From a virus, in IMG/VR virus record IMGVR_UViG_3300032770_000015, positions 24,563 to 88,562 of that record: a stretch of DNA of 64,000 nt, one strand, 5' to 3'. Numbering within the stretch: position 1 is the first letter of the stretch; each line of letters starts with the position of its first letter. The translations under genes and the position numbers were made by a program. Shown here piece by piece: positions 1 through 64,000 of the stretch. The notes beneath the pieces are model-generated. The model saw only the letters and a list, made by a program, of their open reading frames with translations, was not told the origin of the DNA and did not search any database.

Positions 1-815
1 GTATTCCCGTTCAACGCCCCAGCGCCCGAGACCCAGGTCGCAACCACCCGCGCATTGGGCAACGCGCCCGGCATGGCCGCGTTGGCCGCATCATCCACGA
101 GCGCCTGCGTGACGATGTCCCAGCTCGCGTAGTTAAGCCGCTGGGGTTGCGTGTAAAAGTACAGCTGCATCGTCAGCTGCACCGCCGTGGCGGTCTGCAC
201 GATAAACGGCAGGCTGTATGGCGCCCCCGAGCTCGAGAACGGCCCCCACGCATTCTGCCAGTTACCCACCGGGTAGATGATCGTCGGTGAGCTCGACGAG
301 TTCGACGGGTTCGGCCGCCCGACGAAAATGTCGAAGTGCAGATCGTCCATCATCTCACGGATCGTGAACTTCCACCAGAGCGCCTGCGAGTCGTCGCTCG
401 CCACGTACTGGATGCGCCCCGTCGAGTGCGCCACCCAGCCGTTGCCATCGCCCCAGTCTACCTCGGCGATCCACTTCAGCCCGAGGAGCTGCGCCCGGCC
501 GGTCGCGTCGCCGAAAAAGGCCGTCAACCAGCGGTTCAGGTTCGAGCCGCCCACGGTCGTCCGCTTATCCATCAGGCGCCAGACCCAGCTCCCGATGGAC
601 CGCTTACAGCTGAGGAAGTCCGTGTACCCGCGCTGGCCGGTCGGCGGCGTCAGGTACGCCATGTACGTCCCATTGCCGTCGCTCACGCCCTCGGCCGTGG
701 CGACCAGGAACTTGTTACTGTTCACCGCGGTCAGGACCGTGGACTCAGTCGAGCTCACGGATCGCGGCGACATGACCCGCGCGCGAAACCGCGGCGTCAG
801 GGAAATGTTCGTCAT
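1..815 (-). CDS. Tail tip/hub-type structural protein (partial, runs off window start)
   Basis: ATG at 815 overlaps the TGA of the upstream gene (ATGA). Frame MTNISLTPRFRARVMSPRS... is open to the window edge. Lies downstream of tape measure and Dit-like genes. Confidence 0.6.
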   Translation of the reverse strand, partial: MTNISLTPRFRARVMSPRSVSSTESTVLTAVNSNKFLVATAEGVSDGNGTYMAYLTPPTGQRGYTDFLSCKRSIGSWVWRLMDKRTTVGGSNLNRWLTAFFGDATGRAQLLGLKWIAEVDWGDGNGWVAHSTGRIQYVASDDSQALWWKFTIREMMDDLHFDIFVGRPNPSNSSSSPTIIYPVGNWQNAWGPFSSSGAPYSLPFIVQTATAVQLTMQLYFYTQPQRLNYASWDIVTQALVDDAANAAMPGALPNARVVATWVSGAGALNGN

Positions 816-1798
816 GCGTACCCCACGAAGGGCGAGTCATCGGTCGAACGGATCGTCACCGGTAGCTGCCACGTGCCGTCGGGTTCCATCGCTAGGTTCT
901 GCAGGTCGCTGAGCACCGCAGGAATCTCGAGCACGCATGGCTGGTAGAGCGTTGTCGTCCCGGGATAGAGCGGCGGCCGCACCTGGCCGTCGTTCCACAC
1001 CTGGATCGCGCCCACGTACATCTGCCCCGTCTCCGCCACGCCGTTCGCCGCTGGATATGCATACACGCGGTAGGTATGCCCTGCGGTCAACGTACCTGTT
1101 TGCATGACGATCTGCCACGCGGTTCCGAACGGCGTCAACGATATGAGCGTACCCTGGCTCGCACTGAACGTGACATTGGGCGTCGCATTCGTGAAGTCGA
1201 TCTTCGAAAACAGCACGTACGCCCCAGCGGTCACGTCCCACAAGCTTACGTCACAATAGTTTGTCGCCGTGCTCTGCTGCACGATGCAGGACATCGTGAT
1301 CGGCCCCGGCGCAGCGGTCACCGGTACCGCAATGTAGAAGCCCTCATACACCGTAGCGCTGCTATCGCCCACGAGATCGAGCGGCACACCGTTAACGTAG
1401 ATTGCTGCGGCCGTGCGCGTCGCGCTATTAAGGTTCGACCACGCCACATCGCCAACGGTCTGCGACACGAACACGCAGTCGCCGTCGGGGTACCAACGGA
1501 ACGTGTTCTTCTGCCAGGCCCACTGCAGAAACGCATTCCAGCCCGTCGGGTCGTCCCACCCCGTCAGGGCATACGGCAGCGTTGCGAGGGGCGTCCAGTG
1601 CGGCAGCCAGCGGACGATCATCGACAGGTACTGGCTAACCCCCGTGACAAAGCTGTCTTCCTCCCCGGCGGTCGTCTCGCCAAACTGCGAGCCGCCCCGC
1701 GGGACCGGGAACGACAGGTAACTGTCGGCCAAGAGCCGGATCTGGTTAGTAAACCCGGCCCCCCAGGCGATCATCGGAATGCGCGGTGCCAGGGCCAT
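812..1798 (-). CDS. Minor tail protein (distal tail/Dit-like), paralogue 2
   Basis: 328 aa, paralogous to 1802-2776 (IAWG.G..N, QYLS...RW, GWN.FL.WAWQKN.F.WY.D, DD.PF.GY). Position after tape measure. Confidence 0.6.
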   Translation of the reverse strand: MALAPRIPMIAWGAGFTNQIRLLADSYLSFPVPRGGSQFGETTAGEEDSFVTGVSQYLSMIVRWLPHWTPLATLPYALTGWDDPTGWNAFLQWAWQKNTFRWYPDGDCVFVSQTVGDVAWSNLNSATRTAAAIYVNGVPLDLVGDSSATVYEGFYIAVPVTAAPGPITMSCIVQQSTATNYCDVSLWDVTAGAYVLFSKIDFTNATPNVTFSASQGTLISLTPFGTAWQIVMQTGTLTAGHTYRVYAYPAANGVAETGQMYVGAIQVWNDGQVRPPLYPGTTTLYQPCVLEIPAVLSDLQNLAMEPDGTWQLPVTIRSTDDSPFVGYA

Positions 1799-1801
1799 CG
1801 G

Positions 1802-2776
1802 TTAGTACCCCCGGAACGGCGTGTCGTCCGCCGCGCGGATGATGAACGGCAGGGCGAACGACCCGTCATCCTCGACGGTCATATTCTGCATGTCGCTCAG
1901 AGTCGTCGGCGTATCGAGGAAACACGACTGCGCGACGGGCATCCCGGCCGGGTTCAGCGGCCGCACGATCCCATCATCCCAGGCCTGTACGTACCCGACG
2001 TAGACATTGCCCATGTCCGCCGTGTTCGACGCCGGAAGGATCTGGAAGTAGTGCGCGTTCGCCGCGATGACCCCGGTCGCCGCGCACGTGAACTGGTACA
2101 CGCCGCCACCCACGGCGACCATGCTCAACAGCGTGCCGTTGAGCACCGACGGGACCGGTACCCCGCTCGACCAGGTGATCACGAGCTGTAGGCGCGCCGC
2201 GCCCGCCGTGCTGTCCTGGAGCTGAACACGCCAGCCCCCGGCGGCCTGCGCGGTCCCGACGGCGCACCACCAGGTGAAGATCTTCGTCGAGGTCGCCGCC
2301 GAGAACGTGGGGAACGGCGTGTAGCGATAGAATTGCTGCGCGCCCGTGCTGGTGTCGATGATCAGGTCGAGCGGCACCCCGTTCTGCGTGAGCGCGCCCT
2401 GCGTCCGCGTCGCACCGCCCACGTTTGTCCAGGCGGCGTCACCAACCGTCAACGAGCTGAAGAGCAGCGCCCGGTCCGCGTACCAGCTGAACGGATTCTT
2501 CTGCCAGGCCCACCGCAGAAAGCTATTCCATCCGTAGGCGCCGTCCCACCCGCTCAGGGCCACGGGCGCCGTCACGTCGGCCGACCCGATCCAGCGCGCG
2601 ACGGCCGAGAGATACTGGTCCGTCCCGTACGTGATCCCGTCTTCCGACCCATCTTCCCCGGCGAGCCAGGCCGACCCGGCACGCGGCGCCGGATAGGCCA
2701 GCGGCGTGTCGATCATCAGGTTCAGCGTGTTCACCAGGCCCGTGCCCCACGCGATCTTCGGTAGGCGGTCAATCAC
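1802..2776 (-). CDS. Minor tail protein (distal tail/Dit-like), paralogue 1
   Basis: 324 aa, directly downstream of tape measure. Beta-rich central insert. Confidence 0.6.
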   Translation of the reverse strand: MIDRLPKIAWGTGLVNTLNLMIDTPLAYPAPRAGSAWLAGEDGSEDGITYGTDQYLSAVARWIGSADVTAPVALSGWDGAYGWNSFLRWAWQKNPFSWYADRALLFSSLTVGDAAWTNVGGATRTQGALTQNGVPLDLIIDTSTGAQQFYRYTPFPTFSAATSTKIFTWWCAVGTAQAAGGWRVQLQDSTAGAARLQLVITWSSGVPVPSVLNGTLLSMVAVGGGVYQFTCAATGVIAANAHYFQILPASNTADMGNVYVGYVQAWDDGIVRPLNPAGMPVAQSCFLDTPTTLSDMQNMTVEDDGSFALPFIIRAADDTPFRGY

Positions 2777-2779
2777 GGC

Positions 2780-5494
2780 TCACGCCCCCTGGAAGGTGAC
2801 CACGGCGTCACGGCCCGCGATCTGCTGCAGCGCCTTGATGAAGGCCGCGTACTGCGCCGGGTCGTCCATGTTCAGGAACGAACCGCCCTGGATCACGACC
2901 TGCAGCGAGCCCGCGTTCCCCGAGGCCGCCGTCGTGCTCGTCACGGCCGACGAGGCCGACGACGAACTACTGCCGCCCCCGCCACCCCCGGCGTTCGTCG
3001 CGGCGCCGGACAGAACGCCGCCGAGCGCGAAGAACGCGGCCGCAGCGGCGAACTCCTCGGCCGCGGCGCCCCACTTCGAGGCGTCGCCGCCGATGGCCAT
3101 GCCCGTGTCACCGATGGCCTTAGCGAGGAAGAACTTCCCGAGGCCTTCGGCGATGGCCGCGATGGCCTTCAGCATCGTCTCCTTGAACGCCGCCGCCGCC
3201 GACTTCGACCCGTCCACCATCGCTGCGAAGGCGTTCTCGATGGCCGGGCCGAGCGCGTCAATCGTTGAGATCAGGCCGTCGGCGAGCACCTGGTTCAGGC
3301 TCGTCGCCGAGTTCTCCGCCGCCGTCGCCGCATCTGTGAACGCCTGCTTGAACGTCCGCGACTCAACGCCCATCACGCCGAGCGTCAGGCCGAACTTCTT
3401 CAGCGTATCCTCGAGCCGCTGCAGCTCGCGGTCCATCGCCTCGGCCTCGGGACCGTGCATCGTCGCCCGGGCCAGGAGCATCGCCGGGCCGATGGTGTTG
3501 ATCGCCGTCCGAAACTGCGTGATGCTGATGTCGTTGTGGGACAGCTGGGTCGTGAGGTCCTGCGATTCCTGGATCAGGACCTTGAGCGCCGCGTTCCGCA
3601 CCGCGTCGTCGAGGGTGCGGATCGCCGTCGTCAACGTCTGCTGCTCGTGCGCCGTGATCCCGGTCGTGGCTGATAGCGTCGTCAGCTGCGTTGTCAGGTC
3701 AGCGGCCCGCGCGCGATATTCGGCGAGCGAGATGTCCCCGTGCGTGAACTCCTGGTCGAGCCCGCGGACCTGCGCCACGGCGCCCTCCACGGCCGTCTGC
3801 AACGCGGTCGTGTTATACCGGCGGAGCGTGTCATCAATCGCTTGCAGCGACCGGTTCAGCGTCTCGAGCTCGGGGCCGTGCAGCGAGGCCCGCATCGCGT
3901 ACATCTGCGGGGTGATCTTCCCGATCCCGGCCTGGAACGCGGCGAGCGTAATGTCACCGTGCTGCAGCTTGCTGTCCAGGTCGGTGGCCTGGTTCGTCAG
4001 GTCCTTGACCGTCGCGTTCCTGATCGCGTCGTCCAGGTTCGTGACAGCGTCGCGCAGCGTCTGCTGCTGCTTCGCGGTCGTTCCGGCGGCCCCGGCCAGG
4101 GCATTCAGCTGCACGACGAGCGCCGCGCCCCGCTGCCGGTACTCGTCGAGCGTGATGTCCCCGTGCGCGTACTGCTCCTCGAGCTCGCGGACCGCGGCCG
4201 TTAGGGTCTGGATCGCCGTCGTCTGGTTCGACGTATCGCCCTGCTGCCCGGCGAGGTTCGGCCCGGCCCCCGCCCGGTGGATGTCCGGCGCCGGGAGCGG
4301 GTTCGCCGTCGCGTCGTGGTATAGCTTCAGCCAGTCGTCGCGGACCGTCAGCAGGGCCAGGTCTACGCCGGTCATCGCCTGGTTGAACGTCTGCACGCTC
4401 TCCGCCACCTGGCGCCGCCACGGGCCGTCGTCAATCGGCGGCAGGATGGTCGGCTTCAGGTCGGGGATCGCCGCCATGATCGTGCCCAGCTGGGTCGGAA
4501 GCAGCGCGATCATGTGCTTGATGGCGTTGACCTTATCCACCGCCCACTCTTCGACCCGGTTCAGCAGCGGCGTGACCTCGTTGATGATGTCGATCCAGCC
4601 CGCGATGGCCCCGTAGATCACCGCCTGGATCGCGCCGCTGATCGCCTTCCCGATGTCGAACGCGATCTTGAACGTCCCAACGACCGAGTCCACGACGATC
4701 CGCACCACGTCGGTGATGACGCTCCCCCACTTCACCCACGTGGCCATATTGTCCTGGATGCTCTTCGTCTCCTGCTGCATCCAGCCGCTCAGATTCCGGC
4801 TCGCGTCGCCACCGGAGATGGACCCCGCGATTACCTCGCCCATCGCGGTCTTCAGGTCGGTCCAAGACGACTTCAAGATGTCGATCTGCCCGGCTAGCGA
4901 CTTCCCGCGCTCCTCGGCGATGGTGAACATCGGCAACGTCGCCGTCATCAGCGCGTTGTACCGTTCCTGCTCGGTCCCGAGCCCGTTCAGGTTGATCCCG
5001 TACCGCTGGAGACCGTTTCCGGCGCCCTCGAGCGCCTTCGCGATCAGCGTGCCCGCGCGCTCGGTCGAGATGCCGAACGTCTCCGACAGGCCCACGGCCG
5101 CCTTCATCACCCCGGCGATCTGATCCCCGGTGAGCGTGTGCACCATCGTCGTGACGATCTGCGCGACCCCGAGCGTCGCGTTCTCGGTCACGCCGGTTAG
5201 CTTCATGATGTTCAGCGCCATCGCCTGCACGGCGTCCGACGCATCATCCGAATACCGGCCCGTGACCCGCAGGGCGGCGTTGAACGACGTGATGGCGCCC
5301 TCGCGGTCGGCAAACGCCTCGATGAGCCCGGCACCGAACCGCACGAGCTCGTCGGCGATGAAGCCCGAGACGAGTCCCTTCAGCGATGCGACCTGATCCC
5401 ACAGGTTCTGGACGTTCGCAATGGCCGACGTGAACGCCGCGCCGGTCGCGTCGTACGCATCTATGATCAGCTCAACGATTGTGCGGTTTGCCAT
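2780..5494 (-). CDS. Tail tape measure protein
   Basis: 904 aa Ala-rich helical protein with internal repeats (HGDITL/HGDISL/HNDISI). N-terminus IVELIIDAYDATGAAF. Follows tail chaperones. Confidence 0.9.
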   Translation of the reverse strand: MANRTIVELIIDAYDATGAAFTSAIANVQNLWDQVASLKGLVSGFIADELVRFGAGLIEAFADREGAITSFNAALRVTGRYSDDASDAVQAMALNIMKLTGVTENATLGVAQIVTTMVHTLTGDQIAGVMKAAVGLSETFGISTERAGTLIAKALEGAGNGLQRYGINLNGLGTEQERYNALMTATLPMFTIAEERGKSLAGQIDILKSSWTDLKTAMGEVIAGSISGGDASRNLSGWMQQETKSIQDNMATWVKWGSVITDVVRIVVDSVVGTFKIAFDIGKAISGAIQAVIYGAIAGWIDIINEVTPLLNRVEEWAVDKVNAIKHMIALLPTQLGTIMAAIPDLKPTILPPIDDGPWRRQVAESVQTFNQAMTGVDLALLTVRDDWLKLYHDATANPLPAPDIHRAGAGPNLAGQQGDTSNQTTAIQTLTAAVRELEEQYAHGDITLDEYRQRGAALVVQLNALAGAAGTTAKQQQTLRDAVTNLDDAIRNATVKDLTNQATDLDSKLQHGDITLAAFQAGIGKITPQMYAMRASLHGPELETLNRSLQAIDDTLRRYNTTALQTAVEGAVAQVRGLDQEFTHGDISLAEYRARAADLTTQLTTLSATTGITAHEQQTLTTAIRTLDDAVRNAALKVLIQESQDLTTQLSHNDISITQFRTAINTIGPAMLLARATMHGPEAEAMDRELQRLEDTLKKFGLTLGVMGVESRTFKQAFTDAATAAENSATSLNQVLADGLISTIDALGPAIENAFAAMVDGSKSAAAAFKETMLKAIAAIAEGLGKFFLAKAIGDTGMAIGGDASKWGAAAEEFAAAAAFFALGGVLSGAATNAGGGGGGSSSSSASSAVTSTTAASGNAGSLQVVIQGGSFLNMDDPAQYAAFIKALQQIAGRDAVVTFQGA

Positions 5495-5508
5495 GGGAGG
5501 GGCCTTGC

Positions 5509-5958
5509 TTAGGGCGACGGCAGCGGCTCGGAGATCTCGGGGTACGCCCGGCGCGCGAGGTCGCGGATCTCGTGCTTCACGGCCGAGTTCTTATCGCCCT
5601 GCCACATGAGGGTCGCCCCGAGGGCGACGGCCCGCGTCAGCTGTAGCTCGCGGAACGCTTCGAGCGCGGGCAGCTCACGGGACAACAGGGCGAATAGCTT
5701 GAACGGAATGACCCCATCGCTGGTCGGCCACCCCGGGCGATAGAACAGCCCGGGGTAGGCAGCGTGGAATCGCGCGATCAGGTGCCCGTCGGGGAGACGG
5801 AAGCGTCGCTGAGCAGTTCTTGCACCCCAGGGGGAGGCGTGATCGGCGTCCCCATCGCCTTCCCCTGGGATTCCGTAAAAGACCAGATAGCTTTCAGCTG
5901 CCCGCGCGGCGGCAGTCGCAAGATCCAGTACGCGGCCGAATGCCCGGGCTTCCACCAC
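5509..5958 (-). CDS. Tail assembly chaperone, gpT-like frame (likely reached by -1 frameshift; true start uncertain)
   Basis: Overlaps 5778-6161 in the -1 frame and lies immediately upstream of tape measure. Confidence 0.5.
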   Translation of the reverse strand: MVEARAFGRVLDLATAAARAAESYLVFYGIPGEGDGDADHASPWGARTAQRRFRLPDGHLIARFHAAYPGLFYRPGWPTSDGVIPFKLFALLSRELPALEAFRELQLTRAVALGATLMWQGDKNSAVKHEIRDLARRAYPEISEPLPSP

Positions 5959-6161
5959 GGGTGCGGGAAGAACGCCATGACCAGGCGCCGGACCATGTGC
6001 CGGGTCGCCAGCGGGGCCTTATCCGCCTTCGCCGACCGCATGGACGCCGCGAGCGGCAGCCACTGGTCAACGGAGAGGATACGGCCCCGGTAGATCGTGC
6101 CGTCCTGCGCCTTGAAGGTGGGAACCTCCAGGGCAGCGACGTATTCCTGGGCGTCGAACAA
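5778..6161 (-). CDS. Tail assembly chaperone, gpG-like
   Basis: 127 aa, between tail tube genes and tape measure. Confidence 0.6.
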   Translation of the reverse strand: MFDAQEYVAALEVPTFKAQDGTIYRGRILSVDQWLPLAASMRSAKADKAPLATRHMVRRLVMAFFPHPWWKPGHSAAYWILRLPPRGQLKAIWSFTESQGKAMGTPITPPPGVQELLSDASVSPTGT

Positions 6162-6180
6162 AAGATGTCCTCCGGTGACG

Positions 6181-6543
6181 TTAGCTCGCCGAACCTGCGG
6201 CGAGGTGCCCCGTGACGGTGCAGGTACCGGTCGTCTGCCCGCTGATCCGGCAGCGAAAGGCGAGTAGGCCGCTCGTCACGAACCGGTAGCAGGCGGGCAT
6301 CGCCGCCGCCGCGACCGTCGTGCCCTGCGTCGCTGCCGCGGCGAGCGACGCGCCCTGCACGGCAAAGTAGTTCGTGCCGTCAATCGTGCCCTCGAAGTTC
6401 ACCGTCCCGTCGAACCCGGACGCCTTCGTCATGGCGACGATGACCGCGCTCGCCTGATACGGGTTGATCTGCATCTCCTGCCCGTTCCCGTTCCCCGCCG
6501 CAGCGTTCTGGAACAGGAAGGGTGTCGCTTCGCCGATGCTCAT
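6181..6543 (-). CDS. Small beta-rich virion protein, hypothetical
   Basis: 120 aa ORF in the tail operon. Confidence 0.55.
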   Translation of the reverse strand: MSIGEATPFLFQNAAAGNGNGQEMQINPYQASAVIVAMTKASGFDGTVNFEGTIDGTNYFAVQGASLAAAATQGTTVAAAAMPACYRFVTSGLLAFRCRISGQTTGTCTVTGHLAAGSAS

Positions 6544-6555
6544 TGCCCGGTCCCC

Positions 6556-7605
6556 TTAGTCAAACTGGATCGTGCACAGGTCCGTGAGCGCGTACGTCGA
6601 GGGCTTGAACTCGAACGTCAGCTTCCACTGCCCGATGGGGCCTTCCGCCGTCTCCGCGACCGCCACGAGCTGCGCCTGCGCCGAGCTGCCGTAGGTCGAA
6701 CCCGAGAAGATCTTGAACCGGTTGTACTGCGTCGTGCCGACGTTCAGCTGGAAGTAGACCAGCGTCTCCGTGTTTCGCAGCTGGTACGGGTTCATCGTCG
6801 CCGCGTCGGTCCACGGGCTCGCCGTCTTCAGCGCGCCCTTCTCGACCGTCAGCTCGATGGTCGGGGTCGGGGGCATCGGCGCGAAGCCGTAGTGAACGCC
6901 CGCCGCGGTCAGGTTGACCCGCTTCGAGTCGACCTTGCGGTTCAGCTTGAAGGTGAAGTCCTTCACGATGGGCGCCGTGAACGACCCGAACGTGACCGCC
7001 GCGTTGGCCACCTCGGGCGCGACGAGCGAGTAGGTCGGGTACGACGTGATGGACGGGATCGCCACGTCGGTCGGCTCGTCGCCGGTCCCGGTCGTCACGA
7101 ACGTCCAGAGCGGGATCTGGGGGCCCTTCGCCTCGATGGTCAGGTCACTGAACCCGCCGTAGAGCTTGTACATCTGGCCCTCGACGTAGTTCTGCATCGT
7201 GACGCTGACGAGCGCCGACGGCCCGACCATCGGCGCGTAGTACCACTTCTCCGAGCCGCCCACGAACGAACCGGTCGCCACGAGCCCGGCCGACTGCAGC
7301 AGGCTGTGGAACGCCAGCGTGTCCGGGTACACCGAGGCGCTGTACGCCGCGCCCGCGCCCATGGGTTCGACCGTCACCGTGTGCTTCGCCTCGAGCCCGA
7401 GGCGCACGGCGCGGTTCAGCGGGACGCCCGCCGGGGTCATGCCCCGGTGGCCGTCGTACAGGTACGTGCCGTGGTCGCAAGCCGGGGGCGCCGCCAGGAG
7501 CAGTCCATCGGACGCCGCCGCAAGCGAGGGGTCGGTCAGATACGTGGTCTCCGCCTTCGCCATGGAGCCCCACGCAATCCGTGTCTTTGCAGCAGACTGT
7601 GCCAT
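6556..7605 (-). CDS. Major tail (tube) protein, paralogue 2
   Basis: 349 aa, strongly similar to 7618-8655 over its full length. Tail-tube position. Confidence 0.7.
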   Translation of the reverse strand: MAQSAAKTRIAWGSMAKAETTYLTDPSLAAASDGLLLAAPPACDHGTYLYDGHRGMTPAGVPLNRAVRLGLEAKHTVTVEPMGAGAAYSASVYPDTLAFHSLLQSAGLVATGSFVGGSEKWYYAPMVGPSALVSVTMQNYVEGQMYKLYGGFSDLTIEAKGPQIPLWTFVTTGTGDEPTDVAIPSITSYPTYSLVAPEVANAAVTFGSFTAPIVKDFTFKLNRKVDSKRVNLTAAGVHYGFAPMPPTPTIELTVEKGALKTASPWTDAATMNPYQLRNTETLVYFQLNVGTTQYNRFKIFSGSTYGSSAQAQLVAVAETAEGPIGQWKLTFEFKPSTYALTDLCTIQFD

Positions 7606-7617
7606 TGGATCTCCTGA

Positions 7618-8655
7618 TCAGTCGAAGACGATGGAGACGTGATCGGTCGCTCCATACGTCGAAGGCTTGTACTCGAACACCAGCTTCCACTGGCCAATCG
7701 GCCCCTCCGCGGTCTCCGTTACCGTCACGAGCTGCGCCTGCGCCGACGCGGCCGTTGCCCCGGCCCAGATCTTGTACTCGTTGGTCGCCGTCGTCCCGAC
7801 CTGCAGGGCGAGCGGGATCAGCACCTCGTTATCGCGCAGCTGGTACGGGTTGATGTTCGAGGCGTCGTTCCACGGGGTCGCCGTCTTCAACGCCTGCTTC
7901 TCGATGGTCAGCTCGAGCGTCGGATACGGCGGCAGGGGCGAGAACCCCGCGTGCACGTTCCCCGCCGTGTTCAGGTTCACCCGCTTCGAGTCGACCTTCC
8001 GGTTCAGCTTGAAGGTGAAGTCCTTCACGATGGCCGACGCATACGCCCCGATGGTGATCTGAGCGTTGGCGACCTCGGGCGGGATCGTCGCGTAGGTCGG
8101 GTACGACGAGATGGCCGGGATCGCCACGTCGGTCGGTTCGTCGCCTGAGCCGACGAAGACGAACGTCCAGAGCGGGATCTGCGGCCCCTTGGCCTCGATG
8201 GTCAGGTCGCCGTAACCCCCATACAGCTTGTAGAGCTGGCCCTCGACGTAGTTCGAGATGGTCACGCTGTCGAGACCCGCCGGGCCGACCTCGGGCACGT
8301 ATGTCCACTTCGACGAGGCGAACGTACCCTGCAGCCCGCACGAGACGAGCAGCGCGTGGAACGCCACGTTCATCGGGTATACCGAACCGCTGTACGCCGT
8401 GTTGGCGCCCGCGGCCTCGACCGTCATCGTGTGCTTCGCCTCGAGCCCGAGCCGGGCCGCCCGGTTCAGCGGCACACCGGCCGGGGTCATCCCGCGGTGC
8501 CCGTCGTACAGGTACGTGCCGTGATCGCAGACCGGCGGCGCCGCCAGCAGCAGGCCATCGGTGCCGACCACCGCCACGGGATCGGTCTGGTAGGTGGCCT
8601 CGACCTTCGCCATCGCCCCCCAGGCAATCCGTGTCTTTACGGCAGACTGTGCCAT
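7618..8655 (-). CDS. Major tail (tube) protein, paralogue 1
   Basis: 345 aa. N-terminal AKVEATYQTDP is typical of tail-tube starts. Position after neck genes. Confidence 0.7.
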   Translation of the reverse strand: MAQSAVKTRIAWGAMAKVEATYQTDPVAVVGTDGLLLAAPPVCDHGTYLYDGHRGMTPAGVPLNRAARLGLEAKHTMTVEAAGANTAYSGSVYPMNVAFHALLVSCGLQGTFASSKWTYVPEVGPAGLDSVTISNYVEGQLYKLYGGYGDLTIEAKGPQIPLWTFVFVGSGDEPTDVAIPAISSYPTYATIPPEVANAQITIGAYASAIVKDFTFKLNRKVDSKRVNLNTAGNVHAGFSPLPPYPTLELTIEKQALKTATPWNDASNINPYQLRDNEVLIPLALQVGTTATNEYKIWAGATAASAQAQLVTVTETAEGPIGQWKLVFEYKPSTYGATDHVSIVFD

Positions 8656-8658
8656 CGG

Positions 8659-8934
8659 TTAGCCCTCCGCCGCGACGGGCGCGGCCGGGGTCGGCGCCGG
8701 GGTCGCCGGGATCGGCGAGAGACCGAGCGCGTCGGCCTCGCACTGCGCCTGGAAGGCGTCGAGCGCGGCCTTTCCGCCGTCTACGACCGACTGCGGAACC
8801 TCGGTCTGGATGAACATCACGTTGGCGAAGAAGTCATTGATCGCCTTATACTTCGCGTCCGCCTGCTCAGGGGTCGTCGTCGGCATCGCGGCGATCTCGG
8901 GCGGGCAGGGCCGGGTCGGTACCTTAATGAACAT
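8659..8934 (-). CDS. Hypothetical protein
   Basis: 91 aa ORF fills the gap in the operon, with GGAG RBS. Confidence 0.55.
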   Translation of the reverse strand: MFIKVPTRPCPPEIAAMPTTTPEQADAKYKAINDFFANVMFIQTEVPQSVVDGGKAALDAFQAQCEADALGLSPIPATPAPTPAAPVAAEG

Positions 8935-8946
8935 GTCGGGACTCCG

Positions 8947-9405
8947 TTAGGTGGACTCGAGGTAATCCGCGACGAGCGATCCCCAGGTGTCCACGTACTC
9001 TTGCGGCACCGTGTCAGGAACGATCTCACGCCGCGGCATCCGCTCGGTGCCGAGCTGGTGCCAGATCCCGTAGACGACGCTCGACCCGACGATCAGCTCG
9101 GCGTCGGTCGCCAGCGTGTAACCGTTTTCGTCGTCCGCGACGACGAGCGACTTCCAGAGCGTGTCGGTCCGCCGAAGGATCGTCTTTCCCTCCGGCTTCG
9201 CCTCGCGGGTACTCGCCGCGAGCGGTGCCCACGCGGACCCGCCCGCCGCGCCCTCGCTAGCGAACACGTCGCCGAAGAACTCGTGCACGGCCTCGGCGAC
9301 CGGCCCGGCCAGCGCCGGTTGCAGGTGCAGGACCGCCCAGTGACCGCGCTGCAGCGCGTCGAGGACCTCGGCGCTGTTCAGCAGCGTGACGTTCGGCGCG
9401 GCCAC
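8947..9405 (-). CDS. Virion morphogenesis / tail completion protein (Mu gpG-like)
   Basis: Motifs WAPLAAST, ILRRTDTLWKSL, VGSSVVYGIWHQLGT..MPRR. Confidence 0.75.
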   Translation of the reverse strand: MAAPNVTLLNSAEVLDALQRGHWAVLHLQPALAGPVAEAVHEFFGDVFASEGAAGGSAWAPLAASTREAKPEGKTILRRTDTLWKSLVVADDENGYTLATDAELIVGSSVVYGIWHQLGTERMPRREIVPDTVPQEYVDTWGSLVADYLEST

Positions 9406-9422
9406 CGGTCAGTCCGTCGGCG

Positions 9423-9980
9423 TCAGCGGATCAGGTACGCCGCGACGCTGTACGTGGTCGAGTTCGCCGAGCCCGGCGTTACCGTGACGCGCCAGGTCTG
9501 CGGCAGCACGCCATCCGTGCACGTGTCGATCCCGGCCAGGGTCGTGCCCACGAGCGGGTCGAAGATCGCCACGAGCGAGCCCACGGCGGTCAGGGCATTG
9601 CACGTCATGATCGTCGTGTACGTGCCGTCGGGGTTCTTCCGCTCCAGGGTCATGACCGGCGCGGCCGACGTGCCATACACGGTGATGTTCAGGGCGAGGA
9701 CGACGCCGCGCGCGTCCACGTTCGTCTGATCCGCGCTGTGCTGCGTCGCCGTCTGCGCGGCCGACGCGATCACCTGCACGAGATTCGCCTTCGCGGGCGG
9801 GTTCGCCATCACCTTTAGGATGGCTCCCTCTTCGATGACCGCACGCGCCTGGTTCTGCGCCGACTCGAAGTCGCGCGTGTCGGCCGTCTCGCCGTACGTC
9901 TTCGTCAGGGACTGGATGACCATCCCGAGACCGGTGCGAATGCGCGCCTGCAGCCCGGTGGCCTGCAAAGAGAACGCCAT
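9423..9980 (-). CDS. Hypothetical structural protein
   Basis: 185 aa ORF with AGGAG RBS in the head-tail region. Confidence 0.55.
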   Translation of the reverse strand: MAFSLQATGLQARIRTGLGMVIQSLTKTYGETADTRDFESAQNQARAVIEEGAILKVMANPPAKANLVQVIASAAQTATQHSADQTNVDARGVVLALNITVYGTSAAPVMTLERKNPDGTYTTIMTCNALTAVGSLVAIFDPLVGTTLAGIDTCTDGVLPQTWRVTVTPGSANSTTYSVAAYLIR

Positions 9981-10007
9981 GGTACCTGCTCCTTACGTGT
10001 TGGGGTA

Positions 10008-10547
10008 TCAGCCACCCGTGAACGGTGCGGTGTCGCGCACCCGGTTGAACTCGATGACCAGCGCCCCGGCGACGGTCGCGTCACCGACGGATTCGCGCGC
10101 GGGGATGTAGCTCATGCTCGTCAGGGTCAGGATCGCGATGCTGTTGCGCACCGGGGTCTTCTGCCCGCCAGCGTAGAACATCGCCGCGATGGCCCGCACA
10201 GCGGCGCGCATCGTGTAGTCGGCGTCGGCCGCGCCGCGCACGTGGTCCTGGTTACTGACGATGTAGCGCAGCGTCACGAAGACCGACCGCGTGGTCTCGC
10301 GGTACGTCCCGGCGAGGTACTGCCCCGTGGTCGTGATCGTGCCGTCCAGCATCACGTAGATCGCCGGTAGCTTCGGGGGCGGCAGCCGCTCAATCACGAA
10401 GTCGTCGTTCGTCTCGTCGTAGATGTTCACGTTCGGCGGCATCGCATCGTCGGCGTCGCGCGGCACGCCGGGGAGCTGCGCGTTCACCCCGGTCGTCGGA
10501 TCGTTCAGGGCATCGGTTACGAGCCGCACGACCTCGAGCCGCATCAT
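10008..10547 (-). CDS. Tail terminator-like protein
   Basis: 179 aa with LPAIYV motif. Synteny. Confidence 0.5.
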   Translation of the reverse strand: MMRLEVVRLVTDALNDPTTGVNAQLPGVPRDADDAMPPNVNIYDETNDDFVIERLPPPKLPAIYVMLDGTITTTGQYLAGTYRETTRSVFVTLRYIVSNQDHVRGAADADYTMRAAVRAIAAMFYAGGQKTPVRNSIAILTLTSMSYIPARESVGDATVAGALVIEFNRVRDTAPFTGG

Positions 10548-11005
10548 TACCAGATCTCCCGCGTGTTGAACGACGCCAGCCAGCGATCCCAGTTGAGCGG
10601 GAACGGGTCATTGGCGTCGGGCCGATACGTCGTTGTCGCGGCCTGCTGCCCGGCCGCCGTCTGCACCAGGGGGTCCTTATGCTGCTGCGCGAGGCGCCAC
10701 TCGATCACGGTCGCGATGGTGCGCTTCATCGCCAGCTTCAGCGCCGGGTCGCAGGTCGGATCGGCCGCGTCGAGCGTATACCCGCGCAGGAAGACCCAGC
10801 GATTGCTACCCGTTTCGATCTGCGTTGCCGCCCGGTACGGCGAGGCATACCAGCCGCGCAGCAGCGGGTCCACGGCGGTCGTGTAGTACTCGATGACGTC
10901 GGCCTCGACCTGCGGCGCCAGCGTCTCCAGGTCCTCGCTCTCGCGGGACTTCTTACGCAGCAGCGCCAGATCGTTGTCGTCCGTCCAGTCAAAGTACGGA
11001 GCCAC
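10547..11005 (-). CDS. Head-tail adaptor/connector-like protein
   Basis: 152 aa downstream of capsid, with GGGAGG RBS. Confidence 0.5.
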   Translation of the reverse strand: MAPYFDWTDDNDLALLRKKSRESEDLETLAPQVEADVIEYYTTAVDPLLRGWYASPYRAATQIETGSNRWVFLRGYTLDAADPTCDPALKLAMKRTIATVIEWRLAQQHKDPLVQTAAGQQAATTTYRPDANDPFPLNWDRWLASFNTREIW

Positions 11006-11091
11006 CGCGCCTCCCTATGTTCAAACGGCCCGGCCAAGGTGGAGTCACCCAGCCGGGCCGTCGAATCGTACGTGCTTCGGGGAGCACCCCG

Positions 11092-11307
11092 TTACTCGTG
11101 TGTCTCTGCCTCGTCCGTCGCCGCTTCCGCCGCGGCAGGAGCCGCGTCCAGCGCCTCGTGCAGCGCGGGATTGAACGTCCGGTCGTCCACGACGACCGGC
11201 TTTCCAGTCGCCTTGTCCCGCACGGTGTACGTTGGGATGTCGGCGCCGACCATCGCGACGGCGTTCGTGAACTCTGCCAGCTCCATGTTGATCGCCACGG
11301 CGTGCAT
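11092..11307 (-). CDS. Small hypothetical protein
   Basis: 71 aa with GAGGAG RBS, downstream of capsid. Confidence 0.55.
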   Translation of the reverse strand: MHAVAINMELAEFTNAVAMVGADIPTYTVRDKATGKPVVVDDRTFNPALHEALDAAPAAAEAATDEAETHE

Positions 11308-11339
11308 TCTCCTCTGGCTACGGTGACGACCCCGCCGCG

Positions 11340-11370
11340 GCGGGCGCCCACAGGCTACGGGGCGCCCGCC
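11340..11370 (-). terminator. Stem-loop downstream of major capsid gene
   Basis: GCGGGCGCCC/GGGCGCCCGC 10-bp inverted repeat. No clear U-tract. Confidence 0.4.
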
Positions 11371-11379
11371 ACGCTAGGA

Positions 11380-12531
11380 TCAGATCTGGATGCGGACCGC
11401 GAGGTTCGGGTCCTTGGTCTTCACGCCCCAGAGGCCGTCCACCGTCCAGAAGGTGGCGCCGCTGCCGCCCGAACCCCAGATGCGGGCGCGGAGCGTCAGG
11501 CCGGTGATCTCGTCGCGCACGGTGGCCGACAGGATGCCCGGGCCGGGGTCTTCCAGCGGCTGCATGACCAGCGCGAAGGCGTCGCGGTGGAACGCGAGGC
11601 CCATGCTGGTGCAGGTCGTCTGGTTGAAGCTGAGGGACGTGCCGTCCGCCGTGGTCTTCGCCACGTTCGGCGAAACCGGGACGGTGCAGCCGGTCGAGCC
11701 CATCGCCGTGGTCGTGGTGACCGCGTACAGCTGGGAGTCGCCCGTGATCGTGATGACGGTGCCGCGGTTCAGGTTGCCCGACCCGCCGGACCCACTGATG
11801 ATGATCTGCGACGCCCCGGCGACCGCGCCCGCCGTGCCCGTGACCGGCGAGGTCAGGGCGGCGGAACCGGACGTGAACGTGGTGGCGTTCTGGTTCGCGA
11901 AGATCGCGAAGCCGAACTTGTTGCCCAGCACGCCGTCGCGCTGGAAGCGAGCATCGTCACCGGCCGTGTTGGCCATGATAAACGTCTGCTGCTTCTCGTA
12001 CCGGTTCGCCAGCACGCCGTCCACCATGTAGGCGTAGTCGGCCGAGTTGACGATGGGCGCCTTCGAGTTGAAGAGCGTCTGCCGGATGTTCGCGAAGTCG
12101 TTGATCGGCGTCGAAGCGTCGGCCGACACGATCCACGGGATCTCCAGCGACAGCGCGGCGATGGACTGGTCCACCGCGTCCGCGATGCTGATGGCGACCG
12201 GCGTGATGTGCTCGGTGATGAACCGCTCCGGCGACAGGGTGCGCTCCTTGTCCGTCAGCCGGAAGCCCTGCCCCTGCCACTGGTTGATCACCAGGTTGGA
12301 GTAGGTCGGGCTCACGTCGGCGATGGACGCCTCCGCGATGGGCATGCTCGTCGCCGAGAACGTCTGCGGCCGACGGAGCTGGATGGTACTGCCCTTGGTC
12401 GAGGCCTTGTCCTGCTCGAGGCTCCGATCCACGAAGAACGCGAGGCCGAGGCGCTTGTACAGAATGCGCAGGGCCGCGTTCGCGTAGAAGTACGGGTCAT
12501 AGGCCAGACCCGCGGTCAACAGGTTCGACAC
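11380..12531 (-). CDS. Major capsid protein (P22 coat protein-like, HK97 fold, with insertion domain)
   Basis: GSTIQLRRP, LAFHRDAFALV..PL and D.LWGVKT.DP.LAVRI motifs of the P22 gp5-like family. Confidence 0.88.
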   Translation of the reverse strand: MSNLLTAGLAYDPYFYANAALRILYKRLGLAFFVDRSLEQDKASTKGSTIQLRRPQTFSATSMPIAEASIADVSPTYSNLVINQWQGQGFRLTDKERTLSPERFITEHITPVAISIADAVDQSIAALSLEIPWIVSADASTPINDFANIRQTLFNSKAPIVNSADYAYMVDGVLANRYEKQQTFIMANTAGDDARFQRDGVLGNKFGFAIFANQNATTFTSGSAALTSPVTGTAGAVAGASQIIISGSGGSGNLNRGTVITITGDSQLYAVTTTTAMGSTGCTVPVSPNVAKTTADGTSLSFNQTTCTSMGLAFHRDAFALVMQPLEDPGPGILSATVRDEITGLTLRARIWGSGGSGATFWTVDGLWGVKTKDPNLAVRIQI

Positions 12532-12622
12532 GGTGGCGCTCCTTCGAGAGTGGTATGCGGCGACGCTACCGGATACGTGGGGTCATCGAGCAGCGCCGCC
12601 GCGCTATCGCTCGGTGTCCCGA

Positions 12623-13540
12623 TCAGTACGGCTGTTCGGCCCGCTTGGTCTTGACAACGCCGCCCTGCTTCGCGGCCTGCGCCGCCGCGGCCTCGTACGT
12701 CGCGTGGTCGGCAGCTTCCTCGGGTGTCAGCCAGATGTCCTTGCCCGACCCGACCCCGACCGGCTGCTGACCGCCCAGGCCCGGACCCGCCTGCCCCTGC
12801 GGGTCAATGAAGTCGCTGTTGCCCTTGTCCGACGCCCAGAGCCGCACGAACTCGTCCACGTTCATGTGGAGCCGGTCCGCCGTCGGCGTCGGGGCCATCT
12901 TGAAGCCGTTCCCCTCGCGGACGAACCACGATTCCTTCTCGTCATCGTAGCCGAACGCGGGCTCGAGCATCGACACGATGGGCGCCGGGGTATCGCTGTT
13001 CAGCGCCCCGAGCAGGGGCTTCTTCACCCCGGCCGACGCCGCCGCCGATAGGATCTGCGACCGCAGCATCCCACGGGTCAGGACGGTGATGCGCGCCGAC
13101 GCCTTCGCCAGCTTCTTGTCGCGCGGCTCGATCTCGGCGGCCTTCACCTCGCCGAGCACCTGCGCGCGAATCCGCTGTGCCTCCGCTGCGACCTGTTCCG
13201 GGGTCGGGGCGCCCGCGCCGGGCTTCACGCCCAAGCGGTCGAGCACCCGGGCCTTCGCCTCGGGGTTCGCCGTCAGCGTCTGGAGGTGCACCACGTCGGG
13301 GTCCACCGCGGCCAGACGTTCGACGTACTTGGCCCGGGCCTCGGGAGGTGCCTTTTCCAGATCCTCCGGCTTGTACGATCCCTCGGTGATCGACTTGACA
13401 CGCCGATCCAGCTCTGCGTTGAACGCGGTCTTCGGCATGAACAGCTCGTTCACCTGCGATTCCAGCATCACGCCCGGAACTTCGACCTCGCGCTCTCCGA
13501 TTCCCTCGCCGAGGTTCAGCTTCATCTTCACAGCAGGCAT
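12623..13540 (-). CDS. Capsid scaffolding protein
   Basis: 305 aa charged helical protein with Gly-rich C-terminal linker, between portal and capsid. Confidence 0.65.
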   Translation of the reverse strand: MPAVKMKLNLGEGIGEREVEVPGVMLESQVNELFMPKTAFNAELDRRVKSITEGSYKPEDLEKAPPEARAKYVERLAAVDPDVVHLQTLTANPEAKARVLDRLGVKPGAGAPTPEQVAAEAQRIRAQVLGEVKAAEIEPRDKKLAKASARITVLTRGMLRSQILSAAASAGVKKPLLGALNSDTPAPIVSMLEPAFGYDDEKESWFVREGNGFKMAPTPTADRLHMNVDEFVRLWASDKGNSDFIDPQGQAGPGLGGQQPVGVGSGKDIWLTPEEAADHATYEAAAAQAAKQGGVVKTKRAEQPY

Positions 13541-13741
13541 CAGCAGCTCCCGTGTTTGTAACGCGGCGGGGTCACCGCGTTAGCCTCACCCGAATGGCGC
13601 GTGAACAAGCCGATAGGCCCGGGTGGAGGGGGTCCATCGCGCCAGCAGCACTCGTCGGAACTGAAGGGGAAACCTGCCCCGGCGGGACGGACCGCGGGGT
13701 GGCTGCTACAATATACGGCCTATCGCATTGTGCGGCAGATC

Positions 13742-15556
13742 TTACTGCCGCGGCTGGCCGAGCCCCGCGGGCATGTCCGGGGGCGGATTTACCGGGGGTG
13801 GACCGGCCGGAAGCTTCGTCGGTGACCCGAACGTGGTAGCGCCCGCCCCGCCGCCGGGCGCGGGGGCCGCCTTCGGGGTCGGGGGCGGCATCTTCTTGGC
13901 GATCTCGAGCGCCGCGGCGCGCAGCTTCGCGATCAGCGGCGTATCCTCCGCAACCGTATCGGGTTCCGTGTCATCCTTATCGTCCGGGTCCACATACCCC
14001 GACGCGATCATGTACCGCACGGCGGCGTCGGCCCGGGCCTCAGGCGGGATCGGCAGCCCCTCGGTCAGCTGCAGGCTCGCGGTCAGCTGCTGCACGTCTA
14101 CGGCCGCCTCCAGCTCATCCTCGTCTACGGGAAGTCCGTCCCAGACGGCGATCTGCCGGGCCGCCTCGAGTAGAGCCGAACGCCCGGCCGGAACCGGCGT
14201 GGCGTTGCCGAAGTAGCGCTGCTTCAGGCGCTCGATGGTCCAGTTGATGTCGAACGGGATGAAGTCGTCGGACCGCTCGACCTTGGCCTCGAACCACTTG
14301 GCCGTATCGTTCGGGAACAGCGTCTGCTCGAGCCGCCAGAGCGCCTGGTTCTCCGCGTCGTCCACGGCGGCCTTCAGCATCGTCAGGAACGCGCCGACGC
14401 CCCCGGCCACGTCCTGGCGGACCTCTTCAGCGGTCTTCCGCGACGCGGCCTCGCCATATTCGCGGAACCCGGCGCGCCAGAAGTTGGTGACCTTCTCCTT
14501 CAGCACATCGGTCAGGATCGTCGCGGGCGCGGCCGACGGTGCGATGAAGTGGTGCGCCTGCGTCGAGCCCGCCTGGTTCGGCAGGGCGCGGGCACCGACC
14601 TTCAGCATATCGGTCACCTTCTTGAACGTCGCGTCGTTGCCGATCACGTTCAGGAGCGCGAACGACGCCGCCCGCAGCCCGGCGTCGCGCGTGGACTCCA
14701 TGTTGAAGATCGCGTTCGCCTTCCGCGCCAGGATGTAGCCCACGGGGCGCGGGAGCGCCAGCGAAATCGGGAACAGCGGCAGCGTCGGGTTGCCGTTGTG
14801 ATCCTTGTACCGATACGTCCCGACGGCGCCGGGACCGGTCAGCGGAACCACCTTGGCATCGGTCTGCCCCTGCTGCGCCTTCTCCTGCCGGTAACGCTGC
14901 CACCCGGCCGTCGTGAACCGAATGAACTGCGGCTCCGGGTCGCCACCGTCCTCGATGGAGGCGCGCACGTCCACGTCCTCCATCACCAGGGCCTCGACCA
15001 GCACGCCGTTCACGTACCGCCAGTTGGTCACGGCCTCGGCCGGAATGACCCGGATGCGCGGCGATCCGGGCACGTTGCCGTCCACGATGACCCAGGCCTT
15101 GTGGATCGCCGTCAAATCAATCGCCAGGCGGCGCCACAGCGTCTCGTACCCGTGGCCGAGCCCGTCGGCGTCGAGGCCCAGCTTCCCGATGGGTGTGTTC
15201 CGGTCCTCGGGATCGCCGAGCGCGCCCCAGCGCTTCGTCGCGTCGGCCTCGCCCTGGAACAGCATCCCGACGAGCGAGTCCACGACGGTCGAAAAGTGCG
15301 GCGTGTAGTCCGCCAGCGTCATCCGCTCGATGAACGCCTCGGGCGTCTCGCCCAGGTACTTCTGGACGAGGTAGTGCGCGATCTTATACGGGAGCAGGAC
15401 CTCGCCCGTGTAGTGATCGCGCGCGTACACCCACATGTCGTGGTTGACGCGATACTCGGCGTGCTTGTATTCGAGCCACGTCGTCGGCTTGTAGAGGCCC
15501 GGCAGGGCCTCGGTCATCGCCGCGACGGCAGCGCTTAGCGGATACGGGTACAGCAT
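13742..15556 (-). CDS. Portal protein
   Basis: 604 aa. YLVQKYLGETPEAFIER, HFSTVVDSLVG.LF, LDADGLG and KTAEE motifs. Pro-rich tail. Synteny. Confidence 0.85.
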   Translation of the reverse strand: MLYPYPLSAAVAAMTEALPGLYKPTTWLEYKHAEYRVNHDMWVYARDHYTGEVLLPYKIAHYLVQKYLGETPEAFIERMTLADYTPHFSTVVDSLVGMLFQGEADATKRWGALGDPEDRNTPIGKLGLDADGLGHGYETLWRRLAIDLTAIHKAWVIVDGNVPGSPRIRVIPAEAVTNWRYVNGVLVEALVMEDVDVRASIEDGGDPEPQFIRFTTAGWQRYRQEKAQQGQTDAKVVPLTGPGAVGTYRYKDHNGNPTLPLFPISLALPRPVGYILARKANAIFNMESTRDAGLRAASFALLNVIGNDATFKKVTDMLKVGARALPNQAGSTQAHHFIAPSAAPATILTDVLKEKVTNFWRAGFREYGEAASRKTAEEVRQDVAGGVGAFLTMLKAAVDDAENQALWRLEQTLFPNDTAKWFEAKVERSDDFIPFDINWTIERLKQRYFGNATPVPAGRSALLEAARQIAVWDGLPVDEDELEAAVDVQQLTASLQLTEGLPIPPEARADAAVRYMIASGYVDPDDKDDTEPDTVAEDTPLIAKLRAAALEIAKKMPPPTPKAAPAPGGGAGATTFGSPTKLPAGPPPVNPPPDMPAGLGQPRQ

Positions 15557-15566
15557 ACGGCCTCCG

Positions 15567-15902
15567 TTATGCGATCTGGATCAGCACGGTGTCTTCGTTC
15601 GGGAACGTCTGCACCTGACCGTTGAAGTACGTCACCGTGTACTCCAGCTTGTAGATCCCGGGCGTGTCTGTCTCGCCTGCCGCCCAGACGTGCCGGACGA
15701 CCCCGGCGGTCGCGGGCGCGTCAACCGTGCACGCTAGGGTCACGGTCTTCTTCACCGACGCACTGAGCGCCGACTGCTGCACCAGCGTCATCGTCGCCGT
15801 CACCGACGCATTGGTCAGGTTCTGCGCCCCCGCGGCATTCATCAGGGTCGCAACGAGGTCGGGCGACGTGTCCCCGACGCGAATGCTGATCTGCGTAGCC
15901 AT
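15567..15902 (-). CDS. BppU N-terminal-like Ig-fold structural protein
   Basis: IRVGDTSP.L.ATL ... G.V...W..G.TDTPG.Y..E..VT......TFP pattern. Confidence 0.6.
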   Translation of the reverse strand: MATQISIRVGDTSPDLVATLMNAAGAQNLTNASVTATMTLVQQSALSASVKKTVTLACTVDAPATAGVVRHVWAAGETDTPGIYKLEYTVTYFNGQVQTFPNEDTVLIQIA

Positions 15903-15917
15903 CCGACACCCCTTCGG

Positions 15918-18707
15918 TCAATCGGCAAGATCCACGGTCGCCACCACCGCGGTCAACGCGGCACGGGCCACGGGTACGGTCAACCCGACCTTTGCAACGG
16001 GCGGGGTCAATGCGACGCGCGCGGCGGGCGGGGTCAGCGCGACCTCGGCGACGGGCGCCGTCAGCGCGGTGCGCGTCGCCAACCCGGTCGGAATCGCGCC
16101 CCAGATGAGCGTCGCGGTGCCGGTCACGGTCACGACGGCCCCCGGCGCAGGCCACACGACCAACGGTACAACATACGCGAACTCAGCGTCGTTGACCCCA
16201 CTTACGCTGACAGTCGCCCCGGTCGCGGGCAGGCGCCGCTTCACGATCAGGGCGGCCGATCCGCCCGTGACGGTGATCGCCGCCCCGGTGGTCCCGACCA
16301 CAACGACGGCGCCCGCATCGCTCGCGGTCGCCACGCTGACGGTGGCCCCGGTCGCGGCGAGGCGGCGGCTGAAGTGGAAGATCGCCGACCCGCCCGTAAC
16401 CCCGACCGCGGCCCCGGTCGTACCGGCCAGCACCACGGTGCCAGTCGCGGGCGCCGCGACAGCTACCGCGGCGCCAGTCGCGGGCAGGCGCCGCGCAGCG
16501 ACGAGCGCCGCCGACCCGCCCGTGATCCCGACCGCGGCGCCGGTGAACGCCCAGATGTGCAGGTGCCAGAAGCTGGCGTCGTTCGCCGCCGTGATCGTGA
16601 CGGTCGCGCCGGTCGCCGCGAGGTGCCGCACCGGGACGACGAGCGCGGCGTCGTTCGTGACCGCGACGGTGACCGTCGCGCCGGTCGCGGCGAGGCGGTG
16701 GCTGATGATGAAGGTGGCCGATCCGCCGGTCACGGCGACCGCGGCGCCCGTGCTCGCCCGGAAGTACTGGTGCGCGAGATAGGCGTCGTTCGTCGTCGTA
16801 ACCGCGACGGTCGCCCCCGCGGCCCCGACAAGCGTGATGACCCCGGCCCCGCCAGACGTAACCGCGACGGTCGCCCCCGCGGCCCCGACGAGCGCGACGA
16901 CCCCGGCCCCGCCGGGCGTAACGGCGACGACCCCGCCGGTCGCGGCGAGGCGATGCGCGATGATGAACGCGGCCGACCCGCCCGTGACGGCGACGGTCGC
17001 GCCGGTCGCGGCGATCCCGACTACGGTCCCGGCCCCGCCGGGCGTGACAGCAACGGTCGCGCCGGTCGCGGGCAGGCGCCGGGCGGCGACGAGCGCCGCG
17101 TCCGACGCGGTAGTGACCGCTACCGTGGCGGTTTCGGCATCCCAGTAGACCGTCCCGCCACCGCCGCCGGTCACGTACGTCATCACGGCGTCGTTCGTCG
17201 TCGTGACCGCGACGGTCGCGCCGGTCGCAGCGAGGCAGTGCGCGATGATGAACGCGGCCGACCCACCCGTGACGGCGACGGTCGCACCGGTCGCGGGCAA
17301 GCGCCGGGCGGCGACGAGCGCCGCATCAGCTGCGGTGGTAACGGTGACGGTCGCGCCGGTCGCGGCGAGCACGTACGGGCTGGCATTCGTGTTGAACCCG
17401 TCCACGTACGCGACGGAGTTGACACCCGTGCCCGTATCATCGTCCTCGAACCAGGCCTTGACCGCCGTCGCCGGAACGTTCGGTTCGGCTGAGCGCAGGA
17501 TCGTCGCGCGGTTCGTCCACGTGCCGGGCACGTTACCCGTCGCGTTCGGCGCCGTGTCGAAGTACCACGTCGTCGCGTCGCACCGCACGCGCAGCCACGC
17601 GTGCTGGGACGCGCTATACGCCGCGCTCCAAATGTTACCGGACGCTGAGCCCCACACCTGCAACGTGCTGGCACCTGCCGGGATCGTGAACCCGACGTAG
17701 TATGTCAACGTCGTGTCTTCGATCAAAAAGTCAAATTCGCCGATCCCCGGCCAACACTTCGCATATGCGGACGACCCCGTTATGTCCCACGTGGCCGACG
17801 TGCCGATCCCGCCGTGGTACCCCGAGCTCGTACCGCTCTGCAGGATCAGGCGGTTGCTCAAGATGCCGCTCGACCCGCCGCCGGTCGAGCTATCAACCCA
17901 CCCGGTCGGGAGCGTCGAGCCATCGGCCAGGTCGAACGAGGTCTGCAGCGAGGACATCTTCTGCAGGTACGTCAGCACGGCGTCGTTCGTCGTCGTCACG
18001 GCCACCGTGGCGCCCGTGCAGCCCGGGGCGTACACGGCGTAGTACGTCAGGATAACCTGACCGATTGCCCCCGCGCCGCCGCGGCGGCTCGTATTGCTAC
18101 CCGATCCCGCACCGGCGCCGCCGCCACCCGGCTGCACACCTGCGTTGCCGCTTCCGTTCGCAACGCTGTTACCGCCCGACCCGCCGCCCGCCTGCCCGAC
18201 GCCGCCGCTATTCCCCGACGCCGAGTTCCCCGTCGCGTTGTTCGAGCCACCGGCGCCGCCGCCGCCCGCGACGTTCGCGTTCGTCCCGCTCGCGCCCGCG
18301 CCACCAGCGTAGTAGACGGCGTTCGCGTTGTTCGTCCCGGCCGTCCCGCCCGCGCCGCCCGAGTTGTTGCCGAGCTTACCGGCGTTAACCGTGTACCCGG
18401 CCTGGTTGTTATTCCAGCCCGAGTTCGTGCCGTTCGCGCCGTTCGCGTTCGCGTTCGCGCCCGCCGCGCCCCCGGCGCCGACCCAGAGGTTGTAGGTCGT
18501 CCCGGCCGTGATCGCGAGGTTTGCCCACTTCGCGTATGCGCCGCCGCCACCGCCCGACCCGCCGAGCGACGTGTTGTTGTTGCGGCTCGACCCGGACGCG
18601 CCTCCGGCCCGGGCCTCGACGGTGATGGTGTTGTTGTTCTGCGTTCCACCCGAGGGGGCCGTCCAGCTCTGATTGCCGGAGCTATTGAAATAGACGACCG
18701 ACGGCAT
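15918..18707 (-). CDS. Glycine-rich, repeat-containing fibre/decoration protein
   Basis: 929 aa. Gly-rich N-terminal domain, lectin-like middle domain, then many (A)ATGATVAVT repeats. Confidence 0.7.
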   Translation of the reverse strand: MPSVVYFNSSGNQSWTAPSGGTQNNNTITVEARAGGASGSSRNNNTSLGGSGGGGGAYAKWANLAITAGTTYNLWVGAGGAAGANANANGANGTNSGWNNNQAGYTVNAGKLGNNSGGAGGTAGTNNANAVYYAGGAGASGTNANVAGGGGAGGSNNATGNSASGNSGGVGQAGGGSGGNSVANGSGNAGVQPGGGGAGAGSGSNTSRRGGAGAIGQVILTYYAVYAPGCTGATVAVTTTNDAVLTYLQKMSSLQTSFDLADGSTLPTGWVDSSTGGGSSGILSNRLILQSGTSSGYHGGIGTSATWDITGSSAYAKCWPGIGEFDFLIEDTTLTYYVGFTIPAGASTLQVWGSASGNIWSAAYSASQHAWLRVRCDATTWYFDTAPNATGNVPGTWTNRATILRSAEPNVPATAVKAWFEDDDTGTGVNSVAYVDGFNTNASPYVLAATGATVTVTTAADAALVAARRLPATGATVAVTGGSAAFIIAHCLAATGATVAVTTTNDAVMTYVTGGGGGTVYWDAETATVAVTTASDAALVAARRLPATGATVAVTPGGAGTVVGIAATGATVAVTGGSAAFIIAHRLAATGGVVAVTPGGAGVVALVGAAGATVAVTSGGAGVITLVGAAGATVAVTTTNDAYLAHQYFRASTGAAVAVTGGSATFIISHRLAATGATVTVAVTNDAALVVPVRHLAATGATVTITAANDASFWHLHIWAFTGAAVGITGGSAALVAARRLPATGAAVAVAAPATGTVVLAGTTGAAVGVTGGSAIFHFSRRLAATGATVSVATASDAGAVVVVGTTGAAITVTGGSAALIVKRRLPATGATVSVSGVNDAEFAYVVPLVVWPAPGAVVTVTGTATLIWGAIPTGLATRTALTAPVAEVALTPPAARVALTPPVAKVGLTVPVARAALTAVVATVDLAD

Positions 18708-18710
18708 ACG

Positions 18711-19457
18711 TTAGACCGCGTACTTCTCCAGCCGCCACTGCTTCAGCATCTTCCGCAGCGCCGCGAGCTTGTCGGCGAGTGGCAGCGTGTACACGTGGAA
18801 GAAGAAACCCGAGTTCTCGAGGCCGAGCTTCTTCTGCAGCTCGAAGAGCGTTGTGAACTTCAACCCGAACCGCGCGATGTTCCGCGACAGCAGATAGTCG
18901 GTGATCAGGTGCTGCGCCGTGATCACGGGCGGCCAGAAACCGTTTTCCTTCCCGTCGTCCGTGTACTTGATGTCCCCGGCGATCTCGCGCACGGTCGGCG
19001 TGATGCGGCTCACGATCTCGGCCTGCGTCAGCTCGGGCTCGGGCGGCGTCCAGAGGTCGCGGCACCAGCGCGAAGCGAGCGCCAGCCAGTTGCACGAGCC
19101 GATGTTCCGCCCGTCGCGCAGAAAGTACTCATCGTACCGCCACCGGATCGGCGCGAAGTCCGACCCGTTGTGCGCCACGGTGTCCATCGGCAGGAACGAT
19201 GTGAAGTCCAACGTCTCGGGATGGATCAGCGCGTCCGAGTCGATGTACATGGCCCAGTCGTCGTCGTGCGCCTGCGCCAGGTTATAGATCTGCAGCTTCT
19301 CGAGCTCCACGTCCCACTTCGGGTACCGGCGCGTGTCGATGATCCGAAACGTCGCGCCCATCTTCCGCGCGTACAGGCGCATGAACGGGTACGTAATCGC
19401 CGTGATCTCCGGCGCATAGTTGCCAATGTTCAGCGTGTACAGGGACTTCCGCGTCAT
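18711..19457 (-). CDS. Glycosyltransferase-like protein (GT-A fold)
   Basis: EKLQIY...WAMYIDSDALI contains a DxD motif. YARKMGATFRII resembles a GT-A N-terminus. Confidence 0.6.
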   Translation of the reverse strand: MTRKSLYTLNIGNYAPEITAITYPFMRLYARKMGATFRIIDTRRYPKWDVELEKLQIYNLAQAHDDDWAMYIDSDALIHPETLDFTSFLPMDTVAHNGSDFAPIRWRYDEYFLRDGRNIGSCNWLALASRWCRDLWTPPEPELTQAEIVSRITPTVREIAGDIKYTDDGKENGFWPPVITAQHLITDYLLSRNIARFGLKFTTLFELQKKLGLENSGFFFHVYTLPLADKLAALRKMLKQWRLEKYAV

Positions 19458-19675
19458 TTCTCCCCCGCAGGACGAGTCACATCAGCGTCGAACCGATACA
19501 CCCCATCGCCCTCGTGCACGTACCGGAGCCAGCGGTCACCCACGCAAAACACACCGGCCACCGGCCAGAGTGTACGAACGTACTGGCCGGTGGCCGCATT
19601 GACAACGTGGTGCGCAGGCACCGGTACCTGCAGGCCGTCACCCGGCCCGCCGGTCAACCGCGCCGCATCGCTCAT
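19454..19675 (-). CDS. Hypothetical protein
   Basis: MSDAARLTGGPGDG..., coupled to neighbours by TGATG and ATGA overlaps. Confidence 0.55.
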   Translation of the reverse strand: MSDAARLTGGPGDGLQVPVPAHHVVNAATGQYVRTLWPVAGVFCVGDRWLRYVHEGDGVYRFDADVTRPAGEK

Positions 19676-20163
19676 CAGCTGACCGACATGATCGGCGTCG
19701 TCGAGTCCCAGTTGTTCCCGCCCGTGTCCTTCCCGATCTTCAGCGCCTCGCCGTCGTTCAGCGTGATCGCTGAACCGTAATCCCACCAGCCGATCACGGG
19801 GCGCGTCGAGGTCGAGCCGGTCGTCGTGTTGTACAGGACGGCGTACCGGAACGGCCCGATGGTTCCGCCCGACGCGGTGAATGTCACGGCGTTGCCGGTC
19901 AGCTTCCCGGTGCCCGACGTCTGCGAGTAGGCGTTCGACCCGACCGCGGCGCCGCCCTTCGTGTAGCCGTTCCCGGCCGCGATCTCGGCCGCGTTCGATG
20001 TGGACTTCACGGTGCAGGTGCCCGTGGTCGTGTCCACGACGGTGTCGGCCAGGTTCGGCGCCGTGTTCGTCAGCAGGATGTACAGGGCGTTCGAGTTCAG
20101 GTTGTGGTTCGCCTGCCCGAGGTCCTGGACAAACTGGTAGAACTTCGTGAGCGAGACAGCCAT
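19675..20163 (-). CDS. Conserved phage structural protein
   Basis: LTNTAP, EIAAGNGYTKGG, FTASGGTIGPFRYAVLYN, IGWWDYGSAITL pattern common in phage virion modules. Confidence 0.65.
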   Translation of the reverse strand: MAVSLTKFYQFVQDLGQANHNLNSNALYILLTNTAPNLADTVVDTTTGTCTVKSTSNAAEIAAGNGYTKGGAAVGSNAYSQTSGTGKLTGNAVTFTASGGTIGPFRYAVLYNTTTGSTSTRPVIGWWDYGSAITLNDGEALKIGKDTGGNNWDSTTPIMSVS

Positions 20164-20175
20164 CGGTCTCTCCGG

Positions 20176-21816
20176 TTAAAAGCTTACGTTGCCTGCGTCG
20201 TTCGCCATCGTATACGTCTGCCGGACCTGGCGCACCCAATTCCAGTAGACCGCCGCGTCGCCCTTGTTCGGCGACCGCTTCCCGGGCAGGCGCTTGCGGA
20301 GCGCCTCCTTGGCCTCGACCTGAATCTTCTTGTCCGACGCAGGCCGCCACGTCGGGGTCGTCAGGTCGAGGATCAGCTCCTCGTCGTCGTCAATGATCAG
20401 GCGACCGTACTGCGCGTCGAGCCGGAAGAGCCAGTGCATCTGGGCGCGCAGGTTAAGAAACTGCTCGTCCTCGTTCTCCAGCACGCCGGGCTCGGCCAGC
20501 GCGCCGCCGATCAGCTTCTGCACGTCATACCCAAGCCGCACGAGCTCGTTCGCGCACCCGACGCCGACCCCGACGTAGTCGACCCCGACGTAGTCGGCGT
20601 CAATCCCGCGCGGGGCGATGTCCGTGATCGCCAGGGTCGCCCCGAGCACGTTGGCGTCCGGGCACCGGTCGGCCGGGACCTCGCAGAGGATCGCGCCGCG
20701 CCCGCGCGCGACCGCGGCGAGATCGCCGTTTTCCGAGTTCGCCACGTCCACGCCGAGCGCCAGCGCGCCGTCGAACGCATCGAATGGCGGCGGCAGCTTC
20801 AGGTCCGGGCGCACCAGCAGCTCCGCGAGCGACCGGATACCGAGCGCCCGGCAGAGCTCGCGCCCGCGATCCACGGCGGCGTCGAGCCAGGTCCGGTGGA
20901 TCAGCGCGTCGGACGCCTGCGCCGGGCTGACGCCCCGGATGCGCGAGAGGTACATCGGCGACCCTTCGCCGTACTTCTCGGTGCGCTGCCGGATGGACGG
21001 CAGCGACACGGCGCCGGGGATCAGCATCGGGTCGTCGCAGACCACGTTCGGGTGGTCCAGCGCGCTGATCCGCACGTGCGTGATCCCGGGTGACACACAG
21101 AACCGGTGGAGCGAGTCCTCGCGATGGTCCGGGTTCCCGAACGCCAGCCGCAGGTTGTGCGGCGCCACCGATGTCTGCTCGAAGGCGGCCATCACCGCGC
21201 CCTTGATCCCGGGCGTCTCCTCGGTGATGATCAGCATGTCCTTCTCGTGGAAGCCCGCGGCCTTCGTCGCCACGACCTCCTCGGCGACGACCCCGACCGG
21301 AAACCCCAGGGCCTTCCACTTCTCGCCGGGTGGCGCCATCTTCAGCGACAGGCTCGTCAGCTCGGCGGCCGGGCGGCGGCGCCGGAACCGGGGGAACATC
21401 GCGCCGAGCTCCTTCCAGATGTGGAGCTTCAGCTGATCTTCCTTCGGGGCCGCGGTCACGACGACCGAGTTGCGCCAGCAGTCGGTGAACCACAGGACCA
21501 GGGCGGCGCCGAGGAACGTCTTCCCCGTCCCGGTCGCCGACTCAACGCCGACGGACTTCCCCTCGGCGAGGGCGCGGCAGATCGCGGCTAGGGGATCGGG
21601 CGTCCCGTCCCACTTGTGCGTGGCGTAGGCGCCACCGAACTCGGACCACACGATGGTCCGGCGCGGGATGCCCAGCACGTCGGTCATCCACAGGATCGGG
21701 TCGGCCCGCCACGCACGCAGCTGGGGGTCGTCGTCCTGCATGATGTCGCGTTCGAGCCCGGTCAAGAACTCGGCCGTCAACCGGGCGAACAGCGTGGGGC
21801 CGAGCGCGTCGGTCAT
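20176..21816 (-). CDS. terL: Terminase large subunit
   Basis: Walker A SATGTGKT, Walker B LIITEET, coupling motif GNP, nuclease motifs LGVDVA and SPNKGDA. Confidence 0.92.
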   Translation of the reverse strand: MTDALGPTLFARLTAEFLTGLERDIMQDDDPQLRAWRADPILWMTDVLGIPRRTIVWSEFGGAYATHKWDGTPDPLAAICRALAEGKSVGVESATGTGKTFLGAALVLWFTDCWRNSVVVTAAPKEDQLKLHIWKELGAMFPRFRRRRPAAELTSLSLKMAPPGEKWKALGFPVGVVAEEVVATKAAGFHEKDMLIITEETPGIKGAVMAAFEQTSVAPHNLRLAFGNPDHREDSLHRFCVSPGITHVRISALDHPNVVCDDPMLIPGAVSLPSIRQRTEKYGEGSPMYLSRIRGVSPAQASDALIHRTWLDAAVDRGRELCRALGIRSLAELLVRPDLKLPPPFDAFDGALALGVDVANSENGDLAAVARGRGAILCEVPADRCPDANVLGATLAITDIAPRGIDADYVGVDYVGVGVGCANELVRLGYDVQKLIGGALAEPGVLENEDEQFLNLRAQMHWLFRLDAQYGRLIIDDDEELILDLTTPTWRPASDKKIQVEAKEALRKRLPGKRSPNKGDAAVYWNWVRQVRQTYTMANDAGNVSF

Positions 21817-21820
21817 CGCC

Positions 21821-21976
21821 CTACTTCATGTGCTTGAAGATCTCGATCTCGCGCACCCGCTTCGCGGCCTCGGCCTTCGACTCCGGCTTCGACAGCCGCT
21901 TCCCGGTGATGTGCGACACGACGACGAACTTCCCGCCGCCCGCCTTCTGCACGTACTTCGGGGTCTTTCCGGCCAC
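21821..21976 (-). CDS. Small basic protein, paralogue A (51 aa)
   Basis: Own translation MAGKTPKYVQKAGGGKFVVVSHITGKRLSKPESKAEAAKRVREIEIFKHMK, with GGGAGG RBS. Below ORF-track cutoff. Confidence 0.7.
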   Translation of the reverse strand: MAGKTPKYVQKAGGGKFVVVSHITGKRLSKPESKAEAAKRVREIEIFKHMK

Positions 21977-21977
21977 G

Positions 21978-22124
21978 CTACCTCCCGCGCGACTTCAGAT
22001 GCTTGAACAGCTCGATCTGGTTCAGGCGCGCCTGCGCCTTCTCCCGGGACAGCGGCTTCGACAGCCGCCGCCCGGTCTTCTCCGATACGACGACGAACTT
22101 CGACTTCCCGACGGGACGCAGCAT
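21978..22124 (-). CDS. Small basic protein, paralogue B (48 aa)
   Basis: Own translation MLRPVGKSKFVVVSEKTGRRLSKPLSREKAQARLNQIELFKHLKSRGR. TGATG overlap. Confidence 0.7.
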   Translation of the reverse strand: MLRPVGKSKFVVVSEKTGRRLSKPLSREKAQARLNQIELFKHLKSRGR

Positions 22125-22492
22125 CAGGACCTCACGGGGTACGATGCCCAGACCAGAGTCAGGCGCGCGGCGACGGCCCGGAGAAATGCGATCATCTGCG
22201 CCGCGGTGACCCCGGGCGCCAAGTTCGCGTCGAGCCAGGTCTTCCAGGACGTGACAAACGTCCGCTCATCCACGGTCGGCGGGCCAGGCCACGCCGCCGG
22301 ATCGTAGGTGATCGGCGGCACGGGCACAGCATATAGCTGGCGCAGCTTGTGCAGCACGTCGGACGCCTGCGCCAGCGTCAGGCGCATCGGGCCGATGTAC
22401 CCCGACACGAACAAATACGCCACGACCCACTGGACGTACAGCGGGTCGGGATCAGTGATCCAGTGGCGTGCCCAGGCCGGGAGACCGGCCAC
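22124..22492 (-). CDS. Hypothetical protein
   Basis: 122 aa, tightly packed in the operon. Confidence 0.55.
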   Translation of the reverse strand: MAGLPAWARHWITDPDPLYVQWVVAYLFVSGYIGPMRLTLAQASDVLHKLRQLYAVPVPPITYDPAAWPGPPTVDERTFVTSWKTWLDANLAPGVTAAQMIAFLRAVAARLTLVWASYPVRS

Positions 22493-22493
22493 C

Positions 22494-22835
22494 TTACGCC
22501 GTGGCCCCGGCCGGGAACCGAACGGCGAGCCGGGCGGCGACGGCGGTCAGCAGCTTTCCGATGTGCGGGCCGTCCACCGTCACCTTGTTCGCGGTCAGCT
22601 CAGCAGCGAGAAGCCCCTGCGTCGCCTCGGTCAGATCCTGGTCGTCCTGCCCCGAGTACGTCGGCGCGGTCCCGCCCTCGAGCGCGGCGAGCTTCGCCAG
22701 CGTCCCGTACTGCGTGATGACCGGCACGGCCTTTGCGATCAGCGGCGCGCCGATAGCGAGGTTCAGCGCAGCGACCAGGCCCTTGGCCAGGTCCGCAACG
22801 TCCAGGTCAACGAGCCCTTCAACGAATGTCGCCAC
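22494..22835 (-). CDS. Hypothetical protein
   Basis: GTG at 22835 after GAGGTG RBS (MATFVEGLVDLD...). Confidence 0.55.
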   Translation of the reverse strand: MATFVEGLVDLDVADLAKGLVAALNLAIGAPLIAKAVPVITQYGTLAKLAALEGGTAPTYSGQDDQDLTEATQGLLAAELTANKVTVDGPHIGKLLTAVAARLAVRFPAGATA

Positions 22836-22983
22836 GATCCACCTCACGGGGGGCAGGGTCCAGAGTAGTCGCGCCACCAGGCGCAGAACGGATAGGCAGT
22901 TTGTTCTTGAGATGACGAAACCACAACCCGGCCGCGACCGCCAGCGCGGCAAACCCGATCCCGACGAGCCAGGGGGTTGACAT
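22819..22983 (-). CDS. Small membrane protein
   Basis: MSTPWLVGIGFAALAVAAGLWF, single TM helix. TGATG overlap. Confidence 0.45.
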   Translation of the reverse strand: MSTPWLVGIGFAALAVAAGLWFRHLKNKLPIRSAPGGATTLDPAPREVDRGDIR

Positions 22984-23333
22984 CAGCGGCCCCCGACGGC
23001 CTGCACGTCGCGCAGCAGATCGGCGCACGGGAGCTGCGCGATGAGCTCGTCGGCCGGGGTCATCTTCGAGCAGCTGAGGCGCGCCATCCCGCGGATCAGC
23101 GGGACGACGGCCTCGACGGCGGTGACGCGCAGCTCGAGCGCCTGGTGCATCTTGATCGTCAGCGTGTCCGTCTTCTGCATCTCTGACAGCGTGGTCGCGG
23201 TCGCCGCCGTCGTGCCGGAATAGAACCGGCCGAACGCGAAGCCCGTACCCAGCGTGCCGAGGACGAACGCCGCGGCGACCATGAGCCAGCGCGGGATCGA
23301 CACTGCTTCCCAGACCCGACCGGGGACAGCCAT
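22983..23333 (-). CDS. Membrane protein (TM plus coiled coil; possibly lysis-related)
   Basis: WLMVAAAFVLGTLGTGFAF TM followed by a helical region. Start uncertain. Confidence 0.45.
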   Translation of the reverse strand: MAVPGRVWEAVSIPRWLMVAAAFVLGTLGTGFAFGRFYSGTTAATATTLSEMQKTDTLTIKMHQALELRVTAVEAVVPLIRGMARLSCSKMTPADELIAQLPCADLLRDVQAVGGR

Positions 23334-23380
23334 CGAAAGCCTCTGCGTCGGCGCAAACGGATCAGCGCCAGGTTGAAAGT

Positions 23381-23716
23381 TCACACGTGCGCGAGCACCC
23401 GACCAACGATGATGAGCCCGACCCCGGCGGCGATCCCGCAGGCCGCCTGGCCCACGTCGCGCCAGGACCAACCGTTGGGGTCCACGTACCGCTCGTAGAG
23501 CACCCGCAGCGTGGCGGCGACCACGGCGACCACGGCGAGCCAGGTCCGGAACCCGACGAACCTAAGGCAGCGCGCGGCGACGAGCGGAACCGTGACGACG
23601 ACGACCGCCACGAGCAGCGTGGCGAATCCCGACAGGATCTCGACCAGCCACGGGTTCCACCCGTAGTAGAACGTGACCCGCCGCCAGGCGGCGCGCACGG
23701 CGTCGAGGAGGCTCAC
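23381..23716 (-). CDS. Multi-pass membrane protein (holin-like candidate)
   Basis: Three hydrophobic stretches. GTGA overlap at 23713-23716. Confidence 0.45.
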   Translation of the reverse strand: MSLLDAVRAAWRRVTFYYGWNPWLVEILSGFATLLVAVVVVTVPLVAARCLRFVGFRTWLAVVAVVAATLRVLYERYVDPNGWSWRDVGQAACGIAAGVGLIIVGRVLAHV

Positions 23717-23970
23717 GTGGCGCCCGGCGCGCCGGGGCGCGCGGCGAACGGGTCGTGAGTCACGTCGGCCAGGTCGGGCACGACGGAATAGCCCTTCGTG
23801 TACGCCGCCGCGGTCCCGGGCTCGCCGAGCGGGAACGCGGGCGTCCCGTAGGCCGTCGTGAGCCCGTGGTCGCCGTCCGGCCGGGCGTGCGCCGCGAGCG
23901 GCGCCTGGCGGTTGTGCGCCGTCCCGGCCGCGTCGTGGGCCTCGGGGTCGGGGTGGTTGCCGAACGCCAT
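23713..23970 (-). CDS. Small protein of MAFGNHPDP family
   Basis: MAFGNHPDPEAHDAAGTAHNRQ..., with GAGG RBS and TGATG overlap. Confidence 0.7.
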   Translation of the reverse strand: MAFGNHPDPEAHDAAGTAHNRQAPLAAHARPDGDHGLTTAYGTPAFPLGEPGTAAAYTKGYSVVPDLADVTHDPFAARPGAPGAT

Positions 23971-24230
23971 CAGACGTTCCTCCACGACCCACGCTCGAGG
24001 TAGCCGTGGACGCTCTCGTAGTTGTGGCCGCCGAGCAGGATCGAGGGCGCCACCGTGATCGTACCGTCCTCGTGCTCCGTGACCGTGTGCAGCGACAAGA
24101 TACCCGCCCCCGCACCGGGGAAGTAGATGAACCAGCCCTCGGGCGCCTTCCAATAGCAGACGCGCGCGTCGTCCACGCCGCTGAAGTTTGCGACGCGGAG
24201 CGCCGGGCCTGCCGGGGCGAGGAGCGCCAC
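23970..24230 (-). CDS. Hypothetical protein (DUF6527-like)
   Basis: HTVTEHEDGTITVAPSI...HGYLERGSW pattern. Confidence 0.5.
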   Translation of the reverse strand: MALLAPAGPALRVANFSGVDDARVCYWKAPEGWFIYFPGAGAGILSLHTVTEHEDGTITVAPSILLGGHNYESVHGYLERGSWRNV

Positions 24231-24232
24231 GG

Positions 24233-24502
24233 TCAGCTCGCCGCGATCCGCGGGCCGCCGGGCACGGCGGCGTCGGGATCGAACTCCCCGGCGACGACGT
24301 TCCGGTTCGCGGCCGGGGCCGACGGCCCGGGGCCGAGCGCGACGGGCGATACGACCGGCGCGATGTGCTGCGACGGGTCGTTACCGGCCCCGGGCACCTG
24401 GTACTCGGTCGCCGCGGGGCGCCCCGGGACGAGCCCCTGCGTCCGGTGCGCGATCCCGGCGGCCGTGTGCGCCGCCGGGTCCGGGTGGTTGCCGAAGGCC
24501 AC
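24233..24502 (-). CDS. Small protein of MAFGNHPDP family
   Basis: GTG start, (M)AFGNHPDPAAHTAAGIAHRTQ... Confidence 0.7.
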   Translation of the reverse strand: MAFGNHPDPAAHTAAGIAHRTQGLVPGRPAATEYQVPGAGNDPSQHIAPVVSPVALGPGPSAPAANRNVVAGEFDPDAAVPGGPRIAAS

Positions 24503-24504
24503 GG

Positions 24505-24747
24505 TCAAAAGCCCTTCTTCTTCCCGGCCGTCGCCGCGTCGTGCTTCGCGGCCAGCATCGCGTTCATCGCGTGCCCGGCGACGTGCGGGCCGTGCGCGAC
24601 GTGCGCGGCGCCGACGTTCTTCACCTGGTCGGGGGTCAGCCCGGCCCCGGCGGCGGCGGCCTCGACGGTCTTCCGGGGGGTCGCGGGGTGGAACGCCTGC
24701 ACCTTCGCGGCGGCGGGGTGCGGGATACCGATGGGGCGGTGTGCCAT
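24505..24747 (-). CDS. Small His/Ala-rich protein
   Basis: 80 aa with GAGGA RBS. Confidence 0.6.
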   Translation of the reverse strand: MAHRPIGIPHPAAAKVQAFHPATPRKTVEAAAAGAGLTPDQVKNVGAAHVAHGPHVAGHAMNAMLAAKHDAATAGKKKGF

Positions 24748-24777
24748 GGCTACGGTCCTCGGTGCGTGGGTGACGGG

Positions 24778-25074
24778 TCAGTTGTTCTTGTATCCGGGGA
24801 AGTCGGGCGTCGGCCGCGGCCCCTGGCCCGGCTTCAGCTTCGGGTCCGGGGGCGGGTTCATCAGCGCGGCGTCGGATTCGCGCGCCCCGGCGACGGCCAG
24901 GGCCTCGGACCCGGCGGTGGCGCCCGGCACCTTCACGTCGCGGACGGCGTGCGCGCCCGGGACGAGGCTGTGCGCCTCGGGCGACGTGTCGCTGTCGGGG
25001 GCGAGCCGCTGCAGGTTGTGCGCGAGCCCCGCGGCGTCGTGCGCCGCCGGGTCGGGATGGTTGGCGAAGGCCAT
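24778..25074 (-). CDS. Small protein of MAFGNHPDP family
   Basis: MAFANHPDPAAHDAAGLAHNLQ..., with GAGGA RBS. Confidence 0.7.
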   Translation of the reverse strand: MAFANHPDPAAHDAAGLAHNLQRLAPDSDTSPEAHSLVPGAHAVRDVKVPGATAGSEALAVAGARESDAALMNPPPDPKLKPGQGPRPTPDFPGYKNN

Positions 25075-25092
25075 GGGCTCAGGGTCCTCGGG

Positions 25093-25293
25093 TCAGACGG
25101 TGATCTGCCGCTTGCCGGTGCCGCCGTGCACGTCCACGGTGCCGATCTTTCCGGCCAGGGCCGACGTGACGGCCGCGGGCGAGGCGAACACCTGCGCGTC
25201 CTTGACGTTCTCGCAGTAGTCGAGCGATCCGTCCGCCCGGATCGCCCGAACGTACGAGATGGTCCCGGTGTGGGCAAACGCTACGTTGGCCAC
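25093..25293 (-). CDS. Hypothetical protein
   Basis: 66 aa with GGAGG RBS. Confidence 0.6.
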   Translation of the reverse strand: MANVAFAHTGTISYVRAIRADGSLDYCENVKDAQVFASPAAVTSALAGKIGTVDVHGGTGKRQITV

Positions 25294-25308
25294 GGTCGTG
25301 CCTCCGCG

Positions 25309-25548
25309 TTACTCGGCGTCGCCGCCGGTCGTCGGGGTGCCCCCGAGGTAATCGCCGCAGGGGTCGTTCGTGTTCGGGTCCGACGCGTGCGACGTGCCCT
25401 GCGCCAGCGTCAGGTGCTTCGCCGCCGAGGCGAACGCCGCGCCCGGAACGCCGTGCTTCTTCGGGTCGGTCGCGTCGCCCCGCGGGCGGGGCTGCAGGCG
25501 GTGCGCTACGCCCGCGTCGGCCGCCGGGGTCCGGTTGCCAAACGCCAT
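25309..25548 (-). CDS. Small protein of MAFGNHPDP family (divergent); first gene of the late operon
   Basis: MAFGNRTPAADAGVAHRLQ..., with GAGG RBS. Confidence 0.65.
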   Translation of the reverse strand: MAFGNRTPAADAGVAHRLQPRPRGDATDPKKHGVPGAAFASAAKHLTLAQGTSHASDPNTNDPCGDYLGGTPTTGGDAE

Positions 25549-26023
25549 GGGGATACGCCTCAGATCGTTGCAGTAGGATTTTGCTACCGGGTTCAATCTA
25601 CGCTGGCCGCGCGGCCGCAGCGGTCTTCCGGGCCGGGTCGGACGCCCCAGCGCCGCAGGCGCCCACTTCGGTATCACGATACCGGGTCGGGGAACGGCGG
25701 GGGCGGGACCAGGGACCACGGGTCTACATGGTGTCGGCAAACCGGATTCCCGACCGGGGCGGTACCCTACGGGGTACCCCCGGCGGAAACGGTTGCCGCG
25801 GGATGCGTCTACGCGTGGAATCGAGACGTTTTCGTCACGTTAAGCACGTCTACCTGCATGGAGTTCTTGCCGTAGCCGCCGCCGGGCCGGAGCCGCCGGG
25901 GGGCGACGGCGTGCGGTCACTACGACGTGCGTAGACGCGCGGGGGCCACGCCTGGCGGCCGATCCGGGGCGCGGGCAGGCCGGGGCGTAGGTCCGTGGTC
26001 GTTCGCCCCGCGTACGTGAACCT

Positions 26024-28675
26024 CGTAACCCGTTCGGGCGCCGAGCGTTACATCGACTTAACGGTTCGGGAACCGTTCGGTCCGGGCGCCGGATGATTCC
26101 CGGTCGCACCTGATACCGGGTTGACGTAACGCGCGAACGTACGCCCGTAAAGCGTTACGGCGTAACGGGTTACAGAAACGACTGCATATAATATACGTTA
26201 CGTTAAGTAAGCCCGAATAGGCCGCAAGTGGCGTCGCGGCGCGGGTTTACGGCGTCGGCGCCCGGTCGCGGCGTGTTACGGGTTCGGCGCCCGATGACCT
26301 AGGACCACGCGGCGGCGCCGAAACCGGCCGACCCCGGCGCGGCGCGGTTCGCGCGCGGATCGTGACCAGGCGGCCTAGCGGCGGCGTCGTACCGTGACGC
26401 GTGCGACGTTCACGCAGACGACCCGATCCGGCGCTCTTCCGGGCGACCGGGCGGGCGCGCGGCGTCTCACACGTCTACGGGGGCGTCGTGTTTCAAGACG
26501 CAAGGCTGGGCAGAGTGGGCCAAAGCATCTTCCCGACCGCGAACCGGTCGAAGGGGCCTATAAGTGAAAGTCCTTCGTAGGGTCTTCGGCGTTATTGGGG
26601 CGATTCGCCCCACAACGTCGGCATTCCGCGGCACTGCGGCGATTCGCGACAGATGGCTATCGCATAATGCGTCACTGCGGCATTCTGCGACACGACTGTA
26701 AAGATTCACGACAGTGGGGCATTTCGCCCATGCAGCAATCGCATTTTGCGGCACTGTCGCCATAGCGCTCCGCTGCCGATCCGGCCGACCCGACCCGGGG
26801 CGTCGCCGACCGGGCGGCGCGGCCGCAAGCCTCTCCCATGTCCACGGGCGCGTCGAACCCGCCGGGCGGGGCGTACCCCGTAGGGGTACGACCCCTGGCC
26901 CGTACGGGTACGACCGACGCGCGCCCGAACCGTTAACCTATTCCCGATCCTATTCCCGTGGCGCGTCGCCGACCGCGTAACCCCGTGGTCCCTGGAGCTT
27001 TGCGCCGCGTCCCGCGTCCCGCCGCGACCGTCGCCGATCCGGCGCGGCTGCAACCTATTCCCGGCGGTCGCGGGCGCCGTTAACGGTAGCGCGGCCGACG
27101 GCGCCCCGGCGCCGTTTCCGGGCAGGCGCAACCGTTCCGTGGCGCGGCGGCGCCGTTTCCGGCCGTCGTCGCCCCGGAACCCTCGGCGCCCGGCCGACTC
27201 CCGCGCTGCTCCGGCCTGCCGCCCGAACCCCGTCCCGTCGGCCCGCGTCGCGTGGCCCCGGAACTGGTCGCCGCCCCCGTCCGCGTAGACGTGCGGAGAA
27301 GCGTGATCCCGCCGCGCCCGGCCCGAACGTAAAGTGGTCCGTCGTCGTCGGTTACTCCGCCCCGGACCGGTCGCCCGACCGAACGCCCGGGCGTCGGGGT
27401 CGGCGCGCCGCTCGCGTGAACCTCGCACGTGACCCTGTCGTTACAGTATCGTTACACGTTCGTTACATCGGGTCGGCCGGTCGCGGCACGGTTTTCGCGC
27501 GCCGCCAGAAGTGTAATCGTTTTGTAACGGAGAAATTTCCGTGCCAGGCCCGGGATTCGCACGCCGCCGCGGAATGCGGCGATGTAACGATCCGATTACA
27601 AGGCGACGAACGGGCCGCCGTGGCACGGTTTTTTACGACCCTTGCCGGTGACCCGGAGAAGCGTGCCCCGCGCGCTGCGTGAAACCGGCGGAAAGCCAGG
27701 CGCGGCGCGGGTTTCCGCGATTCACGCCGGGTCGGTCGGGCGGACGGCCGCGCGGTCTTCCGTTCGCACGTCTACGCGGAACGTCGCACGAACGCCCCCG
27801 GAAGTGGCGTCGCGGCGCCGTTTCCGGCACCCGGGCTCGTCGGTTTCGACCCCCGGCACGTCGCGGGGCCGGACCGGGCGTCGCGCCGGGGCGGAATGTA
27901 ACGATCCGGTTACATTCGGCCGGTCGGCGCCGCGTTGGCACGATTTTTCAAACGTGCTACGATGACCCGTACGCCCCGACCCGTCGCGGAACCGGTTTGT
28001 CGGTAAACCCGCGCCGCGTAACGGGTTACGCTACGTCGCCGGGGCGCGGCCGTATCCCGATAACCCCCACCCCCCGGCAAACGGGTCGTAACCCCGTACG
28101 CCGTAACGGTTTACGACCGGTCGCGAAGACGGCCCCCGTTTCCACGTCTACGGTCATCCTCGCACGCCGCATTTCGCCGGGGATCGGACCCGTCGGGTAT
28201 GGCCCGCCGCCCGATTCCCGACCTCGGCGCCCGGCGTTCGCCCGACCGGACCGGGCGCACGACCCCGGCCGACGCCCGCCCGGCGTCGCCGCCGCCCCGG
28301 GGCGGCCCGATCCGGCGGGGGCGCGGGTCCCGGGCAGCCCAGGTCGGAATTCGCGCGTTTATAGGAGAGGTCGTAACCGCGTACGCCGTAACGGTTTACG
28401 GGTGTGATCTCAAGGCCCCCGCCGCCGCGCCCCCGGGCGCCGAACGGCGCAAAACGGTCCCAAACGGCCGATCCGGAGGTGACACGTTTGCACGCGCGCG
28501 GAAGCGTCGTAACCCCGTGGGAATACGGAAGTTACGGCGTTTTCGTCGTGCGCCCATTTTTCCGGTCGCGCCGGACCGTCCAAAATGCCCCGGTTTCGGG
28601 ACCGCCCCCGCCGACCCGGTAGAATCGCGCGTATACTAGCACGACCCGTAACCCGTTACGCCGTCGCGCTTTACG
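26024..28675. repeat. Dispersed 29-bp imperfect palindromes CGTAA-N19-TTACG (about 9 copies)
   Basis: Copies at 26024-26052, 26146-26174, 26223-26251, 26976-27004, 28002-28030, 28087-28115, 28372-28400, 28508-28536, 28647-28675. Confidence 0.8.
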
Positions 28676-28695
28676 GATGTAATCGGATCGTTACA
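27583..28695. promoter_or_regulatory. Three 18-bp operator-like palindromes TGTAA-N8-TTACA
   Basis: 27583-27600 TGTAACGATCCGATTACA, 27897-27914 TGTAACGATCCGGTTACA, and 28678-28695, which is the exact reverse complement of the first. Confidence 0.65.
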
Positions 28696-29213
28696 CATCT
28701 ACGGCGACGGCGGCCCGGGATTCGCTACGTTTTCGGGTCGCGGACCCCGGAACGCGGCGCGACGCCGTACCGACCGGGAAAACCGCCGGGGGAACCGCCG
28801 GGCCCAGCGCGCCGCGACGATACCGGGAAGGCGAAGCCGGAACCCCCGAACGAACGAACCCGCGCGACGGACGACGGCGCGGGTCGGGTGAACGAAGCAC
28901 CGACGGGGATGGTCGGATTAACCGGAACCCCCGCCGCCGGACCCCCGACCCGTACTGGGGCGACACCGCCCCCATCGTCCGACTGGTCGTCGCGGGCCGC
29001 CCGCCCGGCGCGCCGGAACATCGGCCGCGAACCCGGGGCGAACGGGCGGGGGTTTTCCGCCGGGGGCCGTTCCCCGAACGCGGACGCGACCCGCCACCGT
29101 TCCAGCGCACGTCGTCCCGCCGGGGCGTCGAATCCCCGGCAGGACATTCGCAGAAACCCCGCCGACCGGTCCGGCCGCGCGGGGCGTATCCCCGAACCGA
29201 AAGGAACCGACCC

Positions 29214-29429
29214 GTGGTCCCGATCCGCCTCACGCTCGACCCGCTGGGCGCCGGGTACGTCGAACTCGTCGCCGTCGTGCATGACGCGACGTACGACGCC
29301 GACGTGCGCCGGACGATCCGCGTCTCGCTCGAATCCTTCGGCCCGTCGGCGACCGTCGTTGCCCTGCGGGACGCGAAAGGGAACCTGGTCACGGCCGCCG
29401 ACTGGGCGCTCTTCCCGTCGGTCGCATAA
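29214..29429 (+). CDS. Early hypothetical protein
   Basis: 71 aa with AAAGGA RBS, bounded by family A motifs. Confidence 0.7.
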   Translation: MVPIRLTLDPLGAGYVELVAVVHDATYDADVRRTIRVSLESFGPSATVVALRDAKGNLVTAADWALFPSVA

Positions 29430-29534
29430 CCCGTCGCCGCCCGGCGTCGAATCCGGGCGGCGTCATACGAACCGAACGCCCGCGCCGGACCGGCGCTGGG
29501 CGAGCCGAAACCCGAACCGAAAGGGACCGTCCGA

Positions 29535-29849
29535 ATGAAGCCCGTGAATCCCGCCTGCGCCGACGATACGTCGCTGGCCGGGTACGTCGACACGACGTAC
29601 GCCGCGCTCGTCGCTGCCTTCGGTCCGCCGAACGGCCGGAGCGACGGATACAAGGTGGACGCCTGCTGGGTCCTGGCCGCCGGTGGGCGGATCGTAACCG
29701 TGTACAACTGGAAGGACGGCCCCGCGTACCGGGGCGCGGCCGGTACGCCGGTCGAGGCGATAACGACGTGGCACATCGGGGCGCACTTCGCCCCGGCGGC
29801 GCTCGCCGCGATGCGGCGCGCGTTCCCCGGCCGCGTTTCGGCCGCGTGA
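29535..29849 (+). CDS. Early hypothetical protein
   Basis: 104 aa. TSLAGYV.TTYA.LV.AFG.P..DG.KVD..W...TVYNWK...WHIG pattern seen in small phage proteins. Confidence 0.75.
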   Translation: MKPVNPACADDTSLAGYVDTTYAALVAAFGPPNGRSDGYKVDACWVLAAGGRIVTVYNWKDGPAYRGAAGTPVEAITTWHIGAHFAPAALAAMRRAFPGRVSAA

Positions 29850-30112
29850 CGAACCCGACGGCCCCGGGCTTCGAAACTCGGGGCCGCCTTACGATCCGAA
29901 CCGCCCGCGCCGGACCGGCGCCGGGCGGCGCTGCGTTGGGCACCGGGCCACCGGCCCGGCACGCGACCAGATGCCCCGGGGGTTGGATTCGCCCGGCGGT
30001 CGCCGCCCGCCCGACGCCCGGGGGCTTCGAAACCCCCGCGCGTCATCGCTGAACGTCGCCGGGCCGGACGGCCGGGCGACCCCGTACCCGCCGGACGAAA
30101 GGAACCGTACCC

Positions 30113-30271
30113 GTGGCCCCGCACGCGAACGAAGACCGGATCATCGCACAGCTCGACCGGGACGCCGTCTACCACGTCGCCGACCGCCTCGCGTTCCGCG
30201 TCGCCGACGACGCCGCGATGGCCCGCGCCCTGCGGCCGTACGTCGCCCGCTGCACCGCCGTTACGTTCTGA
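30113..30271 (+). CDS. Early hypothetical protein (52 aa)
   Basis: Own translation MAPHANEDRIIAQLDRD..., with AAAGGA RBS. Confidence 0.6.
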   Translation: MAPHANEDRIIAQLDRDAVYHVADRLAFRVADDAAMARALRPYVARCTAVTF

Positions 30272-30466
30272 ACCCGTCGCCGCCCGGCGTCGAACCCGGG
30301 CGGCGCCTTACGATCCGAACGCCCGCGCCGGACCGGCGCTGGGCGAATTCTTCCCCGATCCGAACCCGCACGACCAGAAAGGGACCGACCCGATGACCTC
30401 GACCCCGATGGACGAGCTGGCCGCCCTGCTCGTTCGCATCCAGCGCCGTCGTCCGGCGCCCGCCCG

Positions 30467-30757
30467 ATGAACCCCGCCGTCGTCGCCATCGTCGTCGCGG
30501 CCGTCCAGGACGCGCCGACCCCGTACCGCCTGGCCGACCGCATGGCCGCCCAGCGCGCCATCGTCGCCGCCGTCGCGCCGTACTTCGGCGGCGACCAGCT
30601 CGCCGCGTCGCTCGCGGTCGCCCCGGCGTACGCCGCCGCCGTCGAGCGCATTGCGGCGGTCCGGCGGAACCGGATCACCGGCCTGTCGTCGTCGCTCCCG
30701 GCCGGGGTCGTCATCGGCGACCGCGCCGTGCCGATCTCCGCCGTCGCGGGTGACTGA
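30467..30757 (+). CDS. Early hypothetical protein (preceded by 25-aa ORF 30393-30470)
   Basis: 96 aa, ATGA coupling. Confidence 0.6.
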   Translation: MNPAVVAIVVAAVQDAPTPYRLADRMAAQRAIVAAVAPYFGGDQLAASLAVAPAYAAAVERIAAVRRNRITGLSSSLPAGVVIGDRAVPISAVAGD

Positions 30758-30883
30758 ACCTACCGACGAGGCGTGACCCGCCCCGCGTCGCCCGGGGGCT
30801 TCGAAACCCCCGGGCGTCGTTCGCTCCGAACGTCCGCGCCGGACCGGCGCTGGGCGAGTTCTTCCCCGAACCGAAAGGGACGT

Positions 30884-31261
30884 ATGGAACACGACGCGCG
30901 GCACCTCTTCGAAGACCGGTACGGCGACGGTCACCCCTCGACGCGCTACCACGCGCGGCTGATCATCGCCGGGGCCGAGAACGGCCTCGCCGGATACGGC
31001 GTCGTCGTCATCCCGGCCGGATCGTCGGCCCGGCAGGTCCAGGGCGGGCCGCTCGTCCCTGGCCCGTGGGCCGCGACCTTCGGGCTCTGCACCGTCATCG
31101 ACAACGCGGGCGGAACCGGCGCCGAGGTCGCGCGCGAAACCGCCCGGGGCGACGCCATCCGCGTCGCGGCGGGCGATACCGTCCGCCTGACCGACGCCGT
31201 GACGGTCCGCGTTACCATCGGGCGGCGCGAGTACCCGGACCTGACCGTGGTGGACCGGTAG
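30884..31261 (+). CDS. Early hypothetical protein
   Basis: ATG at 30884 after AAAGGGA. Confidence 0.7.
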   Translation: MEHDARHLFEDRYGDGHPSTRYHARLIIAGAENGLAGYGVVVIPAGSSARQVQGGPLVPGPWAATFGLCTVIDNAGGTGAEVARETARGDAIRVAAGDTVRLTDAVTVRVTIGRREYPDLTVVDR

Positions 31262-31362
31262 GGCCGCCGGGCGGGGGCTTCGAAACCCCCGCCCGTCATC
31301 GCTGACCGACGGACGCCGGACCGGCGGGCCGTCCCTATTCCCCGATCCGAAAGGACGAGCTG

Positions 31363-32034
31363 ATGAAGCGCTACCAGATCATCACGGCGAACCGCGCCAC
31401 GAGGTCGCAGGCGGGGTACGCGCAGACGGAATCGTCAACCCTGGAGCTGGGCGAGTCCCTGTTCGTCACCGCCGAGAAGGCCGTCCCGCGCGGCGCCGGG
31501 GTCGAGGTCGAGCTGTTCGACACGGTCAAGAACAAGGTCCTGCGGTCCCGGTACTTCCCGACGCTCGACGAGGCGCGGGCGTCCGTCGCCCGGCGGCTCG
31601 CGAAGCACGTCGAGAGCGAGGTCGAGGCGGCCGAGGCGTCGCTGGCGAAGTTCACCGCCGAGATCAACCGTAACGTGGCGTCGCTCCGCGCCTGGGCCGT
31701 GGCCCGTGCGAACGGCGCCGACCTGACCGACTGGCGGGGCGGGAACACCGACGTGGAGTCGCCGTTCCGCTGGGCCGACGACTCGGTGGCCGCCGCCGCC
31801 CGCCTGATGGTCGCCCGCGAGGTCGAGGAATATCTGGCGACCGACCGCGCGCCGTCGGCCATCGTCGCCGCGCTGCGGACCCAGGTGCTGCGGTCGGCCC
31901 GGAACGGGCTGTCGCGGTCCACGTCGTCGTCGGCGAACCTGACCGAGGAGGCCCGCCTCGCCGCGCGGGCCGCGATGGTCGAGAAGCTCGAAACCATCGT
32001 CGCGTGGGCGACCGACATGGGCGTCGAGGTCTGA
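31363..32034 (+). CDS. Early hypothetical protein
   Basis: 223 aa with AAAGGA RBS. Confidence 0.75.
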   Translation: MKRYQIITANRATRSQAGYAQTESSTLELGESLFVTAEKAVPRGAGVEVELFDTVKNKVLRSRYFPTLDEARASVARRLAKHVESEVEAAEASLAKFTAEINRNVASLRAWAVARANGADLTDWRGGNTDVESPFRWADDSVAAAARLMVAREVEEYLATDRAPSAIVAALRTQVLRSARNGLSRSTSSSANLTEEARLAARAAMVEKLETIVAWATDMGVEV

Positions 32035-32037
32035 ACC

Positions 32038-32100
32038 GCCGAGGGGCGGGCGCCGACGAACCGGCGCCCGTTAAGGCACGGCCCGGTCCCAAGTCCGGGC
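32038..32100 (+). ncRNA. Twister ribozyme 1 (P5-like permutation); predicted cleavage U32072/A32073
   Basis: GCC-GAGGG-[P1 hairpin]-UAA-GGC-AC-..-GCCCGG-UCCCAAGU-CCGGGC. Confidence 0.88.
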
Positions 32101-32195
32101 GGAACGCAGGACGCCGCGCCAGGTATGGTGCCGGGTAAGCGTCCGTGCCGAACCCCATCACTTGAGGTGACATATGCGGTAGACCCCCGGGTAAC

Positions 32196-32272
32196 GCCGA
32201 GGGCGACGATCCGCCGGGCCGTACGCGCGCCCCGGGTCGTCGTAAGGCGCATGGCCGGTCCCAAGCCCGGCC
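32196..32272 (+). ncRNA. Twister ribozyme 2; predicted cleavage U32243/A32244
   Basis: GCC-GAGGG-CGACGAUCCG...CGGGUCGUCG-UAA-GGC-GC-..-GGCCGG-UCCCAAGC-CCGGCC. Confidence 0.88.
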
Positions 32273-32297
32273 GAACCCGAACGAAAGGAACGACCCG

Positions 32298-32672
32298 ATG
32301 TCGCTTCGCTGGCAGATGTCGAACGAGCAGAGCCCCGCGTGGGTGAACCTGTCGCCCGTGATGCGGGAGACCATGATCTTCGGCCTGGTCATCGCCGATA
32401 TGGGCGAGATCAAGGACGAGGCCGCCGCCGAGAAGTTCTGGACCCGGCTCCGGATGGCCGAGCTGGCGCAGGGCGACTCGTTCGTCCACCAGACCCCGGC
32501 GGGCGACGGCCCGATGATCCAGCGTTGGATCACCCTGGCCGACTGCCGGGCGGCCATCGGGCTCGGCGCGAACGTGCGGACGACGACGGACGCGCAGTAC
32601 AATCGGAAGGTCGCCGGTATCCTGCGCGACACGGCCGTCGCCGAGCTGCGGCGGGCGAAGGACGCAAAGTAG
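32298..32672 (+). CDS. Early hypothetical protein
   Basis: 124 aa with AAAGGA RBS, flanked by twisters 2 and 3. Confidence 0.75.
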   Translation: MSLRWQMSNEQSPAWVNLSPVMRETMIFGLVIADMGEIKDEAAAEKFWTRLRMAELAQGDSFVHQTPAGDGPMIQRWITLADCRAAIGLGANVRTTTDAQYNRKVAGILRDTAVAELRRAKDAK

Positions 32673-32735
32673 CCGAGGGGCGGGCGCCGATCCGTCGGCG
32701 CCCGTTAAGGCGCACGGCCGGTCCCAAGCCCGGCC
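32672..32735 (+). ncRNA. Twister ribozyme 3; predicted cleavage U32706/A32707
   Basis: Full core. First G is the last base of the TAG stop codon. Confidence 0.88.
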
Positions 32736-32760
32736 GAACCCCAAATGGAAAGGATGCCGG

Positions 32761-33249
32761 ATGAACTACGCGAACGTGCTAGGCGAGGCGAAGGGCAAGT
32801 TTGGCGCGTGGACCGCCTGGTATGTGCTGGGCGAGGCCGCCACCGGGTACGCGGTCCGCGCGCAGTTGGCGCCCGACCTGACGGTGAACCCGTTCACGGA
32901 CACGGACATCTACGGCGCGGTCAAGGAGATGAACAGCACGCAGCGCCCGGCCGGGTTCGACGGCGCAGCGCGGAAGATCCACACGCCCCGGTCGGTGTAC
33001 TGGTGGCAGCCGCCGTCGGATACGCGCGACGCGGCGGTCATCGCGTCCATCGCCGAGCGCGTGCGGCGGTTCCTGAACGACGACTGGTCGTATGTCGGCC
33101 TGCTCGTCGAGGTCCGGCACCCGCCCTGCACGCTGTGCGGCGAATCGCGGGTCACGTCGGCCGGGCTCTGGGGCATCGAGTCGGACAGCGACGACGGGTA
33201 CGTGATCGAGACGCTAGGCGACCTCGTGAACGAGGCGAAGGACGAGTAA
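32761..33249 (+). CDS. Early hypothetical protein
   Basis: 162 aa. DWSYVGL.V...AGLWGIESD motif. Flanked by twisters 3 and 4. Confidence 0.75.
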   Translation: MNYANVLGEAKGKFGAWTAWYVLGEAATGYAVRAQLAPDLTVNPFTDTDIYGAVKEMNSTQRPAGFDGAARKIHTPRSVYWWQPPSDTRDAAVIASIAERVRRFLNDDWSYVGLLVEVRHPPCTLCGESRVTSAGLWGIESDSDDGYVIETLGDLVNEAKDE

Positions 33250-33250
33250 C

Positions 33251-33313
33251 GCCGAGGGCGACCGCCGCGCGGTTCCGGCGGTCGTAAGGCACGGCCCGGT
33301 CCCAAGTCCGGGC
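33251..33313 (+). ncRNA. Twister ribozyme 4; predicted cleavage U33285/A33286
   Basis: Full core with P1 CGACCGCCG/CGGCGGUCG and T2 AC:GU. Confidence 0.88.
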
Positions 33314-33337
33314 GACCCCATCAACGAAAGGACGTGT

Positions 33338-33538
33338 ATGGCGCTCGTGATGCTGCCCCGTACCGACGACCTGCCGCCGGTGTACGTGAACCCGGCGCAC
33401 GTCGTCGGCGTCGAACCGTCGGTGACCGACCCCGGCGCGCCGGTCTGCACCGTGTACGTGCTCCCCGGGAACCGGGGCCACTTCGTCGCCCTGTCGGCGC
33501 TCGAGGCCGCCCGCCGCCTGAACGGGGGTGCCGCGTGA
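33338..33538 (+). CDS. Early hypothetical protein
   Basis: 66 aa with AAAGGA RBS. Confidence 0.65.
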   Translation: MALVMLPRTDDLPPVYVNPAHVVGVEPSVTDPGAPVCTVYVLPGNRGHFVALSALEAARRLNGGAA

Positions 33539-33915
33539 GGACGAAGCTGAACGCCCTGTTCAAGGCGCTGCGCCAGGCGGGCGTCGCGGCGCACCAGAAC
33601 TACGAGTGCTGCCAGGGGTGCGGCTGCGCCCGCGTCGCGTCCGAGATCGGCGTCGTCGGCGCGTACGTCTTCTATCACCACCAGGACGCCGAAGACCTCG
33701 AGCCCCCGCGCCATCACCGTGCGGGCGACGGCTGGCGGCCCGGCGTCTACCTGGCGTACGGGATCGTGTCGGCCGTGGAGCTGCCGGACGCGGTGGAAGA
33801 GGCCCTGCGGCTGAAGGTGGGCGAGCTGATCCGGAGGCTCGCCACCGTGGTCGGGCTCGCCGTCGAGTGGGACGGGACGACCGCGCAGCGCATCTGGGTC
33901 ACGGAGGCCGCGTGA
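33535..33915 (+). CDS. Hypothetical protein (DUF6891-like)
   Basis: LNALFKALRQAGV.A.QNYECCQGCG...YVFYHHQD...GL.VEWDG....RI pattern. Confidence 0.6.
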   Translation: MRTKLNALFKALRQAGVAAHQNYECCQGCGCARVASEIGVVGAYVFYHHQDAEDLEPPRHHRAGDGWRPGVYLAYGIVSAVELPDAVEEALRLKVGELIRRLATVVGLAVEWDGTTAQRIWVTEAA

Positions 33916-34238
33916 TCGACACCCTCGAGCCGTCGCCGCGCCGCGAGCCCACGCGGCAGATGTTCATCGTTCCGAACGACCCCGCCGGGCGGGCGGTCAT
34001 CGCCACTCTGCGCGCATACCTGAACCGGGCGACCTACCGCCTGCGGGTCGTCGGCCGGGGCGTCCGCGCCGACCGCGCCCGCGAGTTCCGCCGCACGCAC
34101 CGGGCCTGGGCGACCCGGCGCCCCGACTACGCCTGGATTCCGCGCCGGTACGCGACCCGCCTGGCCGTGTACATCGAGCGCAAGGACGGGATCGGGATCA
34201 ACTGGCAGCAGCTCCGCACGCTGTACCCCGTCCGTTAG
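33912..34238 (+). CDS. Early hypothetical basic protein
   Basis: GTGA coupling. Ends at twister 5. Confidence 0.65.
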   Translation: MIDTLEPSPRREPTRQMFIVPNDPAGRAVIATLRAYLNRATYRLRVVGRGVRADRAREFRRTHRAWATRRPDYAWIPRRYATRLAVYIERKDGIGINWQQLRTLYPVR

Positions 34239-34302
34239 CCGAGGGGCGGGCGCCGATCCGTCGGCGCCCGTTAAGGCGCACCGCCGGTCCCAAGTCCGGC
34301 GG
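34238..34302 (+). ncRNA. Twister ribozyme 5; predicted cleavage U34272/A34273
   Basis: Full core, T2 GC:GU. Confidence 0.88.
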
Positions 34303-34328
34303 AACCCACTGGAGAAAGGCTGGGCGAG

Positions 34329-34670
34329 ATGTCCGACGTGCAGATCACGAAGGTTCACGCCGTCGAGTGGCACCGCAACGGCGTCGGCGGGCTCGGGTTC
34401 CACGTCGTCCTGTTTGACGAGGCTACGGAGGGGCGGATGATGGCCGTGGACTTCGGCCCCGAGGCCGACGCGGCGACGGATTCCTTCGGGGTCATCGCGG
34501 TCTTCCAGCTCGACAAGCTAGCGGCCGGTGACGTGGCCTTCGGGTCGAACTCGTGGCGCGGCGACCACTACACCGGGCCAGTCCGGGCGGTCATCACGGC
34601 GGCCGAGGCGCGGGGCGAGACCGGGAAGCTCGGGCCGTTCTCGCTGCCGCCGCAGCTTCGCCGGAAGTAG
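34329..34670 (+). CDS. Early hypothetical protein
   Basis: 113 aa. WHRNGVGG..FHVV.F and NSWRGDHY motifs. Flanked by twisters 5 and 6. Confidence 0.75.
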   Translation: MSDVQITKVHAVEWHRNGVGGLGFHVVLFDEATEGRMMAVDFGPEADAATDSFGVIAVFQLDKLAAGDVAFGSNSWRGDHYTGPVRAVITAAEARGETGKLGPFSLPPQLRRK

Positions 34671-34730
34671 CCGAGGGGCGGGCGCCGATGGATCGGCGCC
34701 CGTTAAGGCACGGCCCGGTCCCAAGTCCGG
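34670..34730 (+). ncRNA. Twister ribozyme 6; predicted cleavage U34704/A34705
   Basis: Full core, T2 AC:GU. Confidence 0.87.
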
Positions 34731-34757
34731 CGACCCATCTCAAAGGAGGCAGCCGGT

Positions 34758-35072
34758 ATGAGCGCACGCGTCTTCGTCTGGCCCGAGCGGACCTACGAGG
34801 AGCTGGGCGCCGAACGCTGGGCCGTGTCCTGGAAGACCGTGCGGCCCGGCGCCAACGTAAATGAGGAGATCGACTTCGACGTCGACCTCGTGGACCGCGC
34901 CGTCGCCTGCCGGACCCACGCGGCGGCGGTTGCCCGCGCGCGGCGCGCCGCCGCCGAGGACTACTTCGGCGGGGCGGTCGTTCAGCGCCAGGTCGTCGCG
35001 TGGGACGTCGAGGAGGACCGCATCGCCGAGTGGGCCCCCGCTGGTGAACCCGAATATGTGGAGGACCGATGA
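34758..35072 (+). CDS. Early hypothetical protein
   Basis: 104 aa with AAAGGAGG RBS. Confidence 0.7.
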   Translation: MSARVFVWPERTYEELGAERWAVSWKTVRPGANVNEEIDFDVDLVDRAVACRTHAAAVARARRAAAEDYFGGAVVQRQVVAWDVEEDRIAEWAPAGEPEYVEDR

Positions 35073-35428
35073 GACCGCGCACGTCGATCATCGTCGCCCT
35101 TCGGCCCGGCCGAACCCAGGCCGCGGCCGACCGCCGCGAGCGGATGGAGACCATCATCCTGGCCGAGGCCCGCGCCCGGGGCGTCCGGTATGACGGGTCG
35201 GGGAACTACGTCACGGGGCCGCGGCGCGGGACGCGCGAGCTTTTCTTCGTGACGCGCCGGCGCGACCTGACCGTCGCCGCCGTCCGCGACCTGAAGGCCG
35301 ACGTCCGCGAGGCGGAGCACTTCGCCTACCGGACGTACTTCATCACCCGGGACTATGGGACCGGCGCCTGGCTCGTGAACCGCGGCGGCCGGACCGTCGC
35401 CGCCGCCGCCCGGGCGCTGGTCCGTTAG
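35069..35428 (+). CDS. Early hypothetical basic protein
   Basis: 119 aa, ATGA coupling. Confidence 0.65.
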   Translation: MRPRTSIIVALRPGRTQAAADRRERMETIILAEARARGVRYDGSGNYVTGPRRGTRELFFVTRRRDLTVAAVRDLKADVREAEHFAYRTYFITRDYGTGAWLVNRGGRTVAAAARALVR

Positions 35429-35551
35429 CCGAGGGGCGGGTGCCCGTCCGCGATGCGCCGCTGGGTCGAGCCGGGTTCCGACCGGCGCCAGCACGCGGTC
35501 TCGCACGACGTGGTACCCGTTAAGGCGCACCGCCGGTCCCAAGCCCGGCGG
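35428..35551 (+). ncRNA. Twister ribozyme 7 with extended P1; predicted cleavage U35521/A35522
   Basis: P1 base GCGGGUGCC/GGUACCCGU encloses an insert of about 65 nt. Core intact. Confidence 0.83.
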
Positions 35552-35578
35552 AACCCCACTAGAGAAAGGCTGGGCGAG

Positions 35579-35938
35579 ATGGATGAGCGGCAGGCATCGC
35601 GTGAGGCAGCCGAGGACGTGCGGTACGAGCGCTGGGAGGCGCTATTGTTCAAGCACGTGCCCGGCCTGACGCGCGGGAAGAATCCGGCGTGGCGGTCCGA
35701 CTTGATGATGGAGGCCGATGGCGGCCCGATCTTCATGAAGTTCATGTCGGACGGTGGCGTGGATGACACGCCGAACGGTCTGGCGCTGCGGGCCTGGCTC
35801 CGGGCGCGGAAGATTCCGTTCCGGCAGTATGGGCTGAAGGAGGACCCCGGCCAGGTGCGGGTCTTCACGCTGTCGCGGCGGGCGTTCGCCCGGGTCGAGG
35901 CCATTCTGCGCGGGCTCGAGCGCCGCGCGGCGCGGTAA
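35579..35938 (+). CDS. Early hypothetical protein
   Basis: ATG at 35579 after AGAAAGG. Confidence 0.7.
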   Translation: MDERQASREAAEDVRYERWEALLFKHVPGLTRGKNPAWRSDLMMEADGGPIFMKFMSDGGVDDTPNGLALRAWLRARKIPFRQYGLKEDPGQVRVFTLSRRAFARVEAILRGLERRAAR

Positions 35939-35970
35939 GCCGAGGGCTGCTGGTGCTAAAGGTCGCAAGG

Positions 35971-36035
35971 GCCGAGGGACGGGCGCCCCGATCCGGGCGC
36001 CCGTTAAGGCGCGCCGCCGGTCCCAAGTCCGGCGG
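35971..36035 (+). ncRNA. Twister ribozyme 8; predicted cleavage U36005/A36006
   Basis: P1 ACGGGCGCCC/GGGCGCCCGU. Full core. Confidence 0.88.
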
Positions 36036-36056
36036 AACCCCGAACGAAAGGACCGT

Positions 36057-36389
36057 ATGATCACGACGAAGCGGCTGATCTTCCACCTCGACGCGGCCAT
36101 CGCGCGGCACGTCCGCGACTGGCAGCGCCTGACCGAGCACGGCACGATTGCCGTCGACTCGGACGTGATAGCGCTGTACGCGCAGGACATGGCCGCGCTA
36201 ATGCGGGCGCGGTCGGCGTTCTGCCACGCCAGGTTGGTCGAGGAGCACAGCACGTGGGACACGGCGACCGTCGCCCGGCTGCTGCGCCGGGGCGCGCGCA
36301 TCTTGCGCGACCGCGACACGGCGGTCACCGACCACTTTCCCCGCCCGCTCGTCCTGGCGGTCGGGTCGCTGGTCGGCGACGGCGCGTGA
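36057..36389 (+). CDS. Early hypothetical protein
   Basis: 110 aa with AAAGGA RBS. Confidence 0.65.
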   Translation: MITTKRLIFHLDAAIARHVRDWQRLTEHGTIAVDSDVIALYAQDMAALMRARSAFCHARLVEEHSTWDTATVARLLRRGARILRDRDTAVTDHFPRPLVLAVGSLVGDGA

Positions 36390-36634
36390 TCAACACGCAG
36401 CGCGCCCGCGCCGCGCTTAACCGGCTCATCGCGGCGGCCGACGACACGGCCGTTGACCAGGCGTTCCTCGACCGCTTCCTGCGCCGTGCACCGACGTATG
36501 CGAATGCGTGCGAGGCCTGCGGGAAGCAGGTCGCCACCACCACCATCCTGGGCCACGGGTACTGCGCCCACTGCGGGAACGTCGCGCTCGAGGTCATCGA
36601 GGCCCGGCGCGCCCGCCGAAAGGAGACCGCGTGA
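36386..36634 (+). CDS. Small zinc-finger protein
   Basis: CEAC...CAHC. GTGA coupling. Confidence 0.6.
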   Translation: MINTQRARAALNRLIAAADDTAVDQAFLDRFLRRAPTYANACEACGKQVATTTILGHGYCAHCGNVALEVIEARRARRKETA

Positions 36635-37056
36635 AGAAGGTCCGCCACCGGACGACCCGCGCCACGCTGCTGGTCGTTGACCGCCTGAACCTGACCGACC
36701 TGCCCGGAAAGGATCTCGCCGGGGCCGACCTCGCCGAGGAGGACCTGGGCGCGACGAACCTGCGCGCCGCCAGCCTGCGCGGCGCCGACCTCCACGGGGC
36801 GTGGCTGCGCCGGACGAACCTGAACGACGCCGACCTCCACGCGGCCGACCTGCGCGGCGTGGACGCGCAGGGCGCGGACCTGCAGCGCGCGAACCTCTCG
36901 AACGCCGACCTCACCGGGGCTGACCTGCAGGGCGCCGACCTGCGCGGGGCAAACTTCGCCGGGGCGTGCTTGACCGACGCCGACCTGCGCGGCGCGAACC
37001 TGCGCGGCGTCGCCGTGACGGTCGGCAACCGCACCATCCTGACGTCCAACGCCTAA
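36631..37056 (+). CDS. Pentapeptide repeat protein
   Basis: About 20 A(D/N)Lxx repeats. AAAGGAG RBS. Confidence 0.9.
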   Translation: MKKVRHRTTRATLLVVDRLNLTDLPGKDLAGADLAEEDLGATNLRAASLRGADLHGAWLRRTNLNDADLHAADLRGVDAQGADLQRANLSNADLTGADLQGADLRGANFAGACLTDADLRGANLRGVAVTVGNRTILTSNA

Positions 37057-37118
37057 CGCAGAGGAGGGCCGGGACCGATCCCCGGCCCTAATGCGGCGGC
37101 CCGGTTCCAAGCCCGGGC
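37057..37118 (+). ncRNA. Twister ribozyme 9 (divergent, covarying); predicted cleavage U37089/A37090
   Basis: CGCA-GAGGA-[P1]-UAA-UGCG-GC-.-GCCCGG-UUCCAAGC-CCGGGC. Compensatory changes in P2 and T1. Confidence 0.9.
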
Positions 37119-37148
37119 GACGTTCACCCCCGAAACGAGGGAGCGCTG

Positions 37149-40100
37149 ATGAAGCAGACCCACGTGATGAACCGCGCGACGGCGGCCGAGCTGGGCGATG
37201 CCCTGCTCGCGGCGGCGGGCGACATCGCGACCCGGTACGGCCTCGAGGTCGAGGCGGCGGCCGGGTCGTTCAGCACGACGGAGTTCAAGGGCTCCGTCCG
37301 GTTCAAGCTGCCCGCGACGAACCCCCGCGTGGCCGAGAAGCTCGCGGCGGACTTCGCCGACCTGCACCTCAACCCGGCCATCGTCGGCTGCCAGATGACG
37401 GTGCGCCGCCACACGTACACCGTCACCGGCGTGAAGCCCTACGCCAAGTACTGCATCGTGACCCGCCGCGATGACGGGAAGACGTTCATGTTCCCGTACG
37501 CGACGGCCGAAAAGCACTTCCCGACGATGGTCACCCGGCCGTGACCGACCACACCGGGGAAGTCTACGGCCCGGCGGTCCTGCTCGGGACGCTGCCGGTC
37601 GGCGCGCGGTTCCGGTCGGTGATCGTGGACGTGCCGCCGCGCGGGTTCCGCCCGCTGCCCGACCGGATCAAGTACGGCACGCTCGAGGATCTGTCGTCCG
37701 CCTGCGCCACGGTCACCGTCGAACGGGTCGTGTCGCGGACGTTCACGACCGAGGAAGGGAAGGACGTGACCCTGGCCACGGCGTCCGAGCGGACGACGTG
37801 GAGCCTCGGCACCGTGGTCGAACCCCTGCTCACGCCGGAGGTGCTCGTGTGAAGACGCTCCTCGCCGTCCTGGCGGCGCTCGCCGCCCTGAAGTACCTGA
37901 CCGACCCGTCGCGCGACCCGCTGGGCGAGCTGCGCCGCCGGGGCGCCCTGTGAACTACCGCGCGTACTTTCGCGGGCGGTCCGTCGTCGGGACCGCGCCG
38001 AACGTAGAGACCGCGCAGCGCGAGGCCGCCAAGCTGCTGGGCGCCCGGAAGTACTGGGAGGTCCAGATCGAGCAGGTGGCCGCCAACGTCAACCCGCCGG
38101 AACCGAAGGAACCTGCACCGTGACCCCGACCAGTCGCATACGGAAGATGCGCCCCCTCGAGGGCGACCCCAGCCGGACGGACCGCGCCCGGCGCAACGAC
38201 CTGACGCGCGCGGCGATCCGCGACCTGAAGGTGGACCTGCGGGTGCCGACGCACTTCTCGTACCGCGGATTCTACGTCACGCGGTCGTTCTCGACCGCGA
38301 CCTGGTACATCAGCCGCGACGGGACGCCGATCACCACGGCGCCGTCGGCCGCCGAGGCGCGCCGGGTCATCGACACGCTGGCGCGGGAGGCCTGATGGCC
38401 TTCACCCGGCGCAGCTTCGAATCGGCCCGGGCGTCCGGGCTCGGAAAGGCGCAGACGCTCGCCCGCGCCGAGGCCGCGACCCGGACGGTCGCCGCCCTGG
38501 AGGGCTGGCCCGTCGCCCGGCTGGCGCTGAAGTTGGCCGCGTACCGGCAGATGGCAGACCTCGCCTGGGCCGACTGTCCCGTCTGCGGGCAGCCCTGGAC
38601 CCAGGGTCACGATCCCGAAACCTGTTGAAGAAAGGATGACCTGTGAAGCGTTTCTTTGATGATCACCCTGTGGGCACGTTGCTGAACGCCGTCGAGGCCG
38701 AAGACGGTGAGCCGCAGGAATTCAGCCAGCCCGCGATCCTCAACCCGAACGGCGCCCCGGCGACGTTCGTGAACGTCTACCGCGTCGAGCGGTGCTATGG
38801 CGGCCCCGAGGAGGGCGGCTGGTGGTACGACACCGGGGAACCGGTCGGCTCGGTCGTCGTCCAGGGCAGCGTCGAGACGCACGTCGTCCGCACCCGGCTC
38901 GAGCGCGAGTATCCGTTCACCCGCGCCCGGTACTCCGTCCTGGGCGGCGAGGACTACAGCGTCCGGGTCGAGGATCACCCGGCCGTCGCGTGGCCCGCGC
39001 AGCGCCCCCACTACTGCTGAGGAGGCCGCGTGAAGCCGTCGCAGATCGAACAGCAGATGACCGGGCAGTGGGACACCTGGGTCACGACGACCATCGAGGT
39101 CTCGACCGCGACCCTGGAACGGTTCGCCGCCGCGATCCACACGGTCATCGGCCGTAACGTGGACGTGCGGTACGCGCTTCGCAACGTGGACGCGATGCTA
39201 ACCGCCGCCGCCGAGCTCGCCGTCGCCCGGTCGCTCGAGACCGACCGGCGGAACGGCCAGACGTACCGCGAGCTGCACGCGACCGCCCTGCGCCACGCGC
39301 TCCATGGGGCGGCGTTTCCCCGGCAGACGGGGCGGGCGGCCGACGCCATCAACGAGGGCGCCGAGACGGCCGCCTGGGCGCACGTCGAAGAGGTTCTCCG
39401 CAGCATCCTCGCCATCGAAAGGACCACACCGTGAGGTACCGCGTCACCGCCACCACGCTCGACCTGACCTGCGCCTCGCTGCACGTCGGCGCGGTCGTCA
39501 CGTCGGCGCCGATCCGGCACGAGGTCATCGACACCGAGGCGAACGAGCTGTTCGCCGACTGCGCCACCGCGTGGCAGGTCGAGGACCGGTACACCGATTT
39601 CTGGAACCGGATTGACCCCACGCTCGACATCCACCAGCCCTTTCACACGCACCGGGCGACGGAGAAGGTCGTCGTCCTGAACGTCGAGGTGATCCCGTGA
39701 ACCCGCACAACCTGAACCTGGTCCCCACGGCCGTCGCGGCGGCCATCGACACCGGGCGCCCGGAGCTGCTGGTCGCGCTCCGCGACGCCGCCCTGCGCGG
39801 CACGTTCGCCCCGGACCGCACGACGGTCGCGGGGCTCGTTGGGGTCATCGCCGATCAGGTCGAGGCCATCGGGCGCCTCCAGCGTCAGCTGGCCGAGGCC
39901 CGCACCCTGGCGACCGAGCTCACGAAGATCGGGAAGGGGCTGCTGCTCGCGGCCGATGCGCTCGGGAACCTGCGGTGAACGTCGCCACGAAGGCCCTGCA
40001 CCTGACGCCCGAGTGCGACCGCCTGGTGGCCGTGTCGGGTGAGTCGCAGCGGATCGGCGCGTTTTTTGCCTGGCTCACGCACGACCGTGACCCCCAGATC

Positions 40101-41261
40101 GAGCTCTGTGAGCGGGCGGATCGGGGCGACCAGCTCTGGCCGGTTAGCCGATCCATCGAACAGCTGCTCGCCGAGTACTTCGAGATTGACCTCGATAAGG
40201 TCGAGGCCGAGCGCCGGATGCTGCTGTCGGCGGTCCGGCTCGACCATACCTTGACGGAGGAACCCCACGATGGCTGATCGCCCCCGCCCGACCCAGGCCG
40301 AGGTCCTTGACCGTTGGGCGACCGCCGACCCCGTGCCCGTCCCGCGCGTCGCGTTCGAGACCGCGATCCGCTGCATGGGGATGATTGACGCCGTGCGCCT
40401 CGCGTGCGGCGCGTTCGACTGCCAGCTCCCCGAAGGGCGCCTCCTCGTCCGTGTGATCCGCGACGGGTACCAGGTGCTCCCCGACGCCGTACGCCGCGAC
40501 CTGGCGCAGAAGCGCCTCGCCTCCATGCGAAAGGACCCCATCACGTGACCCGTCCGGTGCAGGAACCCGTCGAGAGCCCCGGCGCCCTGCCGGGCTCGAC
40601 CGACCTTAACCACCCCGCGTTTGGGCAGATCAGCGCGGCGCGCGTCTCCGGCGCACCGGGCGCGGCGCTGTACGGGTCGGACTTCCGCCACGGCAACTGG
40701 GTGATCATCCGCATCGCGCGCTCGACGCTCGGGGGCGACATCTCGCACGACTGGCCCCACGCCCGCGAGGAGCTCATCGAGGTCTGGCTGTCCGAAGCCC
40801 AGTGGGCGACGTTCGTCAGCTCGATGAACGTGGGTGACGGCCCGCAGTGCACCATCTACCACGTCGGGGGCGAGCGGATGCCCGCCCTGCCCCTGCGCCG
40901 GATCGAGACCGTGGCCCGGGCCGAGCTCGACGCCGCAACGGCCGAGACCGCGCGGCTCGTCGAGGAGGCGCTCGCCGCCGTCCGGGGCGAGATCGGGGCC
41001 GGGCTGTCGAAGGTGAAACAGGAGAAGATCATCGGCCGCCTGGAGAAGCTCCAGCGCGAGCTGTCCGACGGCATTCCGTGGATGGCCAAGACGTTCGCCC
41101 GCCACATGGAGACGACCGTCGAGAAGGCGAAGATGGAGGTGAACGCCTACATGACGCACACGCTGCAGCGCATGGGGATCACCGCCCTGGGCGGCGCGCC
41201 CCCGGCTCCGTTGCAGCTTACCGACGGTTCCCCGACGGACGACACGAAAGGACAGCCGTGA
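37149..41261 (+). other. Run of small, mostly translationally coupled hypothetical genes
   Basis: 37149-37544, 37541-37852, 37849-37953, 38120-38395, 38395-38628, 38643-39020, 39030-39434, 39431-39700, 39697-39978, 39975-40277, 40270-40548, 40545-41261. Mostly (A/G)TGA overlaps. Confidence 0.7.
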
Positions 41262-42067
41262 CCGACCGCGCCACGATCATCGCGCGCCTGCAGAAGCTGC
41301 GGGCGACCGCTGAATCCTACCAGGAGCTCGGGAACGCCGAGGCCGCCGCGACGTACGCGGCGAAGGTCCAGGAGCTCCTCCTCAAGCACAAGCTCGCCAT
41401 GTCCGACGTGGAGTTCGCCGAGGAGGCGGACGCCGATCCGCTCGGGCACCTGTACTTCGACCCGTCGGACGGGTTCTTTCCGGGCGGGCGGGGGCAGACG
41501 CGGCGCATCGCGCACATCGAGCAGCTGGCGATGGGGGTGGCGGAGGCGCACGACTGCGACATGCTGATCGGGCGCCACGGCCAGGTCGGCTACTACTTCG
41601 TCGGGCGTGCGTCCGACGTGGAGATCGTGAAGTTCATGTTCACGACGCTCGGCCGGACCGGGTTCCGCCTGTCGGCCGCCGCGTACCGGCGGGCGAAGAC
41701 GGCGGGCGAGTACACGCGCGGGTTCTACGTCGCGTGGTGGCGCGGCTACGTCACGGCGATCCGGCGTCGGTACGACGACGCCCGGCAGGCCATCCTCGAC
41801 GCCGAGCGGGCGGCCGGGCACGGGACGGCGCTGGTCCGGCTCGACCAGCTGCGGCTGGCCGTTGAGAAGTACGAGAAGGACGTGCTCGCGTCGAAGCCGC
41901 TCCCGGCGGTCGGGAACGGGAACGCCTACAACCCGGACGCCTACGAGCAGGGACACCGGGCCGGACAGAACGTGAACCTGTCGCCGAACGCTGTGCCCGC
42001 CGGGAAGACCGTCGTCCCGCGCGCGCTCGGCCCCGGGCAGAAGGCCCTACCGAAGGGAGGCCGCTGA
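41258..42067 (+). CDS. DUF2786-domain protein
   Basis: IIARLQKL.A.AES.....EA...AAKVQELLLKHKL N-terminus, FVGRASDVE, AYEQG..AG. Confidence 0.75.
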   Translation: MTDRATIIARLQKLRATAESYQELGNAEAAATYAAKVQELLLKHKLAMSDVEFAEEADADPLGHLYFDPSDGFFPGGRGQTRRIAHIEQLAMGVAEAHDCDMLIGRHGQVGYYFVGRASDVEIVKFMFTTLGRTGFRLSAAAYRRAKTAGEYTRGFYVAWWRGYVTAIRRRYDDARQAILDAERAAGHGTALVRLDQLRLAVEKYEKDVLASKPLPAVGNGNAYNPDAYEQGHRAGQNVNLSPNAVPAGKTVVPRALGPGQKALPKGGR

Positions 42068-45000
42068 TGGGTACCTATCGCCTGACCATCGTCTGCGGCG
42101 ACGCCAGTCATGGCTCGGCCGACGACGCTACGGTGACCGCCGATGATCTGGTGGCGGCGCTACAGGTCGCCGTGGATCTGCCCGGCGGCGACGGGCTCTG
42201 GCCCGGTGCGCGCGTTCGGGTTGAAAAGGAGCTGCGCCCGGGTTCCTGGGCGCCGATGGGGCAGCACGATCTACCTGGGCGGTCACCGTGAGCGCCGGGA
42301 CCGCGTGCACCGATTCGGCCCGGCACCGGAAGTACTGGCGCGTCGTCCAGCGTCAGTGCAATCACTCGGCGTTCAACGGGTACCGCCGGACATATAGCGA
42401 CTACTCGACCGTCATCTGCATGGCGCCCGCCGCGATCCGTGGTACCTGCGCGGGCGCCTGGCGCACCAAGGCAGCGTACGTCACCGCGCTTCCCGACGCG
42501 ACCGACGCCGAGCGCCGCACCTTTCGGGTGGAGGAACCGACCGCGTGAAGATCGCCGTCGTACTGCACCAGGACCGCCACTGCGATCCGACCGTCTACCT
42601 GTTCGCGGACGTGGGGAAGGCAGTAGCGAAGGCCCGGCAGCTCGCCGGGTCGTACGGCAAGAACTGGTCTGAGGAGCACCGGCCGCGCGGCTACGTCTAC
42701 TATGGCGTCGCCGAGGACACGGCCTCGATCACGATCACGGTCGAGGAGGTCCAGTGATCTACGACACGCCGCAGCTCACGCGGCCCGTCGGCGCGTGCGC
42801 CTGCCTCGAGCGGTTCCGCACCGACTACGGGTACTGGACCCCGTACCGGCTCTGCGAGGCGCACCGCCGGGCGGCCGTCGAACGCGTGGCCACCCGCCGC
42901 TGGGCCGTCCGCTGGACCGCCGCCGCGACGCAGGCCGCCGCGCGGTGGCTGCACCTGCAGCTCGTCGCGGGCCTACCCGTCCTGAAGGACCCCGCGTGAA
43001 GACCGTCCTGCTCTGCCTGGTCGCCGCGACCGCCGCCTGCGCCGCGCCGACCGCGCCCCGTCGGCCCTGCATCACGGTCCGGGCCGATACGTCCTGGCTC
43101 TATCCCGACCTGCCGCCGACTGGCCCCGGGCACGCGCCCGTCGCCATCGTGCGGGTCGACACGATCCCCTGCATGAAAGGAGCGCAATGATCCCCACCCT
43201 GCAGTACATGGGCCGCGGGCTCGACCCGCGCCCGGTCAACCGGACGCTCGAGGAGGTCCACGAGCTCCTACTGGTGGACAAGACCCCGGTCGTCGTTCAG
43301 CTCGAGCCGGGCGACGGGACGCGGTACGACTGGCTCCTCGTCCCGGCGGCGTCGTACTACGTCGGTGACGCGCTCGGCGTCATCGGCATCCCGCCCGGCG
43401 CGGCGGCCGAGTACCTGATCATCGTGGACGTGCACGTGCCGATGCACGCTATGGCCGTCCCGTTCGACGGCGCGACGACGGCCGCCGACGTGCGCGAGGT
43501 CAGCGCGAACGCCTGGACGCGGACCTGCCTGGCCTGGTGGCTGAACGTCGTGCACGCCACCGTGGTCGTCACCCCCGCCGAGGAGGGCCTGGGGTTCCCG
43601 GCCGTCCGGCACGCGTGACCCCGTATCAGATCACCCGCCTCGAGGCCCTGCTCCGCGCGTTTCTCGTGACGCGGGCGACGGCGCGCGAGGCGGTCCACGT
43701 CCAGGCGCTGCTGCCGACGATCCGCCAGCGGCGCCGGAATCCCCCGACGACGGGCGAACGGAACCGCCAGGAGCGGCGCCGCGCCCAGAAAGGCTGGTCA
43801 TGATCCGTCTCATCACGCTGCCCCCGTTCGTTATCATCGGCGCCGCGTTCGGGCTCGGTGCGGCCGTCGGCATGGCCGTCGGCTGGGTCGGCGCCGCGCT
43901 GATGGCCGCGGCTAAGCTGGGCGACGAAACCTGCGCCCGGGCGCCGGAATGCCCGCTGAGGTTCACGTGACCCGGCGCGAGGCGCTCGCCTACGCGCTCG
44001 GGCGCCACCCCGAGTGCAGCTATGCCGAGGCCGAGTACGGGCTGAACATCGTCCTGCAGCCCACGTGGCAGGTTAACCTCTGGCGCAACAAGGAGTGCCG
44101 GGACGCGGGCGACCCGGTACGGGCCATCGAGGATAACCTGCACCGCGACGGGCCGCTGTTCCCCGGCCCGGGCGATGACGTATGATCCACGCCCTCTCGC
44201 GGTTGCAGGTCGTCCCGGGGAAGACCCGCACGGCCTGCGGCGTCCACCTCGTCGCCCCGGCGGCCGGGCAGGTGACGCGCGATTACCGCGCCGTCGAGTG
44301 TCGCCGGTGCCGCCCCCTGATCCCCTACTCCGAGTGCCGCGCCTCATGGCTAGCCGACCAGCCGCCCGGGACGGCGCAGCTCATCTGCACGATCCGGGTC
44401 GCGGCGCTCGACGGGCGCGAAGCGACGCTGGCCATCGGCACCATGCTGATGGCCGAACCCCACCCGCACATTCTCGCCGAGGAGCTCGACGCCGCGGCGA
44501 CCGTCCCGCTGCGCGTCCGGCTGACGCGCGACCCGACCTTCATCTTCCTGGTCCACCCGGACCGGGTGCGCCTGCTGAAGCAGGTGCGAAAGGAGACCGA
44601 CGCTTGAGCGACTACGCGAAGGAGACCGACGCCCGCCACGCGGAGATCGTCGCGCGGCTGCAGGCGATCACGAAGGGCTGCCGCCCGGACATGCACGAGC
44701 CGGACGAGCAGGACCTCAAGGCGCGCGTCGTCGGGTACGCGCTCGACAACGCCATGGGGTCCGCCGTGGACGTGACCGCGCTGCAGCGCGGGTTCCAGGA
44801 GTTCGTCGTCATCCTCGAGCGGTTCTTCGAGGGGCGGCCGAAGGGCCACGGGCTGATGCTCGAGGCATTTAACCTCGCCGACCTGCTCGCCATCGCGCGG
44901 CGGGCGGCCATCCCGTCGGCCGGGGCGCGCGAGGCGGGCGACCTGGCCCTGCACGCCCTGGAGATCTTGCTCTCCGGGGTCGTGTTCAACGACGAGGGGA

Positions 45001-45089
45001 TCAAGGAGGTCAACCTGCAGACGCTGCACACCGCGGTCACGCTCGGCCACGATGCGCTCATCGCCGCGGGTTCGGCCGCGCCCGCGTGA
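42067..45089 (+). other. Run of small coupled hypothetical genes
   Basis: 42067-42291, 42288-42548, 42545-42757, 42754-42999, 42996-43190, 43187-43618, 43615-43803, 43949-44185, 44182-44607, 44604-45089. Confidence 0.65.
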
Positions 45090-45583
45090 GACACGTCGGG
45101 ATCGTCGGGGCCGAGGCGGCGAAGTTCACCCCGATCACGGCGGCCACGGCGAAGTCGATCATCGCCGAGCTCGTGCGGCCCGACGTGACGGTGGTCAGCG
45201 GGCACTGCCCGCTCGGGGGCGTCGACATCTGGGCCGAGGACGCCGCTGCCGCTGCCGGTCGGCCCACGCGGATCTTCGCGCCCCAGCACCAGCGCTGGGC
45301 CGACGGATATAAGCCGCGGAACCTGAGCATCGCGTCCATCGCCGACATTGTGCACGTCATCACCGTCGCCGAGCTGCCGCCCGGGTTCCGGGGCCGCCGG
45401 TTCGCGTCCTGCTATCACTGCGCGGGGCTGGCCGACGGGACCGGGAAGTGGCCCGCGCCGACGAGCCACATCAAGTCCGGTGGGTGCTGGACCGCCCGCC
45501 GTGCGCTGGACTTCAGCAAGCCTGCCACGTGGTACATCATCGCCCCCGACGGGGGCTTCACCGTGAAAGGAGACATCGCATGA
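45086..45583 (+). CDS. SLOG-superfamily (YspA-like) protein
   Basis: VGIVG, VVSGHCPLGGVDIWAE, GYKPRN..IA, SGGCWT motifs. Confidence 0.6.
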   Translation: MRHVGIVGAEAAKFTPITAATAKSIIAELVRPDVTVVSGHCPLGGVDIWAEDAAAAAGRPTRIFAPQHQRWADGYKPRNLSIASIADIVHVITVAELPPGFRGRRFASCYHCAGLADGTGKWPAPTSHIKSGGCWTARRALDFSKPATWYIIAPDGGFTVKGDIA

Positions 45584-46074
45584 ATCGCTGGACCCGCTGG
45601 TGCTTGCCCCTGTTGCTCGTCCTCGTCGCCGCCGCCTGCACGGAGAACTACGCGAACGGGGAACGAATCGGGCTCGTGACGCAGTTTTCCCGCGCCGGGG
45701 TCATCTGGAAGACCTGGGAGGGGCACCTCAACCTGACGCAGACCGGGATGAATTCCTCGTCCACGGCGCCGTTCGACTTCTCCATCGACAGCGACCACGA
45801 GGACCCGGTGGTCATCGCAGCCATCGACAGCGCGGCGCAGTATGGCTGGAAGGTCAAGCTCGTGTACCACGAGACCTTCGGCAAGAACTGGTTCGAGAAC
45901 CGTGGCGAGACCGACCACTTCATCACGCGCGTCGAGGTGCTCGACAAGAACCCGGTCGCCTCGGCGTTCAAGGGCGCCGGAACCGCCGCCCCCGCCGCCG
46001 GATCGGGCGGCCGGGCGGTTGACACGATCTACGTCGTCATCGTCGGGCGGGCGTCCGACCGGCCGTCGCGATGA
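45580..46074 (+). CDS. Putative lipoprotein
   Basis: Signal peptide with VAAAC lipobox. NYANGERIG...FS..GVIWKTWEG.L. Confidence 0.65.
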   Translation: MNRWTRWCLPLLLVLVAAACTENYANGERIGLVTQFSRAGVIWKTWEGHLNLTQTGMNSSSTAPFDFSIDSDHEDPVVIAAIDSAAQYGWKVKLVYHETFGKNWFENRGETDHFITRVEVLDKNPVASAFKGAGTAAPAAGSGGRAVDTIYVVIVGRASDRPSR

Positions 46075-46454
46075 TGCGCCTCTGGCGCTGGCTCCGGCGC
46101 CCCCGCCTGCCGTACCGGGCGACCGCCGCCGAGGTCCTGGCAGCGCTCGATGCCTGGGCGTTGGCCCGGCAGCGCGGTGGCGTCGTGCCCGGGAGCGATC
46201 CCGAGGTTAGCCGCGTCTGGTCGGTCCTGACCGCCCTGCGCGGCCCGGACGACGACTGCCCCGAGGTGAAGATGCTCGGGGCGGCCCGCGTCCGCGCGCT
46301 CGCCCTGCCGCACCTGTCCATCGAGTACGGGGTCACGAACTTCGACGGGTGCGCCCCGACCGCGCGCGGCGCCCGGAGCGATCATTACGCGGAGCACATC
46401 GAGCGGGCGGTTTACGCCCTGCGCAAGATGAACCTGCTCAAGGAGGACGCTTGA
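46071..46454 (+). CDS. Hypothetical protein
   Basis: 127 aa, ATGA coupling. Confidence 0.6.
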   Translation: MMRLWRWLRRPRLPYRATAAEVLAALDAWALARQRGGVVPGSDPEVSRVWSVLTALRGPDDDCPEVKMLGAARVRALALPHLSIEYGVTNFDGCAPTARGARSDHYAEHIERAVYALRKMNLLKEDA

Positions 46455-47422
46455 CTGACAAGGTCGAGACGATGGCGTACGTGGGCGACGTACCGTGGCA
46501 CGGCCGCGGCGTCGCCCTCCCGGAGAACCCGACCGTCGAGCAGATGCGGGCGGCGGCCGGGCTGGAGTGGGACGTGGAACTCGCTGGGCTAACCTACCTG
46601 CACGGCGGCGCGGCCCGGTCGTCCGGTGCGCGGTCGCTGATTCGGACCGACACGGGGGCTGAGCTCGACACGGTCGGCGGAGTCTACACGCCGATCAAGA
46701 ACGCCGAGATCTGTGAGTTCTTCCGCGGATACGTCGAGGCCGGGGAGCTGACGCTCGAGACGGCCGGGGTCCTCGACGGCGGGAAGTACGTCTGGGCGCT
46801 CGCGAAGATGAAGAAGGGGTTCACGGTCGGCGCGAACGACCGCGTGGAGGGCTACGTCTTCCTCGCCAACCCGCACCAGTACGGGAAGGGCGCGACCGCC
46901 AAGTTCACGGCCACGCGGGTCGTCTGCTGGAACACCTGGCAGGCCGCCCTGGCCGGGCCGGGCGCCGCGACGAAGATCTGGCACGTCGGCGCGTTCGACG
47001 CCGAGCGGCGGGCGGCGGTCCAGGAGGAAATGGGGATCGCGCGCGACCGCCTGAAGTCGTTCCGGGCGGCGGCCACGCGGCTCGCCGACCTGCAGCTCAG
47101 CCTCAGCGAAGCGCGCCAGCTCGCTGGGCGCATCCTGCGGCCGAAGGCCACGATGCCCGACGATGATCACTGGGCCGAGGCCCCGCGCGAGGTCGTGCGG
47201 GTCATCACCCTCTATCAGGGCGAGGCGAAGGGCGCCCTGCTCCCGTCGGCCAAGGACACGGCCTGGGGGCTCTTCAACGCCATCACGCAGTACACCGACT
47301 GGGAGCACGGCCGGTCGGTCGACACGCGGCTCCGGTCGGCCTGGATGGGATCGGGCGCCGCCCTGAAGGCCCGGGCGCTCGACGCCCTGACCGCCTACGC
47401 CGACGAGAGGGGAGGGAAGTAG
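46451..47422 (+). CDS. DUF932-family phage/plasmid protein
   Basis: MAYVGDVPWHGRG, AAGLEWDV, ETAGVL.GGK.VWALAK, TRVVCWNT, TAWGLFNAITQY.D motifs. Confidence 0.88.
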   Translation: MTDKVETMAYVGDVPWHGRGVALPENPTVEQMRAAAGLEWDVELAGLTYLHGGAARSSGARSLIRTDTGAELDTVGGVYTPIKNAEICEFFRGYVEAGELTLETAGVLDGGKYVWALAKMKKGFTVGANDRVEGYVFLANPHQYGKGATAKFTATRVVCWNTWQAALAGPGAATKIWHVGAFDAERRAAVQEEMGIARDRLKSFRAAATRLADLQLSLSEARQLAGRILRPKATMPDDDHWAEAPREVVRVITLYQGEAKGALLPSAKDTAWGLFNAITQYTDWEHGRSVDTRLRSAWMGSGAALKARALDALTAYADERGGK

Positions 47423-47425
47423 CCG

Positions 47426-47923
47426 ATGTGCTGCTTCACGGGAAAGAGACACCACCTGCGGCCGACGCGCGGCTTCAGGGCGTTCAAGCTGTGGTTCGAC
47501 CCGGTGGGGCGCTGCGAGCTGACGGGGCGGCACCACGGCCAGTACACGTACGTGCCCGGCGACCGCGACGCCGCCGGGTGGTGGCACACCGACGCGCCCG
47601 CCCCCGAGAATCCCTTCGGGTTCTATGCCTATACGCGGCTCGTCCGGGCCGGGCGCCCCTCGACCTACGCGCCGATCACGGCCGTGGTCGAGCTGCGCGG
47701 CACCGCCATCGCCGGGCGGAAGAAGGCTACCGGGTTCGCGCCCGCCGAGCCCGCCGGGTTCCGGGCCGCCGAGCTGCGGCTCGTCCGGCTCATCGTCCAC
47801 AAGCGGTACCTCCTGCCTTGGAGGACCCTGGCGACCGGGCTACCGATCAGCGCGGCGCAGGTCGCCGCGTCCCTCCGCGCCCAGTACGGCGTGCCCACCC
47901 GCATCGAACACCGTAAGAAGTAG
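47426..47923 (+). CDS. Hypothetical protein
   Basis: 165 aa. GFRAF...GFYAY...VEL.G...GFRA pattern. Confidence 0.6.
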   Translation: MCCFTGKRHHLRPTRGFRAFKLWFDPVGRCELTGRHHGQYTYVPGDRDAAGWWHTDAPAPENPFGFYAYTRLVRAGRPSTYAPITAVVELRGTAIAGRKKATGFAPAEPAGFRAAELRLVRLIVHKRYLLPWRTLATGLPISAAQVAASLRAQYGVPTRIEHRKK

Positions 47924-47943
47924 GTTCCCGCCGAAAGAAACGC

Positions 47944-47975
47944 AACGGCCCCGGGGGTTTCGCCCCGGGGCCGTT
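47944..47975. terminator. Hairpin between convergent genes (likely bidirectional terminator)
   Basis: 13-bp stem AACGGCCCCGGGG/CCCCGGGGCCGTT with an A-rich tract on its left. Confidence 0.7.
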
Positions 47976-48005
47976 CCCGCCCGTCGGACCCATCCCTGAA
48001 GACCA

Positions 48006-48500
48006 CTAGAACGACTTTCCGTCGCCCGTCGGCCCGGCGCCGCCCCCGGCCCGGTATGCGGCCGCGCCCGGCCCCAGGACTTCATCCGCGAGCCGGATCA
48101 GCGCGGCGGCCAGGTCCGGCAGCCGCCCCCGGAACCGGACCCCCGGCGCCCCTGTCCCAAGGGCCGTTGTGTGTACCCGCTGGTCGTTGGGAATGATTCC
48201 CGGTTCCAGCAGCAGCACGTCGCGTTCGACCCCCAGCAGCACCCAGGCGGGGGCGCCGACGCCCCGCAGCAGCTCCAGGTACATCCGCTGGTCGGGCGTC
48301 AGGCCGACGAGGACGGTGTCGGCGCGCACGGGCCAGCGCGGGGCGTACTTCAGCTCGAGGTAGGTCGTGATCCCCGCGTGCACGTAGAAGGCGTCCGGCG
48401 TTCCGGCCGTGAAGGCGTCGGTCAGCTTGCGGCAGACGGCGAACGGCGGCACGTGCAGGCGCTCGCGGACCGCCGACCAGAAGGCGCCCTCGTTCTTCAC
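48006..48500 (-). CDS. PD-(D/E)xK nuclease (VRR-NUC / Holliday junction resolvase-like)
   Basis: E..FW, GTPD, YLELK, LTPDQ..Y motifs. Confidence 0.75.
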   Translation of the reverse strand: MKNEGAFWSAVRERLHVPPFAVCRKLTDAFTAGTPDAFYVHAGITTYLELKYAPRWPVRADTVLVGLTPDQRMYLELLRGVGAPAWVLLGVERDVLLLEPGIIPNDQRVHTTALGTGAPGVRFRGRLPDLAAALIRLADEVLGPGAAAYRAGGGAGPTGDGKSF

Positions 48501-48594
48501 AGGAGGCTCAGGCCGACGACGATGAAGACCACCGCCCAGAACAGGCAGCCGCACGCGGCGGCGCAGCCCGGCGTCGGGAGCGACCGCGGGGCGG

Positions 48595-48822
48595 TCACGC
48601 GACGGGCCGGGTCTTCAGGGCGGCGCGGATCGCGTCTACCACGCGGGGCGCCGCGAGCCCGCCCCCGGCCGCGATCCGAAACTGGTGCCACGTGACCCCG
48701 GCGCCGGTTAGCACCGTGGGGCCGAGGCGCGCCCAGGCGTTGGTGATCGTGCCGTAGTCGTGGCGGATGATGGTGACCTCGGTGGCCGTGAGGCGCGCGG
48801 TCTTGGTCCGTGGGCGGGGCAT
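48595..48822 (-). CDS. Small putative DNA-binding protein
   Basis: 75 aa basic helical protein with AGGAG RBS, divergent from 48904. Confidence 0.45.
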   Translation of the reverse strand: MPRPRTKTARLTATEVTIIRHDYGTITNAWARLGPTVLTGAGVTWHQFRIAAGGGLAAPRVVDAIRAALKTRPVA

Positions 48823-48903
48823 CGTGGCTCCTGGGGTGATGGGTCGCTGCGCTGAACGAATATATATTGGTATCCGTTCCGACGGACCGACCCGAATGTG
48901 AGG

Positions 48904-49083
48904 ATGCGCCTTGTGGCACGGTTGACGGCCTCGTACCTGCTGAAGTTTGCCCCGCGTGACAAGGCGGACATCCGCCGCCTGGCGGCCCACGATGGGCAGC
49001 CCGCCGCGGCCCTGATCCGATCCATCCTGCTTCCGGCGGTCCGCCGTCGGCTGGCGAAGATCGACAGCAAGACGCGCACGTGA
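48904..49083 (+). CDS. Ribbon-helix-helix-like regulator
   Basis: YLLKF strand followed by IRRLAA.DG...AALIRSIL. Confidence 0.5.
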   Translation: MRLVARLTASYLLKFAPRDKADIRRLAAHDGQPAAALIRSILLPAVRRRLAKIDSKTRT

Positions 49084-51071
49084 GTTCTGCCGTCGCCTGC
49101 CAGCCGGACCGCCTGCCCGCGGCCCTGCGCCGGTACCCGCACTGGGTCGTCTGGCGCGAGGAACCCCGGGCCGCCGACGATCCGCGCCCGGCCAAGATCC
49201 CATATGGGAAGGACGGCGCCAAGGCCAGGGCGAACGCGCCCGGGTCATGGCTCGCCTATGAGGATGCCCTCGCCCTTTACCAAGCGGGCGGCTGGAACGG
49301 CCTCGGGTTCTTTTTCTGGCGGGCGCTGCCGTACATCGGCATTGACCTTGACCACTGCCGCGACGCCGCCGACGGGACGCTTGACCTCTGGGCGCGGCAG
49401 TTTCTCGAGCACTTCCCCGGGGCGTACGTCGAGGCGTCGCAGTCCGGCACGGGGCTGCACATCATCGTGCAGGGGAAGCTCGACTTTCCGGCCGGGCGCG
49501 AGGGCGGGAAGAAGGGGCCGGTCGAGATATATGCCGGGCAGCACTACCTCGCCCTGACCGGCGTGCTGGTCGCGGGCGCCGGGACCGACGTGACGGCGGC
49601 GCCGCCCGGCGCGCTCGAGGAGGTCGCGCGGGCGTACGGGTTCCTCGACCGCGGGACGGCCCCGCTCCCAGGTGCTCCGGACGCGGCAACGCCGGACCGA
49701 TCCGGGCAACCGGACGTTCCGGCGGCCCCGCCCTCGGGCGAGGCGGCACCTGCGGCGGCCGTCCTGACCGACGACGACCTCGTGACGGCGATCATGCGGT
49801 CGCCGGACGCGAAGCGCTGGCACAAGCTGTTCGGTGGTGGCGAGCTGCCCGGCGGGTCGGCGTCCGAGGCCGACTTCGAGATGGCCTCGATCCTCTGCCG
49901 CCACTCGACCGACGACGACCAGGTGGCGCGGCTGATGGAGCTATCGCCCCTGAAGCGCGAGAAGTGGCGGGCGAAGCGCGGGACCGAGTCGTGGCTGCAG
50001 TACACGATCCGGTCGGCGCGGCTCCGCCTATCGGGCGGGCACGCGGCGCGGGTCATCGGGTCAGCGACGGCGGTCTCGCTCGCCACGATCATGAAGGACC
50101 CGAACGCCCTGAACGCCCCGCCCGCCGTGATCCCGAACCTCGCCTGGGCGGGCCGCATGACCCTGGTCGCCGCCCGCGAGGGCATCGGGAAGTCCACGCT
50201 GTTCGCCGCCGCGGCGGCGGCAGTCACGACCGGTGGGCCGTGGCTCGGGGTCGCCGGGCAGGAGGCGCTGCGCTGTGCGCAGGGCGCGGTTCTCTGGTGC
50301 CTCGTCGAGGAGCACGTCGGCGACCTGGGGCGCCGCGCCATCGCGATGCGGACCGACCCCGACCGCCTCTACATCCTCGACCGGCCGGGCGACGCGCTCG
50401 CCGCCCTGCGGGCCGAGACGCTGCGGCTGAAGCCAGCGCTGATCATCATCGACACGCTGCACGCCTGGGCCGCCGAGGCCGTGACCGAAACGGCGTCGGC
50501 GGACGAGTGGCAACCGCTGATGACCGCGCTCGATAGCCTGGCGCGCTCCACGGGCGTTGCGATCCTGATGGCCGCGCAGGCGTCGAAACAGACGGGTGAC
50601 TACCGCGATTCGACCGCGATAGGGCACGCCGTGGACGTGGTGCTGACCCTGGCGCGCCCGTCCGATCTCCCCGAGGACGACCCGACCCGCGACCTGCTCG
50701 TCAGGAAGGCGCGCTGGTCCCTCGACCCGGTGCGGTATCGTTATACGGTGAAGGACGATCTCGTAACGCTCGAGGGCCTGACGAAGCTGCCGCCCGCCGT
50801 GCTCGACGCGGCACGGGCCACGGCCGCGTACGACTGGATCAAGGCGAACCCGGGGAAGGGACTCGCCCAGTTGGCCCGGGGCATTCGCTGCCGCCCGAAC
50901 GACGCGGAACGGGCGGCCAGCGACCTGGTGACCAGCGGGCGCGTCCGCGACGTCATCGAGGCGCACGGCGACCAGAAGTGGCACCGGTACTACGTGGCCG
51001 ACGCCGTTCCGGCCGACGCCGCGGTTCCGGCAACGACGGACAAGGGAGATCGCGATGACGCGGCGTTCTAG
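49080..51071 (+). CDS. Primase-polymerase (AEP, NrS-1-like) fused to AAA/RecA-type helicase
   Basis: GLGF, IGIDLDHC, E.SQSGTGLHII, VEIY, YLALTG, SEAD helical bundle. Walker A AREGIGKST, Walker B LIIIDT. Confidence 0.88.
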   Translation: MSSAVACQPDRLPAALRRYPHWVVWREEPRAADDPRPAKIPYGKDGAKARANAPGSWLAYEDALALYQAGGWNGLGFFFWRALPYIGIDLDHCRDAADGTLDLWARQFLEHFPGAYVEASQSGTGLHIIVQGKLDFPAGREGGKKGPVEIYAGQHYLALTGVLVAGAGTDVTAAPPGALEEVARAYGFLDRGTAPLPGAPDAATPDRSGQPDVPAAPPSGEAAPAAAVLTDDDLVTAIMRSPDAKRWHKLFGGGELPGGSASEADFEMASILCRHSTDDDQVARLMELSPLKREKWRAKRGTESWLQYTIRSARLRLSGGHAARVIGSATAVSLATIMKDPNALNAPPAVIPNLAWAGRMTLVAAREGIGKSTLFAAAAAAVTTGGPWLGVAGQEALRCAQGAVLWCLVEEHVGDLGRRAIAMRTDPDRLYILDRPGDALAALRAETLRLKPALIIIDTLHAWAAEAVTETASADEWQPLMTALDSLARSTGVAILMAAQASKQTGDYRDSTAIGHAVDVVLTLARPSDLPEDDPTRDLLVRKARWSLDPVRYRYTVKDDLVTLEGLTKLPPAVLDAARATAAYDWIKANPGKGLAQLARGIRCRPNDAERAASDLVTSGRVRDVIEAHGDQKWHRYYVADAVPADAAVPATTDKGDRDDAAF

Positions 51072-52939
51072 GCGAGCACGGGTCGTCGTCGGCCGCTTCT
51101 GGCTCGGGCCGCAGGCCGTCGAGCTCGTGGCGACGGCGACCGGGAACGGCGGCCATGTCGTGACGAAGCCCCCGACGCCCGGCCCGGCGGTCGTCACCGT
51201 CGCCTGCGCTGACTCGTGGCCCGTGGTCGTTGGGCTGCTCGTCCACGAGCTGGGCGAGCTGGCCCTGCGCAACGTCGGCGGCGAGTACATCCCCGCCGTG
51301 GACGAGGCCTGCGCAACCGACGGGTATGCGTTCATGTTCAACCACGCGCAGTTTGGCGAGGCGGCGGCCCGCGTCGGCGCCCTGCTCGCCGTCGCGCTGC
51401 CCGCGTTCCGCCGCGCCTACCGGGCCGTGCACCGGGCCGAGCGGTGAACGGGTCCATCGCCTGCCGCTGCGGTCGGCCCCTGCACCGGGGGCCGAAGGGC
51501 TACGGCGCCCACGCCGATGGGTCGCCGTTCGGTGACGCCTGCCGCCCGACTGTCGCCGAGTTCCGCGCCGGGTTGGCCGAGATCACGCGGGTCCTTGACC
51601 AGCTGTCGGCGCTCGCGATCCCGGCGCGGATCGTCGGGCTGACGGAAGATACCATCGAACCGAAGGAGAGCTGACCATGCCGCGTCCCGTCCTGTTATTC
51701 CACAGCCACGCTGACCTAACCCCCGAGGTCGCTCGCCTCGCGAACGAGGCCGGGTACCTGGCGCTCCCGGCGCGCGGGCCGGTCGAGATCGCGCGCGAGG
51801 CTCCGGCCCTCGACCCGGGGCTGGTGCTCGAGAACCTGCAGCTAACCTTAAAGGTCGCTGAGCTGGGCGCCGCGAACCGCCAGCTGAACATCGCGCTCGA
51901 TGCGAAGAACCTGAGCCTGGTGCGTCGCGGGCAGGAGCTCGATGGGCTCGTCGAGGCGAACAACGGCATCTATGCCAAGATGGAACGGCTCGAGGACGAG
52001 ACCCGAACCCTGCGCCGCGCGGTCGGGGATGTGCTCGCGTCGGCGAAGGAACGGTTGACGACCCGGGCCGCCACCGCCATGCTGGCCGAGGCCGACGGCC
52101 GGTGGATCAGCACGCACTGGCTCGTCGCGAAGCTCAGCACCGCGCTCGGCATGTCGGCCATATGACCGCCCCCGACCCGACCCCCGCGCCCCCGCCGACG
52201 CCGCCGAAGATCCAGCTCCTCCTGGAGCTCGACCCGGCGACGAGCCTCGTCAACCTGCAGGCGCTGCAGGGCGTGATTGATGATGGGGCGATCATGGGCG
52301 CGTTTACCATGGGCCTGCTGAAGGCACACATCGTCCGGTACACACTCGCGAAGGTCAGCGAGGCGCTCGCCGCGGAAAAGAAGAAGGCGAAGCTCGTGGA
52401 CGCGCAGGGCCAACCGATCCTCGGAGGAATCAAGATATGATGGTCGCCGTCCTGTTCAGCGCCCTCGCGTTCCTGGCCGCGATCACCGCGCTCTGCATCG
52501 GGATCGCTGTCTCGGTCGCGCACAGCCGGTTCCTGGCCCGCACCGCCCGGGCGTACCACGAGATGATGGACGCGCTGCAGACACCGCTCCTCGAGGGCGC
52601 CTGGTGTGTCATCGCGAACGCGGGCGGCGGCAACTGGGCGACCGAAACGCCCGAGTGGCAGGCCGCCGCGGCGCGGTGGCGGAACGACTATCACAAGTGG
52701 TTGGCCGAGTACCGGTCCACGGCGGGTGCCGAATGATCGGGCGCTTCGCGTTCGGGTACCGGGCGCAGCGGCTCGGCGACCGGCTCGGAAGCTGGATCGC
52801 GTGGCACCTGCCGCGATCCATCGCTAAGTGGTGCACGGTCCGGCTCGCGGCCCATGCGACGACCGGACCGTGGGCGAACCAGGAGGTGCCGCGGCTCACC
52901 ATCATGGAGATGCTCCAGCGTTGGGACGACCCGCGGTGA
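51055..52939 (+). other. Six small hypothetical genes
   Basis: 51055-51447, 51444-51674, 51677-52165, 52162-52440, 52437-52736, 52733-52939. Coupled starts and stops. Confidence 0.6.
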
Positions 52940-53364
52940 ACCGGCCGACGATGGACGCCCTGCTGATGGCGTTCGCCCGTGGCCTGGCGGCTCGCTCGAC
53001 CTGCGGCCGCCTGGCCGTCGGCGCCGTGCTGACCGACCCCGGGCGCCTGCAGGTCCTCGGGATCGGGTACAATGGCGGGGCACGCGGCGCGCCGCACGGC
53101 TGCGACCGGCCCGAACCGGGCAACTGCGGCTGCCTCCACGCCGAGGTTAACGCCCTGCTGAAGGCCCCGGGCCTCGTCCCGAAGATCCTGTACGTGACGA
53201 CCGCGCCCTGCGCCGCCTGCGCGAAGGCGGCAGTGAACGCCGGGGTCGTCAAGGTGATCTACGACCGGCCGTACCGCCTTATAGACGGGCTCGAGATCCT
53301 GCGCGCCGCAGGGGTCGAGGTCCTATACTACGGAGACACCCCCAGTGAACCCGATCCTGCGTAA
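52936..53364 (+). CDS. dCMP deaminase
   Basis: RSTC.R..VGAV, GYNG, HAEVNAL, PCAAC zinc motifs. Confidence 0.9.
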   Translation: MNRPTMDALLMAFARGLAARSTCGRLAVGAVLTDPGRLQVLGIGYNGGARGAPHGCDRPEPGNCGCLHAEVNALLKAPGLVPKILYVTTAPCAACAKAAVNAGVVKVIYDRPYRLIDGLEILRAAGVEVLYYGDTPSEPDPA

Positions 53365-53806
53365 GCGGACCGTGCTCGTGCTCGCCATCGGGGCCGAGGA
53401 GCGCGCCCTCGTGGACGAACTGTACCGGACGATGACCCGCCACCGCGGGGTCGGGCTCGCGGCGCCGCAGGTCGGCGTCGCCAAGCGCATCGCCGTCGTC
53501 GCGGTTGGCGATAAGGCGTTCACGCTGATCAACCCGTGGATCATCGAGCGGTCGGGCACGCAGCGGGTCATCGAGGGCTGTCTCTCGCTGCCCGGGATCG
53601 CCGCCGGGGTCCGGCGGCCGTCGCGCATTCGGTTCACGGCGACCGACGAGCGCGGCATCCCCTATACCGCCGACGCCGAAGGCCTGCTGGCGCAGGCGGT
53701 CCAGCACGAGGTGGACCACCTCGACGGCGTGCTGTTCATAGACCACATTGGCTGGTGGAAGCGGCGCCAGCTCCTGAAGCAGTACAACGCGCGGAGGCAC
53801 ACGTGA
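53345..53806 (+). CDS. def: Peptide deformylase
   Basis: Three PDF motifs GVGLAAPQVG, EGCLS, QHEVDHL. Confidence 0.93.
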   Translation: MNPILRKRTVLVLAIGAEERALVDELYRTMTRHRGVGLAAPQVGVAKRIAVVAVGDKAFTLINPWIIERSGTQRVIEGCLSLPGIAAGVRRPSRIRFTATDERGIPYTADAEGLLAQAVQHEVDHLDGVLFIDHIGWWKRRQLLKQYNARRHT

Positions 53807-54568
53807 GCCGACCGACCTGCAAGACCTGCGTCTTCTACGTTCCGGCCGAGGGTGCCGGACACGGGCACTGCCACGCCCAGCCCCCGGCGGCCCAGGCCGG
53901 GTGGCCAGCGGTCAACACGACCGACTGGTGCGGCGAGCACACCGATCCCGAGAGCAGCCCGCGGTTTAAGGGCGAGGACGCCCTCGCGTGATCGCCGACC
54001 GCTGCCCGGCCGCCGAGGCCCCGCACGGGCTCGCCCGCGCGTCCCTGCGCGAGCCGCCCCCGGCCCCGGTCGAATCCCCGGCCGAACCGAGCGACGACGA
54101 TGACGACTGACGCCCCGGGCGGCGCGACCCCGGCGGGAAGACCGGCAGCGGCGACGACCCCGGGCTGTAGCGGTCCCGGCGAGCGCGCACCGGCCCGGCC
54201 GACGGTTCGCGTCGCCCTGCGGGTCGGCGACCAGGTGACCCGGTACGACGTGCCGACGCCGATCCGGGCGCGGGACCAGGTTCGGCTGGTGACGACGCTT
54301 CTGAAGAGGCTTCAGGAAGGTCTCGCCCCGTTCGCCGACGCCCGCGGCGCGGCGATCCCGACCGTCGGGCGGACCGGAGGCTGACGTGCCCGACCCGAAC
54401 CTGACGACCGCCTGGGACGACCCGACCGTGCGCGCCTACGTGCTCGAGGCCGGGTCGGGCGAGGATCGTGGGCGCCCGGCCGCCGTCGCCCGCCTGCGGG
54501 CGCTGTTTCCCGACCTGACAAACGAGGCGCGCGACGACCTGCTCGCGCGCCTCACCTGGCCAACGTGA
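53803..54568 (+). other. Small hypothetical genes (53803-53991 Cys-rich; 54100-54384; 54386-54568)
   Basis: CKTC...GHC...WP.V...DWCGEH. GGAGG RBS before 54386. Confidence 0.55.
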
Positions 54569-54615
54569 TTCACATCTAACGACGAGCCGCCCGCGGGCGG
54601 CGGGCGTATAGTGCC

Positions 54616-56514
54616 CTACGCGGTCGCCCCCCAGTTTGGCCCGGTCCCGATGGAGACCCGGATCGGGACGCCGGACGACAGCGGAAAGTTCTCCATCGCC
54701 TCTCTGAGCTGACCCTGGAAGCGCTTCCCGGCGTCGGACGCGACGGGCGGACCCGAGAGGTCGAGCTCGTCGTGGACCGTGAGGTGCAGGAAGGTGTTCT
54801 GCCAGTCCACGATCTCGGCCACCTTGACCATCGCCAGCTTGATCAGGTCCGCGGCCGAGCCTTGCAGGAGCGCGTTGAGGGCCTTGTGCGTCTCGACGAA
54901 CTTCTCGTTCCGGTAGACCCGCCAGCCCTTGGCGCGCGCCCACTCGGCCGACCGGAACCGGCGCTTCCGCCCGCCCCACGTGACGATGTAGCCCCGGCTC
55001 GCGGCGCGCTGGACCGCCTTCTGCGAGAGGTTGTGGATCAGGTTGTCGGTCTTGCGGTGGTAGGTCTCGAGGACCCCCTTCATCACGTCCACCGAGACGC
55101 CCGCGGTCGCGGCCGCCTTCTTGAGACCGGCCCCGTAGACGATGGCGAAGTTCGTGTTCTTCATCTGCGGCCGGAATAGCTTCATCGCCCCCTCGACCGC
55201 CAGCTCCTCGGGCGAGTGGATCATCCGGATGAGCATCTCGTGGAAGTCCACGTCCGGGTTGTTCCGGTAGGCCTCGGCCAGCATGCCGCCCGCGTAGTGG
55301 GCGAGGAACCGGTACTCGATCTGCGAGTAGTCGGCCTTGGTCCACTCGAGCCCGGGCAGGTAGGGGATGAAGAGCCCGCGGATCAGCTTGGCGAGCTCGG
55401 GGTGCCGCGCGCCGGGGAGGTTCTGCAGGTTCAGCGAGCCGCCCGACGAGAAACGGCCGCTCACGGCGCCGTAGGTGTCGTTGGGCAGCTGGTGGAACTC
55501 GCCGTGGATCACGCCCTGGGGGTCGGCGTTCTGGAGGATGTAGCTGTCCACGAACGTGCCCGCGTACTTCGAGGCCTCGCGAATCTCGATGATGAGCGCC
55601 GCGATGGGGTGGTCGAGCTCGTTCAAGACCTCGGTGGTGATCGAGGGCTTCTTCGTCTTCTCGGTCCGCGGGTACGGGAGCCCGTGGGCGTCGAGGACCG
55701 GCCCGAGCTGGTCGCCCGACATCGGGTTGACGCCCGGGGCGAGCTGTTCCCAGCGGACCATCGCGGCGGCGAGCTTATCCTCGAACAGTTTCTTGACCTC
55801 CTTCGCCCGGGCCACGTCGGCGCGGACCCCGACGAGGTGCATGCGGAGGAGGATCGGGATCAGGGCGGTCTCGACACCGTAAATGGCCGCCAGGCCCTCG
55901 GTGTCGATCACCGGCCGCCGGACCTCATACAGCACGCCGGTCCCGAGCGCGTCGTGCTGGGCGTACTCGTCCATGACGCCCCACGGGACGCGCCAGTAGT
56001 TCGGCGCCTGCGCCTGCCGGGTCGGCTTCCCGCCAAACTGGGCGGCGCACCACTCGTTCAGGTAGGTATCCTCCTTGTGCAGGTCGGTGTATCGCTTCAG
56101 CAGGTTGTCGAGCGAGTACCCGCCGTCCTCGATCTCGTTCAGGATCGGGGCGACGATCCCGCCGTCCTCGTTCCCGGCGTAGATCGGGACGCCGACCCCG
56201 GGGAGCCCGTGGTCACCGGTCCCGGTATAGGCGAGCATCCGCAGGTCGAAGGCCGCGTTGAACCAGATCTTCAGCAGGTTCGGCCGCGTCAACTCGCGGG
56301 CGGCCCAGGCGCGAAGCTCTTCGACGGTGACGTTGTTCCCGCCGCCCTCGTGCGCCCAGGAGAAGTAGTGGGTCGTGGTCGCCGGGTCACGGAACCCGTT
56401 GGGGCCGGGTAGGGCGATGGACAGGCCGACCGGCCGCGACGCGAACCCGAGCCCGGCGGTCTCGGTGTCGACGGCCACGCGGTCAAACCGGGCGAGGTCA
56501 GGAAGGCAGGTCAA
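54616..56514 (-). CDS. polA: DNA polymerase family A (3'-5' exonuclease plus polymerase)
   Basis: ExoI DTET, ExoII NAAFDL, ExoIII YAQHD, SGRFSS..NLQN, motif A DYSQIEYR, motif B K..NFAIVYG, motif C VHDEL. Confidence 0.95.
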   Translation of the reverse strand: MTCLPDLARFDRVAVDTETAGLGFASRPVGLSIALPGPNGFRDPATTTHYFSWAHEGGGNNVTVEELRAWAARELTRPNLLKIWFNAAFDLRMLAYTGTGDHGLPGVGVPIYAGNEDGGIVAPILNEIEDGGYSLDNLLKRYTDLHKEDTYLNEWCAAQFGGKPTRQAQAPNYWRVPWGVMDEYAQHDALGTGVLYEVRRPVIDTEGLAAIYGVETALIPILLRMHLVGVRADVARAKEVKKLFEDKLAAAMVRWEQLAPGVNPMSGDQLGPVLDAHGLPYPRTEKTKKPSITTEVLNELDHPIAALIIEIREASKYAGTFVDSYILQNADPQGVIHGEFHQLPNDTYGAVSGRFSSGGSLNLQNLPGARHPELAKLIRGLFIPYLPGLEWTKADYSQIEYRFLAHYAGGMLAEAYRNNPDVDFHEMLIRMIHSPEELAVEGAMKLFRPQMKNTNFAIVYGAGLKKAAATAGVSVDVMKGVLETYHRKTDNLIHNLSQKAVQRAASRGYIVTWGGRKRRFRSAEWARAKGWRVYRNEKFVETHKALNALLQGSAADLIKLAMVKVAEIVDWQNTFLHLTVHDELDLSGPPVASDAGKRFQGQLREAMENFPLSSGVPIRVSIGTGPNWGATA

Positions 56515-57118
56515 CGAAGTTCTCCTTCTGCGGGTGGTATTCCCCGGCGTACGCGCCGGACTTGTGGCGTTCCTCGATGTTGAACCAGCCCTTTCCCGCC
56601 AGGTGCAAGACGCGCAGGACGAGGGCGTAGGCGTGCGGTGACGGGGTCAGGTTAAACGTCGGTGCCAGGTACTGCTGGAGAAACGCCTGCGCGTTCCCCA
56701 TCCGGCGCCCGGTCGGCGTGTCCCAGGTGAACGTCTGGCACGCCCGCGTCCCGATGACCGCGATCCCCGAGTAGCGCGCGAGGATCGCGGCCTGCACGGC
56801 GGGATCGGTCGCCCAGCCGCCGCGCGCCCACCGGTCCTGGTCGGCCGCCGCCGCCCGTTCGGCCCGGGCGGCATCGCGGGCGGCCCGATCGATCAGGAGC
56901 GTGGCCTGGCGCGCGTCCTCCTCGGCCTGGTGGGCCTCGTTCCACAGGCGCAGGGCGTGTTCGCGGTCCCGCGCCCGGGGGCCGACGGCGCGGCAGTCGT
57001 CGCAGCGAACGAAGAAGTAGTCGCGGGCGCAGGTCGGCACGACCGACAGCTCGCGCGATAGGCAGGTGCACGGGTACAGCCGCGTGTGGTGGTGGTGGAT
57101 CATGGTGGCGGTGATCAC
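56498..57118 (-). CDS. Protein with Lar-like zinc ribbon
   Basis: PCTC...VRCDDC.A.GP......A...WN. Confidence 0.5.
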   Translation of the reverse strand: MITATMIHHHHTRLYPCTCLSRELSVVPTCARDYFFVRCDDCRAVGPRARDREHALRLWNEAHQAEEDARQATLLIDRAARDAARAERAAAADQDRWARGGWATDPAVQAAILARYSGIAVIGTRACQTFTWDTPTGRRMGNAQAFLQQYLAPTFNLTPSPHAYALVLRVLHLAGKGWFNIEERHKSGAYAGEYHPQKENFVDLPS

Positions 57119-57423
57119 GGGGTACGTTCGGGGCCGCAGACCGCGCAGCTGATCGCGGCGGCCCGGGCGGCGGGGGTACACTCGTCGAAGATGCCGACGC
57201 GATTTAGCGCGGCCCGGGCGCGGGCGACGGCGCCGTGGTTCTCGGGCGACCGGCTCGCGATCCCGAGCGCGCAGTGCAGGTCGAGAACCTCGAGCGGCGT
57301 CAGGCCGTGATACGGCGCGAGGAATTGTGCCGACCCGTCGTGGTGTTTCCACCGCGGCCCCGCGCTCGGCGGGTCGCTGTCGTACGGCGTCTGCCGGAGC
57401 AGGTCGTGCAGCCAGGAGGTCAC
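57115..57423 (-). CDS. Hypothetical protein
   Basis: 102 aa, GTGA coupling. Confidence 0.5.
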   Translation of the reverse strand: MTSWLHDLLRQTPYDSDPPSAGPRWKHHDGSAQFLAPYHGLTPLEVLDLHCALGIASRSPENHGAVARARAALNRVGIFDECTPAARAAAISCAVCGPERTP

Positions 57424-57782
57424 GCGCCCTCCGTGCGGCCGAGGTGAAGGCCCTGGGCCTTGAGCTGCTGCCGGATCTCGATCAGGTCGAACGCCCGCTG
57501 CCCGGACATGGCGAACAGCTGCCGGGCCTGGCCGATGCCGTCCCGGGCGATCCGGCCGACCTCGCGGCGACGGATCAGCTGCTCGATCATCTTGAACCGC
57601 GCCTCCAGGATCTCGGCGTATCGGGCGAACCCCACGAGCTCGTTGATCGCGTAGTCGATCACGTCGAGCTCGGGATGCCCGGCCGGTAACAGGGCCGTGT
57701 CGCCGTACTTCCTGACGGCCTTCGCGATCTCGCGCTCGCGGCGTTCGGCGTACTCGGCCGCGACCGGCGACGTCTTATCCAT
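57420..57782 (-). CDS. All-alpha nucleotide pyrophosphatase-like protein
   Basis: R......RKYG...D...A.NEL....Y pattern. Nucleotide-metabolism context. Confidence 0.4.
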   Translation of the reverse strand: MDKTSPVAAEYAERREREIAKAVRKYGDTALLPAGHPELDVIDYAINELVGFARYAEILEARFKMIEQLIRRREVGRIARDGIGQARQLFAMSGQRAFDLIEIRQQLKAQGLHLGRTEGA

Positions 57783-58683
57783 TGGCCGCTGCCTGGGCCG
57801 CGATCAGCGCTCCATACGGCGGCAGGACGCGGGCGGCGTCCCGGTGGGTCCGGTACGCGAGGACCGAGAGGTACATGTTCCACGGGGCCAGGACCGACGC
57901 GGGCTCGAAGTGGCGGCTGAGGATCGTGTCCCCGGCCATCTCGCCGAACAGCGTATCGAGGTCGTCGGGCGGGTACGTCAGGTCCGGCGACCGCAGGACG
58001 AACGGGTAGTGGCCCTGGTCGTAGGCCTCGACGACGGCGGCGGCCTTCGCGGCGTCGCGGTCGTAGATGTGCAGCGATCCGACCGTGTGGTAGTACCCGG
58101 CGACCGGGTCACCGACGGCACGGGCGACGTAGGCCTGCAGCTGCGTGAACGTGAACAGGTCGTACGGGAACCCGAGCCACGCGTCGTTCGACCGCATGTA
58201 CACGTGAAGCTCGAGCCCGGCGGCGCGCCGCATGAACTGCAGGGTCGTCGTGCACGGGATGTCGCGCGACGGCGCCGGGGCCGGACGCCAGAACGTGACG
58301 ACCGCCTGGCGCGAATCGTGGTCGTGCAGCGTGTCGATGGCCCAGCCGATCTGGTCGAGGAATGGCGGCCCGTAGGCCCCGGCGAATACCACGCCGTCGT
58401 CGGAGAACTGCGCGATGTTCTTGTTGAAATAGCTGATCGTCGCCACGTCGCGGTGGCCGAGCAAGATCCAGAGCCACTCGGCGACCGAGAACGGGTAGTT
58501 CAGCTTCCGCGCGGGCGACGTGATCACGTTCGACCGGGCGTCGGTCAGGATCAGGGTCGGGTGGCGTAGCTCGCGGGTCGGCTGCCCCCGCGGCGTGACC
58601 ACCTCGCCGTAGGCAGCTGTGATCGCGAGGACCTGGCGGTACAGCTCGTCGGCGGTGCGCGCGACGATCCGGTTGGCGGTCAT
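57775..58683 (-). CDS. Thymidylate-synthase-fold pyrimidine modifying enzyme (probable dCMP hydroxymethylase/methylase type)
   Basis: PRG..TRE, AEWLWIL.G, GAYGP, SRQAV, DIPCT, MRSNDAWLGFPYD, GSLHIY. Confidence 0.85.
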   Translation of the reverse strand: MTANRIVARTADELYRQVLAITAAYGEVVTPRGQPTRELRHPTLILTDARSNVITSPARKLNYPFSVAEWLWILLGHRDVATISYFNKNIAQFSDDGVVFAGAYGPPFLDQIGWAIDTLHDHDSRQAVVTFWRPAPAPSRDIPCTTTLQFMRRAAGLELHVYMRSNDAWLGFPYDLFTFTQLQAYVARAVGDPVAGYYHTVGSLHIYDRDAAKAAAVVEAYDQGHYPFVLRSPDLTYPPDDLDTLFGEMAGDTILSRHFEPASVLAPWNMYLSVLAYRTHRDAARVLPPYGALIAAQAAANG

Positions 58684-59102
58684 GCGGACTCTCCTGGGGT
58701 GATGTCACCCTGGATGATGACGAGCCCGGCGCGCATCGCGTCGGGCATCTTGACGTTGGCGACCACATCGTGGGCCGTGAGGGTCATCGTCTGCGCCTCG
58801 TAGCCCACGGGCCAGCGGCGCAGCCACCAGGCGGGCGCCCAGCGCTCCTTGAACGCCTGGACCCACGTGGCCGGATACCGGACCGTGAGCGTCTTACTAG
58901 CGAACTTGTCGCTGTAGAGCTGTAGGTCGAGTGTCAGGATCAGGCGCTCGGCCTCCTCGATGAGGCACGGCCGCAGCTCCCCGAGCAGCGGGGCCATACG
59001 GCGCGGAATGAACCGGCTGATGCTGACCCAGATGTCCTTCTTGAGCTCGACGAGGTTCATGGGAACCGTCGCGCAGGGATCGGTGTCGTCGGGGGTCGTC
59101 AT
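58680..59102 (-). CDS. Hypothetical protein
   Basis: 140 aa. YPATWVQAFKERWAP.W..RRWPV motif. ATGA coupling. Confidence 0.6.
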   Translation of the reverse strand: MTTPDDTDPCATVPMNLVELKKDIWVSISRFIPRRMAPLLGELRPCLIEEAERLILTLDLQLYSDKFASKTLTVRYPATWVQAFKERWAPAWWLRRWPVGYEAQTMTLTAHDVVANVKMPDAMRAGLVIIQGDITPGESA

Positions 59103-60052
59103 TCTTTGATCGCCTCGATGAGCGCGTATGGCTCGTGGTGGTGGAACCGCTTCGCATACTGGGGGTGCGGTACCTCGACGTAGCGGACGCCCCACTCGTC
59201 ACACCAGGGCGTGACGCGCTTCCGGCACCAGGCGGCGGCGATCCGGCCGAGCGCGATGACCTTGTAGGGCTCGAGCGCGTCGAGGAAGTCCGCCCGGGTC
59301 GGGCGCCCGTCGGGCCGCGTGGCGTTGACGAAGTAGAGGCGCCGCTCGCTGACCCCGGCTTCGTCGAGCTGTTCGGCCAGCCACTCATTGCAGCCGCCGC
59401 GGCCGCAGAACGGCGGGTTCTCCCAGCGTAGGCGGCCGGGGCGCCAGCGGTGCGTGTTCGGCGCCTCGCCGACGAGCAACGTGACCCCGGGCCGGAACGA
59501 TCCGCCCCCGGGGCCGAGGTTCCGGGGCGGCGCCGCGTAGAGCACCCGCAGCAGCACCTTCTCCGGGGTCGTCGCCGTATAGTCGTAGACCCACGATTCA
59601 AGCGCCGTGTCGGCCCGCTCGAACCCGGCGTAGACGGCCCGGTACCCGGCCTCGTCGGGGAACATCTCGCCTCCGGCGGCCTTCCGCGCCGCCCAGTTAC
59701 CGTGGGCAACGGCGAACGGCGGCAGGGCGGTGATCAGGATCGCGCCGCGCGATAGGAGGGCGCGCTCGAGCATGCGCTGCCCGGCGATCCCGAGCGCGTC
59801 GCGCCCCCGGTAGATCGGCCCGTACACCTGCTCGCCGATGTGGAACCGGTCGAAGATGACCGACCCCGGGTTCCGGCAGAGGAGGCGCATGGACTCGGTG
59901 AACGGGTCACCGGCGTACACGCCCTGGTGGTAGTAGCTGAACGTGACGCCGTGCGTGTGCCCGAGCTGCTGGAGCGCCCGGGCCAGCTTCGTCTTCCCGG
60001 CGCCGTCCGGCCCTTCGATGATGACGACCTGCCCCGTGCCCGGCTGCCTCAT
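59099..60052 (-). CDS. dNMP (thymidylate-like) kinase fused to uracil-DNA-glycosylase-like domain
   Basis: IIEGPDGAGKT, FDRFHIGE.VYG. C-terminal LVGEAPN...PF...VNA...IALGR.A...VPHPQY. Confidence 0.8.
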   Translation of the reverse strand: MRQPGTGQVVIIEGPDGAGKTKLARALQQLGHTHGVTFSYYHQGVYAGDPFTESMRLLCRNPGSVIFDRFHIGEQVYGPIYRGRDALGIAGQRMLERALLSRGAILITALPPFAVAHGNWAARKAAGGEMFPDEAGYRAVYAGFERADTALESWVYDYTATTPEKVLLRVLYAAPPRNLGPGGGSFRPGVTLLVGEAPNTHRWRPGRLRWENPPFCGRGGCNEWLAEQLDEAGVSERRLYFVNATRPDGRPTRADFLDALEPYKVIALGRIAAAWCRKRVTPWCDEWGVRYVEVPHPQYAKRFHHHEPYALIEAIKE

Positions 60053-60513
60053 AGGTCGGCCCCCACGTACTCGAGGATGCTCCGGAGATCGGGCGGTTCC
60101 CAGCCCGCGGGCTTCACGATGCCCTGCTTCTCGCTCGTCCCGGCCTGCACCTTGCGCATGTTCGCCCCGTGGACCGCATCCCAGCAGGCCTGCCACGGGA
60201 TGCCCATCATCACGGCGCTGCCCAGCGCCACGTACACGAGGTCCACGAGCGCATCGGCCTCGCCGACCGTGTCCTGCGCGATGAGCGCCTTCCGGTACTC
60301 CTCCAGCTCTTCTTTCAGGTGACTGAACCGCTGCGTGGCGACCTCGACGCCGACGGACCGGATCAGGGGGCCGGGACGCGGCCCCTTCGGCAGGTTGAAC
60401 TTCCGGTGGAAGGCCGCCACGTCCTCGGCGTTCGTCGTCGGAATCGGCCGGGCGACCGGCACGCGGGCGCGTTCTATCGCGGCGCGCACGTTGGCTTCCT
60501 CGACGGGCGTCAT
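60049..60513 (-). CDS. MazG-like nucleoside triphosphate pyrophosphohydrolase
   Basis: DV.AFH.KF, EELEE, DALVDLVYVALG, VHGANM.K, KPAGW.PP. Confidence 0.85.
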   Translation of the reverse strand: MTPVEEANVRAAIERARVPVARPIPTTNAEDVAAFHRKFNLPKGPRPGPLIRSVGVEVATQRFSHLKEELEEYRKALIAQDTVGEADALVDLVYVALGSAVMMGIPWQACWDAVHGANMRKVQAGTSEKQGIVKPAGWEPPDLRSILEYVGADL

Positions 60514-61184
60514 CACGTGGCCTCCGCGACCGTGTCCGGCGTCCCGATGTCCTCGGCCTCGACGGGAATCAACCTGAACGGGTAGTCCTGCGCGATCTCC
60601 TGGAGGTGTGGGCCGATCAGGGCGCCCTTCCCCGCCAGGGTCATGACCGTCTTCGACACCGGGACGACGAGCGGGCCGCACCACACCGTCCAGGGCGCCT
60701 GCCCCGTGACCGTCGGCCCCTCCTCGCTGCCGAGCATGTGGGCCTCGGTTTCCCAGACACGGGTAAACCGCCGCGCCGCGGCCCGGTCATCGAGGACGCG
60801 CACGCCGACCCCGAGCCCGAGGGTCGGTGTCGCATCGAGCATGCGCGGGATCGCGTGATCATCCATCAGGTTGTCGCCCGCCAGGACCAGGGCCTCGTCG
60901 TTCAGCACCAGGTCGAGCCCGGTGAGCAGCGCCGGGGCCGGGCCGGTCGGGTATGGTTGCACGATGAAGTGCGTCGCCTCGTGGCCGATGAGCTCACAGA
61001 CGAGGGCGGCGTTCGTCGGCGACACGACGACGATGACCCGCTCACAGAGCTGCTTCGCCTGCCGCACGAGCCGCGCCACCAGGGGCTCGCCGTTCACGAC
61101 CAGCAGGGGCTTCAGGCCGGTCGGGACGATCCCCGCCAGCCGCCGACCCTCGCCCGCCGCCAAGATGACCGCATCAATCGCCAC
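60513..61184 (-). CDS. Sugar-phosphate nucleotidyltransferase
   Basis: AVILAAGEGRRL, KPLLVVNG, VQP.PTG.A.A, LAGDN, DIGT. Confidence 0.85.
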   Translation of the reverse strand: MAIDAVILAAGEGRRLAGIVPTGLKPLLVVNGEPLVARLVRQAKQLCERVIVVVSPTNAALVCELIGHEATHFIVQPYPTGPAPALLTGLDLVLNDEALVLAGDNLMDDHAIPRMLDATPTLGLGVGVRVLDDRAAARRFTRVWETEAHMLGSEEGPTVTGQAPWTVWCGPLVVPVSKTVMTLAGKGALIGPHLQEIAQDYPFRLIPVEAEDIGTPDTVAEAT

Positions 61185-62175
61185 CCTGCTCCTCCTTATC
61201 CCAGGCTGCTGTGATCGTTGGGTCCGCCGTCACGCGGCGGACCACGTGGGGAAATGCCGTCCGCTCGCGGCACCCGGCGCAGGCGCGCGACCGGCGCCCG
61301 TGCTGGAGCTGCCAGCGGTATCGCATGTAGCCCTCGCCGTTCCAGATCTCGACGAGCGACTGCGTGTTCGCGTCGCCGACGACCGTGGTGTTGCCCGGTC
61401 GTTCGGCCTGCTGGGGGTCCACGATGCAGCAGTGGATCACCTTACCGTTCCACAGAACGACGATGTGCCGCGACGGGCGCCCGCACGGTCCCTGGAGCTC
61501 GCGCCGCAGGCGGCCCGGGATCGCGCCCTGCTCGCGGTCAATCCGCTCGTCCTGCCAGTCGTGGAGCCCGGTCGGGTTCCGCTGGTCCTGGACATGCAGG
61601 ATCTTCGCCGTCCCGCTATATTGCCGCCACATCGCGCCGCCCGCCTTCCCCGCGACGGCGAAGGACTTTGGCCAGCGGGCGCGCGGATACAGCTCGTGGA
61701 CGCGGGTCATGATCGCCACGTGCCGCGCGTGCTGCTCGGCGGTGTCGTAGGCGTTCAGGTTGAACACCGTGCACCCGGCCTCGTAGATCTCGATGATCTT
61801 CACGGCGGCCTCGTCCACGGTCAGCTTCGAGATCACGTCGCCGTTCGACGTGACGTGGATCGTGGCGCCCGGCGCCGCCGCCCGGAGCTGGCGGAGGCGC
61901 GGGAGGATCTGCTTGTCCATCAGCGGCTCGTTGCAATTGAACCACTGCACGACGCCCTTCCAGCGGAGCGCGGCGAGCTCGTCGCAGAGCTTCGTGTACA
62001 GGGCGTCGGACATCAGCCGCAGGGCGGTCGGCCGGTTCCTGACCGCGCAGAACCCGCAGGCCCGCGTGCAGGTGCTCGTCGTCTCGAATGTGATGCGTGT
62101 GAACAGCGGGTACGGTTCGGCGCCCCCGAACGCGACCGGGGGCTGAGACGGCAGGGACATGAATCCGGTCTTCAT
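61174..62175 (-). CDS. Radical SAM protein with SPASM/twitch-like C-terminus
   Basis: CTRACGFC, NEPL, SNGD, C.RP......WNG.V..CC, EIWN, CAGC. Confidence 0.9.
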   Translation of the reverse strand: MKTGFMSLPSQPPVAFGGAEPYPLFTRITFETTSTCTRACGFCAVRNRPTALRLMSDALYTKLCDELAALRWKGVVQWFNCNEPLMDKQILPRLRQLRAAAPGATIHVTSNGDVISKLTVDEAAVKIIEIYEAGCTVFNLNAYDTAEQHARHVAIMTRVHELYPRARWPKSFAVAGKAGGAMWRQYSGTAKILHVQDQRNPTGLHDWQDERIDREQGAIPGRLRRELQGPCGRPSRHIVVLWNGKVIHCCIVDPQQAERPGNTTVVGDANTQSLVEIWNGEGYMRYRWQLQHGRRSRACAGCRERTAFPHVVRRVTADPTITAAWDKEEQGGD

Positions 62176-63398
62176 CGGCCGATCTCCTCGAGGCGGGCCA
62201 GCGTCGAGGCGACGCCGCCACGTTCAGCGGTGAACCGCGTGATCAGGTGGCGACGCTGCGCCGCCACGAGCGTTTCCCAGGCGTCCTGGTTGGTGATGAT
62301 GTAGGCGAGCCGTTCCCAGAAGACCTCGACCGTCGGCACGCGGAGCCACGTCGCGAGGAGCCACTCGTCCTGCGTCTGCGCGTCCCGGTGGTGGAGCGGG
62401 ATGACGTGCCCCTGGTCGTCGTACCCCGGGTGGAAGAAGCAGACCGTACCGACGGCGAACATCTCCCAGGGCTTCGATGTCGCCCAGCCCGACCCGGACG
62501 CCGGGAAGGTCATCGTCGCCTTCCACAGGGCGCTGAAGGGCAGCACGTCGGCCTGCGCGATCCGCCGAACCGGCGCGGTCCGGCCCATCTCGGCGAGCCC
62601 GGCGTCGGTCCAGGCGCCGTAGAGCTCGATGCCGTCCACGTCGTCGGGGCCGACCCACTCGCGGATCAGGGCGGCGCGGCCGTTCTGCGCCGCCCGCTTG
62701 TTCTCGTTCGCGATGAGCCCGAACGCGGCCCGGTCCTTGAACGCCGTGTTCCCGTGGACCCAGGTCATGGGGTCGGTGACCCCGGTCAGCTCGACGGCCC
62801 CGTAGGTATAGCGGTAATCGGCCCGGTTGAACACGTCGCCGCCCTGCCAGAAGACGCCCTTGCGCGTCTCGTCGTACTGCGCGAGGATCGGCCGGGACGG
62901 CGGCGCGCGAAAGTCGTGGAGCGCGAAGCGATTGCGCGTATCGCCGCAGAGCCAGATCGCGTCACGGTCGGGGTGCGCGGCGCGCCACGTGTTGACGAGC
63001 GCCGTGACGTAGGCCGCGTAGCGCTCGTCCATCTGAAGCGGGATGATCGGCCCCGACCCGTCGAGCTTCGGGAGCGGGGTTGCGGCCCCGCCGATCTGCC
63101 CGAGCCAGATGACGAGGGCGTCGAGGCGTTCAGCCCACGGGGCCATCGCGGCCATCTCGGCGTCCCGGCCCGCCGTGTGGGCCGCGGCGAGCGTCCCGTC
63201 CCACCACGGGGCGGCGAGCGGGACCGCGAACCCGGCGGCCCGGGGGTCGGAGCGCGTCTTCCCGATGATCGTCCACGCGTCGTGGGGCCGTGCGGCGAGG
63301 AGCCGGTGGAGCGAGTGAACCACGTCGAGCTGGCCCGTGGTCGCGTGCGTGAGGCGCGGTTCCCACGACTGCCCGATCTTAGCGAACCCGATGTTCAT
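62172..63398 (-). CDS. Glycosyltransferase-like protein (GT-B), probable DNA/nucleotide modifier
   Basis: IGFAKIG N-terminus. IELYGAW, SGWATSKPWEM...GTVCFFHPGYD.Q GT-B-like C-terminus. Genomic context. Confidence 0.65.
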   Translation of the reverse strand: MNIGFAKIGQSWEPRLTHATTGQLDVVHSLHRLLAARPHDAWTIIGKTRSDPRAAGFAVPLAAPWWDGTLAAAHTAGRDAEMAAMAPWAERLDALVIWLGQIGGAATPLPKLDGSGPIIPLQMDERYAAYVTALVNTWRAAHPDRDAIWLCGDTRNRFALHDFRAPPSRPILAQYDETRKGVFWQGGDVFNRADYRYTYGAVELTGVTDPMTWVHGNTAFKDRAAFGLIANENKRAAQNGRAALIREWVGPDDVDGIELYGAWTDAGLAEMGRTAPVRRIAQADVLPFSALWKATMTFPASGSGWATSKPWEMFAVGTVCFFHPGYDDQGHVIPLHHRDAQTQDEWLLATWLRVPTVEVFWERLAYIITNQDAWETLVAAQRRHLITRFTAERGGVASTLARLEEIGR

Positions 63399-63895
63399 CG
63401 TCCGTCCTCCCCGGCGCGCCCCGACGCCAGCGGTTCGAGGTAGCGCACGGGCTTGCCCTGCGCCGCGGCGTATTCGATCTCGCCGCGCGTGCTGGCGCCA
63501 ACGTAGCCCCCGATGTTGAGGACCAGCACCTCGTCCGCGAGGTCGATCTTCCGCTTATGCAACTCGTCCAGTGCTGCCTTCTGGCTAAGTGGGTAGCCAG
63601 CATTGGTCAGACCGATGGCCTCGCCGTGCTCCTTGGCGTGCGGGTAGAAGCCAACCGACAACACGATCCTGCCCGCCATCGTCTCATCGTAGTTCGCACG
63701 CTGGAATGCCTCGTAGAATCGCGTCGAGCCGCACAAGCAGACGATTTTCGGGCGGCCGGTCGCGGGGGCCGCCGCCAGCCGCCGCAGCTCGTCGAGCGCC
63801 GCACGCTTGGCCTCCCGGCCCTGCCCGTCCGTGGTGAGTAGGATGCCCTCAAGTTCGTGTTCGCGGTCGCCCACGCCCGGCTCAGGAATGGTCAT
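63395..63895 (-). CDS. Nucleoside 2-deoxyribosyltransferase-like Rossmann protein
   Basis: VCLCGSTRF, LH.RKIDLADEVLVLN.GGY.G.ST..EI.YA...GK.V.Y. Confidence 0.65.
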   Translation of the reverse strand: MTIPEPGVGDREHELEGILLTTDGQGREAKRAALDELRRLAAAPATGRPKIVCLCGSTRFYEAFQRANYDETMAGRIVLSVGFYPHAKEHGEAIGLTNAGYPLSQKAALDELHKRKIDLADEVLVLNIGGYVGASTRGEIEYAAAQGKPVRYLEPLASGRAGEDGR

Positions 63896-64000
63896 AGCCG
63901 CACCTCGTAGTTGGCCGGTACAAGTAGCTTGAACTCAGTCCACAATTCTCCCGATAGGCCAGCCAGTTCCAGCAGTTCGGCGCGCTCCCGCGAGGCCAGC
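63892..64000 (-). CDS. 3' end of a gene entering from beyond the window
   Basis: Open frame ending ...VPANYEVRL* with ATGA overlap. Confidence 0.45.
   Translation of the reverse strand, partial: LASRERAELLELAGLSGELWTEFKLLVPANYEVRL

What the first reader, a model, noticed from the sequence alone, without database searches (positions are those of the whole stretch)
29114..31333. Second, unrecognised intergenic RNA-like motif (7 copies) in the same positions as the twisters: candidate new ribozyme or processing element
Seen: the first seven spacer elements of the early operon share (i) a GC-rich hairpin with stems that differ but stay paired (GCCGCCCGG/CCGGGCGGC, CGCCCGGGGG/CCCCCGGGCG, GGCCCCGGG/CTCGGGGCC) around a conserved 8-nt loop C(U/G)UCGAA(A/U/C), resembling a tRNA T-loop; (ii) a 12-14 nt linker containing U(A/U)CG or AUCG followed by GA(A/C); (iii) a bulged hairpin with a conserved CCGG(A/U)C(C)GG apex; and then usually CCGAAAGG(G)A and the start codon. 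The family stops exactly where the twisters begin (32038), so the two occupy equivalent slots. I cannot match it to hammerhead, pistol, HDV-like, twister-sister or hatchet cores. Established: several ribozyme classes were discovered as motifs in the same gene contexts as twister and hammerhead. Inference: a new self-cleaving class, a tRNA-mimic site for RNase P/Z/III, an antitermination element, or a DNA-level protein-binding repeat.
Basis: partly seen in the sequence, partly recalled or inferred. Interest (0 to 1): 0.85.

Follow-up and report, generated by a model that had tools for sequence, protein, structure and literature searches.

The report
Two-hairpin RNA punctuation motif in phage
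Seven copies of an uncatalogued two-hairpin RNA element sit in front of the first early genes of an uncultured phage, in the slots that self-cutting twister RNAs fill further along the same operon, so they probably mark where the long message is cut or protected, though no cutting has been shown.

Summary
Seven + strand copies (cores 29112-31338) score 64-90 bits with a model built from them. The next + strand hit in the 88.6-kb genome scores 24.5 bits.

Each copy has two hairpins. H1 has 12 rungs with exactly one mismatch and a conserved apex, C-K-UCGAA-H. A 10-14 nt linker follows. H2 is bulged, with apex CCGG(A/U)C(C)GG. Pairing is 96.9% of cells, 13 of 23 pairs change on both sides, and 0 of 500 shuffles reach this.

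No Rfam family matches at E<=10 beyond noise. There is no U-tract terminator, sigma-70 promoter or tRNA. The "T-loop" reading is weak: GGTTCRANYCC fits 0 of 7, and loop positions 2 and 8 covary as a pair.

The cassette has the same layout as the neighbouring twister-P5 cassettes. In H1 the apex is conserved and the stem varies; in twister P1 it is the reverse.

My best reading, at about 40%, is a recognition site for a trans-acting RNA-cutting or RNA-binding factor that does the job the twisters do. A new ribozyme is not excluded (about 10%).

I found no copy outside this phage, but the searches were limited. By title, the scan noted a like-named two-hairpin family in another phage (e1-6048590). 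I did not check it, and it shares no sequence with this one.

The parts
29112..29188 (+). Copy 1, in the 5' leader of the first early gene (start codon GTG 29214). H1 29114-29145, H2 29157-29184.
   Evidence: R1 75.3 bits. H1 has 12 rungs with one mismatch at rung 8, apex CGUCGAAU. H2 apex is CCGGUCCGG. The distance from H2 to the start codon is 29 nt (coordinates).
29431..29507 (+). Copy 2, between the 71-aa gene (stop 29429) and the 104-aa gene (ATG 29535). H1 29433-29464, H2 29477-29502.
   Evidence: R1 86.1 bits. H1 starts 3 nt after the stop codon. One mismatch at rung 11.
29855..29932 (+). Copy 3, after the 104-aa gene (stop 29849). It is followed by about 80 nt without an RBS and then copy 4. 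H1 29857-29888, H2 29902-29927.
   Evidence: R1 81.3 bits. One G-U pair in H1. H1 starts 7 nt after the stop codon.
30011..30085 (+). Copy 4, upstream of the 52-aa gene (GTG 30113). H1 30013-30044, H2 30055-30080.
   Evidence: R1 64.3 bits. The H2 lower stem GUCGCC/GGCGAC differs from the majority but stays paired; apex CCGGACGG. H2 to start codon 32 nt.
30274..30350 (+). Copy 5, after the 52-aa gene (stop 30271) and upstream of the 25-aa/96-aa gene pair (ATG 30395). H1 30276-30307, H2 30320-30345.
   Evidence: R1 88.2 bits. The loop 2:8 pair is G-C. H1 starts 4 nt after the stop codon.
30785..30861 (+). Copy 6, after the 96-aa gene (stop 30757) and upstream of the 125-aa gene (ATG 30884). H1 30787-30818, H2 30831-30856.
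   Evidence: R1 90 bits. One U-G pair in the H2 lower stem. H2 to start codon 27 nt.
31264..31338 (+). Copy 7, after the 125-aa gene (stop 31261) and upstream of the 223-aa gene (ATG 31363). H1 31266-31297, H2 31308-31333.
   Evidence: R1 77.7 bits. The H2 lower stem GACGG/CCGUC differs from the majority but stays paired. H1 starts 4 nt after the stop codon; H2 to start codon 29 nt.
32038..37116 (+). Context only: an array of 8 Rfam-scored twister-P5 ribozymes filling the equivalent intergenic slots of the next genes.
   Evidence: RF02684, 47.2-56.5 bits against a gathering score of 37.6. The distance from twister end to start codon is 24-32 nt.

Best explanation
The element is an RNA-level punctuation cassette of the early polycistronic transcript. 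It is a protein-dependent counterpart of the twister-P5 cassettes that follow it. H1 is a stable hairpin (-21 to -25 kcal/mol) that starts 3-7 nt after the upstream stop codon in 4 of the 5 copies that follow a gene. A short linker, relatively A/U-rich, comes next. H2 sits 27-32 nt (49 nt in one copy) before the next start codon. I propose that a trans-acting factor reads the conserved H1 apex (bulged C, two pairs, CGA triloop) and the H2 apex. The factor is most likely an endoribonuclease of the host or the phage. It would cut in or next to the linker. The upstream message would then end in H1, which blocks 3' exonucleases, and the downstream message would begin just before H2, which shields its 5' end. 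Shown: the copies, their fold, their covariation, their positions, and the absence of a match to any Rfam family. Inferred: that the motif acts in RNA, that it is cut, where it is cut, and by what.
For: 1. The fold is real. Two hairpins are kept through compensatory changes. The two-hairpin fold is part of the minimum-energy fold in 6 of 7 copies.
2. All 7 copies share the orientation of the genes. They occupy only junctions or the leader of the first seven cistrons.
3. The layout matches the twister-P5 cassettes. MAFFT places H1 on twister P1 and the H2 apex CCGGACCGG on the twister P4 hairpin CCGG-UCCCAAGC-CCGG. The last hairpin lies 27-32 nt from the start codon in 5 of the 6 motif copies that precede a gene, and the twister end lies 24-32 nt from it in the 7 twisters that precede one. 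In twister-P5 the cleavage site follows P1 (recalled from the class description), which gives hairpin, cut, hairpin, RBS.
4. The conservation pattern is inverted. The H1 apex is nearly invariant while its stem has about 5 versions. The twister P1 loops differ in at least 6 of 8 copies, while five share the stem strand GGGCGCC. An apex under selection points to a reader (a factor or a tertiary contact), not a passive hairpin.
5. H1 keeps exactly 12 rungs and exactly one mismatch in 7 of 7 copies. No indel occurs in H1, whereas the linker and H2 do carry indels.
6. There is no U-tract terminator and no sigma-70-like promoter in 29100-31400. Transcription-level readings therefore lack their usual marks.
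7. Reviews propose that bacterial and phage ribozymes process polycistronic transcripts (PMC6765202, passages read).
Against: There are no RNA data. The only public run holding this DNA is the source wetland metagenome, so no transcript end is known. No copy was found outside this genome, so all covariation comes from paralogues. No nuclease or RNA-binding protein was recognised among the 68 window proteins scanned or the 7 early proteins. The 24.5 kb of the genome outside the window was not scanned for protein families. The host, and hence its RNase set, is unknown. G-U pairs (4 cells) barely outnumber A-C/C-A mismatches (2 cells), so the base pairs alone do not prove the + RNA strand. Copy 1 lies in a leader and copy 3 has no gene after it, which also fits a promoter or a recombination-cassette reading.
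Confidence: 0.4

Rival explanations
1. The motif is a new self-cleaving ribozyme class, or a twister-derived minimal form, that cuts in the linker or at the foot of H1.
For: It has the same slot and the same hairpin, linker, hairpin, RBS layout as 8 twisters in one operon. Three ribozyme classes were found by searching near known ribozymes (PMC6765202, passages read). The conserved unpaired nucleotides (bulged C, CGA, linker U/CG/GAAC, H2 internal loop G/CU) could make tertiary contacts. No Rfam family matches.
Against: There is no multi-helix junction. I could trace no pseudoknot or enclosing helix with consistent pairing across the 7 copies (direct reading). H1 and H2 fold independently, and H2 persists in 6 of 7 copies when the H1 5' strand is blocked. 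The twister T1/T2 partners (GAGGG, UCCCAAGC) are absent. The same review notes that other motifs found near ribozymes did not cleave.
Confidence: 0.1
2. H1 is a tRNA top-half mimic (acceptor stem plus T arm minihelix) that directs RNase P and/or RNase Z, as plant mitochondrial t-elements do.
For: H1 has exactly 12 rungs (7+5) in 7 of 7 copies. G-C at the base and GG/CC at the top are invariant. The next position pairs in only 1 of 7 copies. UUCGAA stands in the loop of 4 copies. An unpaired base followed by an invariant U comes after the helix. t-elements and even plain stem-loops are proposed RNase P/Z signals (PMC1920247, passages read). RNase Z cuts just after the discriminator base (PMC8549757, passages read). 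Earlier scan notes report minihelices between phage genes; I did not check them.
Against: The loop has 8 nt, not 7. GGTTCRANYCC fits 0 of 7 copies. Position '54' is G in 3 of 7. Loop positions 2 and 8 covary as a pair and positions 3 and 7 are always U-A, which gives a bulged C plus a CGA triloop, not a T-loop. There is no CCA. Rung 2 is mismatched in 5 of 7 copies. ARAGORN gives 0 genes, and no tRNA or tRNA-like Rfam hit appears at E<=10.
Confidence: 0.1
3. The motif is not a cut site. It is either a binding site for a regulatory RNA-binding protein (translational operator, antitermination or chaperone site), or simply a pair of passive exonuclease barriers and insulators between cistrons.
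For: A conserved apex on a variable stem, with a bulged base next to a small loop, is the usual look of a protein-binding hairpin. Phage coat-protein operators are an example (recalled). H1 begins 3-7 nt after the stop codon in 4 of 5 cases, so terminating ribosomes must melt it. Stable GC hairpins after genes are known mRNA stabilisers (recalled, REP-type elements).
Against: Passive barriers need no conserved apex or linker. A regulator that binds in front of seven unrelated small genes, but not in front of the twister-linked ones, has no obvious logic. No candidate protein was found.
Confidence: 0.17
4. The motif acts at the transcription level. H1 would be a terminator or attenuator lacking a U-tract, and the H2 region a promoter, giving a composite terminator-promoter cassette like the PeSLs of T4-type phages.
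For: The cassettes are repeats between small, mostly ORFan early genes, including one ahead of the first gene, as PeSLs are (PMC4122927, passages read; PMC2839356, listing only). H1 is a strong GC hairpin.
Against: No sigma-70-like promoter and no hairpin plus T-run occur in 29100-31400. Covariation in the H2 lower stem is not expected of a promoter spacer. The adjacent genes use ribozymes, which implies one long transcript that is processed. Seven terminators in series would silence the genes downstream.
Confidence: 0.12
5. The motif acts at the DNA level, as recombination joints for cassette shuffling or as a binding repeat for a DNA protein.
For: Direct repeats of about 75 nt at roughly 90% identity (copies 2 and 5) flank small genes. 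Copies 3 and 4 stand in tandem with no gene between them, as if a cassette had been lost. Logan contigs of the source run break at copies 2 and 5, though this may be no more than an effect of repeats on assembly.
Against: Arms that covary under a conserved loop fit a folded single strand, not a duplex binding site. All copies face one way, with asymmetric features (a 5' bulged C, the linker). No integrase or recombinase family appeared among the 68 proteins scanned.
Confidence: 0.06

Closest known systems
Twister-P5 ribozyme cassettes of the same operon (Rfam RF02684)
   Same: They fill the same intergenic slot, face the same way and have the same order: a GC hairpin right after the stop codon, a linker of 10-16 nt, a CCGG...CCGG hairpin, a C-rich stretch, a GAAAGGA-type RBS and a start codon about 24-32 nt on.
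   Different: The motif has no GAGGG/UCCCAAGC pseudoknot partners and no Rfam hit. Its H1 apex is conserved and its stem varies, the reverse of twister P1. Self-cleavage is unknown.
RNase III processing sites between the early genes of phage T7 (R0.3-R1.3). Recalled; no paper read here.
   Same: They are structured elements between the cistrons of a phage early polycistron that are cut by a host nuclease and leave a protective 3' hairpin.
   Different: T7 sites are single irregular hairpins of about two helical turns. Here there are two separate hairpins of at most 13 pairs each, too short for a classical RNase III site.
t-elements and tRNA-like minihelices as RNase P/Z signals (Forner et al. 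2007, PMC1920247)
   Same: H1 has 12 rungs, a UUCGAA-like loop, and a position at mRNA boundaries.
   Different: The T-loop consensus is not met in 0 of 7 copies, and the loop pairs internally. There is no cloverleaf remnant and no CCA.
PeSL promoter-terminator cassettes of T4-type phages (PMC4122927, PMC2839356)
   Same: They are repeated composite cassettes in the gaps between small, variable early genes.
   Different: PeSLs are defined by a sigma-70-type promoter plus a stem-loop. No such promoter is found here, and the second module is a covarying hairpin.
HK022 put RNA, a two-hairpin cis-acting antiterminator. Recalled; no paper read here.
   Same: Two adjacent hairpins in a nascent phage early transcript.
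   Different: put occurs once per operon just after the promoter, and its hairpins are nearly contiguous. Here seven copies are spread over every junction.

Membership tests
Twister ribozyme (RF02684, clan CL00120) | Score at or above the Rfam gathering threshold | tested here: not met
   No twister hit lies in 29100-31400 at gathering score or at E<=10. The same scans score the 8 neighbouring twisters at 47-56 bits.
Twister ribozyme (RF02684, clan CL00120) | T1/T2 pseudoknot strands (GAGGG 5' of P1; UCCCAAGC loop in P4) | tested here: not met
   In the alignment of 5 motif cassettes with 8 twister cassettes, the P4 loop is replaced by A(C) and the 5' flank reads CCCGUC.
Other self-cleaving classes in Rfam (hammerhead, pistol, hatchet, twister-sister, HDV-like, hairpin) | Any covariance-model match | tested here: not met
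   cmscan at E<=10 on 6 kb, and on two windows of 441 and 601 nt, lists only noise: miRNA and sRNA models at 8.8-23.5 bits, all far below their gathering scores.
tRNA-like minihelix / t-element | Helix of 12 base pairs (7 acceptor + 5 T stem) | tested here: met
   12 rungs in 7 of 7 copies, each with one mismatch. A 13th rung pairs in only 1 of 7.
tRNA-like minihelix / t-element | 7-nt T-loop, GGTTCRANYCC | tested here: not met
   The loop has 8 nt, and 0 of 7 copies fit the consensus. Loop positions 2:8 covary (UA 4, GU 2, GC 1) and 3:7 are always U-A. ARAGORN finds 0 genes.
tRNA-like minihelix / t-element | Cleavage by RNase P or RNase Z at the helix ends | not testable with these tools
   No RNA run holds this phage.
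Intrinsic terminator | GC hairpin followed by a T/U run | tested here: not met
   The only terminator-like site near the motif region (29221-29203) lies on the minus strand and rests on the complement of the A-rich RBS. There is none on the + strand in 29100-31400. H1 is followed by (A/U/G)U(A/U/C)CG.
PeSL (promoter-early stem-loop) | Sigma-70-type -35/-10 pair next to the stem-loop | tested here: not met
   0 promoter-like sites in 29100-31400; the two found in 25000-38000 lie at 27935 and 34414. The host's promoter type is unknown, so this is a weak test.
RNase III site (T7 type) | About two turns of irregular double helix | tested here: not met
   H1 has 11 pairs plus 2 apical pairs, and H2 has 5+5 pairs. 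No conserved helix joins them.

The most novel reading that the evidence does not exclude
The two-hairpin element is a new small self-cleaving ribozyme, possibly descended from the twister-P5 cassette. It would have swapped the double pseudoknot for contacts between the conserved H1 apex, the linker and the H2 internal loop, so that one phage operon carries two ribozyme classes doing the same job.
Probability: 0.09. Interest if true: 0.85.

Novelty: new variant of a known kind. Interest (0 to 1): 0.5.

Why it matters
Phage early operons are known or suspected to be cut into single-gene messages by host RNase III (T7) or by embedded ribozymes. Here one operon switches, gene by gene, from an uncatalogued two-hairpin element to twister ribozymes in the same slot. 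That is a natural experiment: whatever the twisters do for a message, this element very probably does by other means. Its strictly conserved hairpin tip says that something reads it. It could be a nuclease, a binding protein or the RNA itself. It would also give a compact, testable candidate for the question of what intergenic ribozymes are for. The limit is that the motif is so far private to one metagenomic phage with no cultured host.

Tried and rejected
Known families. Rfam at gathering score on the whole window and at E<=10 on 6 kb and two short windows gave nothing but noise in the motif region. ARAGORN found no tRNA.

Homologues elsewhere.
- blastn against 50,697 phage records gave no match.
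- I ran three IMG/VR patterns. TCGAA plus the H2 13-mer gave 67 stretches, best R1 score 28 bits. The fixed H1 frame gave 19 stretches, with at most 7 of 10 rungs paired. H1 apex plus H2 apex gave 12 stretches, with stems of at most 5 pairs. All are chance.
All 239 matches in them have H1 stems of at most 8 pairs with a mismatch allowed. These two scans are incomplete, so absence is not shown.
- R1 found nothing in 10 of 10 IMG/VR records whose terminase is 37-52% identical.
- R1 found nothing in 5 of 5 GC-rich bacterial genomes. Only 150 of about 10,000-24,000 first-look candidates were scored per genome, so this is a weak test.

Relatives of the phage. The 223-aa early protein has no relative. 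The primase-helicase and the DNA polymerase found no IMG/VR relative. The capsid found two short contigs. The best terminase relatives are at most 56% identical. The 104-aa protein has 5 homologues at 46-60% identity and the 125-aa protein has 307, but their contigs could not be fetched.

Expression. No RNA holder is listed for this DNA.

Logan contigs of the source run. The joints have short sides (20-30 nt, one of 54), which the tool warns are often repeats. I rejected them as evidence.

Bistable or attenuator fold. With the H1 5' strand blocked, no common alternative fold appears and H2 persists in 6 of 7 copies. Rejected.

Tertiary pairing. I tried, by reading the alignments, H1 loop with linker, H1 loop with H2 loop, and linker with the stretch downstream of H2. 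None is consistent across the 7 copies.

Stop-codon read-through into the next gene. The spacing is in frame in 3 of 5 junctions by my arithmetic on the coordinates, which is about what chance gives. Rejected.

A phage-encoded nuclease or RNA polymerase. None appears among 22 Pfam families from 68 proteins. PHROGs listed only the top 25 of 47 families. The genome's first 24.5 kb was not scanned.

Supplements of papers were not opened. The list of non-cleaving candidate motifs of Weinberg et al. 2015, which I know only through the review PMC6765202, may hold a similar motif that I could not see. Those that entered Rfam were covered.


Full report
WHAT THE WINDOW IS. The window is bases 24563-88562 of an 88,562-bp IMG/VR virus record that CheckV rates complete. 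It has 70% G+C. Its 127-bp terminal repeat may simply be an assembly overlap. It encodes a P22-type coat protein, a family A DNA polymerase, a primase-helicase, a portal, tail proteins and a nucleotide-modification cluster. Minus-strand late genes end near 25300. About 3.9 kb without genes follows. A + strand operon of small genes starts at 29214.

THE OBSERVATION.
- The loop word C[GT]TCGAA[ACT] flanked by inverted repeats occurs seven times on the + strand between 29126 and 31278.
- MAFFT aligns the seven units over about 110 nt at 65% mean column identity.
- A covariance model (R1) built from the 77-nt cores scores the seven at 64.3-90 bits with filters off. The next + strand hit in the window scores 24.5 bits.
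- The whole genome has no further copy.
Rfam calls eight twister-P5 ribozymes from 32038 to 37116.

ANATOMY.
- H1 has exactly 12 rungs in all seven copies. A G-C pair at the foot and GG/CC under the loop are invariant. Each copy has exactly one mismatch: rung 11 from the loop in five copies, rung 7 or 8 in the other two. A 13th rung would pair in only one copy.
- The 8-nt 'loop' C-K-U-C-G-A-A-H is not fully open. Positions 2 and 8 are U-A in four copies, G-U in two and G-C in one, and positions 3 and 7 are always U-A. I therefore read the apex as a bulged C, two pairs and a CGA triloop. RNAfold predicts this form for copy 5.
- A linker of 10-14 nt follows: one unpaired base, an invariant U, then (U/A)CG(C/A)(U/A)(CC)GA(A/C)C, with a 3-nt deletion in copies 4 and 7.
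- H2 has 5 pairs, a 1x2 internal loop, 5 pairs and a GAC (or GUC/GGAC) loop. Its apex is conserved. Its lower stem has four different, always complementary versions.
- H1 alone folds at -21 to -25 kcal/mol.

IS THE FOLD SUPPORTED?
- For the 23-pair structure, 96.9% of 161 cells pair. With partners slid by 1-3 columns the figure is 38-52%.
- 13 pairs change on both sides, and 0 of 500 column shuffles reach any measure.
- RNAalifold recovers the two hairpins on its own.
- Caveats: I wrote the structure from these same sequences. The seven are paralogues, with about five H1 stems and four H2 lower stems, so the independent events are few. I could not run R-scape.
- Whole-unit folding energies are not unusual for this G+C content (z from -0.6 to -3.0). 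The case therefore rests on covariation and conservation, not on energy.

WHAT IT IS NOT.
- No Rfam family matches. At E<=10 on 6 kb, and on windows of 441 and 601 nt, only miRNA and sRNA models appear, at 8.8-23.5 bits and far below their thresholds.
- It is not a tRNA.
- It is not a hairpin plus T-run terminator, and there is no sigma-70-type promoter in 29100-31400.
- It is not a twister. The strands that make pseudoknots T1 and T2 are missing.
- The T-loop likeness is shallow. The t-element search motif GGTTCRANYCC (PMC1920247, passages read) fits none of the seven copies, because a C is inserted after GG. Position 54 would be G in three copies. The 2:8 covariation has no place in a T-loop.
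- No conserved alternative fold links H1 and H2.

CONTEXT AND THE ARGUMENT FOR FUNCTION.
- Every copy sits in a junction or in the leader. Copy 1 lies ahead of the first gene. Copies 2, 5, 6 and 7 lie between genes. Copies 3 and 4 stand in tandem with no gene between them, just as twisters 1 and 2 do.
- H1 starts 3, 7, 4, 29 and 4 nt after the stop codon in copies 2, 3, 5, 6 and 7. H2 ends 29, 32, 32, 49, 27 and 29 nt before the start codon in copies 1, 2, 4, 5, 6 and 7. The twisters end 24-32 nt before theirs.
- In a joint alignment MAFFT puts H1 on twister P1 and CCGGACCGG on the twister's CCGG-UCCCAAGC-CCGG hairpin. Both cassette types then run into the same C-rich, GAAAGGA-type RBS region.
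- As I recall the class, twister-P5 cuts just after P1. That leaves a hairpin at the new 3' end and a small hairpin near the new 5' end. The two-hairpin element offers the same two hairpins around a single-stranded linker. That linker is the only comparatively A/U-rich unpaired stretch in the unit.
- Within this one phage the twister P1 loops have drifted apart, with at least six versions in eight copies, while five copies share the stem strand GGGCGCC. In H1 the stem has drifted and the apex has not. An apex held constant over five stem versions means that something reads it.
- From this I infer a trans-acting reader, most simply an endoribonuclease, that does what the ribozyme does for itself.
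- Reviews already propose that bacterial and phage ribozymes process polycistronic messages (PMC6765202, passages read). The same review notes that some motifs found beside ribozymes did not cleave.

WHAT I COULD NOT GET.
- I found no RNA data. The single public run holding this DNA is the wetland metagenome it probably came from. Its contigs merely break at the repeats.
- I found no relatives that carry the motif. The phage collection gave no match. Three complementary IMG/VR patterns gave chance hits only. Ten related IMG/VR records gave nothing.
- The phage is isolated. Its terminase has no relative above 56% identity among 5.8 billion proteins, and the 223-aa early protein has none at all.
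- Two motif-flanked proteins do have relatives.
- No nuclease, RNA-binding protein or RNA polymerase was recognised in 68 window proteins or the 7 early ones. The first 24.5 kb of the genome was not scanned.

EARLIER NOTES OF THIS SCAN.
- The twister array of this window was already followed up (e1-6121231). I re-scored it: 8 copies at the gathering threshold.
- By words, the scan also holds an unverified report of a seven-copy two-hairpin family in the twister slot of a different phage (e1-6048590), read there as a double-strand nuclease site. It holds several reports of tRNA-like minihelices between phage genes (for example e1-6020677).
- Neither a look-up by place nor one by sequence found any look-alike of the present stretch, so these are parallels, not the same element. 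I tested the minihelix lead here, and the T-loop criterion failed.

VERDICT. This is a real, uncatalogued, structured intergenic element. It very probably acts in the RNA and is positioned as a functional stand-in for twister ribozymes.
- Best mechanism, at about 0.4: a recognition and cleavage site for a protein nuclease, flanked by two protective hairpins.
- Not excluded: a protein-binding or passive stabiliser (0.17), a terminator-promoter cassette (0.12), an RNase P/Z minihelix (0.10), a new ribozyme (0.09-0.10), and a DNA-level role (0.06).
- The case is worth a bench test because the assay is cheap and the neighbouring twisters serve as a built-in positive control.
- The finding is limited to one uncultured phage.

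Noticed in passing
window 29933-30010: Copy 3 is followed not by an RBS and a gene but by about 80 nt holding another GC hairpin (CCGGGCC-ACC-GGCCCGG), and then directly by copy 4. Twisters 1 and 2 (32038-32098, 32196-32270) are likewise in tandem with no clear gene between them. This looks like cassettes that have lost their genes.
   Followed up: partly
window 30884-31258 and 29535-29846: Two of the motif-flanked small proteins are not ORFans. The 125-aa protein has 307 relatives at E<=0.001 among 1.84 billion representatives. The 104-aa protein has 5 relatives at 46-60% identity, one of them from a Tara ocean record. Neither has a Pfam family. The 223-aa protein has no relative.
   Followed up: partly
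window 32038-32743, and run X1: A 472-nt Logan contig of the source run carries twister-like ends matching 32686-32741 and 32038-32091, with 362 other letters between them. Contigs also break inside copies 2 and 5. This may be a repeat-induced assembly effect, another cassette of the same phage, or a population variant with a swapped cassette.
   Followed up: no
window 27923-27963: This is one of only two sigma-70-like sites in 25000-38000 (TTGGCA-17-TACGAT with TG). It overlaps a terminator-like hairpin plus T-run on the + strand, 1.15 kb upstream of copy 1, inside the 3.9-kb gene-free region. TAGAAT and TATACT words lie near 28620-28640. Where the early transcript starts is open.
   Followed up: no
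genome ends (G000:C1:1-127 and 88436-88562): The 'direct terminal repeat' is an exact 127-bp overlap, a length typical of an assembler k-mer. It may show a circular or permuted assembly, not physical ends.
   Followed up: no
window 29427-30886: In 3 of 5 junctions (copies 2, 5 and 6) the upstream stop codon and the next start codon are in the same frame. I checked only the copy-2 junction by eye and saw no stop between. By my arithmetic this is about chance expectation in 70% G+C DNA.
   Followed up: partly

Follow-up and report, generated by a model that had tools for sequence, protein, structure and literature searches.

Nine predicted type-P5 twister ribozymes between the small genes of a wetland-metagenome phage

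Nine elements that lie within 5.1 kb on the coding strand of a phage genome, where they bound single genes or short gene blocks, are type-P5 twisters, as judged from covariance-model scores, from pseudoknots absent from the model and from covariation (Table 1). Their motif, structure, strand and placement were established directly. It is likely that they are functional and belong to one long rightward transcript, which would cleave itself into mRNAs of one to three genes. Processing of a polycistronic transcript is plausible and is what is usually proposed for arrays of this kind; here, we infer that the region is transcribed as one unit, that the RNA is cleaved and that stability or translation is affected. 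The 64-kb stretch of DNA that was analysed (the window) comes from a phage record of 88.6 kb (88,562 bp) that is complete, has terminal repeats and originates from a wetland metagenome; the phage hallmarks that it encodes are a P22-type coat protein, PolA and a primase-helicase. A search for relatives of this phage found none.

Table 1. Twisters, spacers and neighbouring features of the operon, in window coordinates
Feature	Coordinates	Strand	Score	Predicted cut	Flanking genes and remarks
Second two-hairpin junction motif, seven copies	29111..31340	+			First seven junctions of the twister operon
Co-directional small genes, n = 14	31363..37544	+			From GC3 gene map, ORFs, Pfam, PHROGs
Twister-P5 copy 1	32038..32098	+	RF02684 54.7 bits; R2 83.2 bits	U32072/A32073	Begins 3 nt past stop of gene 31363-32034; no gene directly after
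Spacer, copies 1-2	32099..32195	+			97 nt; no ORF of at least 30 aa
Twister-P5 copy 2	32196..32270	+	RF02684 47.2 bits	U32243/A32244	Longer P1; no gene directly before; ends 27 nt before gene 32298-32672
Twister-P5 copy 3	32672..32733	+	RF02684 55.3 bits	U32706/A32707	First base is the G of the preceding gene's TAG stop
Twister-P5 copy 4	33251..33311	+	RF02684 53.6 bits	U33285/A33286	P1 sequence distinct; followed by three translationally coupled genes, 33338-33538, 33535-33915 (DUF6891) and 33912-34238
Twister-P5 copy 5	34238..34299	+	RF02684 54.9 bits	U34272/A34273	1-nt overlap with TAG stop; gene 34329-34670 next
Twister-P5 copy 6	34670..34730	+	RF02684 55.7 bits	U34704/A34705	P4 only 4 bp, without extension; genes 34758-35072 and 35069-35428 next
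Twister-P5 copy 7	35428..35548	+	R2 51.9 bits	U35521/A35522	Branched P1-loop insert of ~60 nt; gene 35579-35938 next
Insert before copy 8	35939..35970	+			32 nt, between TAA stop (35936-35938) and copy 8
Twister-P5 copy 8	35971..36032	+	RF02684 51.6 bits	U36005/A36006	Followed by coupled genes 36057-36389, 36386-36634 and 36631-37056 (pentapeptide repeat)
Twister-P5 copy 9	37057..37116	+	RF02684 56.5 bits (best of nine)	U37089/A37090	Immediately 3' of TAA stop; gene 37149-37544 next

Identity and structure of the nine twisters

The initial annotation had proposed nine twisters here and named Rfam covariance models as the check. All nine were found in place, on the + strand and intergenic: the Rfam Twister-P5 model RF02684 (gathering score 37.6 bits) exceeded its cut-off at eight sites, with full-length matches (1-58) of 47.2-56.5 bits, and the ninth was recovered with a local covariance model, R2, built from five window copies. 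Copy 7 scored only 27.4 bits with RF02684, as a shifted partial match (35477-35548), because of its P1-loop insert, while R2 matched it over its full length (E 5.7e-9); folded alone, it forms P2, a long P1 and P4. No other Rfam match was obtained in the 64-kb window at E <= 1, and no further twister across the 88,562-bp genome.

Stems P1, P2 and P4 form in every copy, and the order of elements is always P2 5' strand, T1 strand, P1 hairpin, UAA, P2 3' strand, T2 strand and P4 hairpin. P1 is loop-closed, the molecule opens between P4 and P2, and a P5 stem is not apparent; the circular permutation claimed initially is thus borne out in all nine copies, and a parse of the copies reproduced each of the nine cleavage positions predicted at the outset. 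The pseudoknots T1 and T2 also pair in 9/9 copies, though both are absent from the two covariance models. T2 falls into the three classes first noted, AC:GU in three copies, GC:GC in four and GC:GU in two, and thus varies as A-U, G-C and G-U. The reported joint change of P2 and T1 in copy 9 was likewise seen: this copy has a full 4-bp P2 (CGCA/UGCG), and its T1 (GGA/UCC) carries a compensatory change from G-C to A-U. The further claim that P1 is variable yet always paired held for the pairing, which is present in all nine copies, but P1 is identical in copies 1, 3, 5 and 6, and the covariation within the window therefore represents few independent changes. The array thus consists partly of recent duplicates, which add little independent covariation. 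Over 87 nt, copies 3 and 5 share 89% identity, which reaches into the flanking coding ends and the RBS spacers (families D2 and D13).

Pairing was also evaluated in an alignment of 24 twisters of this subfamily (A7), which comprises the nine window copies and 15 twisters of 11 other contigs. Across this alignment, which was fitted to the nested helices of the model and is biased toward them, 96.8% of cells pair and double changes occur in 16 of 22 pairs; the pairing was reached by none of 500 shuffles, and fell to 24-50% when the partner strand was slid. Among the nested helices, and subject to the same bias, 98.4% of cells are paired in P1, 94.2% in P2 and 100% in P4, with double changes at 10, 1 and 3 pairs, respectively. 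The pseudoknots are unaffected by the fitting, and have 97.1% (T1) and 86.7% (T2) of their cells paired.

The twister class was reportedly described by Roth et al. in 2014 (reviewed in PMC5408937 and PMC6765202), and the window copies share with type-P5 members (RF02684) the stems P1, P2 and P4, both pseudoknots, the UAA site, the GAGGG strand and the UCCCAAGY loop, as well as the circular permutation described above. They differ in a P4 that is longer by 2-3 covarying pairs in 8/9 copies, in the ~60-nt P1 insert of a single copy and in a P2 of only 3 bp in eight copies, which lacks the A-U pair found beside the active site in the Rfam consensus. Relative to that consensus, UAA, GAGGR and CCAAG are present in 9/9 copies, whereas the P2-closing A and U are absent in eight and the A after T2 is replaced by G in five. 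We know of no assay of a twister with a 3-bp P2. In twisters generally, about ten nucleotides of the L1 and L4 loops and the U/A scissile site are more than 97% conserved (PMC5408937). The 3-bp-P2 variant recurs in independent contigs with unrelated P1 stems, which argues for function without proving activity; no gene homology was detectable between the window phage and the loci of these twisters in the other contigs.

Gene context and comparable arrays

The array partitions 14 genes into segments of 1, 1, 3, 1, 2, 1 and 3 genes, and the gene map thus agrees with the one to three genes per segment given in the initial annotation. Only two of the 14 could be assigned to a Pfam family, the DUF6891 gene (PF21831, 7e-19) and the pentapeptide repeat gene (PF00805, 2.2e-29), and no paralogy was found among them. 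A stop codon before nearly every copy and an RBS after it had also been described. This is generally the case, with the exceptions that copy 1 has no direct downstream gene and copy 2 no preceding one: where a gene lies upstream (eight copies), seven of the copies start -1 to +3 nt from its stop codon, and where one lies downstream (also eight copies), the twister ends 24-32 nt short of its start. Between positions 25000 and 39000, neither promoter-like sites (2 versus 0.7 expected) nor terminator-like sites (5 versus 7.2 expected) were in excess over shuffles.

Clustered hammerhead ribozymes that flank prophage genes were described in 2011, together with in vitro and in vivo tests, and were interpreted as processing transcripts (PMC3088659). 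Triple hammerhead arrays from prophages cut polycistronic RNAs of about 2 kb in vitro, and one did so in vivo; Perreault et al. proposed processing into operon-length or single-gene mRNAs. The window array resembles these hammerhead arrays in its same-strand ribozymes around single genes or short blocks and in the processing role proposed, and small genes of anti-restriction type lie nearby in both, ardA there and the pentapeptide-repeat protein in the window phage. Unlike the hammerhead arrays, the window array consists of twisters, has nine copies rather than the triple arrangements tested, and is spaced with strict regularity to stop codon and RBS. Cleavage was demonstrated for the hammerheads, whereas for the window array it is predicted from sequence.

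A set of 39 IMG/VR phage records, each preselected for having one twister-like motif or more, includes 11 with 5-12 Twister-P5 matches over the cut-off. Four unrelated phage records (51-72% GC) show the same layout as the window, in which the stop codon overlaps P2 and P4 is followed by an RBS. These arrays (records G012, G008, G019, G033 and others) share with the window the ribozyme family, the strand logic and the geometry of stop overlap and RBS; their 5-12 copies over the cut-off occupy 5-10 kb and mostly have the canonical 4-bp P2. A literature search found no paper on Twister-P5 arrays of uncultivated phages. Nevertheless, the novelty initially attached to a gene-by-gene array was overstated, given the hammerhead precedent of 2011 (PMC3088659) and the Twister-P5 arrays in many other IMG/VR phages, and the window array is best regarded as a clean example of a known arrangement.

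Proposed processing of the early transcript and its alternatives

In the proposed pathway, one long rightward transcript would start in a 3.9-kb non-coding divergence region, each twister would fold once its P4 hairpin is made and cut between U and A of UAA, and the transcript would fall into pieces of one to three genes. The type-P5 permutation places the cut centrally, and each product would therefore retain a hairpin. The upstream mRNA would keep its stop codon and have the P1 hairpin and a 2',3'-cyclic phosphate at its 3' end, while the downstream mRNA would begin with a 5'-OH, about 7-9 free nt and the P4 hairpin, followed by the Shine-Dalgarno sequence and, 24-32 nt past the ribozyme, the start codon. 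A likely benefit would be defined, hairpin-capped ends for each segment, with translation start and decay uncoupled from neighbouring genes. In Bacillus subtilis, the glmS ribozyme is said to yield a destabilised 5'-OH product, so stabilisation here would depend on the host. Cuts at copies 1 and 2 would also free the spacer between them within an RNA of ~170 nt; this spacer has a predicted fold of -34.0 kcal/mol, a value calculated without a shuffle control. Processing of T7 early mRNA likewise involves a polycistronic early transcript, structured intergenic cut sites and mRNAs with hairpin ends. There, host RNase III cuts long duplexes, and the products have 5'-phosphate and 3'-OH ends. By contrast, self-cleavage of the window RNA would produce 5'-OH and 2',3'-cyclic phosphate ends.

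A ribosome terminating at a stop codon in or beside P2 would unfold the ribozyme, and cleavage may therefore be conditional rather than constitutive. Active twisters would then be gated by upstream translation or other conditions and would set the expression and timing of segments instead of simply dicing the transcript, a reading that we consider unlikely. The G of a TAG stop lies inside the P2 5' strand in four copies and P2 follows the stop by 0-3 nt in three more; in G012 and G008, 18 of the 24 matches examined lie at a distance of -2 or -1 from the stop, and G033 and G019 have a mixed pattern of stop overlap. Such tight placement may merely reflect selection for short intergenic regions. 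The large P1 insert of copy 7 could be seen in the same light, as could the insert before copy 8, whose first 9 nt duplicate the twister 5' strand (P2 and T1 strand) in a decoy-like manner, but no alternative fold of a ligand-binding or switch-like kind was found. Twisters rank with the fastest of the small ribozymes, so cutting would probably occur ahead of the ribosome. For phage hammerheads, regulated cleavage was raised as a possibility by Perreault et al. (PMC3088659).

We give little credence to the idea that the elements do not cleave and are degenerate ribozymes, kept as stabilising or insulating hairpin pairs or as DNA-repeat recombination joints that shuffle early gene cassettes. The absence of the consensus P2 A-U pair from 8/9 copies would fit this idea, as would the identity of copies 3 and 5 into flanking coding ends, the unrelated ORFans that the elements flank and the 9-nt partial duplicate ahead of copy 8. 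However, the conserved loop and junction elements UAA, GAGGR and CCAAG and both pseudoknots are retained in all nine copies, and compensatory changes affect P2, T1, T2, P1 and the P4 extension; neither would be expected of mere hairpins or DNA repeats. The 3-bp-P2 variant is also retained in unrelated contigs.

It is highly improbable that the cut cassettes are rejoined, as circular or spliced mRNAs, by a host RtcB-type ligase or by a reverse twister reaction across a hybrid of neighbouring half-ribozymes. The predicted 5'-OH and 2',3'-cyclic phosphate ends are those that RtcB joins (chemistry used in PMC4787814), copies 1-8 have the same P2 and T1, which would allow the 3' half of a copy to pair with the 5' half of its neighbour, and PMC3088659 raises the possibility for hammerhead arrays. 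However, the same paper states that spliced or circular products were sought and not found (data not shown there), RtcB had no match in the phage while the positive control matched in 10 of 14 genomes, and the compensatory changes of copy 9 lie within one ribozyme, not between neighbours.

A second motif at the upstream junctions

Self-cleavage into segments by the nine twisters, which we favour, had been taken initially to free the operon from host RNases. This independence may fail for the operon as a whole, as its first seven junctions carry a different motif (Table 1). The upstream motif is not a twister and has no match in Rfam. Besides two covarying hairpins, it has a loop of 8 nt and a linker that are both conserved, and it is placed between stop codon and RBS, like the twisters. 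A rather unlikely extension of the proposal is that these elements are an undescribed class of self-cleaving ribozyme, and that the early transcript would be diced protein-free at 16 junctions by two interchangeable RNA modules. Pistol, hatchet and twister-sister were found by the logic of occupying the same place as a twister, and the upstream class, if real, would have been found in the same way.

Identity and fold of the twister elements

The Rfam Twister-P5 model (RF02684, gathering score 37.6 bits) matched eight of the nine elements at full length and above its cut-off, all on the plus strand, with scores of 47.2-56.5 bits. The one remaining match to Rfam in the window at E <= 1 was a partial hit of 27.4 bits inside the ninth site (copy 7, with copies numbered 5' to 3'), which carries a branched insert of ~60 nt in its P1 loop. 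When folded alone, copy 7 forms P2, a long P1 and P4, and it was matched end to end (51.9 bits) by R2, a covariance model built from five of the window copies. No additional twister copies were found elsewhere in the whole genome. An independent parse reproduced the nine predicted cleavage positions, the tally of T2 pseudoknot pairs (AC:GU in three copies, GC:GC in four and GC:GU in two) and the way P2 and T1 change together in copy 9. The initial annotation had called these elements twisters, all on the coding strand, and both statements are borne out, the former by covariance-model scores, pseudoknots and covariation.

Features of the phage genome discussed in the text (window coordinates)
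Feature	Position	Strand	Basis or remark
P22-type coat protein	11380-12531	-	Pfam
Gene-poor stretch between divergent gene blocks	25300-29100		Third-position-GC gene map
Sigma-70-like site	27935-27963	+	9/12 matches and a TG
Second junction motif, seven copies	Start near 29111, 29430, 29854, 30010, 30273, 30784, 31263	+
Doublet in the second motif	29854-30088
Twister copies 1-9	32038-37116	+
Twister cleavage positions	After U32072, 32243, 32706, 33285, 34272, 34704, 35521, 36005, 37089	+	Independent parse
Spacer between copies 1 and 2	32099-32195		97 nt
Twister copy 7	35428-35548	+
ATG-initiated frame in the P1 insert of copy 7	35453-35578
Gene between copies 7 and 8	35579-35938		RBS-preceded ATG at 35579 taken as start
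Stretch with partial ribozyme duplicate	35939-35970
Twister copy 8	35971-36032	+
Pentapeptide-repeat protein, 141 aa	36631-37056		Last gene before copy 9
Primase-helicase	49080-51071		Pfam
Family-A DNA polymerase	54616-56514	-	Pfam
DUF932 protein			Pfam

As the nine window copies are paralogues, four of them with the same P1, independent sequences were brought in for the structure test. Scanning metagenome contigs with a pattern identified nine loci, every one with Twister-P5 matches over the cut-off, and R2 was used to align 24 twisters, comprising the nine window copies and 15 from 11 other contigs. Standard pairs filled 96.8% of the cells of this alignment, a count that favours the nested helices because the model fitted them, and 16 of 22 pairs showed changes on both sides. 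The pseudoknots, which are part of no model, were paired in 97.1% (T1) and 86.7% (T2) of cases across the 24 twisters. None of 500 column shuffles reached any of five measures, and sliding the partners by 1-3 columns reduced pairing to 24-50%. Two MAFFT alignments (A1 and A2) were excluded from these counts because copies 7 and 9 were misplaced in them. In eight of the nine copies P4 is extended by 2-3 pairs, and the use of three different pair sets for this extension provides further covariation. These are real twister folds.

Eight copies have a P2 of only 3 bp (GCC/GGC), lacking the A-U pair that adjoins the scissile site in the Rfam consensus, and copy 9 is the only one of the nine with the full form. 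The short P2 also appears in contigs whose GC content is 47-62% and whose P1 stems are unrelated, one case featuring a compensatory change from C-G to U-A within P2. This recurrence and the compensatory change speak for the 3-bp P2 being a functional variant. No homologs of the array genes were found in the other 3-bp-P2 twister loci, and we know of no assay of a twister with such a stem.

Setting of the array in the phage genome

The IMG/VR virus record, of which the window covers bases 24563-88562, is 88,562 bp long with direct terminal repeats, is 100% complete according to CheckV, has a GC content of ~70% and carries no tRNA genes. The sole sequencing run containing the region is a wetland metagenome (DNA), which is a possible source. 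In a third-position-GC gene map, minus-strand genes reach to ~25.3 kb and a plus-strand block of mostly small genes spans 29.2-54.6 kb; the ~3.8 kb between these divergent blocks is gene-poor, with no genes called by the map. A single better sigma-70-like site was seen on the plus strand of this stretch. The twister array sits 3-8 kb inside the plus-strand block, and its designation as an early operon can reasonably be inferred from this gene layout. Across the 25-39 kb interval there is no enrichment of promoter-like or terminator-like sites, which is compatible with one transcription unit and weak evidence for it. A search for a T7-type RNA polymerase gave no match in the phage and none in the control either.

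Searches yielded no relatives with which the synteny of the array could be compared. Among GenBank phages, matches were confined to the pentapeptide-repeat gene (51 records, with 4% of the query covered in each); no other part of the region has DNA-level matches, and those of this gene are to P22-like, Ralstonia and Caulobacter phages. Its product may be a DNA mimic or an anti-restriction early protein. A search with the coat protein returned two short fragments with 62% and 34% identity, no IMG/VR relatives were found for the protein encoded just upstream of the array, and a 406-aa DUF7168 protein matched only itself among 5.8 billion proteins.

The ribozymes are tightly placed between genes. 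An upstream gene is present for eight copies, seven of which start within -1 to +3 nt of its stop codon; in four of these seven the first base of P2 is the G of the upstream TAG, and copy 8 lies 32 nt past the upstream stop. Towards the 3' side, eight copies are followed by a gene, whose start codon lies 24-32 nt beyond the end of the ribozyme; the interval contains a Shine-Dalgarno sequence of the GAAAGG or GGAGG type. The successive segments between ribozymes contain 1, 1, 3, 1, 2, 1 and 3 genes, and genes inside one segment overlap by GTGA or ATGA. No paralogy was detected among the flanked proteins, of which only a DUF6891 protein and the pentapeptide-repeat protein have a Pfam or PHROG family.

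Directly after the TAA of the gene upstream of copy 8 lies a 9-nt duplicate of the ribozyme 5' strand (P2 and T1 strand), separated from the real copy by 23 unrelated bases. This duplicate may have been left by recombination or may act as a competing decoy strand. The spacer between copies 1 and 2 contains no ORF; cleavage at both copies would release an RNA of ~170 nt with half a ribozyme on each end. The spacer may represent a small RNA or what is left of a lost gene. In copy 7, a frame that begins at an ATG within the P1 insert is in phase with the gene that follows; read through the 3' half of the ribozyme, it would give a 161-aa alternative product.

Proposed processing of the transcript and its precedents

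From sequence, we infer that the ribozymes quite probably act in constitutive processing of a polycistronic RNA, an account in which the cleavage, the single transcript and the effects on stability and translation are all part of what is deduced. Each ribozyme would cut the nascent RNA after the U of UAA, and in the type-P5 permutation, which has its ends between P4 and P2, this cut would separate one half of the element from the other. On the upstream side, the product would retain its stop codon and terminate in the P1 hairpin, bearing a cyclic phosphate, while the downstream product would have a 5'-OH at its start, then a few free bases, then the P4 hairpin and, directly after it, the RBS. 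Since the cut would fall between the halves, each product would retain one protective hairpin, which may be the rationale for the type-P5 permutation in such arrays.

Three alternatives share the remaining, smaller part of the probability. Cleavage could be gated by translation or otherwise conditional, or the elements could be inactive structural or recombination repeats. The third, religation of the products to circles, would suit the cleavage ends, which are substrates of the kind RtcB joins, and the halves are interchangeable in copies 1-8; however, searches of the phage gave no RtcB matches, and circular or spliced products of hammerhead arrays were sought and not found, according to Perreault et al. 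2011 (PMC3088659).

Processing of this kind has a precedent in that study of clustered hammerhead ribozymes in prophages, which implies that hammerhead arrays cut long phage transcripts down to mRNAs of single genes or of operon length. It describes three tandem arrangements as cleaving in vitro, in native transcripts of ~2 kb, and one arrangement, flanking ardA, as cleaving in vivo (PMC3088659). In a 2019 review, the idea of polycistronic processing is restated and more work is called for (PMC6765202), and a 2023 paper describes the reason for ribozyme-ribozyme and ribozyme-phage-gene associations as still unknown (PMC10085705). The role of bacterial and phage twisters is likewise still termed unknown in three sources (PMC5408937, PMC6765202, PMC10085705). 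No description of a gene-by-gene twister array was found in the literature searched, which misses most subscription journals.

Twister arrays in other phages and a second junction motif

A canonical 3'-half type-P5 pattern gave 44 IMG/VR loci, and RF02684 was run on 39 of the corresponding phage records. It matched 35 of them at E <= 0.001 and 23 over the cut-off, fractions that say nothing on phages at large, as the records were preselected by one match. Of the 39, 11 had at least five matches over the cut-off: 12 in G012, nine in G008, eight in G019, seven each in G033, G030 and G028, six each in G003, G010 and G022, and five each in G023 and G034. In four examined records (G012, G008, G019 and G033; 51-72% GC) all matches lie on one strand, usually share 1-2 nt with a stop codon (TAG or TAA) and have an RBS and a start codon about 15-30 nt downstream; flags placing high-GC loci of these records inside ORFs stem from a crude ORF caller.

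The hammerhead precedent and these Twister-P5 arrays indicate that the novelty claimed for the array was overstated. The earlier interpretation is supported in part: its identification of the elements is shown, and its processing mechanism is plausible and the best supported of the readings. The array is a clean and fairly large example of a design that recurs in phages, and the presence of the same module in many uncultivated, unrelated phages suggests that phages use this strategy widely. The window by itself is a further instance and not a discovery, and its value lies mainly in being a natural test system for the role of phage twisters. Nine near-identical twisters in one operon, set directly between stop codons and RBSs, form a compact test bed for whether twisters process phage mRNAs, and also allow the effect of 5'-OH/hairpin and hairpin/cyclic-phosphate ends on stability and translation to be asked.

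In other pattern scans, the first IMG/VR pattern gave 16 loci, two with an Rfam twister, one of these also with a pistol ribozyme; a 3'-half pattern of looser definition likewise gave 16, each with a single match. Among genome contigs, a strict pattern returned no loci and a loose pattern 26, none of them matched by R2, so no host clue was obtained. More than one ribozyme was present on three of nine short metagenome contigs, with two twisters each in L033 and L035. On the third, L028 (Ga0180007_10171310, 1396 bp), a Twister-P5 and a type-II hammerhead lie ~200 nt apart, besides two weaker twister matches. In IMGVR_UViG_3300021399_000119 (L016), a pistol ribozyme lies ~650 nt upstream of a Twister-P5.

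A different repeated element at the first seven junctions of the operon (29111-31340, plus strand) is the most interesting loose end. Each copy comprises two hairpins joined by a conserved A/U-richer linker, the first of 10-12 bp and closed by a conserved 8-nt loop, and an RBS comes after the second. RNAalifold predicted 22 pairs, 12 of them with compensatory changes. Rfam gave nothing on this stretch, even at E <= 10, and R1, a covariance model of the motif, matched this genome only among 20 records, the other 19 being twister-bearing phage records. A reading of the first hairpin as a T-loop or RNase P minihelix is less likely, as its loop has 8 nt rather than 7. The motif could be a host RNase or processing site, a structural insulator or a new ribozyme. 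It also includes a doublet similar to that of twister copies 1 and 2.

What the first reader, a model, noticed from the sequence alone, without database searches (positions are those of the whole stretch)
32073..37089. Ribozyme-flanked gene cassettes could be released as circular mRNAs
Seen: cleavage at consecutive twisters would release fragments of 171, 463, 579, 987, 432, 817, 484 and 1084 nt. Each begins AAGGC-P4(UCCC)-RBS-ORF(s) and ends GCC-GAGGG-P1-U. Because of the permutation, a fragment's own 5' and 3' ends are complementary halves of one twister, so P2 and T1 can re-form and juxtapose the 5'-OH and 2',3'-cyclic phosphate. This holds for the first seven fragments but not the last, because copy 9 has different P2/T1 sequences. 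Established: such ends are RtcB substrates. Tandem ribozymes generate circles in retrozymes and in the engineered twister-based Tornado system. Inference: the phage may make circular or end-clasped, exonuclease-resistant early mRNAs. A ligated circle would rebuild an active ribozyme and could reopen. No RNA ligase or reverse transcriptase is visible in this window.
Basis: inference. Interest (0 to 1): 0.8.

Follow-up and report, generated by a model that had tools for sequence, protein, structure and literature searches.

The report
Twister ribozyme array cutting phage operon
Nine copies of a known self-cutting RNA (the twister ribozyme) sit between the small early genes of an uncultivated phage and most likely chop one long message into hairpin-ended linear messages; the idea that the pieces close into circular messages could not be tested directly and is not favoured by comparison with similar arrays in other phages.

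Summary
Nine type-P5 twister ribozymes (Rfam RF02684; 8 over the curated cut-off, the ninth carries a ~70-nt insert in P1) lie on the + strand at 32037-37116. In 7 of 8 fragments the two ends are complementary halves of one twister.

The circular-mRNA reading remains an untested inference.
- No RNA data set holds this phage.
- The complete 88.6-kb genome has no RtcB, RNA ligase or reverse transcriptase.
- Only 3 + 3 base pairs would clasp the ends, against the 18-bp stem of the engineered Tornado system.
- Three fragments tested fold no better than shuffled sequence.
- A ligated circle would rebuild a consensus ribozyme.

In 19 arrays from other phages each ribozyme keeps its pairing in cis (712 of 720 cells). 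Where neighbouring copies differ, the cassette ends are fully complementary in only 7 of 29 junctions. Selection therefore acts on cleavage in cis, not on end-to-end compatibility.

The most likely function is co-transcriptional processing of an early polycistronic transcript into linear mRNAs with terminal hairpins. This was proposed for tandem hammerheads in prophages in 2011, and circles were sought there and not found. This scan has already found and followed up the same arrangement on other DNA, with the same outcome.

The parts
32037..32098 (+). twister 1 (type P5); cleavage between 32072 and 32073
   Evidence: Rfam 54.7 bits; model R1 64.0 bits
32195..32270 (+). twister 2, with a longer P1; cleavage between 32243 and 32244
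   Evidence: Rfam 47.2 bits; R1 54.3 bits
32671..32733 (+). twister 3; cleavage between 32706 and 32707. The stop codon TAG of the upstream ORF overlaps the first two ribozyme positions.
   Evidence: Rfam 55.3 bits; stop position
33250..33311 (+). twister 4; cleavage between 33285 and 33286
   Evidence: Rfam 53.6 bits
34237..34299 (+). twister 5; cleavage between 34272 and 34273. Its 5' half is identical to that of twister 3.
   Evidence: Rfam 54.9 bits; identity table
34669..34730 (+). twister 6; cleavage between 34704 and 34705
   Evidence: Rfam 55.7 bits
35427..35548 (+). twister 7, with a ~70-nt structured insert in the P1 loop; cleavage between 35521 and 35522
   Evidence: Rfam 27.4 bits, below the cut-off; R1 45.5 bits over the full model; the 5' half folds at -51.8 kcal/mol
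35970..36032 (+). twister 8; cleavage between 36005 and 36006
   Evidence: Rfam 51.6 bits
37057..37116 (+). twister 9, with the family-consensus P2 (GCA/UGC) and a compensated T1 (A-U); cleavage between 37089 and 37090
   Evidence: Rfam 56.5 bits; P2 and T1 letters
32073..32243 (+). fragment 1, 171 nt, no real ORF (only a mini-ORF ATG-CGG-TAG); probably a cassette that lost its gene
   Evidence: sequence; fold z-score -1.47
32244..32706 (+). fragment 2, 463 nt; ORF 32298-32672 (124 aa, no family)
32707..33285 (+). fragment 3, 579 nt; ORF 32761-33249 (162 aa, no Pfam family)
33286..34272 (+). fragment 4, 987 nt; three overlapping-stop/start ORFs: 33338-33538, 33535-33915 (DUF6891) and 33912-34238
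34273..34704 (+). fragment 5, 432 nt; ORF 34329-34670 (113 aa)
   Evidence: fold z-score +0.82
34705..35521 (+). fragment 6, 817 nt; ORFs 34758-35072 and 35069-35428
35522..36005 (+). fragment 7, 484 nt; ORF 35579-35938 (119 aa). It includes a remnant of a twister 5' half at about 35936-35950.
36006..37089 (+). fragment 8, 1084 nt; ORFs 36057-36389, 36386-36634 and 36631-37056 (pentapeptide-repeat protein). Its ends are not complementary (4 of 6 pairs).

Best explanation
The nine elements are active type-P5 twister ribozymes. They cut the rightward (early) polycistronic transcript of this phage, as it is made, at nine fixed U^AA sites.

Each released piece is a linear mRNA of one to three small genes.
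- Its 5' end is a 5'-hydroxyl, followed after 8-9 nt by the P4 hairpin. A uniform leader of 51-59 nt, ending in a ribosome-binding site, runs to the start codon.
- Its 3' end is the GC-rich P1 hairpin, which ends 0-3 nt before a 2',3'-cyclic phosphate.

The type-P5 permutation puts one stable hairpin on each product. Processing thus insulates each cassette from its neighbours in folding, decay and translation.

Shown here: the ribozyme identity, the covariation, the sites and the stereotyped layout. Inferred: one shared transcript, cleavage in vivo, and the effect on mRNA stability and translation.

The uniform P2 and T1 of copies 1-8 are best explained by common descent and by recombination between copies. 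Recombination requires any 5' half to work with any 3' half in cis. End-to-end closure need not be invoked.
For: Identity and selection on the ribozyme
- 8 of 9 copies pass the Rfam cut-off. All 9 matches in the genome lie in this array.
- On 138 aligned twisters from this phage and 19 others, P1, P2, P4, T1 and T2 all covary. 97.1% of cells are paired against 64.4% in shuffles. T1 (99.7% paired) and T2 (93.5% paired) were not part of the model that made the alignment.

Stereotyped layout in unrelated phages
- The upstream stop codon ends within -6 to +5 nt of the first ribozyme base in at least 92 of 114 cases.
- The gap from the ribozyme end to the next start codon has a median of 28 nt (IQR 22.5-32.5, n = 119). 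In the window it is 24-32 nt.
- The genes between ribozymes are unrelated from phage to phage.

Terminal hairpins and transcription unit
- The 3'-terminal P1 hairpins fold at -19 to -52 kcal/mol and the 5' P4 hairpins at -10 to -15.5 kcal/mol. Both persist in folds of whole fragments.
- The array holds one weak promoter-like match (34414-34441, 9 of 12) and one terminator-like match (35224-35236). Over the whole scanned region 25000-41000, 2 promoter-like matches compare with 0.5 expected and 5 terminator-like matches with 7.6 expected.

Support from context and literature
- A second, unrelated two-hairpin RNA with covariation fills the same intercistronic slot in the seven spacers upstream and is followed by the same leader.
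- Processing of long phage transcripts into gene-length mRNAs was proposed for tandem hammerheads in prophages and shown in vitro (PMC3088659 passages). It is repeated for twisters in a review (PMC6765202 passages).
Against: - No RNA data exist for this phage, so cleavage in vivo, the transcription unit and the linear state of the products are all inferred.
- The host is unknown. In hosts with RNase J, a 5'-hydroxyl can mark an RNA for decay, as for the glmS ribozyme (PMC6765202). In that case processing could shorten mRNA life rather than lengthen it.
- The uniform P2 and T1 of copies 1-8, beside variable P1 and P4, is also what a model of end-to-end compatibility predicts.
- Observed adjacent compatibility in other arrays (77 of 100) is slightly above shuffled copy order (71.9 +/- 2.0; 1% of shuffles reach it).
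- In the two twister-bearing phage records that do encode RtcB (2 of 69 searched), the gene lies on the same strand: about 2.2 kb from the nearest twister-like match (a sub-threshold type-P1 hit; 2.8 kb from the nearest Twister-P5) in one, and about 3 kb from the single twister in the other.
Confidence: 0.7

Rival explanations
1. After cleavage, each cassette's own ends re-form P2 and T1, and a host RtcB-type ligase (or the ribozyme's reverse reaction) closes the cassette into a circular, or at least end-clasped, exonuclease-resistant mRNA.
For: - The ends of 7 of 8 fragments are fully complementary twister halves.
- The end chemistry suits RtcB (class chemistry; Tornado passages).
- P2 and T1 are uniform over copies 1-8 while P1 and P4 vary.
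- RtcB lies on the same strand as the twisters, 2.2 to 3 kb from the nearest twister or twister-like match, in 2 other phages.
- The scan's notes report one hatchet-ribozyme circle in another phage (e1-5894140, not checked by me).
Against: - The phage has no RtcB, RNA_ligase, 2_5_RNA_ligase2 or reverse transcriptase.
- RtcB is present in 1 of 19 array-bearing records and in 1 of 50 records with 0-1 twister, so it is not enriched.
- Only 6 inter-half pairs would hold the ends, about -2.5 kcal/mol each for P2 and T1, against 18 bp in Tornado.
- The halves of copies 1-8 are interchangeable, so they would pair between molecules as readily as within one.
- A ligated circle carries a complete consensus twister and should cut itself again. 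No rod-like fold that could silence it is predicted (z -1.47, -1.23 and +0.82 for 3 of 8 fragments).
- In other arrays, 22 of 29 junctions between unlike neighbours are not complementary, while cis pairing stays at 712 of 720 cells.
- Circles were sought for tandem hammerheads and not detected (PMC3088659; data not shown there).
Confidence: 0.07
2. The repeats matter chiefly as DNA. The ~60-bp twisters are homology patches at which early-gene cassettes are gained, lost and shuffled, and RNA cleavage is secondary.
For: - The halves assort independently. Twisters 3 and 5 share a 100% identical 5' half but only 80% of the 3' half plus leader. Twisters 5 and 7 share 95% of the 3' half plus leader but only 37% of the 5' half.
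- Fragment 1 is an empty cassette.
- A remnant of a 5' half lies at about 35936-35950.
- Gene content between ribozymes is unrelated across phages.
Against: - Plain recombination sites would not need compensatory changes in P1, P2, P4, T1 and T2.
- They would also not need the fixed spacing to stop and start codons.
- No close relative of this phage was found in which to see an actual swap.
- This reading is compatible with the best explanation and does not have to replace it.
Confidence: 0.1
3. Cleavage is a timer or switch rather than a stabiliser. The terminating ribosome on the stop codon that overlaps P2 delays folding, and the 5'-hydroxyl products are then degraded quickly, which limits early-gene expression.
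For: - The stop codon overlaps or abuts the first ribozyme bases in the window and in at least 92 of 114 cases elsewhere.
- Decay after a 5'-hydroxyl is documented for glmS (PMC6765202 passages).
Against: - Both products carry strong terminal hairpins, which suits protection better than decay.
- The host and its RNases are unknown.
- Nothing here measures timing.
Confidence: 0.1

Closest known systems
Type-P5 twister self-cleaving ribozyme (Rfam RF02684; class reviewed in PMC5408937)
   Same: The secondary structure is the same, with P1, P2, P4 and the two pseudoknots T1 and T2. So are the conserved loop, the U^AA site and the permutation, in which P1 is closed and the ends lie beside P2 and P4.
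   Different: Copies 1-8 have P2 as GCC/GGC instead of the commonest GCA/UGC. No P5 stem is evident. Copy 7 has a ~70-nt insert in P1.
Tandem hammerhead ribozymes that flank genes in prophages (Perreault et al. 2011, PMC3088659)
   Same: Several self-cleaving ribozymes on one strand flank single genes or short gene blocks of varying identity in phage DNA. Processing into gene-length mRNAs was proposed, and circles were considered.
   Different: The ribozyme class differs (twister, not hammerhead), and there are more copies (9 here, up to 15 in other records). Their arrays were shown to cut in vitro, whereas nothing was assayed here.
Tornado, the engineered twister-flanked circular RNA system (Litke and Jaffrey 2019, recalled; passages in 10.1101/2023.07.11.548538 and PMC10729303)
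   Same: Twister cleavage at both ends gives a 5'-OH and a 2',3'-cyclic phosphate that RtcB can join.
   Different: Here only 6 inter-half pairs are available, the whole ribozyme would be rebuilt in the circle, and no ligase is known.
Retrozymes and viroid-like circular RNAs with hammerheads (PMC4918200 and PMC7229834, search listings only; PMC13725137 passages)
   Same: Tandem ribozymes define a unit whose ends join into one ribozyme.
   Different: Those circles are small and mostly non-coding. They are described as able to adopt stable rod-like structures, for the predicted totivirus circles (PMC13725137 passages). Those of retrozymes also depend on reverse transcription. Here the units are ordinary coding mRNAs with stop codons, no excess structure and no reverse transcriptase.

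Membership tests
Twister-P5 ribozyme (RF02684) | Score over the curated gathering threshold of the covariance model | tested here: met
   8 of 9 copies score 47.2-56.5 bits against the 37.6-bit cut-off. Copy 7 scores 27.4 bits, but 45.5 bits over the full length with my model R1.
Twister-P5 ribozyme (RF02684) | Helices P1, P2 and P4 kept by compensatory changes | tested here: met
   On 128 distinct sequences, P1 is paired in 96.7% of cells, P2 (3 bp) in 98.4% and P4 in 96.3%. Every pair has changes on both sides. The alignment was fitted to these helices, so it leans towards them.
Twister-P5 ribozyme (RF02684) | Double pseudoknot T1 and T2 | tested here: met
   T1 is paired in 99.7% of cells and T2 in 93.5%, both with double-sided changes. 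Neither was in the model that made the alignment. Which nucleotides form T1 and T2 was inferred from the covariation and from my recall of the class.
Twister-P5 ribozyme (RF02684) | Self-cleavage at U^A giving a 5'-OH and a 2',3'-cyclic phosphate | not testable with these tools
   The site sequence is present in 9 of 9 copies. No assay was possible and no RNA reads exist.
Ribozyme-derived circular RNA (Tornado, retrozyme or viroid-like) | Ends held together by a long stem or rod-like fold | tested here: not met
   Only 3 + 3 inter-half pairs are available, about -2.5 kcal/mol each for P2 and T1, against 18 bp in Tornado. Fold z-scores are -1.47, -1.23 and +0.82 for 3 of 8 fragments.
Ribozyme-derived circular RNA (Tornado, retrozyme or viroid-like) | A ligase (RtcB or tRNA ligase) available to close the ends | tested here: inconclusive
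   The phage encodes none. The host is unknown, and RtcB rang in 10 of 14 control genomes.
Ribozyme-derived circular RNA (Tornado, retrozyme or viroid-like) | Back-junction molecules observed | not testable with these tools
   No RNA run holds this sequence.
Ribozyme-derived circular RNA (Tornado, retrozyme or viroid-like) | End-to-end compatibility conserved across related arrays | tested here: not met
   Only 7 of 29 junctions between unlike neighbours are fully complementary, and 11 of 19 arrays have at least one non-complementary junction.
Tandem-ribozyme processing of phage polycistronic transcripts (Perreault 2011) | Several ribozymes on one strand flank single genes or short gene blocks in phage DNA | tested here: met
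   Nine ribozymes separate 8 blocks of 0-3 ORFs. Phage identity rests on a P22-type coat protein, a family A DNA polymerase and a primase-helicase, and on a complete virus record with terminal repeats.
Tandem-ribozyme processing of phage polycistronic transcripts (Perreault 2011) | Cleavage products of the expected sizes | not testable with these tools
   This needs in vitro transcription or RNA sequencing.

The most novel reading that the evidence does not exclude
In arrays with uniform P2 and T1, such as this one, the ribozyme-cut cassettes are joined by a host RtcB-type ligase into translatable circular early mRNAs. These circles live in a cleavage-ligation equilibrium. They would give the phage exonuclease-resistant messages and would be the first natural protein-coding circular mRNAs made by tandem ribozymes in bacteria.
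Probability: 0.06. Interest if true: 0.8.

Novelty: new member of a known kind. Interest (0 to 1): 0.3.

Why it matters
The biological role of bacterial and phage twister and hammerhead ribozymes is still listed as open in reviews (PMC6765202, PMC5408937). Long, tidy arrays such as this one are good material for settling it. The array has nine copies, a fixed spacing to stop and start codons, and one terminal hairpin left on each product.

The comparison made here gives a usable rule. The pairings that bridge the two ribozyme halves covary within a copy and are not kept between neighbouring copies. This points to cleavage in cis as the selected activity.

If circles were nevertheless found, that would be a new form of bacterial gene expression. 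As it stands, this is one more example of an arrangement described in 2011, which this scan has already met in several other phages.

Tried and rejected
RNA evidence. The look-up of sequencing runs listed no RNA holder, only one DNA run from a wetland metagenome that may be the source of the contig. Back-junction reads therefore could not be sought.

DNA reads. Read laying on that DNA run gave only Logan contigs that break at the twister repeats. The joints had sides under 30 letters, and depth was lower over about 32777-34042. None of this is usable as evidence.

Close relatives of the phage.
- A scan of viral contigs for the window's own P2 variant next to the loop motif found nothing.
- A search with the protein encoded just upstream of the array found nothing.
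- blastn of one twister plus its leader against cultured phages found nothing.
- The nearest cultured phages by coat protein (Nanhaivirus, 32-33% identity) have no twister. In that search the family rang in no control genome.

Other searches.
- The loop motif scanned in bacterial genomes gave 120+ stretches, of which 80 were listed. All but one of those listed hold a single match, which is what chance would give for a 16-mer in GC-rich DNA. I did not pursue them.
- The second upstream motif was not found elsewhere with one exact pattern.
- The RNA_lig_T4_1 search rang in no control genome, so it says nothing.

Literature.
- Roth et al. 2014, Weinberg et al. 2015 and Felletti et al. 2017 are not held. 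What they say about twister gene contexts is known to me only through the reviews.
- Supplementary figures of Perreault et al. 2011 were not opened, and their negative result on circles is 'data not shown'.
- Searches for prior descriptions of twister arrays in phages found no paper on circular mRNAs from phage twister arrays.

Rows dropped or filled before the counts.
- L119 was dropped as a fragment of the same phage as L128.
- One partial 38-nt match (L133:5082) was dropped.
- In some searches, four loops that the alignment left as gaps were filled by hand from the Rfam hit sequences.

Limits of the sample. The 100 records searched were chosen because they hold the twister loop motif, so array frequencies are not population estimates. 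Only 3 of 8 fragments were folded against shuffles.

Full report
**What is there**

The window is the right-hand 64 kb of a complete 88,562-base virus record with direct terminal repeats. It has about 70% G+C. It encodes a P22-type coat protein, a family A DNA polymerase and a primase-helicase.

Rfam finds eight type-P5 twister ribozymes over the curated cut-off, all on the + strand between 32038 and 37116. A ninth lies below the cut-off at 27.4 bits. That ninth copy has a ~70-nt insert in its P1 loop. My own covariance model matches it over its full length at 35427-35548 with 45.5 bits. Five of the 35 sequences used to build that model came from this window. The rest of the genome has no twister.

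Each fragment starts with the 3' half of a twister, which holds the P2 3' strand, T2 and the P4 hairpin. Each ends with the 5' half of the next twister, which holds the P2 5' strand, the T1 strand, the P1 hairpin and the U. Seven fragments carry one to three ORFs. Fragment 1 carries only ATG-CGG-TAG. Of the 10 cassette proteins scanned, only two match a Pfam family: DUF6891 and a pentapeptide-repeat family.

**Are they real ribozymes?**

A scan of IMG/VR for the 16-nt loop motif, followed by Rfam searches of 100 of the matching records, showed many other phages with arrays. These hold 15, 13, 11, 10, 9, 8, 8, 7, 6, 6, 6, 5, 4 and 4 matches. One of the 8-copy records is a fragment of the 13-copy phage.

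I aligned 138 matches from the window and 21 stretches of 19 other phages to one model. On the 128 distinct sequences every helix covaries. P1, P2 (three pairs) and P4 are paired in 96-98% of cells. The pseudoknots T1 and T2, which were not part of the model, are paired in 99.7% and 93.5% of cells, with many changes on both sides. Sliding the partners by one to three columns drops pairing to 26-42%. These are functional twisters under selection for their fold.

**The layout**

In the other phages, the stop codon of the upstream ORF ends within -6 to +5 nt of the first ribozyme base in at least 92 of 114 cases. The next start codon follows the ribozyme after a median of 28 nt. The leader left after cleavage has a median of 56 nt. 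The window fits, with gaps of 24-32 nt and leaders of 51-59 nt.

The genes between the ribozymes are unrelated from phage to phage. The ribozyme therefore fills the intercistronic space as a piece of syntax that does not depend on gene content.

After cleavage, the upstream product ends in the P1 hairpin (-19 to -52 kcal/mol). The downstream product begins with the P4 hairpin (-10 to -15.5 kcal/mol) 8-9 nt from its end.

Inside the array the consensus scan gives one weak promoter-like match and one terminator-like match, which are not convincing as signals. A promoter-like site lies upstream at 27935-27963.

The seven spacers upstream of the array (29112-31331) hold a different two-hairpin RNA. 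In it, 13 of 22 pairs have compensatory changes, and it is followed by the same leader. Rfam does not know this motif.

**The test of the circular reading**

The two halves of a twister touch through P2 and T1. I asked whether these six pairs form in cis (within a copy) and in trans (the 5' half of copy i+1 with the 3' half of copy i, that is, the two ends of one cassette).

| Measure | Window | Other phages |
|---|---|---|
| Copies with all 6 pairs in cis | 9 of 9 | 112 of 120 |
| Cassettes with all 6 pairs in trans | 7 of 8 | 77 of 100 |

With copy order shuffled within arrays, the trans count in the other phages is 71.9 +/- 2.0.

In the other phages, 71 junctions join copies of the same type and are trivially compatible. 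Of the 29 junctions that join unlike copies, only 7 are fully complementary. Cis pairing, in contrast, stays at 712 of 720 cells. Eleven of the 19 arrays have at least one non-complementary junction. Compensation is therefore kept within a ribozyme and not across a cassette.

Further points against circles as the selected product:
- The phage has no RtcB, RNA_ligase, 2_5_RNA_ligase2 or reverse transcriptase.
- RtcB is found in 1 of 19 array-bearing records and in 1 of 50 records with 0-1 twister.
- The clasp is weak, about -2.5 kcal/mol each for P2 and T1, against the 18-bp junction of Tornado.
- The halves of copies 1-8 are interchangeable, so they would pair between molecules as well as within one.
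- A closed circle would contain a complete consensus twister.
- Fragments 1, 2 and 5 fold no better than shuffles, so no rod-like silencing fold is apparent.

**What favours the circular reading, told in full**

- P2 and T1 are uniform over copies 1-8 while P1 and P4 differ.
- Adjacent compatibility elsewhere is slightly above shuffled order.
- In the two records that encode RtcB, the gene lies on the same strand as the twisters. In G067 it is two genes upstream of the array. In G062 it is about 3 kb downstream of the single twister.

Uniformity has a simpler cause. In the window the halves assort independently. Twisters 3 and 5 share a 100% identical 5' half but only 80% of the 3' half plus leader. 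Twisters 5 and 7 share 95% of the 3' half plus leader but only 37% of the 5' half. There is also an empty cassette and a remnant of a 5' half. Together these point to recombination inside the ribozymes. Recombination of this kind requires any 5' half to work with any 3' half in cis.

**What is known**

Perreault et al. 2011 described multiple hammerheads that flank genes or short gene blocks in prophages and showed cleavage of three arrays in vitro. They proposed processing into gene-length mRNAs. They also wrote that spliced or circular products were possible but that they detected neither, as data not shown (PMC3088659, passages).

The 2019 review by Weinberg and colleagues repeats the processing idea for twisters and calls the role open (PMC6765202, passages). 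I could not read Roth et al. 2014.

This scan's own notes list several earlier follow-ups of twister arrays in other phages with the same verdict. I did not rely on them.

**Verdict**

The circular-mRNA reading is geometrically possible, but it is untested, it is not new as an idea, and the comparative test does not favour it. The most likely function is processing into linear, hairpin-ended mRNAs (confidence 0.7). This is a new member of a known kind.

Noticed in passing
window 29112-31331 (+): Seven copies of a two-hairpin RNA fill the intercistronic spacers upstream of the twister array. The first hairpin has a conserved C(U/G)UCGAA(A/U/C) loop and the second is bulged. The copies are followed by the same ribosome-binding leader as the twisters. 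13 of 22 predicted pairs have compensatory changes. There is no Rfam match at E up to 1, and one exact-pattern scan of viral contigs found nothing. This could be another processing element or an unknown ribozyme.
   Followed up: partly
window 32073-32243: The first ribozyme-bounded fragment is an empty cassette. It has a leader, a ribosome-binding site and ATG-CGG-TAG, and then the next twister. This looks like a gene lost by deletion.
   Followed up: partly
window 35936-35950: A truncated copy of a twister 5' half sits directly behind the stop codon of ORF 35579-35938, about 20 nt before the complete twister 8. It is probably a recombination scar.
   Followed up: no
window 35445-35510: A ~70-nt GC-rich insert lies in the P1 loop of twister 7. 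The whole 5' half folds at -51.8 kcal/mol. I did not look for what the insert might be.
   Followed up: no
window 32037-37116: The 5' and 3' halves of the twisters assort independently among the nine copies, as if crossovers fall in the conserved core around the cleavage site.
   Followed up: partly
L136 10626-11978 (-), record G067; L137 2448-3842 (-), record G062: The only two RtcB genes found in 69 twister-bearing phage records lie on the same strand as the twisters. In G067 the gene follows a DnaB-like helicase gene and is two genes upstream of the array, about 2.2 kb from the sub-threshold type-P1 match and 2.8 kb from the nearest Twister-P5. In G062 it is about 3 kb downstream of the single twister.
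   Followed up: partly
L136 8409-8474 (-): In G067 the first element of the array is a sub-threshold type-P1 twister match (43.1 bits against a cut-off of 67.2), next to type-P5 copies.
   Followed up: no
alignment A4, columns 1 and 119: The outermost P2 pair of the Rfam Twister-P5 model is unpaired in 76 of 127 distinct sequences. Its 3' partner instead covaries with the loop position that forms T2: AU 52, GC 48, GU 12, CG 8.
   Followed up: yes
L119 and L128: The IMG/VR records G036 (a 12.9-kb fragment) and G055 (89.4 kb, terminal repeats) carry the same twisters with identical scores in opposite orientation. They are the same phage sampled twice.
   Followed up: partly
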